A DNA stretch of 60,472 bases, filler included, from Sphacelaria rigidula (GCA_964200075.2; 10 parts of 10 records of this genome joined end to end with filler, not necessarily neighbours in it), one strand, 5' to 3'; numbered from the whole stretch's first letter, positions 1 through 60,472 are shown. The notes: generated by a model from the letters alone, not told the origin. Program-made: numbers and translations.

Positions 1-691
1 GGAACCAAATACAAGCGCAACGCAAGCGTGGAAGGATGTCTGACACACTTATGAGCCTTGTTTTTCGTGCAACCAAATACCCCCCCCTATTATCGTAGGA
101 TGACTCATCCGCTCCACATTCCAAGAAGGGGAAATCATTTTCACTCAATATTGAGTGATTTACGGGCTGACCGATCATCGGGGGTCCTGCCACGTTTCAG
201 CCTACATTCTCGCTCTTCTGTGTTTTCGGTTGATCAAAGCTGTCCCGATTATATTTATTGAAAAATATACAGTTTCATTTTTCTGGAATTCTTCCTACTC
301 AGTGCACTACGGCCGAAAAACTTTGTTTCACGGTAAAAAACACCCTCCTGATGAACGATGTATGTACTCGTTTCGCCCGATAACACCAACTAAGACTGAC
401 TTGGGCACTGTGTTTCGAAAGTGATCTGTGTTGTTGTACCAAAATCTACCGACGCTGACAATTTCGAGTTCTATCGAAGAGTAGTACACGAGGAAAACCT
501 CAAAACACCCCTAAATAGTCAGACCGCTCACTACTGTAGTGTGTGTGTGTATATATATATATATATGTCAAACGCATTCGACCACTCTCCGTAGTAATGC
601 ACGCGTACTTCTGCGGCTCCCTTTGAACCTTTTCCCAATCTGCACAGGCTCCGGCATCCATCGCGTCTGGATCTTTCTTAGAGCGTACACC

Positions 692-1052
692 ATACCTATG
701 ATACCCAATACATATCGACCGGCCGATACATTGGCACCCACGCAGACTCAATATAGATCGACCGGTCGATATATTCTCGTCAATGCGACTCTAATATATT
801 TTGGTCGTGCAATATGCTGTCGCCCACGCCGCCCCAATATATATTGACGGGACATTATGTGTTCAACCACACAGTACCAATACATATTGGGCGGGCAATA
901 TGTATGCAGTCTCACGACATCAATATATATTGGGCTCGCAATACGTTTGCAGTCCAAGGTTACCAATATATATTACGCCGGCAATATATCGCAAAATTCC
1001 AATATGATCGACTAATATATATTGGGAACATTTTGTATTGTCCAGGTTGTGG
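692..1052. repeat. Probable non-autonomous DNA element carrying a 43-bp-period array of CAATATATATTG palindromes
   Basis: Palindrome variants start at 706, 749, 792, 835, 878, 921, 964 (and 1013); right end ATTGTCCAGGTTGTG resembles the ...TCCAGGGTGTG termini near 9360, 12700 and 58470. Confidence 0.65.
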
Positions 1053-2369
1053 AAAGTTCGCAGGTAGCCGGTTGCAGCTACGCGTATGGCGACCGGTTCG
1101 TGTACTACGACCAGCGTGACGCCCGGGGTCATGCCGGAAGAGTTGCGACCCCCCCAACACGGGGATAGGTAGTCAGAGAGTTCATCTCGCACTTTTACAC
1201 GAAGTACTTGGAGTACAAGAAGCGTGTGCAGCCCGCTAATGCAGGGGGTGTGGTGCGGCATTAGGTGGTGTCAATGGCTCAACAAGTGCCAACATGTGCA
1301 GAAAGTGTTTGTTTGTTTGGAACATAAAAAGATCACAATCACCCCGCCGCAATTGGTTGCGGCAATCAAAAAGCATGCAGGGCATGCGGCGGGCACTTGT
1401 CACTGTTGTGGCCAGGTCGGCCATTACGCGCGCGATTGCCCAACGTGTTCCGGTGGAGAGTCTGGGCAGTTTCATGCCGCGCGCCATCAGCATCGTCAAC
1501 ACAAGGGCAAAGGACGAGGTACTCGGCGTGGCGGCGGTGGATCCTCCGGCGGTGGAGGGTAGCAGTCGAGTTCTCAGCAGTAGCAGCAGTAGTAGTAGTA
1601 GCAGCAGCAGCAGCAGCAGCAGCAGGGGTAGATGCATCAGCATGGATCTGGTTCTGGGTCCGGCGCCACTGTAGGTACTGCTGCTTCGCAACGGGCGGTG
1701 CAGGTGGGACCGATTCCTACCGTGTCGAACACGGCGCCGGCGCCGATGGTGGCACCGGCAGCAGCGCCAGGCGCGACGCCTGCCGTGCTGGTCGGAGGTT
1801 CGTCACATTCTTGGTCTACTGGCTAAGGGTCATATCCGCCGACGGTGCCGTTCGAACCTGCCAGGGCGTCTTTGCCTACGTAGTTTGCGCACCCGTGGCG
1901 TCAAGTGGGATCAGCGGCGCATCGGTCGGCGAATACGTTGCCAGTGGGGTTTGCGGACAGATACGTTCCTGCGGGCCTGTGTCTTCCAAATGAACGGGAG
2001 CGTGGCGCCATTGCGGTTCGGGCTAAGCGGGATTCACGCACACCCTTGGCAGGTCATGTGAGTCTATCGGTACAGATTGTATAGACGTTGAAGCGTCTTC
2101 TCCCGGGTATGCCGCTGCGCATTCCGTTTTCCCTCGGGGCGCGGCAGGCCGTCATCGCGTCGGGTCAGCATGTTTACGTCACAGAGCGTACTGTTCCGCT
2201 GCAGATGACTTTCACGACTTCCTGGGGGCCGGCGTAGTTGCCTCCGATCTCGTTTGCGATCATGCCGGGGTCGGATAGTGTTATTCTTCTGAGGTTGCCG
2301 ACGCTTCAGGATATTGGAGTCGACGCTCGGCGGTCGTGGGGCTCCATGAGGACGCGGATGTCTCCGCAT

Positions 2370-2618
2370 GACACTTTCTGCGATAGCCCCCCCCAAAACG
2401 TGCATGGTTTTGGGAGGCATAATTTCCACGTGAATCGAAATGGGAAAAGTCGAGCACAATGAGCAGCTGGGAATTCCAACACTTGGGTTCGTTCTAGCCA
2501 ATGTCGCCACTATGAAGCGCTTCATGCAGCCTGAACCCAAACATCAGGTGCTGTATGGCCATTTTTTTCGGGACACTTTTGGGCTGGTTTTGGGGGGGGG
2601 GCTATCGTAGAAAGTATC
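2370..2618 (+). mobile_element. ~249-bp MITE family A (TIR GACACTTTCT(A/G)CGATAGC(C)nAAAA), inserted in the gypsy element
   Basis: Inverted termini; closely similar copies at 45605-45853 and 46615-46863; absent from the homologous site in the contig-5 element; flanks GCAT/GCCT (degenerate 4-bp TSD). Confidence 0.9.
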
Positions 2619-4969
2619 GCCTGTTCCGCGCTTGGAGACGCCCGCCGTTTTGCGCTATAGTCACGTGAGCTTGTCGGTGGATACTTTTCAGGAGGCTGGA
2701 GAGCAGGTGACCGAGGGGCAAGATGTGGCGGTGGAACGATCGGTAGAGCGCGGCCCGGAGATGTTAATAATTCCGGCGGAAGTCCGCTCGGAAGATCGCG
2801 CTGCAGGAGAGCGCGACGAATGCTGGGGCGACAGGCCTCAGCGTCCTAGAAGCGGAGCGCCTGCGCTACATAGTGCATTGCCGCGTCAACGCGTTTCGTC
2901 GTGCGCTGCGGGGTGATCCCCCTGCGCGCGTGGAGCCCATGCGTGCTAAGTCAATACCTGGGGCGTCCGCGGCGAAGACGAAGCCGCGGCGGTACGATCC
3001 AGTGACGTCGAGTTGGTTGGCGTTGTGTGCGTGGCGGCTCTTTTGGCGCTGGGGTTGGTGTTACGGAATTTGGTGGCGGGGTGGTGCAGTCCAGCTATGG
3101 AGTTTCCGAAGAAAGCTACATCGTGGACAGAGAGCAGGCTGCAGGCGTGGGCGACAGCGAAGCATCTGGTGGCTCAAGCCGTGACACTGTTCCATCCTCG
3201 TCCTGATTGTCAGGTGTTTATATTCCCGTATGCATCTGAGTGCCATTGGGGTAGTTTGATCATGCGGGTGCCTACAGTTGAAATTCAAATGCCTGTGCGC
3301 GCTGTGGCTGTGTATGAATCGTGTGAACCCGATGACTCGATGTCGTCCAAATCTGTCGTCCGCCAAGAGCAACGAAAAGACCACGGGGCCGAAGATGCGG
3401 ACGTACAATCTTTCGAGTCGGACGTTGGTACTACTATCTTGGACAATGAAGGTCTGTTCCGTGTGCATGTGCATGGCCGAAACGTTTTGTGGGTTCCAAG
3501 CTCCGACAAGAAGTTGCAGATACGTCTGATGATTCGCGCGCACATGCGCGATGCCGGGTATCATGGTGTGGCTGTGACGCTCGTGCGCTTGCAAGAGGTT
3601 TGTGTCTGTCAGGGGATAGAAACTCATGTGCGCGAATTTGTCCGCCAGTGTCTTCCCTGTGCTGATTCGAGGGCGGACGATGTTGTTCCCCGTCCGCTCG
3701 GCGAAACGGTTCATGGGACCACGCCAAGTGAAGTCGTTCATTTTGACTTCCTGTACGTGGGCGAGAGTGGCCCGCCAGCTTCCCAAGGTTTGTTGGAGGA
3801 TGCTGGGTTCCGATAGAGTTTTGGAATCATGGATGATTTGAGCAACTTCGTGGCTCTGGAACCAGTAGCAGTGTGTAATGCTGAATCGAATGCTACATCT
3901 TTGCTAACTGATGCAAAACTTCGGGGGTGCCGCGTGTGTGGGTGAGTGATACCGCCACGCATTTCAAGAATGCGACCTTGGCCCGATTGCGAGAGGCTTC
4001 GCGCATTGATCACAAGTTTGCGGTGGCGTATTTTCTGTGATGTAACGGCACGTGCTAACGCATTGTCAAGGAAGTAGTTTGTGCTCTTCGCTCTGTACTT
4101 CTCGAGCGGTGTAGAGCGGTTTCTGAGTGGGTGGGCGCGTTGTCTGCGGTGCAATGGGCGCTAAATACAGCGTATCGTCGTTCGTACGATAGTACGTCGT
4201 ACAACGTGATGTTTGGTCGTGCTCCTCGGACGTCTTTCTCGGTGCTGGCGTCTTCGTCGGCGGGGGAATGGAAAGGTGATGTTTTGGACGATGTTCGAAT
4301 TGAGCGTGCACTGCAAGGAGTCTTGGACTTGCAAGAACGTTCCCACGTTCAAGTGCAGGAACATGTTGCCGTGGAACGTGCGCGTAGACGTGAGCGGTCC
4401 TCGTCGGAGGTGGGAATGCCGAATTTTGAGGTAGGCGACTATGTATTGTATGCACGCATGCGTCGTCTGGGTGTTACGCCCAAGTTGATGGCGACGTGGA
4501 CTGGTCCGTGGAGAGTGGTTGGGGCTCACCACCCGCACGTGTTTGAGATTCAGAACATTGTTTCGGGTCGTGTTCAGACCGCCCATGTAGCTCGTTTGGG
4601 TTTTTATGCAGACTCGCAGTTTAATGTTACGGCTGACCTTAAGGACGTGTTCCAGCATGCTTTCAATCAGGGGCAATGTCAAATGACTGGTGTTGTCCGG
4701 GTGGCAGAAGCAGACGATCGTTCGTTGATCGTGTTGGTCGAGTGGGTTGGTTTCGAAGTTGAGGAGCGGACGTGAGAGCCTTTCAAATATATTTTTGAGG
4801 CCGCTCCGGAATTTCTTGCGAAGAAGTTGCGTAAATTGCGCGTGACTCGTGCCGTCGCTTCTCGCATTTCGAGTGAGTATGGTATTCAATTGTGACGTGC
4901 TCATCGTTTTGGCGTTTTTCATGTGTCAAGCTTGTTAATCGATTTTCGTCCAACGCGCTTTCGGGGTGC

Positions 4970-5230
4970 TGTGACGAAAATACGCCGTTACGTTGTGTTC
5001 GTAGTGATGACATGAATAGTGACCGGGGGCACGGGGATTATGGAGGGTTCTGGATGATGACCGGGGACGCGGAGATGATACCCTGCGGGTCTAAAAACCC
5101 TGGTGCCCTGAAAGATCACTCCTGAAAAATGAGAATGTTGTAAAGGTTGACAACTGAACCTGAGGCCAGTAAGACTCGGGAGTCCCTGAACAGCAGTGAT
5201 CCACCAGCCCTTCTTCTGGCTGGCGTCACA
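4970..5230 (+). repeat. 3' LTR of contig-1 gypsy element
   Basis: TGTGACG...CGTCACA 7-bp inverted termini, preceded by G-rich tract; shares CTGAA(A)CCTGAGGCCAGT with LTR at 29580-29838. Confidence 0.85.
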
Positions 5231-5328
5231 AACCGCAGCCGAGCTCTGGCAAACGATCACGGAGGCAATTCTATCGCGAACTCAGTACATAGTGTGGGTT
5301 GTAGATAGTTGGGAATAGTCATAGTTTG

Positions 5329-5538
5329 TGTAACGCGTGAGAGGATCGCGTGCTTGGAGAATCGCGTCGTAGTTCGAAACACCTCAGGATCGACATTTTT
5401 CAAAATTAATCAAGCCAGGTCCTGTAGGGACCACGCCCCTGATTCTGACCCCAACACTAACCCAAACCCTAAATGTAACTATAGCGGTGTTCAAATTCAG
5501 ATGCGGTCCTCCAAGCATGCTGTCCTCTCACGCATACA
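5329..5538 (+). mobile_element. ~210-bp MITE family T (TGT...ACA termini, internal degenerate CCCTAA repeats)
   Basis: TIR TGTAA(C/T)GCGTGAGAGGA / TCCTCTCACGCATACA; homologous to both halves of 37163-37551. Confidence 0.8.
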
Positions 5539-5958
5539 CTCCCCCGCCCTGTCGTAGCATGACTCAAATGGTTACAAGCGATCGGCTTCCTGCGGTTGCC
5601 CTCGCAACACAAGCACTGTGCTGAACACTTTTCAATTCTCGGCTAATCCATCCCTACCTGAACACTCAATCGCTACTTACTCATCGCCTTTGCTAGCAAT
5701 TGATCAAAATCTCTGATCAAACAAACCTTGACACGTACTATGGAACAAAATCCATTCCACCAAATAGCCGGCAAGCATACCAATCGTAGTAGCAAGGTGT
5801 CGACACTCTAGAAAAGCGACACTGGCCGCACCGATGAGACGAGATATCATTTGCAGCGACATATGATGCACCACGATACTACAGTACAAACAGGGTTGCC
5901 AGAAAAATGAAAACGTATTTTGAAATGAGAATCAATCGCTCCCCGGGATTGTGTCCAT

Positions 5959-6058
5959 NNNNNNNNNNNNNNNNNNNNNNNNNNNNNNNNNNNNNNNNNN
6001 NNTTAATTAATTAANNNNNNNNNNNNNNNNNNNNNNNNNNNNNNNNNNNNNNNNNNNN
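5959..6058. other. Artificial contig spacer (44N-TTAATTAATTAA-44N); repeated at 12017-12116, 18074-18173, 24131-24230, 30188-30287, 36245-36344, 42302-42401, 48359-48458, 54416-54515
   Basis: Identical 100-nt linker with stops in all six frames, between segments of nearly identical length (5958/5957 bp), i.e. length-sorted concatenated contigs. Confidence 0.98.
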
Positions 6059-6930
6059 CCCTCCTGACCCCCTGACCCCCTAACCCCCTATAGGGTTGGC
6101 GTCGGTCGGCGATGGCACTGTAGAACATGACACTCCCTGCGTAAGCTAGGCAACCAGCTTCCCGATTTGTTTGTGCGCTTGCGTTTGTTTTTGCGCGCTT
6201 GCGTACTTTTTTCGGTAACCGTGATGGTGGTCGAGCTAGATCATATTGTGCGAGGTGGGAGAACCTCAACTCCGTGCAAAGGAGATGATCGTCTACGTAG
6301 TGTTTTAGATGGGGAGACACCCATCAGGCATTGCAAGCCGTGGTTGTCTCTGGAAGTGGCGATACCAGAAAATGAAGCAACTTTCTGGAGGCTGCCATCC
6401 AAATGCGAGATGAGTAGTAGGCTTCGGGCGGAACAGTCTTAGCAGGATGCAGCTCACTCTTCATGCGACTCGCCGAACACACCACGGCGCTNNNNNNNNN
6501 AATGGTCTGATGACTATGGCATGCATGATCATGAGTACACCCCCCGCCCCCTCCCCGTTTGATGAGTACAGGTGTAGTTGCGGGGGAGATTTCAGTCCTC
6601 AGTACTCCCCGGGGCAAGTTGTTGTTGGAAAGTCACGCCAATATTGTTTTCAAAAGATTTATTTCATAACCAGACGAGTGCACTTTACTCTGCTGTGGTG
6701 TACTACAGCAAGTATACACTGTACTGTGTTGTACTCTACTGTACTCTACTGTACTCTACTGCACCCTACTTTACTGTACCGTCAATTCTCGTCGTACCGT
6801 AAAGTAAGATGTCGGGGAGGGGGGTTGTTGTCTGTGTCGTACTACTCTGTGCTGTCTACAATGAGGGTGCTTCACCCCCCCTCCCCCCCACCCCCGTCTT
6901 CCCCTCTCTCCCCCTAAAACCGCACTCCAG

Positions 6931-7351
6931 TCCCAACGCGACTCAATGCTAGAGGTTATGATATGGCTGCTAAGACGCGATCTGATCGTGCAGCTCGGCT
7001 GTTACATCTCTCTCCTCATCCCGGATCCCGCAACCTCGACCACGGCCACGGGCGCCGCAGGCGCCGCCGAAGAGAGCACCAGCAGTAGTGTGGCAATCAC
7101 TCGTGAGCTGAGCGGAGACAGCGGCTTTGGAGGTAGTGTGACAACGTATGGGAGTACTGGAGGTGTTGGTGGGGCAGGAGGGGGCAATACGCGCGGGTGG
7201 GACGGATATGACAATTCTTACTCTTCCACGGGAAGTGGTGTGGGGTTGGCCCAAAGGGCGGCGGAAGCACGGAGTGGAGTGGGTGGGGGAGGAGCGGGGG
7301 GCTCGGGGGGCGCGGGGGAAGGGGATGCACCGTCACTGCGGCCTTTTGAAG
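6931..7351 (+). CDS. NPRL3: GATOR1 subunit NPRL3-like, internal exon (gene is 5'-partial)
   Basis: cag| acceptor, SQRDSMLEVMIWLLRRDLIVQLGCYISLLIP matches the NPRL3 motif (MVVWMLQRRLLIQLHTYV), then a Gly/Ser-rich insert; phase-1 donor G|GTGCGC. Confidence 0.8.
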
Positions 7352-7593
7352 GTGCGCGTGTGTGTTGTGTGTGCATTTGCGTTCGTGTACGAGTGTGTGT
7401 GTGTGTGTGTGTGTGTGTGTATTTTTTGTTGCTCCACCTGTTTGATCGTGATGTGGGGAGTAGGGTGGGTCATTTTTTGTTTTTTGTCGTCATTTACAAT
7501 ATATGTAACACATCCTGGACAATAGATTACATTGTCAAGAAGTGTACTGCGTACGGTTTTTTTTTGTCGCACTTTGAACGCCTCCTCTTCCTC

Positions 7594-7760
7594 GGGACGA
7601 GTCCGTGGTCCCAAGAGATCAACCCGATTCTCCCCAGTACACGCCTAACATTTTGGTCTCGCGGATTGGGTCAGCAGTGCCGCACCGCGTTAACTCTCAT
7701 CAACCAAACCTCAGTCAACTACTTTATTTACTCACGTTCTCACGCTTTCCACGGTGGAAA
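7594..7760 (+). repeat. Interspersed repeat family (copies at ~34940-35100 minus, ~55295-55500 minus, partial ~11960-11997)
   Basis: Shared GGGACGAGTCCGTGGTC(C/T)CAAG...CATTTTGGTC...GGATTGG...CTCACG blocks on four different contigs. Confidence 0.75.
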
Positions 7761-7784
7761 TCAGATACTACGGAGAAAACACCC

Positions 7785-7860
7785 AACGCATCGGGAATGC
7801 AACCCTCGTTCTCTCCACCCGAAAGGCGACAGTCGGACCATTACACCACCGGGGCTCGAC
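7785..7860 (-). repeat. tRNA-derived SINE-like head (similar degenerate heads ~16225-16292 minus, ~16585-16652 plus, ~35877-35950 plus)
   Basis: A-box-like GGTGGTGTAATGG and B-box-like GGTTGCATTCCC, but no intact cloverleaf. Confidence 0.45.
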
Positions 7861-8817
7861 AGTATGATATCGTATGTCTATTGCAATCGACGCGATGGTT
7901 GATACTGTACGCAGTACACTTTTTTGACAATGTGATATTTTGTCGTACTTCATTTTTGTCCAACCAACAAAAGAACAAAAGTCGATTTCGATGCGATCGA
8001 TCAAGCAATTAATCTATCGAAAGTCAGCTTCGCGCTGTCAAGATGTGTTCGTAGACGGAGCATATTGAAAAGGATGCTAGATCTGGCGCGTTCAAGAGAC
8101 AAGAATGCTAATCCCTCTTGAACGTCGAACGCCGAAGTGATGCGTGCGCGTGAGTGAGCACCACGACGAAACGGTTACCTTTTGAACTTGAGTATGAATC
8201 ATGAGATTTCGTTTTACGCGCATCATCTTGTGGCAAAATGTCTTACTTCCAAGCCATTGTCCCGTGATACCGATGTCCCTTCGAATCCCCATCCCACCCC
8301 GGCCCCTCTTTAGAAAAGGGGTAGTAGTACAATAGTTGGTGATGGAGTGAACCTGGATCCCAAACGCCTCGTGGAGGGAAAATCATTTTTTTCTTATTTC
8401 TAGGAATTCAAGAACTGGTTCAACCTAGACGGGGGAAATAAATCTGTCTTCAAAAGTAGATTTTTGCTAGCGTGGAGTCACCCCCAGAAATCGAGAACTG
8501 ATTGTTGAACCCAAGTTCCTTCAAATTGATACGTGCGAGCCTGCACCTCGGGGATCTGTCTGTGATACCAACGGTCAGTTGGGCTGAAAGGATCAGGTTT
8601 GAATCTCCTTACGACAAAAGTCGTTTTGAGCATAAGGGCGCGAGCGATACGAAAAAAACAGTCGACGAGACTCGATGCCTTGCGGGAGTGGTCATGATCC
8701 CATCCGCGACATCAACAATGTAAGGCAGGTATATTCCGGGGAGGAAATGTGCTGATCCCCCCTGAGACTACCACGTACGGACTCGTCCGCAGGAAAGGGA
8801 GGGAATAAAAATATGAC

Positions 8818-8857
<40 letters not shown>

Positions 8858-10179
8858 AGATCGCCATTTGGGCACGTGCGGAGAGATTTCCTTTTATGAC
8901 GTGTAACCTAGTGAACGGCGGTTACAGGGGTAAGTTCGCAGGAGCCCCGAAACTTCCATACCTGCACAGCCGGATCTGGGACCCCAAGGTAACAGGGATC
9001 TTCCCAGCGAACTGCTGATAATCCCTGGGGATAACTCTTGACCAAGACTTTCAGACTTCGTCATCGGGCTAACTCGCTCGCGCTCGTCGAGCTTCCCCGA
9101 GTAATCCACTTTGCCTCAACCCCACGACTTACGGTCAATCCTTGACTACATAACCCGAGGAAAATCATCGGCCACCTCCGACGGTTGCCGCCGTCACCGG
9201 GAGTTTCACGACTTCCACATTGGCTATGTCATCCTGGACAATGGATTGTTTCTTTTGCCGAAAAATGTACTGCGTACAGTGTGGAATCTATTGTCCGTTT
9301 CAATAGGCGCAATAGTCAATACTGCACCTAGTACACTCTTGTATTGTTTATTCTATCGTCCAGGGTGTGATATATATGTAGATAGATATATTAATACGTG
9401 CATGCGTGTACGTGACGAAAATATATATATTATTGAATACATTCCTACACTTATGTACTGTAAATTGGCCGATGATGATTATTCGGTTGTCGTATACTTC
9501 CGAGGTAATCCGCTACGACACGTTAGCCGCCGTAGTCACAGGGAATACGTACGCGCGCAAGTATTTGCTGATTTTCTTTGTGCTCGGGCTACTTGAGTTT
9601 GCGTATATATACATGATGCCCACGTACACCGTCGGAAAGCCTCTCAAGATTGTACTCGCTGGGTGGAGAGTCCCTGTGTCTGTGAGGGTACTGTACTCGC
9701 TATGTGAAGGTGGTACCTCAGGTGGGACATCTGAAACTGATGCGTCATTTTTTAGGTGGATCCACCTGGGCGATAAAAGGGTTGACACGGTCATGATCCA
9801 CAATACGTAATCCATTAGGCACTACACATGGGACAGTCCGAAAAAAAACACAAGATGAACTCACCCTGTAATTGGTTTCCAAAAAATGCGGAGTGAGCCA
9901 ACAGCAAAGTCAGTTCAAGCCAAGAGATTCACGATACAGGGTAATGGAGTACTGCAGGTAGCTACGAGACATGAGAGCGGTGGTGAACCAGGATCGAACT
10001 TATTGCTCTCTAAATCACTGCCTCATGGCGAGATGAACTCATCGTGTTGAATCACTCGTGTGAGAAGCTCAATGTTTATACATATGCATGAGTGCTTTAT
10101 CGTTCAAGTTGGAAACAAAAATACAACAGACAAGGAGCAAGGCTTCAACAGCAACGCACCCCCCCCCCTCCCCACGACG

Positions 10180-10570
10180 GACAAAAGTGCCTTTGTGGCA
10201 AAGTAATAGAGAGCAGAGGTCATATAGTGGCAGAATGTGAATTTTACAAGGAGGAATGGGACGTGCTGGAGGGGGAAATGCGACACGTGAACGAAGGTGG
10301 CATGAAATCGTTTGATGCATCAGACATTAGGGAAAAACCATTGCTGTACTAGGAGATGGATGGTGGCCAGAGACGGTGAAACAGGACGGCGATAAGATAT
10401 GTAAAAGTTTTTTGTGTAATGTATGAAAGAAACATAATGAGCTATGGAATAAATGTAGTGAGCGCCGGAATGTTGGAAGTGTCTCTATTAGGAGGAGGAA
10501 TGGTGCTCCGTCTCGGAAGGCATGCGTGGACAATGGTCACACGACTAAGGCAAGCAACAAATGAGTACGC
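10180..10570 (+). mobile_element. 3' end of a non-LTR retrotransposon (LINE) with C-terminal CCHC zinc finger; same 3' end on the minus strand at the starts of contigs 6 (30288-30345) and 10 (54516-54563)
   Basis: KCLCGKVIESRGHIVAECEFY is a LINE ORF2 C-terminal Cys/His motif; terminal ATGCGTGG(A/T)CAATGGTC...GACTAAGGC shared by three contigs. Confidence 0.65.
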
Positions 10571-10608
10571 CCTTCCCCCCACTATCTCCCTTTCTCTCCC
10601 TTGATCAG

Positions 10609-10699
10609 ATGAGTATCTTCGAGAGCACCAGCGGAGACCAGATGAAACCAAAATTATGCGAAAGCTCGCACCACTCTTGAGGGGCAAGCTTCGACTCAG
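10609..10699 (+). CDS. NPRL3: NPRL3-like penultimate exon
   Basis: Polypyrimidine + cag acceptor; (D)EYLREHQRRPDETKIMRKLAPLLRGKLRL resembles LFARLLHYFRGRHHL; phases 1 and 2 fit both neighbouring exons. Confidence 0.8.
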
Positions 10700-11140
10700 G
10701 TAGCCGACCCTCCATGCGTGGTGTGCTCAAAGCAAGCAGCAGTCTCGTTGTGTGCACCGTGGGTTACGACGTACATCAGCAATATGTTGCATACCACCCC
10801 CATTGAACTAACAGCCCCCGGTGATAATTTTGCGGTTATATTTGGCTCGTGATCACACTGCGGTGTTTGTTCCATGGTGCGCTTTTTACTACTGTCACCA
10901 TTGCAGGATCACCATGGTGCGCTCTTTACTGCTGCATTTATATTTTGTCGTACATCCTGTCGTGTTCGTTTCTTCTATTCCTTTGCTTTCATTCTTGATT
11001 TTGTTGCAGGACCACCACGGTACGCTTTTCAGTACTAAGTTCATATTTTCCCTTCACCCTCCCGTACTTCTTCCTCATTTTCATTTACCTGAATTTGTTT
11101 GGGTTTATTATTTTCTCTCCTTTTTTTTTTGCAAACACAG

Positions 11141-11300
11141 GGAAGTACTGTGGCTTGCTCGGATGGACGATGCGGCGGAGGTGAAAGCCGTCCTGAAAAG
11201 ATACGAGGCTGTCTTGGTAGAGTCGTGGTTTCCCATCAGGAACAGCGACAGGCCGCCCAATAACAGTGCTGGGGGCGTGTTTCTAGTACGTGACGTGTAA
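11141..11300 (+). CDS. NPRL3: NPRL3-like terminal exon
   Basis: Poly-T + cag acceptor, phase 2; EVLWLARMDDAAEVKAVLKRYEAVLVESW resembles the NPRL3 C-terminus (EEIMY...LFDKFRSVLV); TAA stop. Confidence 0.8.
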
Positions 11301-11420
11301 AGCAAATCGGTACAATTAGGCTGGGGGATTGATGGACAAAGTACAGCAGGAAGACTCGAGTGAACCATCAAGATTCAATCCTAGGTGGAAAGTCATGGGC
11401 CTCGTACGTGTACCAGATGG

Positions 11421-11463
<43 letters not shown>

Positions 11464-12269
11464 CGTCTTCACATTAAAACCGTTCCGATATCTGCGCAGT
11501 ACTCTATCACGGGGCATCTGATGCGGACGCCTCCCGTGGTCACAGGCTCACTAACTGATGACGGACAAAACAATTATACATGTTTTCGGGTAGGTGAACA
11601 TGGGGCACCAAACGATGGACAATACTCTGTAGGTCATGCGGACACAAAGATATCGATGTCGCCCATACGAACGGTGAACGAGTATGATCGAGCGTGATGA
11701 GAAACACGCTAGAGGGTATTCGTACGATAGCCGGTTCACGTAGCAGGCTGAACGAGAGATGTTTTTTTTTCGCTTGTCTTGTGTCCAATCGACGTAGTGA
11801 TGTGTCGTCAGACAGCTGGAATTAGGTTGAGCTGGACTGGGTTGGAGGGCGGGGGAACGATAGACCCTATTTTGTAGTGGGCCATCAGTTGATTGTGTGT
11901 GTGTGTATGTGTGTGTGTGTTTCTTACTCACACTTTGAACCCCCCCCCATCCCCGTTTTAAGTCCGTGGTCTCAAGGGCTCAACCCATCTCCCCCCCGCT
12001 ACGTCCTTTTTATTTTNNNNNNNNNNNNNNNNNNNNNNNNNNNNNNNNNNNNNNNNNNNNTTAATTAATTAANNNNNNNNNNNNNNNNNNNNNNNNNNNN
12101 NNNNNNNNNNNNNNNNTGATTTTCTCTTTACTTTTTTTTTTTTTGTCACGAGTTAGTCTGCTGTGTCGTTCTGTTCGACCCCTCTTTTTTTTTTCTGTTC
12201 CTTTTTTTTCTGTTCCTTTTTTTCCTTAGAGCGTGTTTGAATTCTGTTTTTCTTGGGTACGTACGTCTA

Positions 12270-12340
12270 TCATGAGACCACGGCTGGACCCCTGGGGGGT
12301 CAGGTAAAGTGCGACAATCAATCAATCAATCAATCAATCA
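12270..12340 (+). repeat. Retroposon 3' end with (ATCA)n tail; reverse copy at ~40350-40450
   Basis: GACCACGGCTGGACCCCTG...AAAGTGCGA followed by AATC repeats, present in contigs 3 and 7. Confidence 0.65.
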
Positions 12341-12592
12341 GTGCTTCGGCTTCTCAGACCTGTTGTCACGTATCATGTGTTCTTAGACAAGGGGTCTGAG
12401 GGTGCTCTTCGATTAATTACTTCAAGTAGTTCATGAGTTGTCCTAAGTGTGGATGAATCCGATAAATCCATCATTCCGAACTTTACGTTGGGTGTGGCAC
12501 CCTTGACCATGCCGTTTACATTCGCCAAAGCAACGGCATAGCTTGTGACTTTCAGCTGTGCAAGGTTCCAAGCCAGCTCGGAAAAATACCGC

Positions 12593-12708
12593 ACCCTGGA
12601 TACAGTAATGACAATGTATGGTCAATAGTTGCAATAGACAATAATGCACTGCGTGAAGTATAGGTCTATTGCAACTATTGACCACATATGGTCATTATCC
12701 AGGGGGTG
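12593..12708. mobile_element. Hairpin MITE with CACCCTGGA...TCCAGGG termini (related copies ~9231-9368, ~58306-58480)
   Basis: Internal inverted GGTCAATAGTTGCAATAGAC / GTCTATTGCAACTATTGACC, shared with the 58306-58480 copy. Confidence 0.75.
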
Positions 12709-12865
12709 AAAAATACCTACATTGTGACGACAACGGACGCCATCAAAATTGAATGGGGGCGCTGTACACGACCTGTTATAACACGCAGAGGAGAGGAAGA
12801 CCATTATATAGAGTAACAGCCACAAGACGGGCGGGTAGAAACTGGAAAGAGTAAGTTCGACGTAC

Positions 12866-12949
12866 CCGGAGCTGTTGCCTCGTGAGATCTGCATTGAACG
12901 CACGAACGAGGATGTCGCCGCCGTATCCATCCTCGAAAACTTCGTCGAC
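12866..12949 (-). CDS. Candidate internal exon of a Ulp1/SENP SUMO protease
   Basis: cag|VDEVFEDGYGGDILVRAFNADLTRQQLR|gtacgt, 84 nt, phase 0-0; resembles the segment just before WLNDEVIN in C48 peptidases; catalytic exons not found on this contig. Confidence 0.45.
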
Positions 12950-13020
12950 CTGCACACGGAGATCGAGCATCGAGTGCGGTTTCATGACGTCAGAATCGAG
13001 TGCGAAATAAAATGTATGAA

Positions 13021-13218
13021 GAGCACAAATATAGGGTACCAAGAGCACACAAAAGGTACGGAGAGCACAAAAAAGGTACGGCGAGCACAAAACAAGGAAC
13101 GGAGAGCACGAAAAGATACCGAGAGCATAAAAAGGTAGCGAGAGCACAAAAAAGGTACCAAGGGCATGAAACAAGGTACCGAGAACACAAAAAAGGTACT
13201 GAGCACAAAAGATGTCGA
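13021..13218. repeat. Minisatellite, ~10 copies of a ~20-bp unit GAGCACAAAAAAGGTACCGA
   Basis: Direct tandem units visible; explains several spurious ORFs. Confidence 0.9.
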
Positions 13219-13714
13219 GATCAACGCTTCTAGGTCACATCTCGCCAAAACGTACGTCGAATCCAGGGCAAGTCAAGATGCGAATAATGATTTGCATTAA
13301 ACTCACTTCTCTCAGAACGAAGAAATAAATAGCTTGAAGTATGACACCTAGGCGACAAGGACATTACCTATGCCACACTGGTCGCAAGAGCTACGAGTGG
13401 GCGTTTTATTCTCGTATCCGGTGACAATACAAGTGAAAATTTTCAAGTTACTCCGGAAACGAAGGCGGGCAAGTTGAACCAAACCAACTCACTTTCAAGG
13501 CAGCACAGAGGTAGTGAAACGATGACTACCCATGTGCTTTACAGTTGTCGCTACTGCTACTGAACCCCTTGAGCGAACTGAACCCCCATGATTTTCTTTT
13601 CTATTCAGATTTTTTTCCCGTCGACGGTTCCGCGGGTTTTCAGAGGATGATTATTGAAGGCATGAATTGACGCTGAATGGACATGGGCAGTTGGGAGCAG
13701 TGACACGAAACTAC

Positions 13715-13788
13715 TCAACAGCAGCAGCGACAGCAGCAGCAACAGCAACAGTGACAGCAGCAGCAGCAACAGTGACAACAGCAGCAGA
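13715..13788. repeat. (CAG/CAA)n microsatellite
   Basis: Visible imperfect triplet run; other SSRs: (TG)n ~7393-7420, (AT)n ~8820-8855, (TGT)n ~11420-11463, (TTA)n ~60320-60400. Confidence 0.9.
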
Positions 13789-16700
13789 ACTTCGTCATGC
13801 TTGAAGGAAAAGGGTGCACCCCTCGTTCGAGATTAGAGATAGGGTTAGAGTTACGGACAAAGTGCGATCACCGCTATGCTGTTTCGCTGTACTGCGATGG
13901 CACTATGCGGCTGGTCGTGGCTCATACCACGCACGAATAACTGCTGCATGACACGTGATATACGCGTGGCGACATACATTTCAGCGCAGGCGCTTTCTCT
14001 TTATCAAAAATAGTCATTCCGAATCTCCTGCAGGATCCCGTCGTGTATTACAGCGTCCAACAAAGAGCACGGGCATTCAACCATTTGACCGCCAGGGTAG
14101 GGGCCTCCGCTGAATCGGTACCATTTTTACTTCAAAATGGGTGTCAGACCAAGAAGGCCCATCTAACCGCCAAAGGGAAGGGTTCGGTACTCGTCGCACG
14201 CCATCTACATCGACCACGGTGTCTCAGATGATACCATGCTTGAAGGCAAGCGCGATGCTACCCAAAAGGATCACTACCGTTGTGTGGACATGCATTATGA
14301 GTAAGTAGGGCTCGTCCATAGCTTGCCCCGTATTGAGAGTCATCCGACAAACAACAAGGAGGTATTCAGTTCACTGAGACCGCCTCTAACAACTAAAAAA
14401 AAAGACACCAGCTCTGGGGAAAATACTTTTTTGTGACCCTCCGGCGATATTTTCCGTCGGAGACTGCCACCTCGCTAGAACTTGCTCTACTATTGGGGAG
14501 GTTTCCAGCACACTCCCGTGTTTTCCGTTACACGTAGTTCGACCTTAAAGCAAATTCACGATTTACAGCGCTCATCACCCAAAAAAGCCAAATGCGCGAA
14601 AGCATTGAAATGTACATATATTGTGATCTTTAGTCTGCTTGTCCAGGCAGTGGCTTAAACAGGTCCAAAGTCAAAATGCAACCATCGGAAAACGCGACGG
14701 GATCCCGTGAACTTCTCCAAGAGTAGAGCAAGGTGTCATAATCCACGGTGCCACAACCCGCCTTGGTCCTCATCTAGAGAGGAAAACGGCGCTGAAGGGC
14801 CAGAAAGTGCTTCTCCCAGATGTAGGTATATATATATATATATATATATGATCCGGTCACAAGAAGCGGCTTGAAGATCCAAATATTTCCTCGACTACGG
14901 GCCACGAGCTGCGCATTTTCTTCCCGAATCGTGAGACCTATGATCCACACCACGAAACATTGCGGGAACTGACCGCGAAGAAAACAAACCAAAGAAATGA
15001 GGTGAACATTATAGGTTGAAGAGTAAAAAATGCAACAAACAAACAAAAAAAACGAGGAAAACAAAAAAGAAACACAGAAATAAGCAACTGTACTTACTCA
15101 TGCATCAAAGAGTGTTTTGGGTACGGAAAAGAGGATATTTTTTTGCGATTTCTCGTCCAACCACTGAGACTGACTGGCGCCACGACGCTACAGCGCGAAA
15201 AAGCGCCAAGGACGAGTCGGGTGGGCATAATAACAAACGCGATAAACGTCAGTTCTCTCGCATCAAGTAATGTCCACTTGTTTCGACATTTTCGAGACAC
15301 GAAGCAGATCTAGGTATTTTCAGTAGGGCTGTATAACGGTAACAACAAACATGATGTGTGTCGGAGATCGGCGAAGCCGATACAACGTTTTTTTTCGATA
15401 TATGTGCCCATATCTCAAGGACATATCTTACACAAATCGCAAAAATATCGGTGAGCGCAGCAAGCAGGCCGCCGGGGGCAGGGAAAATGGCGCATCACCG
15501 CTTAATTTCTCATAAAAAAAGGCCCAAGCTGTATTAATACCCCCTCCCCAAGCTCTTGGTCGAACGATCACTGTCGGTGCGAATTTTTCCATGTCCGGTA
15601 CAACATATCACAAGTCGGACCGCTCATGAGCTGCCTGAATATTACTTGTTATTAGTGTACTGACTCGGATCATGAGCTAGCTCATTTGGCCCTCTAATTT
15701 CGCCCCCATATTTGCTCACTACAGCGATATTACGGCGAGCACGCGGAATAGCGCGAAACTAGCGCTGCGGCTTCCATGGCTCCGCGGTTACGTATTTTTA
15801 TCTTTTCGGACAACGGATCTGAGAATATTCTTCGATTAGATATTTCGGGTACTTCATGAGCTGTCAGACGTGTGCAAGATATGTATATATCGACCTACAA
15901 AACCCTGCTTTTTGAACAATGCCACAAAATGTGCAACCCAACCCAAAGGTCGACACAAGTTTGTTTGTTTTTCCTCCCCTCTCTTTACACACTTTCAACC
16001 CTCCCCTTTCCCAAGACGACTCCGACTCTGTGGTCTGAGGGAATCCAGCCCATCTATCGCTCCCCCGGTGCACGCCCTACATTTTGGTATCATGTGGGAT
16101 TGGATCATGACAGCACTCTCGCACTGCGTGGCATCTCGTCAAACTCCCATGGCTACCCATGTCTTCATGTTTCGAGCGACAGAAACCTGACACTTTCCAG
16201 TACAAAAAAAACAAAAACGAATTTGTCTGCCGGGAATCGACCCGCATCCTTCCGACCTAATACAAGAGTTTATCTTTCGACCTAATACCACACTTAATCA
16301 ATTGTGTTATTCAGACCACCTTGGTGCATTGAGACATGCCTACCAATAAATTCCGTAATTGAAGCGACCGCTCTGGCGTGAAGTCATGGGTACAATAGTC
16401 ATCCACCATCTTACTCTCTGCTGCACCACATCCGCAAGCGTTTTCGGTAGCGCATTTCTGATCTTTGGGTCGGAGAGAAATGTTGTAACTGTTCAAGTTT
16501 CACGAGCGTTTCAGCATACGACGGCGCGTATGAACCGCACTGAGGAAGGCGAGATTTTGCCGCGTTTGCCACTGCCGGTCAACCCGGTGCCTCAGATGGT
16601 AACTTCAAAATATTTTCACGGTTGGGACGTGGGTTCGAATCTCGGTGAAGTCACGCAATGTGGGATTTCTTTCCGACACCATATGTGCATCATGTAACTA

Positions 16701-17724
16701 CGGCTGGATCCCTGCAGGATCAGTTAAAATGCGACAATCAATCGAAATTAATTCATCATTCAAAATCAATCATGCCAGAAGCGAGTATGTCGTGGGTACA
16801 CAAAATTCGACCTCACGGTCGACGAGGGAAAGGGACTGCTCAACCCTCCTTGCGAGGAAAAATAAGGCGAGCACCACAAGTGGAGTACTAAAAACAATAA
16901 AAACAAAAAAACTCCTGCGATGACCTTCCGCCGGTGTGACCCCGGCTGATGCGCTCGCACATACCGAAAGGTATAGACTGACGTTCAGAATAAATGGGAC
17001 GACAACACACACCACTTGAAAATGAGTAGATGGTCTCGACTCGTGGACGTTTGCTGATCTCGGGTTGTGTCCCGACTACCGAACACTTCAGCATGCTGCC
17101 GCTAAGTTCCACAGTCGTCAATTTCAAACCCCCATCTCACGGGAACGGGTGCGATTTTGAAATATATATATATCATACACTAAATTTTTTGTCGTGTTCC
17201 AGGCTTCCCGGTAGAAGTGGCTCTACGTGCTGATTCGGAAGCCTCGGCTCTAAAACAATTTTCAAACGCAGACATTCTTTTGGGGACACGCCCCTGACGA
17301 TTACTGTGCCACGAGCGCATCATGTACTGATTGACGGTAATGAAACACGTACATCACTGTACGGCTATACCACATCTCCAAGGATATCAACCAAACTCTT
17401 CGTCGTCGTCATGCGCACATGATAGCATGCCTTCACACGTTTCATCGTTCATGTTTCCGCAACGTGGTACATTTACGGGACATTAACGGACTGTTAACAG
17501 AAGAAAAAAAAAGAGTACTAACAGCGAAAAAGAACGGCGTCACGCATCGTGTACCTAGAACTATGAATCTATTTCGCAGCTGCTGCTGATGCTGAAATAC
17601 CAATTTGCTTGCCATCCTCCACCATCACCTCTTACATTTTTTTCAACCATCGCATCAGCCCTTTCATCTGGACTCGCTATCGAAATATAAAAATATTTCC
17701 GGGTACCCATGGAAAAGAAATATC

Positions 17725-18073
17725 AGGGATGTGTACGGAGGACAATCCGCTCCGCGGTGCGGATTTTTTTTTCGAAACCTCACGGAGCGGAGCGGATATC
17801 CGTATGTGTGGAAAATCACGGATTATGACGGTGCGGATATCCGCCACTGAAAATGTCACGGTGCGGTGCGGATTTTTTTAATATGGTACGGAGCGGAGCG
17901 GAGCGGATATCCGTCAGTGGGAAAACTCACGGATTTTCACGGGGCGGATATCCGCCAATGAAAATGTCACGGATTATTGCGGAGCGGATATCCGTGGCAT
18001 GGATTTTTTCACGGAGCGGATTGCCCCCCTCCGTGGAACAATCCGCACAAACCGCGGCAATTCCCCGCGGTGC
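17725..18073. repeat. Repeat with periodic CGGATATCCG palindromes (probable subterminal array of a DNA transposon), truncated by contig end
   Basis: GCGGATATCC at 17792, 17833, 17903, 17944, 17984 plus many CACGGA half-sites. Confidence 0.7.
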
Positions 18074-18760
18074 NNNNNNNNNNNNNNNNNNNNNNNNNNN
18101 NNNNNNNNNNNNNNNNNTTAATTAATTAANNNNNNNNNNNNNNNNNNNNNNNNNNNNNNNNNNNNNNNNNNNNTTTCAGGGGTGTGGCCCCACTTATAAA
18201 CACTTTTTCCGGTGGAACCCACCCCCCCCCCCCCCCCCCCCCTCCCCACCTCTATCGTAACATGGCTCTTAGATGCTTGGCTGCCTCCGCTGCTGCCAAA
18301 CAAGATTGCCCCCAGAATGTATGGCAGGTATGCCTAGTTTTTATACACCTCGGCTCTCACTGCCATGCGCCACGTAGTGTACGTGATGGGTCATTGATCG
18401 GCGTTTGTCGAACTGAAATCAGACACGGTGAAAATCCACTCTCACAAAACACACTCACACACACTCACGCGCGCATTGGAGTGTGACACCCAACTCACAC
18501 AAGTCTCAACATACCGCCTCAAATCCTGGTTCCTTGAATGCCACACTACAGCAGAACAAGCCAGTAACGATCTTGATGTCTACATTTAACCCCCCCCCCC
18601 CCCCCCCCCTCCCCTTCACTCCTTCACTCCCTCCTTACCCGAGCCCAAACGGCAAAGCAGTGTGACGGAAAAGCGAAGGCAAGCAAGCCACTCTGCCTCC
18701 CACAATCGCTTCCCCACTTTTTCGTTCCTCGTGACCGACCACTTAACGTGCATCCGACAG

Positions 18761-19393
18761 GTGCTCGAACTCGTGGGCCATATCCTGCCTTCGGCGCTGA
18801 GCGACCTGTCCCATGCGATGGCGCGAGCTTGCAACGCCTTTTCCCCCCGGCTACCGCCGCCGCTGACGGCTGCCGCTGACGGCAGCTCGGAGGTGACTGC
18901 GCCGGCGGCGGCGGTAGAGCATGGTGACCGCGAACTCCTATCGAGCGGTAACAGAGGAGGTGACGGCAATGGTGACAGCGGCACCGCCTACCGAAAAACT
19001 GCGGCCGGCAGTGGCGGGAAGGAAGTGGAGGCGCGCAACGATGACGATATAGCTGGTGATGACGATCGTAGCGAGGGAAGGAGTGGCCGCTCGACTGAGA
19101 GTGGCGGCCGGGACTTGTTCCGTGCGGTTTTCTCCGTCGACCCCACCACGTCTCACCTAAACGCCGCGCTCAGCGCCTTGCGTGCCTCGTCGACGGCAGC
19201 ACCGGCGGTGGCTGCTGCGGGAGAATCGACGCCGATTGTTCCGGTTCGGGGTAACTATTGTTCCGAAACGAGGGCGAGGGAAGTGCTGCTGCCGGCGGCG
19301 GCGGCGGCAGCTGCGCAGCGTTGGCGGGGCGATGGTGCTACTGTAGTGTTTGATGTTTGCTCTGCGGAACCTTTGATGACGGCACTCGTCTAA
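18761..19393 (+). CDS. Terminal exon of an unidentified protein-coding gene
   Basis: cag| acceptor at 18760; GC-rich, Ala/Gly-rich 210-codon frame VLELVGHILPSAL...AEPLMTALV*; followed by GT-rich UTR-like sequence; no family recognised. Confidence 0.6.
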   Translation: MLELVGHILPSALSDLSHAMARACNAFSPRLPPPLTAAADGSSEVTAPAAAVEHGDRELLSSGNRGGDGNGDSGTAYRKTAAGSGGKEVEARNDDDIAGDDDRSEGRSGRSTESGGRDLFRAVFSVDPTTSHLNAALSALRASSTAAPAVAAAGESTPIVPVRGNYCSETRAREVLLPAAAAAAAQRWRGDGATVVFDVCSAEPLMTALV

Positions 19394-21339
19394 GCCCCTT
19401 TTTGTGCCGTTATCATAGCGGTGTACAGGTTCGATACACGACGTGTTTTATTTTATTGTTGCACGAAAGTGCACTTGTTGTGTGAGTGTGACGAGCGGCC
19501 GTTTTTGACGTGTAACTTGGTTGCCTTTTGGTGTGACGGTGATCGATTTAGGGAGATTCTGTTTTTTCTCCTTTTTTCCCCCCCCTTTTTTTCAAGAGTC
19601 TACCGTCCCGCAGTGTATGTACTACTGTTGCGTGTCTCGGAAGTGTGTACGGGTCGTGCTTATACTGTTTCCGGTTTATCGTGCGTGGCCGTTTGCCTGT
19701 CCATGTCGCTCTTTGTGTGATGACTTTCTTGTAGCTGGGGCGGGCCTGTTGGTGCCTCCGTGCCAAACACTGACGATATAGTCTTCCATTTTTTGTGACT
19801 GCACGGTATCGCCATAAATCGTGGGTACCTATCAAGATCTAATCTGCCTGCACGAGGAGGGAACAGAGGGGTAGAGAACAGGCTAGAAAAGCTTCACTTC
19901 TTGGGGGATGGCCGTGAAGCACATCCCCCCCAGAAAAGGAGACAGCTAACCTTGCCATTTTAGCGGGTCATCGGGTGTTTTTTTAGATGAGGTAAAACAG
20001 CGGTGGTGGCGTTTGTTTGTGTCGCCGAATTAATATATTATGGATGGTTTAATTCAGACGTGCGGCAGGATGCTAATAATAGTAATGTCAATATGAGTCA
20101 TGCGGCAGAAAGTGAAGATGTTAAGAGTTCCACCGCACGAATAGAAAGTTTTTGGTACGATTGGGCGCGAAACTTGAAGCGAAATATCTGCCAGAGCACG
20201 AGGGCTGGTACCCACAATCCCTCGGAGCGCCTACAAAGGCTTAGTCGCCCGGAAAATGCCCCCAGGAGCGAGGTGGGGGGGATATTTCGCAGGCGACTGC
20301 TGTTACTATCCGATAGAAAAAAATGGCCGTCGCATGAGCACCAAGCACGGCCTGGGCTGCACAGCAACCCAACAGCATTTCTGCTGAAACTCCGCAGGAG
20401 CCAGACCCACCAAGTGGTGGTGGTGGTGCAAACCCGAAATGAGCTTAAGCACGGTAGGATGCCGACACATTTCGACAAGGCCGCAATACGGGAGTGACGA
20501 CACACGACATGAATTTGGAGCTGCTTGACTCAGGAAATAGTTTTCTGGCAGTGCCTGCTAGGGTGGTGAAACATGAGCGATGGTGCGTCGCTGTCTGTTT
20601 GCCGCTACACCACCGTGCCCTCACTGCTAGAGCGAGTTACAGTGAAAGGGCAGGTAGACAGTGCAGATAAAAACATGTCGACCGTGCTCAGCGCACAGCG
20701 AGGACAACAGCCCCAGTAATAATAACGAAGAAGCTCAAACCAGTCCTAGCTACGTTTTTTGACAACCCTGCCACCTCTTGGCACCCCTGTCGCAAATAAA
20801 CGACGCCCCTCCAGCTACTACTAGACGTTTGACGCACAATTACGCACTTCTGCAGCGCAGGGAACATTAAAAAAACACAGCGCAACCTTCCCTGACCGTC
20901 TGCTCTCGTGTGAAGGGGGGCTGTCAAGAGAGTTTCGGAAGCGCGTTTTTGTTTTTGTCGGCGTTATCTTTGTCAGCGTCGGATATAATATCTCACAAAG
21001 TAGAGACTTTCGAAAATTCCTCCAACAATACGCACATGTGCTAAAGTCATTATTATATTGCTAAGAGAACTAATGATAGCATTTTCGCCGCACTGAGAGA
21101 GAGTGTAGCTTTTGATTGAGAGTCAGCTTTCTTTAAGGGAACCGCGTTGTTTCATGTGTTCCTGATGTACGAAATACCGACATTTCTAAATGTCAGGTGT
21201 AGTGACGCCGATTCAACACATCACTTCTGCCCCACCGGGGAGAAGGGTTGGTTCGAATGACATTACGGAACGTGTAGATATAGATATTGAATCGTTAGCT
21301 GTGTACAGGCGATAGGAGGGAACGGTCCCTTTTGCTTAA

Positions 21340-21891
21340 CCCTTTTGTAATCCATTGACGATTTCTATTGTTGTAAATCGGCATCATTTTAGTCATTTTC
21401 ATGTCAAAATGATGCCGATTCACAAAAAACAGTGGATTCTCGAAAATAGGGTTGGAAAAAAAATGAGGTTCAACTCAAAAGCCGTGCTTTCCCCGACCTG
21501 AACTCATGACAAATGACTTTCATATATGGACCACCCCATCCCTCCCGACCTCCCTAAAACTATTTCGAAGGATTTATAGCCTTCCGTTCCCCCAAAGGGT
21601 ATGTGCGAAGAGACGATTTGGAGGGGACAAAAAACATCCTATTTTCACCCCGAAATCGAGGCAAACATAACAGTGTTTTCGCACACACCCCTTGGGGGAA
21701 TGGAAGGCTAGAAATCCCCCGAAATAGTTTTAGGGAGGTCGAGGGGGATGGGGTGGTCCATATGTAAGTCATTTGTCATGAATTTAGGTCAGGGAAAGCA
21801 CGGCTGTTGAGTTGAACCTCCTTTTTTTGTTTTTCAACCCCATTTTCGAGAACCCACTGTTGAAAAGAATCGTCAGCGTGTTCCGAAAGGG
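21340..21891. mobile_element. TTAA-type (piggyBac-like) MITE interrupted by a foldback element
   Basis: TTAA|CCCTT...AAGGG|TCAA termini; internal AATCGGCATC / GATGCCGATT motifs shared with 22068-22373. Confidence 0.65.
21430..21859. mobile_element. 430-bp foldback MITE, CAGTGG...CCACTG termini
   Basis: ~180-bp arms are near-perfect inverted repeats. Confidence 0.85.
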
Positions 21892-22067
21892 TCAACTAAC
21901 GATGCAAGAAGGGGAACGGAGGTATCAACCATCAAAGCTTCCTCTCATGAAATGCGCCGCGGTACATTGAGCAGGCTGTTATGAGAACACGTTGCACATG
22001 CATAATGCCATGCATTCCAAATGTTCTCCCGATTATTTATGCGTTACATGCTGGTGTAGGTTATCAA

Positions 22068-22373
22068 CCCTTTGACCGCAAAGGTCACCGGCTGAATCGG
22101 CATCAATTTCACTTGAAAAATATTTTGTGTTCCAGATGGACTACAGTATCCGCATCGCGGTCCAAGCTTTAACCCTTACACCGCGAGATTAGTCTTTCTG
22201 TATCATGCATACTTTTTTTCACTTGAAATTGATGCCGATTCAACAGAATACTAACCTCACCATCTAAGGGTTAACCCTTAGACCGCATCATAGTATTTCT
22301 GGATCATGCATACTTGTTTTTTCACTTGAAATCGATGCTGATTCAACAGAGGAGTAACCTCGCGGTCTAAGGG
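22068..22373. mobile_element. Three ~100-bp piggyBac-like MITEs chained through shared TTAA sites (further copies 22462+, ~33346-33447, partial at ends of contigs 5 and 7)
   Basis: Units 22068-22168 (inverted), 22173-22270, 22275-22373; CCCTT...AAGGG termini (unit 1 right end degenerate); TTAA at 22169, 22271, 22374. Confidence 0.85.
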
Positions 22374-23184
22374 TTAAGCCGTTGCGATTTCAAAGAATCG
22401 TAGCTCGGCGTTTCTTTGCGGTCGGGTTCTAAATTCAACGACTATCTCTTCGAAATGTTAACCCTTTGACCGCTAGGTCTGGAAATTGGAAATCGGATTC
22501 ACGAAGAACATTTTCGAGTGAAAATGATGCCGATTCCACAAACGAACGGCTAGACGCTCACTCTCGATCCAGAGCTGCATTCTGATTTTGGCGAGAAAAT
22601 TTGTAGCTTCAGATTGATGCTACGGTAGGGGTGCACAAATATTTTCTGAGGTGAGAACTGTTAGGAGCCCTTGATTTCGTGCAAAACACCACTTACTTCT
22701 AAAAATATGCGAGAGTTGGGTGATTAATTGCATCTTCAAGGACGGGGAGAAACAGGATGGAACGGGAGGACGAGGGGTAAGGTTTCCATGCTTCGTTCCC
22801 GGTCTGACCTTAGGAGAGGGGGGAGGGGATGTTTGGTTGCACAGAAAATGGAGGCACGAACGTGATACACGACCTGACACACTAGCAATGAGCTTCTCTA
22901 TAGGAGTGGAAACAAACGGTGTCATGTGGTTCGGAAACAATAGTACACTTCCTCTGTCTCATAAGCCTGGGAACTTACGGACTTTTAATTGTTCGCGTAT
23001 GCACACTATTCCGATCATACTATATTTGGATTCGTTGGAAAGATGAAGCGCCAACGAAGCTGATGCAAAAAAAGAAAAGAAAAAAAGTTAGTTGTCCATA
23101 CTAAAATGAAGTCAAAATATGCCCATTTTGGCCCTTTTTTAAAAAAAGTTTTGAGAACACTAACCGACACTTTTTTTTACCCCG

Positions 23185-23625
23185 CAAGTCTCTTGGTTTC
23201 AGTGTGGTTCCCCCAAGTGTATTGGTTTTATTTTGGAACCCCCAATTGTATTGGTTTTAGTGTGGGGTCAATATTATACTGGTTTTAGTATAGGAGGAAG
23301 CGACATGGATACGCGGGGGGTTGGGATAGGGCCCTACTAGTGTTTGGTTTGCCCCGCGCAAGTGTCTTGGTTTTATTGTGGACCCACCAAATGTATTGAT
23401 TTTAGTGTGCGACCCCCAAGTGTCTTGGTTTTAGTATAGGTTCAATATTATACTGGTTTTAGTATAGGGGGAAGCGATATGGATACGTGGGGGTTGGGAT
23501 AGGGCCCCACCGGTGTTTGGTTTGCCCCGCACGTGTCTTGGCTTTAGTGTGGAACCCCCAAGTGTCTTGTTTTTAGTGTGGGTTCACTATTATACTGGTT
23601 CTAGTATGGGGAGACGCGACATGGG
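23185..23625. repeat. Minisatellite (~22-24-bp TTGGTTTTAGTGTGG..CCCCAAGTGT units) with ~175-bp higher-order duplication
   Basis: Tandem units visible; ATATTATACTGGTTTTAGTATAGG block recurs at ~23271, ~23445 and degenerately at ~23588. Confidence 0.85.
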
Positions 23626-24078
23626 TCTTCGAGTAGCGAGGGGCTAGATTTAGGGTTAGGGATAATTCTTGGGGGTTTCTAATTTTATTTTCCATAGTGC
23701 CCCCATCCTCCCCCCCCTCTAGAAAGGGGTCAAATACGGCCATTTTCGGCCTGACTACATTTTTGTTAGCCGCTAGCCCATGCAGGGTAGTGCGCAAGAA
23801 TAGATAAAAAAAAATGCGCTTCAACCCCAAAAACGCTCAAGTTTCGAAAAAGTTATCGCCGAAGACTTCCGAGACCGTTAACGGTCTCTCCCAACATAAG
23901 TTCCCAGACTTTTGAGGCAGAGAGAAGTATACATATATATATATATTGACAATGAGAGCATACACTGGAAATTTCTGCTCGCGGCGAAATATATATATTC
24001 AGCGCGCCCCCACCCCTCATCGTGCCGTCTTTGTAGAGATGCGACGTCAACGATAATATATATGACTACGGCATGTAA

Positions 24079-24130
24079 ACAGCCAATCATCTATGTTGAG
24101 GATGGTGCTTTTGATTGAGGATGAGAGCCC
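24079..24130 (+). repeat. High-copy repeat at contig end (near-identical at 42249-42301)
   Basis: ACAGCCAATCATCTATGTTGAGGATGGTGCTTTTGATTGAGGATGAGA ends both contigs 4 and 7. Confidence 0.85.
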
Positions 24131-24230
24131 NNNNNNNNNNNNNNNNNNNNNNNNNNNNNNNNNNNNNNNNNNNNTTAATTAATTAANNNNNNNNNNNNNN
24201 NNNNNNNNNNNNNNNNNNNNNNNNNNNNNN

Positions 24231-27200
24231 GCTTATTCACTAATTGACCGGTTTTCACTCTCAATCGTACCTTCAACTCTCAATTTCACGAAAACGTTGT
24301 TTAGAGAGGAGTCTGGACAGCTTCGGACATATTGCTTCACGGACGCGTGAGAAAGGTTTTCAAGCTGAGGTAGCTGCAAAGGCAGCTGGCCCGTGATAAA
24401 TCCAGACTGGAGACTTGCTGGAGCTGCGTGCAGCAGGAGTTTATAGGACCCCACGGCTGTATGGTGCGGCGACGAAGGCAGTTGTGAACTGTGGAGTTCC
24501 AGAAGGTTCAGAAGCCTTCGATTAGGTCCGCTCGGAAATATCGACTACAGAAGTACCGAGCGAAGAGCCAGCGGAGATAATCGTAACCCCAGTTGTTCTG
24601 AGAGAAGAGTTGCGGCCTCCCAGTTACGGGAATTTGTATTCTGAGTGTTCTTCTCGTTCGTTTTATACGAAATGTGTGGAATACAAGAAGCGGGTGGAGC
24701 ATGCGAATGCGGGGGGTGCGGTAAGGCATCAGGTGGTAGATATGGCGCAACTCGTGCATACCCCCCTCCAACGCGTTTTTGCGAGAAGGTTCCACGAGAA
24801 GAACAAAATAACGCCGCTGCAATTGGCTACAGCGATCAAGAAGCTTGCAGGGCATGCGGCAGGCGCTGAGGTAGAGCTAACTCGGGCGTCCGCGGCCGTG
24901 GCGAAGGCTGTCGCCATGAACCACAAGGGGAAGATCATGCGTGAGAGAGTGGAGCCAATTATGGGAAAGTTGGAGACATATTTTTCGGAAAATCTCAACG
25001 TCAAGATGGTTTCTCATTCCTCCGATGGGAAATTCCGTCCAGGGCCCGCTGCGATGATCACAAAAGCGATGGTGGAGGGTCTGGCACCGGGGGAATTCAG
25101 ACAGGCCGTGCTTGTGCAATTACAGCACGAAACCAATCGGAAGTCAGACCCGTACTTAGTTATTGATACCGTGGTGGCTGAGGCTCAGGCATGGCGGAAG
25201 ATTGAAGTATTCGGGAAATCATCCACTTCGTCGCCGCAGTCTTCGGGCTCCCGTAACCGCTGATCAAAATCCGCAGGGAGTGTCGCCGCCAACATCACTT
25301 ACTTTCAGTGTGACCAGGCAGGCCACTACGCACGCAAGTGCCCAACGCCTTCCGAGGGGGAGTCTGGGCAGACAAGTGCCGCGCGCCCTCGCAATCACAA
25401 AGGAGGAAAAGGTAATCGGGGTGATGGCAGATCCTCCGGCGGTGGAGGTGTGCAGTCGAGCTCCCAGCAGCAGCAGCAGCAGCAGCAGGGGTAGCGGCGT
25501 CAGCAGGGGTCCGGTTCTGGATCCGGCTCAGCCCCAGGGGCTGCTGCTCCGCAACGGGCAGTGCAGGTGGAATCGACCACTCCAGTGTTGGGCTCGGTGC
25601 CGGCGCCGCCGGCAGCAGAGCAAGGCGAGGCGCCTGCTGCTGAGCCGGCCAGATTTCAGCTGAAATTTGGATCAGCTGCTGCGTCGGCCGGAGTACCGCT
25701 GCAGTTTGGTTCTGCGGGCGGGGCTTCGTACCCGCCGGCGGTGACGGTTATTCCAGCGGGGGCATCTGTGCCTGCGCCGCACACGCAGCCGTGGCGCCAA
25801 GTGGAGATCACGACAAATCAGTTGGCAGAGCAGGTGCCGGTCGAGTATCAAGAAAAATATATTCCTGAAGAGCCATATCTCCCAAATCAACGGGGAGCCA
25901 TATCGGTCAACGCTGTGTTGGATTCAGGCGCCCATTTCACGAGCGTGTCGGTGCTGATTGTAGAGATGCTGGAACGTCTACACTCCCTGGTGAGAAAATC
26001 CGCATTCCGTTCTCGCTCGGGGCGCGGCAGGCCATCACCGCATCGGGGCAACGTGTAAATGTCACGAAGCATACGATTCCCCTACAGTTGGCATTCAAGA
26101 CTACCTGGGGGCCAACGAAATTACCCCCGATATCGTTTGCGATCATGCCGGGGACGGATGGTGTCGTTCTGTTGGGCTTACCGACGCTTCGGGAACTCGG
26201 AGTCGATCCGTATGATCGGCTGTTAGAGCCCTAAAAACGCAAATGCCGTCGCTCGGTTCGAGTGTCGAGACGCCTGCTTTTTTGGCCAGTCGCAGAGTGA
26301 GCTTGTCGGTTGATGCTCTCCAAGAGGCGGGGGGGCAGGTGTCCGAGGAGCGTGATGAGGCGGTGGAACGCTTGGTGGAGCGTGGCCACGACATGTTCAT
26401 GCAGCCGACAGAAGAGAAGTTCGCGCGAATGGCTGCGCTGGACGAAAGCGTGACGGATGCTGTGGTAAATGGCCTCAACGTCTCAAAAGCGGAGCGCTTG
26501 CGTGGTATATTGTATCGCCACGTTAACGCGTTTCGTCGTGCGCTGAGGGGTGATCCCCCGGTGCGCGTGGAACCCATGAGGGTTACACTGAAGCCAGGGG
26601 CGGCCGCGGTGAAAGCAAAACCGAGGAGGTATGATCCGGTAAAGTCCAGTTGGTTAGCTTCTTGCATGGGAGCTTTTGTGGCGTTTGGGTTGATGTTCAG
26701 GAACCTACAGGCGGTGTGGTCCAGTCCAGCGATGGCGGTGCCGAAGAAGAACTCTACCGTCTTGTCAGCGATTACGGAGCCGTCAATGATCAGGTTGAGA
26801 AGTCACCGGGTGTCATGCCCAATCAGGAATCCGACATGATAGATGTGTTGAGTGCGCGATGCTTCGGTAAGTTGGACCTCCTACAGGGGTACTGGCAGAT
26901 GCCGTTGGCCAAAGAGGCGCAAGGGATATTCACCATCACGACTCCGTTTGGCATGTTTTACCCGCAAGGCGTGTTGAATGATACTTCCTATTTTGAAGGT
27001 GTCATGGTAGACCCTTTAGATGGCTTGAAATGCAAGATCTGGGTGGATGATGTCTTTTTCTTCGCGGATACGGAAGACGAACTGTTGGATACACTTGATG
27101 CAATCTTGGCTCGCTTAGAGCGTGTTGGTCTGTTCGCAGCTGCCCACAAGTGTAACTTTTTTGCTGGTGAATTAGTGTGGTGTGGGAAAGTATATTCACA

Positions 27201-29838
27201 CGGCCGCGGCTCGCATGACCCGGTCCGCTTGCAAGGTTTGTCTGACATGCGGCGAACACAAACAGCAGCAGAACTAATGCAATTCTTTCACGCAATGAAC
27301 TGGTTGCGTACCTCGTCGCCACGTATGGCCGAAGTAGTGGCGCCCTTGCGCGTTTTCCTAGAAGAACTCATGGTGGAGGTTGCAAGGCGCACGATGCGGG
27401 TGGCCAAAAACCGGGTTATTCCGCCCGCATCGTGAACGGAGGACAGGCTGCAGGCATGGGCGGAAGCGAAAGATCTCGTGACTCATGCCGTGACGCTGCT
27501 CATCCCCGCCCCGGTTGCCAGGTGCTGATGTTTCCGGATGCATCCGAGTGTCATTAGGGTAGTTTTGTAACGCAGGTGCCTGATGCAGAAATGCAACAAC
27601 GGTTGCCGGTTGAAGCATGACGATGAACCGCTGACTTTTCTTAGTGGTGATTTCAAGGGTTCAGAGATGCGTTGAGCAACTATTGACAAGGAAGATTGTG
27701 CTATCGTGAGCACTTTTCGTCGTCTCGAGCATCTCTTGTGGAATGGCGTGCACATTTTCACGGATCACCGAGATGTAGCGTACATTTTCAACCCGGAGGC
27801 ATGCGTGACGCCTGTGTCGAAGGCGTTGGCACAGCGATTGTCATATTTCGGGTGAAAGTAACGCGTGGGGTGGCTTGCTGTCGCGCTGGGTAAATATTCC
27901 AACTATGCCCGCGCGAGCTGTGACTGTATCTGGTCCGTGTGAAGCGGATAACTCGATGCCGTCGAAATCTGTGGTCCGCCAAGCTCAAGAACTTGGGGCC
28001 ACTGATGCGGATGTGCAATCGAGTCGGACGTTGGTACTGCGATTGTGGACAATGAAGGTTTGTTTCGTGTGCATGTACGTGGCCGAAACGTGTTGTGGAT
28101 TCCCAGCTCCGACAAACAATTGCACATACGTTTGGTTATTTGTGCGCACATGCGCAATGCCGGGCATCGCGGTGTGGCTGTGACGCTCGTGCGCTTGCAA
28201 GCGTTTTGTGTTTGGCAGGGAATAAAGACTCAGCTGCGCGAGTTTGTACGACAGTGTCTTCACCGTGATGATTCTAGTGCCGGTGATGTTGTTCCCCGCC
28301 CGCTCGGCGAAACGGTCCATGGGACCACGCCGAATGAAGTCGTTCATTTTGACTTCTTGTACGTGGGCGAGAGTGGCCCGCTAGCTTCCCAAGATTTATC
28401 GGAGGATGCTGGGTTTCGATACATTTTGGTAATCATCGATAATTTGAGCAACTTTGTGGCTCTGGAACCAGTAGCAGTGTGTACTGCCGAATCGACCGCT
28501 GCATCTTTGCTGAATTGATGCAAACCTTTGGGGGTGCCGTGTGTGTGGGTGAGTGATACCCCCACGCATTTCAAGAATGCGATCTTGGTCCGATCGCGAG
28601 AGGCATTGCACGTTGACCACCGGTATGGGGTGGCATATTTTCCGTGGTCTAACGGCACGTGCGAACGCATGGTCGAGGCAATAGTTCGTGCTCTTCGATC
28701 TATTCTTCTCGAGCAGCGTCGAGAGGTGACCGAGTAGGTGGACGTGTTGCCGGCTGTGCAATGGGCGTTAAATACAGCCTATCGCCGTCGGTACGATAGT
28801 ACGCCGTATCACGTGATATTTGGTCGTGCACCTCGGACGTCTTTCTCGGTGTTGGCGTCCTCATCGGCGGGGGAGTGGAACTGTGATGTCTTAGACGATG
28901 CGCAACTGAAGATAGTGTTGCAAGTAGTTTTGGAGTTGCAGGAAAGTTTCCGCGTTCAAGTGCAGGAGCGTGTTGCCGCTGAACGTGCGCGTAGACGTGA
29001 GGGGTCTTCGTCGGGGCTGGAATTGCCGAATTTCGAGGTAGGCGACTATGTTTTGTATGCACGCGAGCGACGCCCGGGAGTTACGCCGAAATTGATGGCG
29101 ACGTGGACTGGTCCGTGGAGAGTGGTTGGTGCTCGTCACCGGCATGTGTTTGGATCCGAAACATTGTTTCGGGTCGTGTTCAGACCGCCCACGTAACTCA
29201 TCTGCGTTTTTATGCAGACTCACAGCTTAATGTAAAGGCAGACGTGAAGGATGTGTTTCAGCACGCCTTCAACCAGAGGCAATGTCAGATGGCTGGGATT
29301 GTTCGCGTGGCAGAGGCAGAGGATTGTTCGTTGATCGACTTGGTCGACTGGGTTGGTTTTGAAGTCGAGGAGCGTACGTGGGAGCCTTTGAAAAATATTT
29401 TGGAGGCCGCTCCGGAATTTCCCAAAAAGGAGTTGCGTAAGGTGCGAGTGACTCCTTCCATTGCTGCTCGCATTACGCGTGAGTTTGGGATTCAGTTGTG
29501 ACTTGCTAAATCGTTTTGACGTTATTTTCTGAGTGTCAAGCTTGTTGCTCGATTCTCGTCCAACGCGCTTTGGGGGTGCTGTGACGGAATCACGCCGTCA
29601 CGTTGAGTATATAGTGATGATATGGATGAGGACTTGGGATCTGTAGTGATGATATGGATGATGACAGGGACACAGGGGTGATACCCCGATGTGGTTTATG
29701 GAGCGTGTGTGCCTGTGTGGTACTCCAGAATAATAAAAAGGTGTTGTGAATGCTAATAACTGAAACCTGAGGCCAGTGAAACGGGGTGTCCCTCAACAGC
29801 ATTAGACGCTGCAGTACTAGTAACCTGCTGGCATCACA
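24231..29838 (+). mobile_element. Near full-length decayed Ty3/gypsy chromodomain retrotransposon (gag-PR-RT-RH-INT-CHD, 3' LTR; 5' LTR outside contig)
   Basis: Gag 24610-25350 with degenerate knuckle YFQCDQAGHYARKC; protease DSGA at 25921; RT KLDLLQGYWQ and WVDD (27040-27051); RNase H PDASECH; integrase HMRNAGH..C, VVHFDFLY, WVSD, NGTCER, WTGPWRV; chromo-like LVDWVGFEVEERTWEP; multiple stops and frameshifts. Confidence 0.96.
29580..29838 (+). repeat. 3' LTR of contig-5 gypsy element
   Basis: TGTGAC...ATCACA termini after GGGGGTGC; position and internal motif match LTR 4970-5230. Confidence 0.8.
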
Positions 29839-32494
29839 GCACCATCAAACACGGAGGACTATACCCTTATACAAGACACGTTTGCGGGACAAGCCAATGC
29901 GCGCAACGTCCGCAACGACAAATTCGATCTACTATAATAAAATACTTTCGAACAGGAATCTGTCATTTTTATCTTATCTTTCCTGCGCCGATTTTTATCT
30001 TGGCCGGGCTACAACAGTAAACAGCCGATTTTAAATTTTGGGGTTCAACACTAAAATGGGGCTGAAGTCGCATTTCTCTATTGCAGGGAAGATACGAAAG
30101 AGTAACACAGGGCGAAAGTACCCCCCCCCCCAAACTCCGCAGGAGGACTTGACCGTCAGACCGCGAGAGTAGGTCACCTGCTGAATCNNNNNNNNNNNNN
30201 NNNNNNNNNNNNNNNNNNNNNNNNNNNNNNNTTAATTAATTAANNNNNNNNNNNNNNNNNNNNNNNNNNNNNNNNNNNNNNNNNNNNTGTTGCTTGCCTT
30301 AGTCATTTGACCATTGACCACGCATCCCTTTCGAGACGGAGCACCGCACTTTTGGGGGGGGGGGGGCTATCGTAAAAAGTGTCCCGCAATCCACCCAAGG
30401 TATGAAATGAATATTTGAGGTCGTACCCAATTTACCCAAACCTTGGGTAGAATAAATACCCGGGTATTCTACCCGAGTATCCAAACGTACATACCCTACC
30501 CGACCTGCCCTTGAACACCTGACGCATCGACAGTTGTCGTCGGACACAACTGCTAGCGCGGAGTTTCTCCTCTCGAGATCAAGTTCGTCTTCTGAGAAGC
30601 CACCTTATACTCCAATCAGCATCCGTGGGGTAGGGCCGTACACGTGTGACCTCGGGATGCCGACTCCCGACACCAACGGCTTGGATCCGATATGTACCGG
30701 CAAATTAGTAGGATACAGGATGATTACTGTCACTGACTCGTATGCGGTATAGGAACTCTAAATCCTCTACGCTGGCGCGTCACCTCTGATGATCACTCGA
30801 CTTTGGACAGCTGACTGCAAATCAAGTAACTTGTTGATGTTACGCGCAAGACTTGCCTCCCCACTCGGAGATCAAGTGACCCCTATCGTACAGGAATTAC
30901 TGTGGAACTAACTTTATACAGAACTCTGTATACCTCCCCTTCCCTCAAAAGCACCAAAGATGGGGGGGGAAATGCGGAGTATGGGTCCGAGGTGATTTGT
31001 TGCTGCTACCCCGCCTTATATATTTTTTCTTTGGCAAAGTATCGGGAATTTCCATACAGTCTGGATGATGATTCAAAGTATGTACAGAGCCACTCGCGCA
31101 GGTGGTCACCCGAAGACCGGGACTACAGCACTCCAGTTTAATTATGTGCGCCGCGTCAACTGCCAGGATACAGTCGTAAACTGTTTCCACAACCGTGTTT
31201 CTCGTACAACACGACCTCCTCCCCTGAGGCCCTGGCGGCGGCCTGACGGGGTGATTTTCGAGGCCGGTGCTATACTACTGCAGTTGTCACCCTGATGTCT
31301 TGGTCAATTCATGGTCTCTGCTCTGTCCTTTTCTCTTCTCTTATTGTCTTGTTTGGTCGGAGCTCATTCGGCGGTTGTTCAGCATGCGTTCGTCTCTTGC
31401 ACAAGATCGTTTGAATTCTGTGCGTGGTGTATACACGGTATTCGTATGGCGTTATACGTACAGTATACCCTCCGGCTGCCCAAAACCACAAGATACACCT
31501 GTATTTTGCTGTCCATTGCTTGATCTCTCTCTCACGTGCCATCGCGCTCGCTTCATTCTGAGGGCGGCTTTTTTGTAGTAGACGCACAATGTTCATAAGG
31601 AAGGCAGCATCACATGGTTCATCTCCTATCCGTGAGTTTCGTTGGTGCACACCCAGTGTAGCCGCAAGGCATGCGGGCAACATCCCCAGGTCCAACGCAC
31701 GCGCTAGTGGCGTACATGGACTCCAACAAGGTACCTTCGCTGTTGGAGCTGAACAGCGTGACGGGATACGGTACCTTACACTATCTGACTTGTGACTTTC
31801 ACCGTGGGTGCCCGTGTTCATTCATGATGGTCACAGAGGTTTGATTAATGCCCTTCTGCGATATCCCTAGGTTTTTCCGGGACAAAAGGGTAACTGCATG
31901 GTGGTGCTCACCGTGTTTCCGTGTATCTGTTATACGTTACATGTAAACAACTTTCCTGCTCCGTTTTTTTCAACAATTACTTGGATGTGTGTACGCTCTA
32001 TCGTGAACATGAAAATATTGTCGTACACGGAGATGGTGCTGCCCTTTCGAAGTATAGACGAAAGTGAGATAGATGCACGTTGTTCATCACCGTTGTACGC
32101 AGGTGATGTCATGGTTTCCTTGTCGATTTTGTCGTCGGGGTTCGTTTTCGGAACAGGAATATGATTGAATGCCAGTGTTCTTGTCGTAAACCGGTGCTTG
32201 TACACACGGAGTGTTACATGTTGTTGTCGTTATCATGTGGAGAAAGTTCAGGGACTAGACCTTTTCGAATGTTTTCACGCCGTACGCGATAGGCGTCGCT
32301 GTGTGAACAGCCGTCATGTGGGCCGATAATGGTTGTAAATTTGCGCCGATACTCAAGACAACATGAAAGTGCGTATGCGAAATGTGTAAGAAGCACCAAA
32401 AAAACATCTAGATTTTTCAAGAAGATGATGCCTACCAATCAGTACGCGTGACGGATCTGCTTTTTTTTGTTTCTTGTCGCTCTGTTACACGCAG

Positions 32495-32626
32495 ATGATG
32501 ATGTCGTTGGATCCTTCCTCCCCGGAGGACGCGCCGTCGCTTCGCACGGAAGAGCAAACCCAAACCAGCGTGGGGCTAAGCGCGTTCAACGTCGATCGCC
32601 TCAAGAAGATGAAAGAAGACATGCAG
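32495..32626 (+). CDS. MAP65/PRC1/Ase1 microtubule-associated protein, internal exon
   Basis: gcag|MMMSLDP...GLSAFNVDRLKKMKEDMQ|gtcagt, 132 nt, phase 0. Confidence 0.75.
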
Positions 32627-32713
32627 GTCAGTCGGTCGCTTTGTTGTTTTGGTCTTTGCTTTTATCACGTCAAACAGTAACAGCTGTGGACGGGTCTGAA
32701 TCTGTCACACGGT

Positions 32714-32963
32714 GAACGAGTCTGACTCTGAATTCTCGGACGCGTGTGACTCGGGCTCGTTGGTGCCATTCTGGGGGCTGATTTTCCACGATGAGTCGTA
32801 TGAGTCTAGTCGAAGGAGTCATCTTTTCCCGCGATGAATCCCGGATGACTGGAGTCGGACTCTTCCTTATTTTTCGCAATGACTGGTATGACCCAAGTCA
32901 GGCTCGTCCTCATTGTACGCATTGACTGGTATGACTCCAGTCACTACAAGTGATGACTCGTTC
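32714..32963. mobile_element. Intronic MITE-like element with GAGTC/GACTC motif repeats
   Basis: GAACGAGTC...GACTCGTTC inverted ends. Confidence 0.5.
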
Positions 32964-33128
32964 GATGTTTTGAAATATTTGGTTTATCTTTGAGCACAAT
33001 CAGTTTGGATATATGCACAGTTGTCATTAGATCGATAAGCTTGATTGCTCACGCGGTGGTTGTTGCTCCTCCGCTGCGTAACTTGCTTGTGACGTGACCC
33101 TGGGTTCATTTGGTGCCACGGCATACAG

Positions 33129-33224
33129 GAGGACATTGAACTGCACACAAAGGGCAAAGAGGAGCACAGGCAGCAGATAGCGACCTTGTGGGATAAGCTG
33201 CAAGTGCCAGAGGAGGAGCGCAAG
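33129..33224 (+). CDS. MAP65/PRC1/Ase1 exon
   Basis: cag|EDIELHTKGKEEHRQQIATLWDKLQVPEEERK|gtgcgt; LWxxLxxPxEER is a MAP65_ASE1 hallmark. Confidence 0.8.
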
Positions 33225-33843
33225 GTGCGTAATTTTCTTATCCATATATTTTCATGTTGGAGAAATTGAATTTTTCAAGGGTGCGTCGTGCAGGGTATAC
33301 CCGATATTTTGGTATTTCGAAGACTCGTATATATGATCTGCTCAACCCTTGGACCGTTATGCGGGTAGTCCATCTGGATCGCACATACTTTTTTCAAGAG
33401 AATGTTTATGCCGATTAGCAGGTGACCTACCCTCGCGGCTAAAGGGTCAAGTTAGTCGTAATGACTTGTATGTACTTTAGGGGTGGAACCAACAGCAACG
33501 AGCTGGATGCTTCTATGGGCATGGGTCGGGTCCCCCCTTTTCAAAATACGAAAGTGTCGGGTATACCCGACCCGACACCCACCCCCTTGGATCGTTTTAA
33601 CTATTTTCGTTCTTTTTTCTTCAATTTGCGGAAATTCTCGGGAGCTTCTTTACCCGAAATTCGTTTGATCGACATCCGCCCGTCCGGACGAGTGCGGCTT
33701 CGGAGCGACTCCAAGCGACGCACTCCGCCAACGGGGAAAATGTTGGGTTGTGTCGAAAATTATTTCAAAAAGCATAAACAGAGCCGGTAAAATAATGTCG
33801 GGTGGATGGTGTGCGTGTGTTTTTGTGTGCAATCGTTGCCCAG

Positions 33844-33987
33844 GCGCACTTGGCCTGCACGAAGGGCATCACACACTCAGATATGGACAATCTTGAGGCA
33901 GAGTTGTCTCGCCTGAGGAAGCTGAAAGGGGAAAAACTGAAGGACATGATTGCCGAGGCGCGGGACAAGATATACCGCTTGCTCCAG
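33844..33987 (+). CDS. MAP65/PRC1/Ase1 exon
   Basis: cag|AHLACTKGITHSDMDNLEAELSRLRKLKGEKLKDMIAEARDKIYRLLQ|gtgaga; ExxRLxxLK motif. Confidence 0.8.
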
Positions 33988-34498
33988 GTGAGAACACATT
34001 CTTCTACGGGTCTGAGGAACACGCCTCGGGCTAGTAGTTTTGCGTGAAGGCTGCAAAAACTTGACCATTACATCGTTTCTAAAAAGAAGCACCTCGAAAT
34101 GCACACTTGTGCATCGCCAGTGCCAAGAGGATTTAACTTATTCTGACCTCAGGCTTTTCTCTGCAACATACATCCAACTGTGTTTCTCGCGAGTAACAAC
34201 TTGTTGGCTGTTGATCTTTCGGTATCTTGATATTTCGTTCACCCTCGGTAACAGATAACATTGGCAACAATGTTAATGCGTACGGTAATGAATAGTGTGT
34301 GGCACAGTGTTCGATACTGTACGCAGTACACTTTTGGCCGGTGTACTGTATTGTTCAGGTTGTGGTTTTTTGTACCAAATCTGTGCGTGTGTATGTTATC
34401 TTACTGACGGTCGCCGTTGCTGCTGCCGTTGCTGCTGCCGTTGCTGCTGCCGCTGCTGTGCGTGTTTTTCTACTTTTCTTTTCCATCTTTGCGAGAAG

Positions 34499-34681
34499 GC
34501 TGTTGGTGCAAAGGCGGAGGAGGTGTTCAAGGCGTCGGCTCGTGATCTGTACGTTTCCAAGGAGGATTGGACGGAAGACCTGTTGGAGTCGCACGAGGAT
34601 TTCGTGGCGCTCTTGACGAATATGGAAGAGCGAGCGAAGACGATCATCAAGAAGGTCAACGCGAGAGAGCGCCTGGTGGTG
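34499..34681 (+). CDS. MAP65/PRC1/Ase1 exon
   Basis: aag|AVGAK...WTEDLLESHEDFVALL...IIKKVNARERLVV|gtgagt; ELLxxHE motif; acceptor could be 3 nt upstream. Confidence 0.78.
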
Positions 34682-35250
34682 GTGAGTCTTTGAGGGTTTG
34701 TCTTGATATGTTATGCTCGGTTCAGTTCGGGTGTCTGTATCCCTTCCGACCATTACCAAAAATAGGAAGCGTGAAGGCCAAAACGCCTTGGTGGTTTAAT
34801 GGTGCAATTGACGCCATTAAGGCGGGGGGAATGAAACTCTGGCTCGATTCCCGCAAGATGCGTCTATTCTGATATATATATATATTTCTCTCAGAATTAT
34901 CTGATTTCCGCACTCGGAAGCGTGAGGACGTACGTGAGGATATGCGTGAGAAGCACAAGGAGTCTGGTTGGCTGAGTTTGTTGGTCGCCAAGACGCGGTG
35001 CGTTGCGGGTATGCCGATTGTCATGATCCAATCCGCAAGACCAAAATGGGAAGTGTGCACAGGGAGAGGTTTATCCCTTGAGACCACGAGCTCGTTCCTA
35101 GAATGGGCAGAGGCTGGAGGTGTGGCGGCAGAAAATGAAGTTCGAAAGCTTCATGTCTAATGTACGCACTTCCTGCCGAACACGTGTGGGTGGGTGTTGA
35201 CGTACGTTTTCGCGTGTTCTTCTTGTCTTCCCCTGTTTGACTTGAGATAG

Positions 35251-35319
35251 GTGCGGGAAGAATTCGGCTCATTCAAAGTGGACTATCGCGCCAGAGGTGG
35301 TACCGGAGTGCAGAGCCAG
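35251..35319 (+). CDS. Probable next MAP65 exon
   Basis: tag|VREEFGSFKVDYRARGGTGVQSQ|gtgtgt, phase 0-0; weak family similarity. Confidence 0.5.
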
Positions 35320-36456
35320 GTGTGTACAACCATTTTGAGTCCTTTGGTTTGACGTACAGTACGGTGCTGCAACATCTCTTCGGGGCTCAGAGACGCGGGG
35401 TTTTTGAGCCAGCGCTCATTTCTTCAGATTCGAAAAATTCTGTTCTGTTGTTTTCTGCCGCATGTTGTGATTCGGATCTGTCGCGCTTTTCTTGTTGGTG
35501 GCTGTGGTGTAGAAGTAAATTACCAGCGTAAGCTGGAACGGTTGTCCACGGGTGGTAGACGGCGATGGAAGGAGCAATGTTATATGAACTCTTTTCCCGC
35601 GGGACGTATAGTACGACGGATAGTTTGGACATGAATCAAATGTCACCTTTTTTTTAGGGTGCATTAAGTGTTGTCTATAACAGTGCACGTCATCAAGTGT
35701 ACTGCCATGGGTGTGCGATGAATACAATGTATCAATGGTTTGTGTTTTTGTCGCACCCGACACGTGGGGAAAACCGGGGTCCGCCTCTCCCCCCCCTCCC
35801 CCCACATGAGTATGTAGTAGGTGCATCATCCAAAAATATTAAAATACACACGATGGAAAAAATTTGGGATGCACGCGCGGGGTGGTGGTGCAGCCGCTAC
35901 ACTGATAGCTATTTACGGCGGAAAGTTGGGGGGTTCGAATCCGGACGGATAATATTTTTCCTCATGGAGAACGTATTGTTTCCGTTGTCGTTTGAAGCGT
36001 CAGAAGGCGAGTATCAAGGAACCATTGGCAGAAATCAACGGGGGTGCTGTTGGGCTGATCCCCTCCGTGATACTCGTAACAAGACGTCAGGCACGTACCG
36101 AGGGAGAGATTAGATTGGTCTTCCCTGACCCTACAGACCTGTGCTGGGAAAGGGAAGGGGAAAGGGGGGGGGGGAGGGAACTGGTTTTCATTGACCACAC
36201 TGTATTTTCGTGGGGATCCGAATGTAAAATTACAAAATCTTGCANNNNNNNNNNNNNNNNNNNNNNNNNNNNNNNNNNNNNNNNNNNNTTAATTAATTAA
36301 NNNNNNNNNNNNNNNNNNNNNNNNNNNNNNNNNNNNNNNNNNNNCCGGCTTTGTAGGGATGCGAGGTCAATGGTCTGATGACTATGGCAAGCATGATCAT
36401 GAGTACACCCCCCCCGCGTGTCCATAAAGACGACGCTTTGCCCGACCGCGTCGCAC

Positions 36457-36568
36457 CTGGTTGTATTGTGATATTTCACCCCAACGGAACCTGGCATAGT
36501 TTCCGTCCGCGTAATTCTCAAACTTGGACGTGAATGTGTCGTCGAAGGGAGGAAAAGGATCTGCCAAC
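36457..36568 (-). CDS. PC-esterase/TBL-like gene, probable downstream exon (phase conflict with previous exon)
   Basis: cag|g LADPFPPFDDTFTSKFENYADGNYARFRWGEISQYNQ|gtgcga; W...YN pattern expected after the PGH motif. Confidence 0.5.
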
Positions 36569-37162
36569 CTGGAGAGACCGACAAGATCTCCATCCAGCAA
36601 CCATGCCTCCTCCTACGTTGACCGAAAGCGCACCGAGCGCAAGGGAAGGTGAGTGTTTTCGGGACATATTAAAAGGTGCGAAGGACGGCGTCGAGAACTT
36701 CCCCCGATTCCGTTGCGAAGCCAAATAGACTCATCACAGCCATTCTCGAAACATCCATCGATGCATGTTACCACTTCGAGGATCTTGGTTCGGTGTTATC
36801 TATTGTCTGTGTTTCTTCCTCTTGCCCTCGTTGGTATTCCTACATGCATTACTCAAATAGCAGCAGCAGCTTTTGGGGTGTGAGCAACGTTTCACATCAT
36901 GACCATTGACTATGACAGCGTGGCCGCTTGGGACGTGTTCTTCATGCACGTTGAAGCAATGCCTCTGCGATGATGCCGTGGCAGGCGCTCATCTAGCACG
37001 AACCCTCGTTCGCTTAAAGCACAACGCCGCGCAAATTCACGACGATTGATCCCGAAGAACATGATAGGCGAACTTCGCGCACACTCACTCAGGTCCTACT
37101 GCACCGTAACCACCCCAAGCTTGTCGAAATTATTCTATTCAACATGCATATACGCGGACGAG

Positions 37163-37551
37163 TCTAATGCGTGAGAAGGCCGCGTGCTTAGAGGATCGCG
37201 CCGTAGTCCAAAACACCCCAGGATCGGCGTTTTTTAAACCAATCGGGCCAGTCCCTGCAGGGACCACGCCTCTGACCCTGACCCCAACACTAACCCTAAC
37301 CCTAACCTTGACCATAGGGATGTTCAAATTCAGATGCGGTTGTAATGCGTGCGAGGACCGCGTGCTTAGAGGACCGCATCGGGATTTGAACACCCCCATG
37401 GTTAGGGCTAAGGTTATGGTTAGTGTTGGGGTTGTTGTCAGGGGCGGGGTACCTGCAGGGACTGGCCCGATTGGTTTTGGAAAATATTGATCCTGAGGTA
37501 TTTTGAACTACGGCGCGGTCCTCTAAGCACGCGGTCCTCTCACGCATTACA
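37163..37551. mobile_element. Composite inverted dimer of MITE family T with telomeric CCCTAA/TTAGGG repeats
   Basis: Truncated plus monomer 37163-37340 + complete minus monomer 37341-37551; whole unit flanked by CGAG direct repeat. Confidence 0.82.
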
Positions 37552-37769
37552 CGAGGACCACGAGCGATCAGTCACTTCGCAAGCAGCCGGAAGGTTTCTC
37601 CGTAGATTGTAGCCAATATTCTCCATCTCAAACGCAGCTGTTTTAGTCCTAACCTCACACAAAATGTAGTAATCAACGTCACGCATCTCCCTTGCTGTAA
37701 ACTTCAATCACAGTTACGCTGGATAGTACAAACCTTTCATCGAAACAACAACCAGACAATTCTAAAAAT

Positions 37770-38139
37770 GAGGTTGTACGATAAAATGAGGTCGCGAAAC
37801 AGTGATTCCCTCGCACTTTCAGCGATGGTGCCTGATAACGGTTTTGTTGGTCTAATGCCCCTCGATCGCGTAGATATTTCTCCAGCGCATATTACCGACT
37901 CTGTGAGCTTACAGCGCTGACTGAAGCCGTCATTTTTCCCGATCTGTCAGGGGGGTGATATCAGCGGAAACGACATTTTTGGTCAGTGCTGTAAGCTCAA
38001 AGCGTCTGCAAAATGCGCTGAAGAAGTATCTACGCGATCGAGAGGGCATTAGGCCAACAAAAACGTAATCGGGCACCATCGCTGAAAGTATGAGGAAAGC
38101 ACTGTTTCGGGCTTGAACCTTATTTCATCGTATAACCTC
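37770..38139. mobile_element. 370-bp foldback MITE with GAG...CTC termini
   Basis: GAGGTTGTACGAT / ATCGTATAACCTC; arms complementary over most of the length. Confidence 0.8.
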
Positions 38140-38664
38140 ATTTGATAGAATTGTGTGAACAGGAATCGTCTCGAGCCGCCCTCGCATGTCGTCGGAATCG
38201 CAAGCGTTTCGATCCTCTACACAGCGGATGCACCATTTGCGTATTTTCATCACACGCGATGGATATGGGGATTGTCATCCCTGGAACGAGAGCAAAGCTG
38301 GCATTGGCGAATCCTTCGCCCGGTTCACAACCAACCTTGCACACGTATGGTGTACGTAGTCAGCCACAATCCAAGCAGCGACCACCCTGTTTCACATGAG
38401 TTTCGAACCCCGTTCATGTACATCATAATATTCGTGTTCGTGTCGCACTAGTACCAAGCACACGTCCACCGTGCGAACAGTAGTTTTGAGAAGAAGCAAA
38501 TACTCATATTCGTGTCAGCGACGTAGCTTTCACTTGTAACCCTGTGGAGAAGGGCTGACTCATCTCGGGCCGTAACCATGAACGCGGCAAAGGGGACACG
38601 ACCCGCGTGCTTGTTCCCCGGAATTGTGCACAAACTGACCAACAAATCGTGACAGATGGCTTAC

Positions 38665-38767
38665 CTGGCAGGATGTGTGGCCCGGGACAGCTGTGTGGTA
38701 GACCACCTGACCCTGGTATCCACTATCCTGAACACCTCCCACCGCCGTGCGTAGAATCTGCTCAAAA
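38665..38767 (-). CDS. PC-esterase/TBL-like (SGNH acyl-esterase/O-acetyltransferase) exon
   Basis: cag|t FEQILRTAVGGVQDSGYQGQVVYHTAVPGHTSCQ|gtaagc; resembles the VFFRTxSPxH motif; phase matches the upstream exon. Confidence 0.7.
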
Positions 38768-38924
38768 CTGCACCATTTTTGCATGTGAAGGGATAGAAAC
38801 TGAGGAACATGCCACCACGTCGGGGGGAGTCCGTTCAGTATCAAACGGTCGATTGAACAACTCCGGGTTTATCAAACGTCAAAGGGACCATGCCACCTGC
38901 ATGTATGCGTCTGATCGAACCCAC

Positions 38925-39040
38925 CTGGCCACCGTCGAGACGGTATGTGCCCCGGTGCTGAGAACAAGAACGTCAAAGTCAGCGAGGAGGTGGAGCCAAG
39001 GCATGCATAAGTCCCCATACGGCCTACACGCCTCCGCTAC
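38925..39040 (-). CDS. PC-esterase/TBL-like exon
   Basis: cag|VAEACRPYGDLCMPWLHLLADFDVLVLSTGAHTVSTVA ag|gtgggt; W....DVLVLxTGAH motif. Confidence 0.72.
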
Positions 39041-41068
39041 CTGGCATTTGCATGATGCAATCAGCGAACGCCCAGGACGGTGTTGTCGTTATTTAGCGTC
39101 TGCATCCGTAGCACATCAAAGTACTCCTGCTGTACTAGAATGTGCATGCTAAGCTCTGTTGTAACACGTGAGCAATCTTCTGCCTTCTTGTCAGACCCAT
39201 ATACGCTTTCCTCCCTGGGTCGCGGCGGCTCAAGGAGTGGTCAAGAAGGTTTCACCGAAACACGTGATCAAAATGGATACCATGAACGCCTTTAATAGTC
39301 TATGATTTTACGCTCAGTAAGGCTGTGCGAAACACACAACCTCCGGTTCAAGCAAACTTTGCCTGGGTCGAATTCGCCGTAATTAGCAGGAATGCAGGCG
39401 ATGCCTAGCGTTACCAGTGACCATTCGTTGTGAAGGTTTGAGATTGGCTGTCCGAAGGGCTTGCTCGAAGTCTCCTCAATTCGTAGGACCAGAACAAGGC
39501 GCTTTGAAGGTTGGGGTGACGACGCGCAGGTGACCTTACAGTTCTTGTCATTGGCGAACTACTCATGAAGATGGATTCATGCGAGGGCTTGATATAGGGC
39601 GCTTAAGGTAAGGGTTAGGTACATAGCGGGAGCGGGAGGGGGTCAGGACATAGCGTTCATTCTACATCTATCATATTTAATATAAACGTTTTTCCGTCGT
39701 TAGGAATAAGCCTCCAGCATGGTGATTTACAATCAAGTTGTTCTCGACACCAAGTTATTGCTGTATTGCGGTTCAGGCTTATGTTGGAATATATATGAAC
39801 AGCCGATTCTAATTTGTGAGGTTGAACAATAAAGTGGGGTTCAAGCGGCATATATTGTTTGCAGGAATGGCGCGAAACAGTTACACCAAGGGAAACCACG
39901 CCCCCGCCCAGATAATAGCCTGGGGGCCCTTTGGGCAAAAAGAGATTTATTGCGACAGCATCAACTGTGCAGATCCCGCATACTGCACCGTTATCAGCAT
40001 ATGGGGTCCGAGACGCAGGAAAAATTGTTGAAAGTAATTCATCCTCTTGCCCCCCAGCTCATGTACCAGTTGGGCTAAAGGATAAATTCTCAACAGATTT
40101 TGCTGAATAGAGATCCCACACTGCTTACGAATGTATGTCCACACGCCTGTGCTTCGAGGCGATGCTTCCGCTGCAGGAGTGGTACAAGATGCTGGTGTGA
40201 CGGTATATACCTCGCATATGAATGCACATAGCTTATGAAAACCCTGCGGTCCAGTGTCTACCAATAACACAACTCAATTTTTTAGCAAAAACACGAAACC
40301 AAATTGACCACGGTACATATGTATATGCATATGTATTCTGATGGGGATGATGAATTGATTGACTAATTGACTATCGCACTTTAACTGTATAGGGTTAGGG
40401 TTAGACTAACCCTAACCCCGCCGGCAGCAGGGGTCCAGCCGTGGTCTATATAATCATAACAATAAACTGTATAGTACCACATAGAACAGTGCAATACCGC
40501 GTGCTCATACGTCACGTGCTATATACTGCCGAGTGAGCGTGGCATATGCGCTACGTATGGCTATGCAATGTGGATATATGCTATAGCATATATTTTGGTA
40601 TACGTGGGTTTACATGCCGTCAGGGGTATAACCACAGTAGAGTTCACACAGGACGCACACACGGAAGTGCAGCACGCAGTGAGCAGGGCATGAAAAGGAA
40701 GCGGGGAAAGTGCAGTACAAACAGCGCAGGACTATATATCTCCTCTGCCTACACTGCGACGTGAAAAGGACTTGAACAACGTGCAGCTTTGTACTGACGA
40801 TGTCTGCACCCATGCATCAACTATATTCGGTGAGTACACGTACTATATATACCCCGCTTACATAAAGCGGTTCGATCCGTCGCCATGCGATATACCGCGC
40901 GACCATGAAAGAAGATGCTCAAGTTCCCATGCACGAACAAGAAATACCTCATACCTAACCACGGCAATGTGTATCTATATTTATGTGCCCAACTCGTTCC
41001 CTTTGCTGCAGACAGTATATAGCGTAGTGGGTTCTACATGGCTGAGAACAAAAGTGTTAGTGTTACGA

Positions 41069-41512
41069 ACACGGGATCTTACAAATTGGGGATGGATATT
41101 TTTGGGGGGATGAGAAACCCGGAGAATAAAAATCTTCGTATCCACACCAAATCGTCGAAATATGGCTCCATTTCTTCATCTACTGGTAGCTATTGACAAC
41201 TGCTACACGCCAACGGAAATCTGGATTTCGATCATCGAAATGTCTGGGTCCTAGGTGAAAAACCAATTTGGGGGAATTTCGGGTGTCCGAACGGACGCTA
41301 AAATGGTTCCGAAATTGGGTTTTCACCTAGGACCCCAACATTTCGATGATCGAAATCCGTATTTCCTTTGGTGTGTAGCAGTTGTCAATAGCTATCAGTA
41401 GGTGAAGAAATGGAGTCATATTTCGGAGATTTGGTGTGGATACGACGATTTTAATTCTCCGGGTTTCTCATCCCCAATAAAAGATCCATCCCCAATTTGC
41501 AAAATCCCGTGT
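41069..41512. mobile_element. 444-bp foldback MITE with apparent 6-bp TSD TTACGA
   Basis: ACACGGGAT...ATCCCGTGT, ~200-bp inverted arms; TTACGA at 41063-41068 and 41513-41518. Confidence 0.85.
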
Positions 41513-41913
41513 TTACGAGTGATTCGCGTGGATCTCGGGTCATAGTCTATACTGTAAATATATACGAGTACTTTGAAGTACAAAATTGCTGGGGTCCCAG
41601 AAGTCAAACTCCAGAGGTGAATTACACCCGGGGAAGCGCTTTCCCCCCAAAGTTGCCAACAGGCAACAATTTGAAAATTACAAAATAAGGGTGCTCATGT
41701 TTTTGTTTCTGAAGTTATATTGCTTGATATATCCATTAGAAACCCAGAAATATTGCCCACACTAACAACAAGTCATAGGTGGTTCAATGCTCAACGCGTT
41801 CGTCGCCTTATCACTAGAGTCCGAGTGCGATACCCACCCCTGTCACAATTGAACTGTTTTTTCGCCAGTACTGCGCCTGCATATTAAGAGCAATGAACAC
41901 TACAGAGAGTGAC

Positions 41914-42100
41914 GAAGCCCTGTGAAGCGCCCTCTGTGGCATAAAATAACACCCTACAGTCAAATCCCCGCAAGAAACACTGCACAGTTTCCCTGAAACC
42001 CTGTGAAGCGTCCGGTGGGGCGCAAAACAAAACCCTACAGCCAAATCCCCGCGAGAAACACTGGACAGTTTCCCTGAAACCCTGTGGACGTGCCCCACAG
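41914..42100. repeat. 81-bp tandem repeat, ~2.3 copies
   Basis: GAA(G/A)CCCTGTG recurs at 41914, 41995, 42076. Confidence 0.85.
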
Positions 42101-43460
42101 GGAGCTATTTGTCCACGTGTGGAGCTTCCTCTCTGCCGTTACTCCTCCGGTGGCATCGTCATTGACATGCGTGTACACCGCATTCGTTCGGTGCACCTAG
42201 CCGCAACTGCTTACCCTGTTAAACGCGAGGGTAGGTCACCTGCTGAAAACAGCCAATCATCTATGTTGAGGATGGTGCTTTTGATTGAGGATGAGAACCC
42301 GNNNNNNNNNNNNNNNNNNNNNNNNNNNNNNNNNNNNNNNNNNNNTTAATTAATTAANNNNNNNNNNNNNNNNNNNNNNNNNNNNNNNNNNNNNNNNNNN
42401 NTGTGAGGTTTGGGAATTCATAGTGAGGCCCGCATATAGCAGGTAGTGCAGCACGACTTTCAATCTAGCAATGTGGCTGTGGAATGTAACACTAGGCCAC
42501 ACGATATCATCCAACTAACTTTTAACACCGTTGGCAGGTAGCAATATTTCGGATGCAATCCGGCGAAAAGTCGCTGGCAACACCTCAATCCAGGACGCAC
42601 AGCGCTGATACTGCCACAAATGCCCTCCTGCATCAGGAAAGGCTGTGAAGAGTGGATTCTCCTTTGCCACCTCCACCTGGAAGAATCCACCTGCCAAGTC
42701 GATCTTCGTGAAATACCTCGATCTGGCCAAACCGCTGCACATGATTTGCATGTCTCCCAAACCGTCGCTGTACGACTCGAGAAGTTCATTCAGCCCACGG
42801 TTATCTTGACATAGCCGCAAACGCCGTCTTTCTTCCAAACCGTGACACATACGACTGCCCACGCAGGCGTCGAAGGCTCGGTAACCCCTTGCTCAATCGG
42901 CATCTGGACTTTATCTTGAATTGCTGCCTATTGTTTCGGCGAGTAGCGCCTAGTACCACCGACAAATGGCCGGCATTTGAAATCTATTAGCCGCAAACGC
43001 CAAGGCTCTTCACGAGTTGCCTTTACTCGCTTAGGGTCCACAGCAAAAAGGCCCCCTTCGTTAAATTTTCTCAACAAGGCCAACAACTGTGTCTTTTGTG
43101 AAGAGCTCAACTGTCCCGTGTCTGCCTTCAAGAGACCCACTCCCCTGGATTCAGGTACGTCTCCCTCACACTCCCCCGATGACTCGGACAGTGGTTGAGG
43201 GTGATTCGAGACAGTCTCGGCGTCCTCCAACGCCGACTTCAGCGTTGAGCCAGAATCGGGGACAAACAGACTCTGTAATCACTTGTGATCCCGGACATTA
43301 ACGGCCACGACCTTGGCTACAACTCTGCCCTTACGCAAGAGATTGAGCACGTTGCATACAATATGAAGCTGAGGATCCCACCATTGTACTCATCTAGCAA
43401 CACCAACCTGCCCCTTTTGATCTAAATCGAAGGCAGTCCGAGGTTTGACCAACACGAGTT

Positions 43461-43716
43461 GAGTGATGCTACGGTAGGGGTACACAAATACTTTCTGAGG
43501 TTAGAATTGTTAGGAGCCCTTTATTTCATCCACAACACAACTTATGAAATATGCGAGAGTACGCCAGGATTACTATTCCAATGTGCCGGGACTATCCCGA
43601 ACAAATCTGCAACCGGGGATGCCCTGACTCATATTCTTGTGCGTCTAGAATTTTAAGGAGCCCCTGAATCAGACGAAATTTCGCGAAAAAAGTGCACCCC
43701 TACCATAGCATTGCTC
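43461..43716. mobile_element. 256-bp MITE, GAG termini, 4-bp TSD AGTT (Sola-like); partial copy at ~22617-22718
   Basis: GAGTGATGCTACGGTAGGGGTACAC / GTGCACCCCTACCATAGCATTGCTC; AGTT on both flanks. Confidence 0.85.
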
Positions 43717-45604
43717 AGTTGTCGTTCCTGATGCTGGGGGCCCTGCACATAACCTGGGACTAGCTTACTCACGAAGCCCCCTAACTGTACGTCCTCTGTC
43801 AGGTACAACAACCACTAAAGAGTAGCGTCGCCATCCCATGCAACTCTAAGGTCTCTCCAAACACTATGCCATGCTGTCATGTCATTTTCGTACGTCAAAA
43901 CATTCGTGGGATCCTCACTGGACACGTCCGGCTTGGCAGCATAGAAAAGAGTCCACGCCACTATAGCTACTGGTTGCTGTGGTAGGCGGTGTTAATGCCT
44001 CGCGTCTTGGGAATATGGTTGACACGAACCTTACCCACGGCGCGTCTGGTGAAGGCCAACATCCTGCTTGCCCCTCCAAACGGTAGGATGCTCTCGTCCT
44101 TCCCAAAAAACTAGTCCCGGCAATAAACCCGTACGGTAACCCATTAACTACCCTGACCCATATTGTTATTTCTGTCCTGTGGGTGGGAACGAATGAGAAC
44201 TATCGTGAGACCTATGACCCCCATAGGAGGCACCTTACTGTTGTTGGTGATGGTGACCTTCAGAAACCCTGTTCCCTGTTTATGCAACCTAGTTGCTTCA
44301 TAACCTCAGGTAAGTTACGACGTTCACCAACGCTTCGATGCGTAGCGTCCTCCCCCAGCACCGGTGTCCCGTAACACCGTTACTGGTTGGCGGTGGCTGC
44401 TCTTGCTGTGGTGTCGATCTACAGCTTGTACCCACAGCTTCTGCGCATCTTCCTCCCGTGCTTGAGCCAACTTTGGTGAAATATTGTTGTTCTGCCTCCC
44501 CCAGTGTGCACCAATGGCGTCTCCCGTTTTCTTTCATTGTACGCGGTCCCCTGGGGCGGCAGTCGCCAGGGCGTACCCACATTCAGAGTGAGAAGCCGAG
44601 TCAGTCTTGTCGGCAGTCTCTGCACCGGACTTCTTATCAAGTTGGGATGACGTCGATCTCTTCGCAGTGAGTTCGCGCAGAAAAGCAACAAGCTGTTGCC
44701 CCCGTCCGGGAAAGGCAATGGCAGTAGTCGCTGGCTTGGAGTCGCTGTGATCAAACCCCCATCATTGCGGGCGCTGCCCATAGGATCGAACAAATGTCCT
44801 ACTTGTAGACTCGTGAGTCGATCTGTGACGGACGTTTTCTTTCGGTGTGCTGGAGTGTCGGGTTGCTTGTAGTAGCCGAGGGGAAGCCGCTGAGCATCGT
44901 GAGATTAACTACAAGCCCCATTCTCGTGATTCTTACAGCGACAACCGTAGGCGTGGTTGAAGCATACGCCCAGCAGGCGCACTGCAACGTCACGTGGTTC
45001 TTGTGACGCGCCTGGCGTTGGTAGGAACGCAGTCTGTGGCGCGTCGCCCCGCGTATCAAACCGGACTCGCTGCTTAGGAGATGCATCCCGTTGGCGTTTG
45101 AGTCCACCCTTAGCGGGCGGGGGAGCGTCGAACGCTTTGCCTTCTCTTGGAGTCGATGCGTTTTGGTTGGTCAAGGCCGCTGCCGTAACGAACTCTTCTT
45201 CGTCTTCCTGAATCCCAGATTGTCCCCGCATATCTTTATCCAAAAGGCACGCCTCACTTACAGTCAACCCAGCCAGCGTTGACGAAGGGCAGTGAACCGA
45301 GTTACGGCGACTGCTGCTCGGTCTGCAGTCTGGCCATTGGCTGTGGCCACCTCGTAGTGGCCTTTCAGGGCCGAGACAAAACCATTGTAGGTGCGGTGTG
45401 CAATCCGCCCTCGCTCTCGCATTATCGGGTTGGTGGGGTCACCCAGATCTACCGGTATCCGGCGCATTTCTTCTTCGAGTACCTTGTTGGGGAACTGTAG
45501 CAATGTGTTGGTAACCAATAGCTGTGTTGCCTCTGGTATGATCAGGCAGTGGAAGTCCGCGTACAACTGCAGAATTGGGGTTTCTGGTTCTCCTCTCCAG
45601 GAGT

Positions 45605-45853
45605 GGCACTTTCTACGATAGCCCCCCCCCCAAAACCAGCCCAAAGGTGTCACGAAAAAATGGCCATACAGCGCCTGATGTTTGGGTTCGGGCTGCATGA
45701 AGCGCTTCATGTTGGCAACATTGGCGAGAACGAGCCCAAGCGTGGGAATGCCCAGCTGCTCCTTGTGCTCGGCTTTTCCCATTTAGATTTACGTGAAGAT
45801 TTTGCCTCCCAAAATCATGTACTTTTGGGGGGGAGACCATCGTAGGAAGTGTC
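45605..45853 (-). mobile_element. MITE family A copy with perfect 4-bp TSD GAGT
   Basis: Removing the element plus one TSD restores the reading frame EDEYS|WRGEPETP. Confidence 0.92.
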
Positions 45854-46614
45854 GAGTATTCGTCTTCAGCCAGGTGCGGTGTGGCGGCAGCTATTGTCTC
45901 CGCCATGGTCAACAAGAGTAGGCGGTGAGCTGCTGCTAAGTAGCTCTCGTTTTTGAGAAATTTCATGTTTCTCAATGCCGCTTTCGCATAACCTTGGCCA
46001 TTTCTTACTCTTCTTCTGCAACGAGTTTGCGAAGCCATTCGAGCGCAGTAACATCTCCGAAAGGGACTCTCATCATGTCACCAGACACTGGCGGTACATC
46101 TATACGATCGTGATCCTCCTGCTCGTCATTTGGGTATAGGTGGCTGAGATCGGTGTCATGGCATTCATTAGTAAATCTCGGCGTCGATCTGTATACTAAT
46201 CCGCCTGTGGTGCCAGCAGCGGTCCAGTTAGATGGGCATCAGAGGGCATACACCACTTCCCCCCTTCATATGCCGACAGCGTTGTCCGGAAACGGTTCAG
46301 GAATAAAACCACAGAATTCCGGTACGTCGAGTCCCCTTCCTAATCTACCGGCCCTCTTTTACACACAATGAACTTTGCATATTTGGCGCCCAACAACTTG
46401 GCAAGCATGGATGCCTGACGGGATACAGCTTCCTGGTGTTGGAGCAGCACGTTGGACCAACGTTGATCGAACATAGTTCCATGAGGTGCAGAGCCGCGAG
46501 GTATCGTAGCAGCGTGCGGCGTCAACCCCTCGATCCTCGCTTACGCGAAAGGAGTGGCACTGGATGGATGCAATGACTCATATAGTGGATTTTCATACAT
46601 ATCCATCGGGCTCG

Positions 46615-46863
46615 GATACTTTCCAAGATAGCCCCCCTTAAAAAAAGTGCACGGTTTTGGGAAGCAAAATCTTCACGTAAATCGAAATGGGAAAAGCCGA
46701 GCACAAGGAGCAGCTGGGCATTCCCACGCTTGGGTTTGTTCTAGCCAATGCCGCCAATATGCGGCGGTTCAAGCAGCCTGAACCCAAACATCGGGCGCTG
46801 TATGGCCATTTTTATCGTGACACGTTTGGGCTGGTTTTGGGGGGGGCTATCGTAGAAAGTGTC
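46615..46863 (+). mobile_element. MITE family A copy
   Basis: Homologous to 2370-2618 along its length; flanks CTCG/TTCG. Confidence 0.9.
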
Positions 46864-47296
46864 TTCGGCGAAACCACGTACCTAGAGTGACGCTATGGAG
46901 GTAGCGGAGGCGGAGGCAGCTGGGCACCGGATACGTACCCTACTGGTTGCGCCTGGTCTGGGATGGGCTGTACCCACGAAGACCCAGAAACTGGAATCAT
47001 CCGCGCAGGAGGCGGAGGAACGGCCGGTTGCGAAACTTGTTGGCCACCAGCAGGAGGTGGATTCCTCTGCGGTGCTTGAAAACCTCGGTGCAACGAAGGC
47101 GCAGGAAATTGCTGATTTTGAGGAAAAGGTTGTGTGGGAGGCGACGGAACGGCCTCGGCAGGGTTTTCAACGACTACATGTGGGTGTCCGACGTTGGAAG
47201 CGGGAGGCTGCTGTCCTGCCGGGTAAAAAGGCTGAGCCTGAGGGTTCAGAGGGTATCCACTCATATTTGGCGATTAAAAAATAATCTGCTATGTGG

Positions 47297-48357
47297 TTAT
47301 CCGCCATCGTCTGAATTAGTGGTTAGCATGAAAGAGTCATCCGGACTACAAGTACAATCAGCACTTAATCCATTGCCCCGGATATGCCCTGAAGCCGTCA
47401 CGTCACTGGAAGTGTGAAAACTCTCACAAATATCAGCGTTACTTCGAACGCTCTCAGAAGCAGCTTCTATTTTGGAGTGCAACACTGCCGCTAGCCTCTC
47501 TGGTACCAGCGGCATCGTGTCCGTTCTCACCTCTCCATGCTCAACCAAGCCCCTCTTTGGGTTTTCGCTCGGTGTCGCATCTGTACACAACTGCGCAGGC
47601 TTCTGTCCGCCTGTATAAGTGGTTACTGTCAGGCCCTGGATCCTCCCCGTCTTTTACGTTTTCGAAGTTATCTGTGGACAAATTTACCGTGCTCTCGTAG
47701 GATTCTTTCACAAACCACAGTATGCCTTCGGTAAACAGATGTCTTCCGAGGGCCTTACTGCGTATTTGATTCGAGGTACATCGCTCCAGTTTTTTTTTGG
47801 CATGAATATTCCTCACCACCGCAGCTACAATCTTAGTATCCTCATGCGACCCATACAATACTTTCCTATTACGGTGGGCCAGCGAACCACTGCGGACGTG
47901 TCTCAAGTTCACAGAGACCCACTAACAGCCCGGAATCGTTATTGAGGTTCAACATTTTTATGAGGTTTAACGGACCATCGGAATTTCATTTTCTTTGTTC
48001 AAGAGGCTCTCAAGTCGCAAGCGGTTTCGACCATGTGCCCCTAACCCAGAAGTTTCAGCACTGGAGCGAAAGCATAGTGGTGTGCAGTCCAATCGAAAAG
48101 CCGCCCTCATTCATTGTGCCGCATCTATCGAGCAACCCTTACGTCTAAGCGCTGCGGAACACGTAACAAAGCATGCTGAAAACATGATTTTTTGGACTAG
48201 TCGTCGAGTTTTCCAGCGCCTCTTGTTGTGTATCTGAGAGAGACTTCACACTGTTGCGCCGGCGACGACCGCCGTCAGCGAAACGATCCAATGCGGCGGC
48301 AGACGCCAACGATTTTCGAAACGCAGCGTCATTCAGCAGTCTGCTGAGATATACCAT
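47297..48357 (-). pseudogene. Disrupted ORF of unknown function immediately upstream of putative Gag
   Basis: Overlapping or adjacent same-strand ORF pieces 48145-48357, 47541-47912, 47297-47590, ending ~30 nt before the Gag ATG; no introns evident. Confidence 0.4.
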
Positions 48358-51300
48358 CNNNNNNNNNNNNNNNNNNNNNNNNNNNNNNNNNNNNNNNNNN
48401 NNTTAATTAATTAANNNNNNNNNNNNNNNNNNNNNNNNNNNNNNNNNNNNNNNNNNNNCCCCCCATTTTCCATGGCGATCATAATATTGGTGATTTGTCC
48501 ACGTGTAGTAGTGGAGTTCAAACGAACATGATTTTTTTTTCTTTGTAAATATCAGCGTTCCCTTCCATTTTTCGCGGACAGTTTTCGGTTGAGCATCAAG
48601 CAACCTCGCTCAAGATGAAAGTCCTCAGGCGTGTTGTCCGCGATCTACCTTAGCCACTCCATTCCGCGGCATTTGCCACTCGCGCGAGGCTTGTAAATAT
48701 ACCAGTACGTCGAGTATCCCGGCCCGCTTCAACTACTGTTGTCGTTTTTAGGACTCCTGCCAGCAGTCCAAGACAGGGACACGGGTAGCGACGGAGCTTT
48801 CAGCTCTGGAATCCTTGATTTCGTCGGTTGTGAAGATTTTGCCAGAATAGACGCTCTTGTGGAAGTCATGTTGGCAAAAAGTAGCGCCGACAGTCGAACG
48901 TGGAGAGCCCGCAGGGACGCGGTTGTGTACACATCATTTACTCTGGTTGATCGGTTTGGGGGTGAGTTGTGAAGCAGAGAAATCGACGAATGGCGAGTGT
49001 ATACTGGGTTATTCGGACGTCATGTTGTGTGTTGTTTCAAGCGTTGTGGCAGCAACTGGTCATTCGTGGACTATACCTCGAGACGAGTCGAGTGACAATA
49101 TTTATTTTCTTATTGGAGCAATCTGTATCAGCTTGTCGGGGTTTTCACGCTGGGACCTCGGGAAACTGGTAAAGAGCGGAAAAACTCTGAAATCTTCTTC
49201 GACGATTTGTTTTCTCATTCGTAGCACCCATATCTACTATACTGCCATGTTTGACAATGATCGGCGCTTTTCTACAATATATACTAGGGAAAACGCCAAG
49301 AGGCTTTCTGAGTCTTCGATGCATATTATCGGTGGAAATCCGACTATGCCAAAACCCTATATCACCGAAATACCACGTTTTGGGGCATGACTCGATCCCA
49401 TACACACCGTTTTCAAATCTGTTCTTCGCATCATAATCCCTACCTGATGCGGTTACTAAGGTTTGATCCGTGATGAGATTGGGTATGAACTGGGTCGGGA
49501 GTCGGCAGTTCTACTTTCAGATTAATTCAACGGCCCCTGATGGGCCGAGAAACATTTTCAATACGAGCGCCACGGCAAAGGATGCAAGAAAAAATCTGGC
49601 CATGTCACACTGTTCGCTTGCCCGTGGGGGCCACTATGATCTAAAATCTATTTTTATCGGGTCGGTTTTGCGTTCTGTATCTAGTGGGGAAAATGGCATC
49701 CGCCCTGAACTAGCCCGTAGATGAGGGTTGTTTCGTGTCGTACCTTCCGCTGCGATGAAATCAGCGTACACCTACGGCTACATTTAACTCGAATAATGAA
49801 TCAGTTTTGTTGCGCATGCCTCTGTCGGTGAAGAGGACACTTGCACTGCCCGAGTAGGTATTGACTGGGTGAGGTGTGCGTCTCCTTGTGTCCCTCGTCA
49901 GGCTTGTTAGGTCTGTCTTGTTACTTCCTGTTTCGAGCCGTATCGGTGGATCTCGCTGCCAAGTGCAGTGTTCTACCAGTGGCAAGCTTGCATCTGTTCC
50001 ACATTCAACGTCTGATAACGTCACATTCAACAGAAGTCAGTGTTGTTTTTCAGCCTTGGGACAGCTGACGTGGAGGAACACCGTTCCGATGGGGCTTGTC
50101 ATGGCTGTAGCCTCCGCGAGCTCAGCCGACTGTGACGACTTGACATATAGATGACGTTGATGAGCATAAACATCAGTGAGGCATTTCCCTCCCCGTTATT
50201 GATACCAGAAATCTCGGGATGGGTCAATAAAAAGGCGGCGCGCTTGGAGCGCTTCCATTAAAAACACTTACTACCGTGGAACTTGAGTGTGTTCATGATG
50301 AGTTGACAAATAGATGCCTCTCCCGCGCTATTCATTTGCTCACAACATACGAAATGTTGTCGCACCTTAATTTTTCTGAGATAAATACGATTCCTGGATC
50401 TTGTTGCGTTTGCCGCTGTGACGACTTTGATGGGACGTCTTCTCTCTTTTTTTTTCCTTGACGAAAGGAGGAAACCTAACCCAACACTTCTCGCTTGTGC
50501 TGACCTATGCAGTAACGTCGAGGCCCATGACCTATTGGAAGGCCGTTGTGGCGTGGTGCTGCCTAGCTAGACAGAGTCGCAAGAGATGCAAAGTGACTGT
50601 GAAACTCGCTTGCGTCGTGCAGAAGAAAACGAATGTCAGATGGTTTTTGCCGGCGCTTGTTTGGCCAAAATAGTATATAACACTCAGTTTCTACAGCAGT
50701 CAGAAATTGCAGCAGATGAAATCAACTGAGACCGTCGAACCTGCGCTGCGATCGCACTTGCGACAAGAGCAATACCTAGTCTGCGTCATCTGGGACACAT
50801 ACGTCAAACCAGACTAAAATCGGATTCAAGGTACTGCTGGCAGTTCTCTGCCAGTTCCCACTACTCTGCATCAACTGCAAGCTACGCGGCTGACCTACAT
50901 TGCAACATACAGTTCAAATTTTCAAATTGGTTGTTGTCTCAGGCCATTTCAGATTCGGCATTGGATTTTTGTGGCAGAAAACTGTCTCGTTTTTTTCGTA
51001 ATATTTTTTCAGAATCAATCAAAACTTCTCAAGAACCAATCAGAACTTGAAAAAAAGACAAGCATAACTTTTTAAACAACAGGCAGAACTTGAAAAAAAA
51101 CAAGCAGAACTTTAAAAAAAACTGCCTAGAACGTGACCCCTCCCACATACTTGAATCTAGTGTGCGTATGTAGGTTTGACCCCTCCCACATACTTCAATG
51201 TGGTGTACGTGTCATGGTTCGATACTTACCGCCTGGGTGGGAAAGGTGCCAGTTCGTGGGCACCTGGGCTATCGGGCCCAAACACAATCATGTGTATCGA

Positions 51301-51397
51301 ATCCATTGAGCTCGACTTCACCAAGTGTGGAGTCAGCCAACCTTCACCAGTCGTCAGGCGGCATGCCCGTGAGCCGCGCAGGCGGCAGGACAACATA

Positions 51398-51668
51398 TGT
51401 TCCATGAAAGACAGGCTTGCATTGTGAGAAGACCAGAGACTCCTCTGATATCGCAGTCCGTGATGGCGTTGATGCTTCTTGTATTATCGGCAAGAGGCTA
51501 GTAGCTGCTGATCGCGGTTTTAGACGAGTTCACTGTAGTAGCTTAGGGTCAGGCAATCCTAGAAACGAACCAAACCCAGAAATGGCCCATGACATGTCGG
51601 GCAAAAGAAAGCAAGAGTATGACGCATGGAGTCTACTCGACTGGACAATAACCAATAAATCCGGAACG
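51398..51668 (-). repeat. 3' LTR (271 bp)
   Basis: Minus-strand (C for T)GTTCC...GGAACA inverted termini directly after the polypurine tract (~51669-51683). Confidence 0.7.
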
Positions 51669-53447
51669 TCCCCCCAGCCTTCTAATAAGGCTAAGCAAAA
51701 TAAGTATGTTAAGGGCTGGGAGGGCCGGGAAACGAAGCCTGTGCATCAACACCTGAAATAATCAAACGAGAACAACCTGCGAATTAAGTTTGCAGGGGAA
51801 AACTCGGTATCTAATAGATACGTAAACCCTGTTAGACAGGGTAAACCCTATCCGTTAGGGAAGGAAAAAAATCTCTAGCGCCATTTCAAGTCGACAGAAA
51901 CCGCAGACAAGTACGATCGCTGTCGTTTCCCCGGGATCTCAGTTAGACTGGAGAATGATTAGCTAATTAGCTTCATCGCGCGTCGACACTCCAGATAAGT
52001 TACACTGAATTCCGGGGTAGTGCGGGTCTTTAACCACATCCAACGTTGGTTGGATTCGCTTAAAACAACCTTTCCGCGAACGAATCAAACAGTTTCAAGA
52101 GTGAAGCTTTTGGGAAGTGCTCTTCTGTAACTACTGACGCTTATACCACGAAGAATATAGGTCATGCGCCTTGGATCACATATTTATTCGTATGTTACAT
52201 GAATGGAAAACGACAGTTATCAAGATGACAAAATGAAAAGAGAGGTATACAGGTACTTTTATGTTGAAAAATTAGATAAAGCTGAGGATAGAGCCCATGC
52301 GCCTTGGCTCACACATGTATTTGTATGTTACAAAATAGGAACCAGACGCGGCCGAAAAAACACCCGAAAAGAAAACGAAAAAAACAAACAAAAACAGGCA
52401 CACTCGCAAATCACATAAACAGGACACTCGCAATTCATGACTGAAGAGTACGGTACCCCTTTCCCTGTGCAATGATATCCTGTACCATTTCATATACTGA
52501 CTACTCTTGGACGTTCCCGCCGCAGTCTGAAGTTGGGGTCCTTTTTCCCGCGTTAAGCGGTCTAGTTCCTGGCGGGATAGCTCCTCCCACTCTCCGTCTT
52601 CGTATCATACTCGCCAAAAGCGACTCCCGTAGTCATACACCCAACCCTTGACCTTGATACCTTCAAAGTCTTTCCAGAAGGTAACACCTATAGGGAAAAG
52701 TTTCAAGGGGTCACTGCGCGACAGGGGAGCGGGGCGCTTCTTGGAGTGCGAGGGCGGATCGGGTGCAACTGCCAGGTTGTACAGGTGCCGAAGTCCGTGG
52801 AAAGCGTCTAGTCCCAAAGGAGAAAAGCTGTCTCGAAGCTGGCTCTCCGGTAACCAGTCTGACACCTTTCCCTCCAAAGATCTGGCCTTGTATTCCCAAT
52901 GCTTCGTGTCCGTCATGGAGTAGATATCTCGGCGGTCCACTGAGGTGACGAACTCGTGAGTTTGGGGAGGAGTGGTGTTGGGCTTCCAATCTGAACCTCA
53001 TACGGGTTGAGCAAACTCGTCGGCTATCGAGTGCCTGCGGTGCGGTGGACGAGCATGAAAGGGTTTCACGTCCGAAACTGCTACCCTACGTGTACGGCGT
53101 TCACGACCCTGCATGACCATTTCTACACTGAGGCCGGTCATCAGCACTTCCTTCACTCTCCAGGGCCCCGAATACCTTTCGTGTTGCAGTTTCCTACCCT
53201 TACCGTCCCGGTGTATCGTGCTGTCTGATTTGCGTACCATGACTAGATCCCCTTCTTTAGCAGACACTCCGGGGGAGGGTCTCATGATGGAGGCGTTCAT
53301 TTTCACACGAGTCGATGATTTCGCGGCGTGTCTCTTCTCCAGAGCTAGACGTACCTCCTTGAGGTTTTGTCTACACTGCTCCACGAAGGCATCTAGTCCT
53401 TCACTCGATTCCATCTCCTGATGAAGGGGAATGAGCGAATCTAGAGA

Positions 53448-53747
53448 CAACACTGTTTTCGTGAGATGTAGAGTACAGCGCTGATTGAGAGTGGAAAGCG
53501 GTCAATTAATGAATTAATCGTCTCTGTTCCGAAATGCCCCTCCACGAGGCCCAACATGCTTTCTGCAGCAACTCACCACTGAGGTCCCTGATATCCCTGA
53601 GTAGGATATCGATGTGAAGCTGTAAGCACGCGCTAGTGATGGAGGCAAAGGAAAGCACACACGGAATGGAAAATTGGCCGAGTTGACGCGAATGATCGAA
53701 GCCACTCTCAATCAGCGCTCTACTCTACATCTCACGAAAACGTTGTT
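53448..53747. mobile_element. 300-bp MITE inserted in integrase, ~45-bp TIRs, 3-bp TSD AGA
   Basis: GTTTTCGTGAGATGTAGAGTA.AGCGCTGATTGAGAGTGG inverted at both ends; removal restores FGRKPRTSLDSLIP. Confidence 0.85.
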
Positions 53748-54284
53748 AGACGTGCGGGGTTTACGACCGAACAAAAGCTCAAACGGGGATATGTCTGAGG
53801 GCAGGAAAACGTCCGGCAAGGTACGCTTGATCCAGAGCGCTGGGGAGACATACTCGTCCCATCTCTAGGGCCACGACTTACACAGCTCCGCCAGCATGTC
53901 TAGTAGCCATCCCCCCAGCCTCTCGACTGCTCCTTGTCCTCTGGGGTGATCAGAGGGTCCAAAAGCAATGTCTGCTTTCAGCCACCTGCACAGGTGTGTC
54001 ACCACCTCGGCCCTAAATTCCTTTCCTCCATCAGTGCGAATTTTGTGAGGTACGCCAAATGTCGAGCATCGCCCAGCAAAGACGCGAGCTACACTTTCAG
54101 CCTGCCTTGCTTGGAGTGGGAAGCCGAATGAATACTTAGAGACTCGATCTACGATCAAAAGAATGTACTTGTTGTTCGTAAGCGATGCAGTGTCTATGCT
54201 CAGCAAGTCCATCTCCAACTTCCCATGGGTCTACGGCTCGTCCTGGGGTCATTGCAACCTTGCGGCTACTGGCCGTGGAAACCA

Positions 54285-54415
54285 TGTATGGCCGTGATAT
54301 GGGGGGTCCAACACTTTAGACCGTATCTAGCAGACAGAAAGTTTAGACCAGTCACCGACTGCTCCGCGCTGACATGGTTGCTCCGCAGTGGTGATCTGTG
54401 TCCGAAGCTTCACAG
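54285..54415 (+). pseudogene. Gypsy RNase H fragment, inverted relative to the adjacent integrase
   Basis: CMAVIWGVQHFRPYLADRKFRPVTDCSALTWLL is the conserved gypsy RNase H core. Confidence 0.85.
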
Positions 54416-54633
54416 NNNNNNNNNNNNNNNNNNNNNNNNNNNNNNNNNNNNNNNNNNNNTTAATTAATTAANNNNNNNNNNNNNNNNNNNNNNNNNNNNN
54501 NNNNNNNNNNNNNNNGCCTTAGTCGCTCGACCATTGACCACGCATCCCTTTCGAGACGGAGCAAGGGGAGGGGTTGAAACCATACCGGCAAAGATATACG
54601 CGTACATGTACATGAAGATATATACTGACTCAC

Positions 54634-54755
54634 TGGTGAAACTTGATGTCCTCTAGTTCCACGGCCTTCCCCTTCCCCGATGAGCGGCCGCTTGACTCGA
54701 ACAGCAGCTTGTCGTTGAGTCCCAGCTTCAGCTCCGGCATACCAGATAAAAAGGA
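54634..54755 (-). CDS. AP1M1: AP-1 mu exon 6 (gene continues beyond the contig)
   Basis: tag|SFLSGMPELKLGLNDKLLFESSGRSSGKGKAVELEDIKFH ca|gtgagt. Confidence 0.95.
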
Positions 54756-55070
54756 CTACAGTCAAAAGCAATACAACACAACAAGCACCGCATGGTCAGT
54801 GACAAAGTGGGTCGAAGCAGGAATATGACGTTAAAAAACGCCAACAATTGCGGACACTTTGACAAAAAAAAAACGGACGCATTGACAGCAACAGCAACGA
54901 CCGAATCATACACAGCAAGGGTAGCAGCTGCCGCGAGGTGGAACAAGCGACGAGGACGATACCGAAGAGCACCATCAGGTACAATACACTACAGTCATGT
55001 CCAAATAAAATAGCACCTCCACGCGCGTAGCAGGTACCCGGTACCTCATCTCGAAGGCTGCACATATTCT

Positions 55071-55288
55071 CAGGGTTGGGTAGGGTTCCGCAAGTACCTT
55101 GGGATTCCTCAGGACTCGTAAAACCCAGTACTCCAGAGTACCAGGAAGAATCACCCCCCAAAATACTGGGTGTCGATCTCAGTGTATTCAGTACAAATAC
55201 CCAGTGCCCTGAGTAACCTGTAGTACCTACCGACAGCCGAGAATACTGGCTACCTCAGAGTACTCCAGGTATCGACTACCCAACGCCT
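55071..55288. mobile_element. Intronic MITE-like element with GTAC/AGTACC motif repeats
   Basis: CAGGGTTGGGTAG...CTACCCAACGCCT inverted ends. Confidence 0.55.
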
Positions 55289-55590
55289 CTGCTTTTCACC
55301 GCCGAAAGCGTGGGTACGTGAGTAAACGAAAGTAGTTGATGTTGTTTGACGAAAACTTGACGCGGTGCGGGAGTGTTAGTCATGATCCAATCCACAAGAC
55401 CAAAATGCAAGGCGTGCACCGGGGAGAGATGGGTTGGTATCTTTAGACCATTAAACCATCACATCATTAGACTATGAGACCACGGACTCGTCCCGAGGGA
55501 GGGAACGGATTCAATGTATAACAACGACGACAAAAAACGTCGTACTCATGCTCTACTCCATCTTGAGCATGTTCAGAGGGCTGCACCAAC

Positions 55591-55671
55591 CTTCATTTTG
55601 ATAGCACCCACGATTTCCGAGTGCAGCACTGTGCCGTTCGAGGACTCGAGCAGGTTGAGCTTCTCCACCAC
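55591..55671 (-). CDS. AP1M1: AP-1 mu exon 5
   Basis: cag|VVEKLNLLESSNGTVLHSEIVGAIKMK|gttggt. Confidence 0.93.
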
Positions 55672-56191
55672 CTGCACCACAAGCATCCGCATCGAGAGCA
55701 CCATTAGCGGGGGAAATCATCCGCCAGCTGGACAGCGCTCATGGCACAGTCTACTCGGGTTTTGACTCATGGGATAAATTTTCCCCTTATTGCGTTCTAC
55801 CCATGCAGGCACAGAATTTGGCTTTCGCAGAAAGTCAACAAACGTCCTTAGTACTATGCTCCCTGACGAGGCATCCAACATACCACGGATTGACAAATTT
55901 ACATGTAGCATGTAGTGCCATGCTCCATGACGAAACATCCAACATCCAACAGATTTGACGAACTCAACGAAGGCATGCAATATACCACAGAATGACAAAA
56001 TGGTCTACTTGCCAGATCGCCCCGACGATGTCTCATGACTGGGAAATCCAAGCACTACACTTCATAACGCTTTTACCCAAGCCGCACAAAGAGACAGGCC
56101 AACTGGCACAGAGCAAGTCGGTCGCACATGGCGAAATAATGGACCGGGTCACATTCCTTACGAGGTAAAAACAGTACGGTCGAAGACTCAC

Positions 56192-56299
56192 GTCGAGGAA
56201 AATCTCGTTCTTCCGGTGCTTGATTCCCTCACTTCGCCAGGACACGGCATTGGTCAGCGCCACCGGGGGCCGCGGTGCGGCCTCCAATCGATTTCCCTC
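56192..56299 (-). CDS. AP1M1: AP-1 mu exon 4
   Basis: EGNRLEAAPRPPVALTNAVSWRSEGIKHRKNEIFLD|gtgagt. Confidence 0.96.
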
Positions 56300-57884
56300 C
56301 TATGGTACACGAAAAAAATAGGATAATCATATATCATGTCCAAAAAGCAAGGGCAGCAGGCAGAGCACAGCACAGTCGCGGCAGCGTGCTCAGACTGTGC
56401 AAACATTACAACTGTGGTAGAAAGTATGGCGAGGTAGGGAATGGGTACACGGCGGCATTCCGGGAACTCTGGAGTATCAAGTATGGCAGGGTGTAAAGTA
56501 TGAAAAGGGAATACTGCAAAAGTAGGAACGAAAATCTTCATGAGAATAATCCGAGGTCATATTGAGGTACGTTTGATGGATACCAGTTGCACTGTCATGT
56601 ACCATTTCGGCCCCAGTTCGTTCCGACCGAAGAATCTCGCCCCTACTTGTCCGGATTCCAAGTATATTGGTACGAGTACGGCACGGTATTTCAGGTGGAT
56701 GCCCTAGAGTACCAAGTATATCTGTTCGACCGATGACCCAGACAGTGTACAATACTCGGAATACTCGGCAGCGCTTACCCCAGGTACCCTGGCAAGCTCG
56801 GTTCTGCAAATGCTCTGCAGACGCAGGGTACCTTGCCTTCTCCACCTTTGCAACACATTCTTTCGCAGCTAGCACTGGTGACATGAATTCACTAGCGACT
56901 GCATGTGTGTCCGATACATGACAGATGTACGTGGAGTCCCCATCAAGCCACACATACGTCGACAAAGATACATAATCAACTCCGATAACCCATCCAGCGC
57001 CCGAGCCCTTGATTGTACATTACACGGGCCTGCATTTTTTCAAGTTTGGAAGGCTTGTTTCTCATATAGAAACAACGCCAGCATGAAGAAAAGGCTGTCA
57101 CGCATACGCTGTCTGTCATAATTACTCCGAATCACCTACCAGCAGCAACATATATCGCTTTCTCAGTCCAATAAGCAAGCCGCGATGATCGTTGTCAGCA
57201 GTATGTGTGGCCATGCATGTGCCAGGATGTCAGTAAACACAACGTACTCGTGCACACAGGAGAGAGGGGGGGAAACACGCTCACCTCCCTCCCTCAAGCA
57301 TGTGATAAAAGCTGCTGCTGTCGGCGAAAATATTTCGGTCTTTGCGAAACCCCAGCTAACCGCCCCCCTCTATTTGAGCCTGCACCTTAACCAACCTTCG
57401 CATAATCGCGGGACTTGCAGCTGACAAACTCGGAGAGCAGAAAGCATGGGCACACCCCGGGTTGACTGCAAGGTCCAGCTTTTCATGTTCACCCCCACTA
57501 CTACTACACCATGGATGGGACGACAGTACACGCACACTACACCACTACCGTTCACCCTGTGGATCGAAAACCCAGACGGTGTCCTCCACGTACAGAATAT
57601 TTCTCCGACGGTCTGCGGGGAGCGCTGATAGTCATCATCCAGTGACCGACTTCGATACAAAGGGCTGGGCGGGTACAGGAGGACACATGTAGCCGTCTTT
57701 TCAAGCTACGGATTCGTCTCCTGAAGCGGGGGACGCGTGAAAAGTCAAAGGCACGACCGAGAAATGACCGAATCATATCGAGACTGTTTTACATTATTCA
57801 GATTTTGCCACATATCCGGGAATGAATATCGGCACTGTTCGACGTATTTCAGATCTTGCCAGATCTTTGGGGCGGAAAGCTAAC

Positions 57885-58034
57885 CTGGGTGATGTATTCT
57901 CTGAGGATCTTAGACTCCATGGTCTGTGGGTACCCGAAGTCCATGGTCTCGTCTAGTAGCTCGTAGATGATGACAAAGTTATCCCTGATGGACTCCTCTT
58001 CCAGCTCGCCGAAGTAGTCCTTAAATACGTCCAC
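57885..58034 (-). CDS. AP1M1: AP-1 mu exon 3
   Basis: VDVFKDYFGELEEESIRDNFVIIYELLDETMDFGYPQTMESKILREYITQ. Confidence 0.97.
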
Positions 58035-58741
58035 CTATAAAAACCAGGGGTGGAAGTTAGGGCCCCCTCTCCATATAAGTCCGTTGCAACAAAAATAAAA
58101 TGGATGATTCCCGGAGTCACCTAAAGGACCTGCCTTTTGATGCGGTGGAAACACATCCAGCAAGGGAACCATGTACCAATGTGGACTTCGAAAAGGTTCC
58201 ACAAAAATCGAACTATAACACGAACAAATTCGTCTTCGAACATGTCGACGCTGTGGTGTGAACTTGTCAAAACCGATAGCATTGTTGATAGAAGTGTGAA
58301 GGCCCATACCTTGGATAATGACAATACATGGTCAATAGTTGCGATAGACAAAAAATGTACTGCGTAATGTGTAGACCTATTTCAACTATTGTCGACCGAC
58401 AGTACTTGAAATATGCCAACACGTTACGCAGTACATTTTTTTTGTCTATTGCAACTATTGACCATGTACTGTCCAGAGTGTGTTGAGTGTCACGAAACAA
58501 TTCAGTCGTCAAGGATTTATTATCATTAATATTATCATTATTTCAGTTGCTAAGGATATGAACGTAAAATTGGAACCACGGAACAGTGACGGCGTCTCGT
58601 ACGATACACAAGCAGGCACAATCTGCGACGAGATACGCGAGAGAAAAACGAGAAGAATAGGCACAAGCTGTTCGAGATATAATACCAGCTTTACCGCAAC
58701 ACGAACCACCGGAACGCCGAGCACAATCATCCTCCACTCAC

Positions 58742-58898
58742 CAGCTTGTACAGGTAGACAAGCATGAGCGCCACGTTGCTGTTCCTCTTGGTAACGCTCA
58801 TGAGTATCAAGTTGTTATACTGCACGTACACGTATGTCACACCCTCCACAGTGAACACGGGTTTTTGCTCCATCTCCTCCCGCTCCTGAATATGGTTG
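58742..58898 (-). CDS. AP1M1: AP-1 mu exon 2
   Basis: NHIQEREEMEQKPVFTVEGVTYVYVQYNNL...NSNVALMLVYLYKL|gtgagt; phases consistent. Confidence 0.95.
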
Positions 58899-59681
58899 CT
58901 GCATGAACACACGCGCAAACAACAATATTGATTGATTAGCTGCTTCATTGTCGCACACTACTTGTCATTGACCCTCGAGGGACCCAGTCTTGCCTCGGTC
59001 ATTATCCAAAACACAGACGTACCCAAGAAAAACAAAACGAAAACAGGCGCGGAAGAAAAGTGAACAGAGCAGAAAAGAAATTACAGCAGACAACAAGACT
59101 AGGGTGAAAAAAAACGAAACGAAAATTGGCTCGCCATTGGAACATGACTTAAGCTCGAAAAAGATGTCGCGTCAAAGCACATGCACTCACACCTCAACGG
59201 GAAAAAACACAAGGAGCCTTGGGAGCAGATAGCGGGACATCTATTTCGACCAGACTATTTTGGGTATGAGCTCTCGGCAATGAGACCATGAAAATTGCCA
59301 AGAACACGAAAGAGAATTGTACACGAGGAGATGCCACACGTTCAAGATTTTCGAATGAACTCGATCGCGTGCTGCACCATCAATAATGTAAATAAACGCC
59401 GCGGAAGTATCAAGCGACATAATAGGTATCATCTGGAGTGTGGATGTTTTCAAGCGACGTGCAAGTGCTGCATCCTCGAACACGTAGCCACGGGAAAGCT
59501 AGGGCAAGCTCCATCCTCTCGACAAGTCACAACAAAAAACCTATAGCAACCAATCGTCATTCGCATGCATGATTATGCACACAATGATCGTCTTCATAAT
59601 TCAAAGTAGTATCCAAGTACAAATACCGTACACACGACATCGTAGTATCCAACAACAGATGCCGCACACACAGAACAAAAC

Positions 59682-59782
59682 CTGAATGTTTCCGACGCCG
59701 ACATGGGGACATCTCCTCGAAAATTCCGGGAGATGATTATCTTCCCCTTAAGGTCCATGATGAAAAGCGCCGACGCCACCAT
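59682..59782 (-). CDS. AP1M1: Clathrin adaptor AP-1 mu subunit, exon 1
   Basis: MVASALFIMDLKGKIIISRNFRGDVPMSASETF ag|gt. Confidence 0.95.
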
Positions 59783-60317
59783 ATTTACTGCTCCACAAAG
59801 AAAAAGTCCACGCGAGGCACCCCAGTCGAATAGCAAGCACCCCCGAAGATACTCCCCAGGAGCAGGGGATGCTGTAGACAAGAGAAACACCAGCGAAACA
59901 ACACAAGGTGTGTAGTAGGAGCAGACAGAGGGACAGGAAGAGAGACGAGGGGTTAGACGAAAGCTATGTGAGTATATGTGTATTTCGTCACAGGTTAACA
60001 TAGAAAGATTATCTACGAGCTGCTATCAAGCAAAGGTCCGTCACAAACGCATTTTAAAGCAAACGTTCCCTTCGGACCTTCTGCTAAGACGATTTGCGCT
60101 AGTCGACAAACGGAGTGCTCGTGCGGGAAGTAGCTGTTCACCAATTGTACCGCCTCTGCTCGTTGTTGCTCACTGTGCGGCTTTCCCGGTCGTGACACGT
60201 CACAGGTGCACACCACAGTCGGGACGCAAGGCTGAAACGAGCACTCATGACAAGGGGGTCGACCACCATGGTTGTTGGAAAGACGGACGTATCACATTCT
60301 TTTCCCCAGTATCACTT

Positions 60318-60357
<40 letters not shown>

Positions 60358-60365
60358 CATCACTA

Positions 60366-60405
<40 letters not shown>

Positions 60406-60472
60406 CATATTAGCTCCATGTTTCGAATCCGTGGTAACTGAGTACAAGGATCATACCAGTATACCCATAACC

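Follow-up and report, generated by a model that had tools for sequence, protein, structure and literature searches.

A dead gypsy integrase from Sphacelaria rigidula ends in a predicted chromo-like fold and a Tudor module

We analysed a stretch of 60,472 nucleotides of DNA from Sphacelaria rigidula (hereafter the window) and found on its minus strand the remnant of an integrase whose C-terminal tail holds two small modules, a predicted chromo-like fold followed by a Tudor barrel. We consider it probable, at roughly 0.7, that this remnant is the 3' end of a dead Ty3/gypsy LTR retrotransposon of the same Tudor-bearing lineage as Gypsy-10_Ec32 of Ectocarpus, and that its tail would have served to tether the enzyme to chromatin; the assignment to Gypsy-10_Ec32 rests on Ectocarpus proteins of like architecture, not on the published consensus. 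The window copy is dead and cannot work: five stops interrupt its frame, a MITE-like element has inserted into it, and its 5' part is broken.

Organization of the integrase remnant

The window is an assembly of pieces of 5957 bases with N-TTAATTAATTAA-N linkers between them, and the piece with the integrase tail occupies 48459-54415. When stops are read through, the minus strand from 53501 to 52272 forms a single frame that begins with the integrase C-terminus and its SGPWRV motif. This motif is followed, in order, by a TGA at 52998-53000, HWEYKARSLEGKVSDWLPESQL, a linker rich in Pro, Ser and Lys, the segment FPIGVTFWKDF...RFWRV (FPIGVTFWKDFEGIKVKGWVYDYGSRFWRV), a TGA at 52605-52607, and YEDGEWEELSRQEL. 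The initial annotation had read the minus strand as HWEYKARSLEGKVSDWLPESQL, FPIGVTFWKDFEGIKVKGWVYDYGSRFWRV, a TGA and YEDGEWEELSRQEL, which matches the frame exactly, and the TGA at 52605-52607 does lie in frame and split the Tudor part as it had described. It had recognized only this one stop, however, and overlooked four further in-frame stops, including the one at 52998-53000; likewise, its account of the tail was correct, but a 299-bp MITE-like insertion and the 5' break of the locus had escaped it. The features of the locus are as follows.

54279..54413, plus strand: RNase H fragment from the same family, oriented against the integrase (tblastn; Pfam RT_RNaseH)
53748..54290, minus strand: remnant of the integrase catalytic core, interrupted by three in-frame stops (Pfam rve, PF00665)
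53449..53747, no strand assigned: MITE-like insertion of 299 bp, bounded by terminal inverted repeats of 46 nt and a direct flank of 4 bp
53001..53447, minus strand: C-terminal part of the integrase, including SGPWRV, a motif of GPY/F type (BLASTP against residues 1580-1728 of Ectocarpus P0154)
52998..53000, minus strand: in-frame TGA where the integrase C-terminal domain gives way to the tail (seen in window-identical contigs)
52767..52952, minus strand: chromo-fold module, tail residues 16-77 (AF2, VIA-align, PDB profile search)
52716..52766, minus strand: Pro/Ser/Lys-rich linker, tail residues 78-94 (pLDDT 60-67; columns poorly conserved)
52548..52715, minus strand: Tudor module, tail residues 95-150, interrupted by a TGA (Pfam PF21743, AF2, VIA-align)
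52605..52607, minus strand: in-frame TGA within the Tudor module (a residue in 39 of the 39 relatives with a letter at this column)

The catalytic core matches Pfam rve (PF00665) with 34.7 bits (cut-off 32.6) over minus-strand positions 53865-54230, identifying it as a DDE catalytic core, and is 68% identical to residues 1423-1585 of the Ectocarpus protein P0154 (tblastn). Its three in-frame stops lie at 54249-54251, 54231-54233 and 53865-53867. Downstream, SGPWRV of the window aligns with TGPWKV of P0154, and Pfam SH3_Tf2-1 matches the integrase C-terminal region weakly (12.3 bits, E 0.19). The MITE-like insertion separates the core from this C-terminal part. Its inverted repeats are 93% complementary, and it is flanked by AGAC at 53445-53448 and 53748-53751; as insertion and flank together amount to 303 bases, the integrase is split without a frame shift.

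At its other end, the integrase frame breaks at about 54280-54290, where it adjoins the plus-strand RNase H fragment. This fragment is 71% identical to residues 1029-1073 of P0154 (tblastn), scores 34.2 bits with Pfam RT_RNaseH, and marks either a rearrangement or a head-to-head second copy. Neither an H2C2 zinc finger nor a same-strand upstream RT-RNase H was found in the window copy. The break, together with the presence of RNase H on the plus strand only, means that the window copy is a fragment of an element and not a whole one. A search for a long direct repeat found none in 44000-60472, of which the piece with the integrase tail makes up only 5957 bases. The piece that holds the RNase H fragment ends at a linker, and the sequence context therefore stops at 54415.

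The tail is part of the integrase in related elements

We found that the window is collinear with P0154 at 52% identity over 305 amino acids (E 3e-90), through both TGA positions. P0154, an 1881-aa gag-pol protein from Ectocarpus sp. CCAP 1310/34, carries RVT_1, RNase H, H2C2, rve and PF21743 domains; it ends exactly in the tail, and the collinearity extends to its last residue. The tail was compared exhaustively by phmmer with 1.84 billion representative proteins, which gave 197 matches at E<=1e-3, of which 45 reached E<=1e-10. These matches and the Pfam score given below lie well outside what chance would produce. Both modules lay in one aligned stretch in 28 of the latter 45, the other 17 being shorter pieces.

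In a Pfam scan of 28 of the listed phmmer matches, eight had integrase or RT domains of gypsy type on the N-terminal side of the matched stretch (P0004, P0023, P0041, P0077, P0118, P0122, P0130 and P0145). Eight of the 28 were cellular-type proteins with 3-8 tandem PF21743 Tudors, matching the Tudor part of the tail only, and ten were short fragments with PF21743 alone or no domain. P0004 stands for a cluster of eight proteins of Ectocarpus sp. CCAP 1310/34, P0154 among them, and P0077 comes from the brown alga Nemacystus decipiens. The H2C2 zinc finger and RT-RNase H are present in P0004, P0023, P0041, P0077 and P0154. Two other matches were set aside: P0070 (Cladosiphon), considered as a copia element with a Tudor, reads as a chimeric gene model that holds a gypsy-tail fragment and a copia RT, and the Ig-domain protein P0049 is spurious.

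A profile search for longer proteins added 15 more, among them two further Ectocarpus proteins, and 12 of the 15 have precomputed rve, RT or H2C2 domains. A word-indexed search, made with the single tail to find such longer proteins, had given none, whereas the exhaustive and profile searches did find relatives. The proteins of the profile search with retroelement domains include a 994-aa transcript ORF from the yellow-green alga Tribonema gayanum, in which both modules occur at residues 694-847. When the integrase C-terminus and tail were used together as the query, 9 of 11 matches covered at least 92% of it; the best relatives were only 58-63% identical, and the window's own species is therefore not among them. 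Every relative search had the tail as the query or as part of it, so the share of close integrases that do without a tail is not derivable from these counts.

In intact relatives the integrase, with its zinc finger, DDE core and GPY/F region, runs unbroken into a conserved C-terminal stretch some 140 residues long, made up of the chromo-fold module, the short linker and the PTM/DIR17-type Tudor barrel, with the polyprotein ending there or soon after. The initial annotation had proposed that the chromo-like and Tudor segments belong to the integrase, and this holds: the tail is collinear with P0154 and conserved in Ectocarpus, Nemacystus, Tribonema gayanum and many further contigs, and intact relatives carry it at or near their ends rather than stopping short of it or lacking it. 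The conserved columns of both modules imply that each presumably has a function in the family.

The second module resembles PTM/DIR17-type Tudor domains

Read with X at the stops, the 156-aa tail matches at residues 104-147 the Pfam family PTM_DIR17_Tudor (PF21743) with 28.0 bits, just above the cut-off of 27.2 (E 1.9e-6). The match is borderline, as the same family scores 23.6 bits on the 409-aa read and 21.1 in Ectocarpus P0154, both below 27.2; across the family, 29 of 42 members match it at E<=1. The AF2 model of this module consists of a short helix, a small five-stranded barrel and a C-terminal helix, with pLDDT between 88 and 97 over residues 91-150 (means of 10-residue blocks). The predicted strands (106-111, 114-119, 122-124, 127-129 and 139-140) make up a five-stranded SH3-like barrel. 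In structural comparison with VIA-align, the module matched the Tudor domains of SETDB1 (Z 5.2-5.4), PHF1 (5.6), JMJD2B (5.8) and SMN (5.0); further matches were BAHCC1 (4.8), MTF2 (4.8), the VapX antitoxin and designed SH3 barrels. The Pfam score above cut-off upholds the earlier identification of the segment as a Tudor of PTM/DIR17 type.

Conserved columns of the module are aromatic at 111, 121, 123, 127, 128, 132 and 137 and acidic at 134 and 136, with W128 in 37 of 41 members, D134 in 34 of 39 and W137 in 28 of 35. The window retains all of these aromatic and acidic columns. A Tudor-only profile run against the PDB found no solved structure related to the module by sequence, the one match being a spurious designed protein (E 4.5); the ligand can therefore not be inferred from a solved relative.

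The first module has a predicted chromo-like fold

The AF2 model of the first module shows two long strands and a short third one, then a short helix and a long one, and thus has the three-stranded sheet packed on a C-terminal helix that characterizes chromodomains. Modelled alone, it reached a pLDDT of 90.2 and a pTM of 0.72. A VIA-align search over 48,161 chains ranked chromodomains highest for this module, with that of SUV39H1 (Z 6.8, rmsd 2.6, 60 of 62 residues) ahead of those of Oxpecker (Z 6.4), Rhino (6.2), Chd1 (6.2) and Chp1 (5.6, rmsd 1.8). MPP8, aligned with VIA-align from Foldseek candidates, scored Z 6.5 (rmsd 2.0), and CDYL2 scored Z 5.3 (rmsd 1.9, 54 of 56 residues, 30% identity). 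Chromoshadow domains came within 1 Z of the chromodomains (Rhino 5.9, Swi6 5.8). With Foldseek, the module alone gave TM-scores of 0.55-0.62 to CDYL2, CDY1 and CHD6, and every one of the matches listed that reached TM 0.5 under both normalisations was a chromo or chromoshadow domain.

Sequence kinship was fainter. A profile of the module, run against PDB sequences, gave 12 matches at E<=10. Four were spurious and eight were chromodomains; the chromodomains included cpSRP43 (E 0.006 and 0.019) and CDYL2 (E 0.08-0.16). Pfam Chromo (PF00385) matched none of the 42 family members at E<=1. The module is, on the evidence of these models, a chromo-like fold with faint sequence kinship and not a chromodomain at the Pfam level. 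The chromo-like domain of the initial annotation therefore stands as far as fold similarity in AF2 and VIA-align goes, but it is qualified by the absence of Pfam Chromo matches in the 42 members and by comparable chromoshadow matches. By comparison, a different gypsy tail elsewhere in the window (about 29340-29417) does match Chromo, with 21.3 bits (E 2.6e-4).

The family motifs of this module are W-x-Y and F-H-A-L-W-x-L-Y, and its conserved residues include W34 (29 of 31 members), Y36 (30 of 35), F66 and H67 (35 of 41 each) and W70 (27 of 40). The long helix is its most conserved part, which would fit a packing or interaction surface.

For the tail as a whole, AF2 with a 42-sequence alignment gave a pLDDT of 85.2 and a low pTM of 0.44, so that the mutual orientation of the two modules is undefined. 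Structural scores were middling, with every Z below 8 for both modules. Foldseek against the PDB returned no match at E<=1e-3 for either the whole-tail or the module 1 model, and a whole-tail profile had 0 matches among PDB sequences at E<=10.

Possible roles of the tail

By analogy with chromoviral chromodomains, the tail would tether the integration complex to nucleosomes, and such tethering would in turn bias the landing sites of new copies. The Tudor barrel would be the likelier mark reader of the two modules. As an aromatic residue is missing from the one alignable cage position in the window's subgroup, the chromo-fold module is there more likely to be a scaffold or adaptor.

The initial annotation had instead suggested a dual chromatin reader, in which both modules would bind methyl-lysine and act jointly, giving an integrase that recognizes two histone marks simultaneously. 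Both folds do belong to reader superfamilies, and the two modules always occur together in the family. In a HMMER alignment to CDYL2, the family W-x-Y falls on the chromodomain W-E-Y, and the cage tryptophan corresponds to family column 40, which is Tyr in 17 of 37 relatives; position 17 is likewise Tyr in 14 of 28. The window itself has Ser at column 40, however, its closest relatives (P0002, P0003, P0013 and P0016) have Ser or Thr there, and the third cage aromatic of CDYL2 lies in a two-residue insertion that the family does not have. With a non-aromatic residue at the alignable cage-tryptophan column and a first cage position that is unalignable, the window does not show the three-residue cage of chromodomains. 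Since Pfam Chromo matches 0 of 42 members and the cage column is non-aromatic, a second methyl-histone reader is unproven for the window's subgroup, and the dual-reader proposal is unsupported there. The usual chromodomain ligands, H3K9me1/2/3 and H3K27me3, are moreover reported in PMC12477816 to be absent in Ectocarpus. We regard joint reading by both modules as quite improbable.

It is also unlikely, if less so, that the tail reads no mark at all and instead binds DNA, RNA or a host protein, or aids integrase multimerisation. Small SH3-like barrels have many roles, and the VIA-align list includes the VapX antitoxin, KOW and PWWP domains. Roles of the multimerisation type are played by chromoshadow domains and by the SH3-like domains at the C-terminus of retroviral integrases. 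The first module has two helices after its sheet, and its scores against chromoshadow dimerisation domains come within 1 Z of those against chromodomains, which would suit such a role. The second module, on the other hand, has as its best Pfam family the Tudor of multi-Tudor proteins, one of which (P0140) carries a bromodomain, and its conserved aromatic and acidic columns resemble a cage. That the tail is merely host exon debris, or another gene, that came to lie downstream of a broken integrase might be suggested by the two stop codons that part the pieces and by the rearranged state of the locus. Yet the same order and frame recur in uninterrupted proteins of Ectocarpus, Nemacystus and Tribonema and in further contigs, and collinearity with P0154 down to its last residue refutes chance juxtaposition, to which we assign a negligible probability. 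The reading that we prefer remains that of a dead gypsy element of the Tudor-bearing lineage with a chromatin-tethering tail.

Relation to known elements and proteins

The choice of landing sites by retrotransposons shapes genomes, and built-in chromatin readers are the clearest known mechanism for it. To our knowledge, only chromodomains, plus some PHD fingers, were known on such elements before 2025. Chromoviruses such as MAGGY and Tf1 are Ty3/gypsy elements that carry a chromodomain at the C-terminus, and Gao et al. reportedly described in 2008 their targeting to H3K9me chromatin. The window family resembles them in having a small chromo-fold domain after the GPY/F region, with a presumed function in chromatin tethering. 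It differs from them in that it has no Pfam Chromo match, that a Tudor barrel follows the chromo-fold module, and that the window's subgroup lacks most of the cage residues.

Cellular proteins with PF21743 arrays are related through the second module, which belongs to the same Pfam family, and they are matched by the Tudor part of the tail. They differ in having 3-8 tandem Tudors and no retroelement domains, and they match only query residues of about 82-150; P0140, from the diatom Corethron pennatum, combines a bromodomain with four PF21743 Tudors. A further parallel is LEDGF/p75, which tethers lentiviral integrase and whose PWWP domain reads H3K36me3. The proposed principle is alike, in that a Royal-family barrel would couple an integrase to marked nucleosomes, but the reader there sits on a host cofactor, whereas in the proposed algal case it would be built into the integrase.

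The closest known system is found in Ectocarpus, for which PMC12477816 (Genome Biol 2025;26:320) describes four gypsy lineages. Three have putative C-terminal chromodomains and are stated to be unrelated to chromoviruses, a statement that covers those chromodomain-bearing brown-algal lineages only (PMC12477816). The fourth, Gypsy-10_Ec32 (Repbase Gypsy-10_ES), has a C-terminal Tudor and a homologue in Tribonema minus; it is 11,528 bp long with 636-bp LTRs, is present as one full-length copy and many deletion derivatives, and is named there as the first transposable element reported with a Tudor (PMC12477816). Our literature search, judged mostly by titles and abstracts, found a Tudor on a transposable element in this paper only.

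The window copy shares with Gypsy-10_Ec32 a Ty3/gypsy polyprotein, an integrase ending in a Tudor and a brown-algal host. The feature that marks the lineage, a Tudor at the C-terminal end of the integrase, is thus found in the window. Moreover, its tail has Ectocarpus relatives and also occurs in Tribonema gayanum, as compared with the homologue in Tribonema minus. It differs in being a dead copy in another genome (best relatives 58-63% identical), and in that the published description, in the portions on which we draw, names the Tudor with no chromo-fold module ahead of it. The initial annotation had called the architecture unfamiliar for gypsy integrases, a view overtaken by this C-terminal-Tudor Gypsy of Ectocarpus, published in 2025 (PMC12477816). 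As the Tudor half was published there, the window is a dead further example of a published Tudor-bearing gypsy kind and not a discovery. What the window adds is a dead member of the lineage, together with a conserved chromo-fold module that always precedes the Tudor; judged against those portions of the paper, this module may be the only part not yet described.

In addition to the missing H3K9 and H3K27 marks mentioned above, H3K79me2 and H4K20me3 are reported to accompany repression and repeats in Ectocarpus (PMC12477816), and across five brown algae H3K27 methylation is absent and H3K9 methylation only sporadic (PMC13076208). As the usual repressive marks are absent or sporadic in brown algae, a Tudor-bearing gypsy could point to the mark that stands in for them in heterochromatin. 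A chromo-fold module with a degenerate cage next to a Tudor would be in keeping with a lineage that recognizes a different mark. A bolder version of this idea, which we hold to be possible but doubtful, is that the chromo-fold and Tudor modules form an undescribed two-part targeting unit older than the split between brown and yellow-green algae. Where the host has no H3K9 and H3K27 methylation, such a unit would steer gypsy integration to a non-canonical mark (for instance H4K20me3, H3K79me2 or H3K36me3), the cage having been lost in some sublineages where the module was kept as a scaffold or dimerisation element.

Traces of the locus and of sister copies in public runs

Contigs from public runs, none of which is recorded as RNA among those listed, gave a further view of the locus; some parts of the stretch were without a contig, from which nothing follows. 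The segment 52720-53303, with the TGA at 52998-53000 in it, is matched exactly by contigs of these runs (X2 record 11 and X5 record 27; 0 differences); the public runs may include the window's own sample, so these contigs are no independent support. Over the MITE-like insertion, the summed contig depth was about 10^4, as against about 10 on its flanks, and among the matches listed one contig joins 53444 to 53748, that is, lacks the insertion. The codon at 52605-52607 is spanned, among the matches listed, only by two diverged copies, both of which are uninterrupted there and differ from the window within this codon. These two copies (X1 record 3, with 10 differences in 175, and X5 record 25, with 11 in 111) indicate that the genome has other, somewhat different copies. 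The window tail itself deviates from conserved family columns at positions 40, 62, 70 and 119.

Composition of the window and additional retroelements

The window is a series of 5957-base pieces, each separated from the next by a linker composed of 44 N, then TTAATTAATTAA, then another 44 N; this pattern repeats every 6057 bases and is exemplified by the linkers at 48359-48458 and 54416-54515. Adjoining pieces are not necessarily contiguous, and the context of the integrase with the chromo-fold and Tudor tail is bounded by positions 48459 and 54415. Other pieces carry further retroelement sequences:

2950-3813, plus strand: retroelement fragment, ORF with Integrase_H2C2 (Pfam)
26635-29500, plus strand: second gypsy-type element, with RVT_1 at 26635-27432 and Integrase_H2C2 at 28006-28515
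42416-44443, minus strand: retroelement fragment, gypsy protease-RT stretch with 30-49% identity to residues 294-864 of P0154, an Ectocarpus sp. CCAP 1310/34 gag-pol protein

The tail of the second gypsy-type element lies in a different frame, at approximately 29340-29417, where Pfam Chromo scored below threshold (21.3 bits, E = 2.6e-4). As a chromodomain tail it is more canonical than the integrase tail that the window carries at 52548-52952.

In another piece, two minus-strand ORFs (57849-58034 and 59594-60022) may, judged from their sequence, be exons from a gene for an adaptor-complex medium (mu) subunit. Scanned as single exons, these ORFs gave no Pfam match at E ≤ 1e-3.

Additional residues after the Tudor module in distant relatives

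The distant members P0122, P0130/P0167 and P0209, which include the transcript ORF of the yellow-green alga Tribonema gayanum, carry approximately 120-160 additional residues after the Tudor module. Trp, Tyr and Gly are abundant in this extension, which might form a third small barrel; the two members scanned, P0122 and P0130, showed no Pfam match within it at E ≤ 1.

Repeats within and downstream of the integrase

The integrase is interrupted by a small inserted element:

53449-53747: MITE-like element, 299 bp (terminal inverted repeats, 46 nt; direct flanks, 4 bp)

Contigs from four public sequencing runs that matched this element stacked to a summed depth of ~10^4. In one sister-copy contig (n = 1) the element is missing, and position 53444 is joined directly to 53748.

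Just downstream of the tail, contig depth reached several hundred at 52272-52343 and 52416-52487, compared with ~5-10 in the surroundings, and both stretches are therefore genomic repeats. The same area contains a pair of direct repeats (52152-52208 and 52285-52341).
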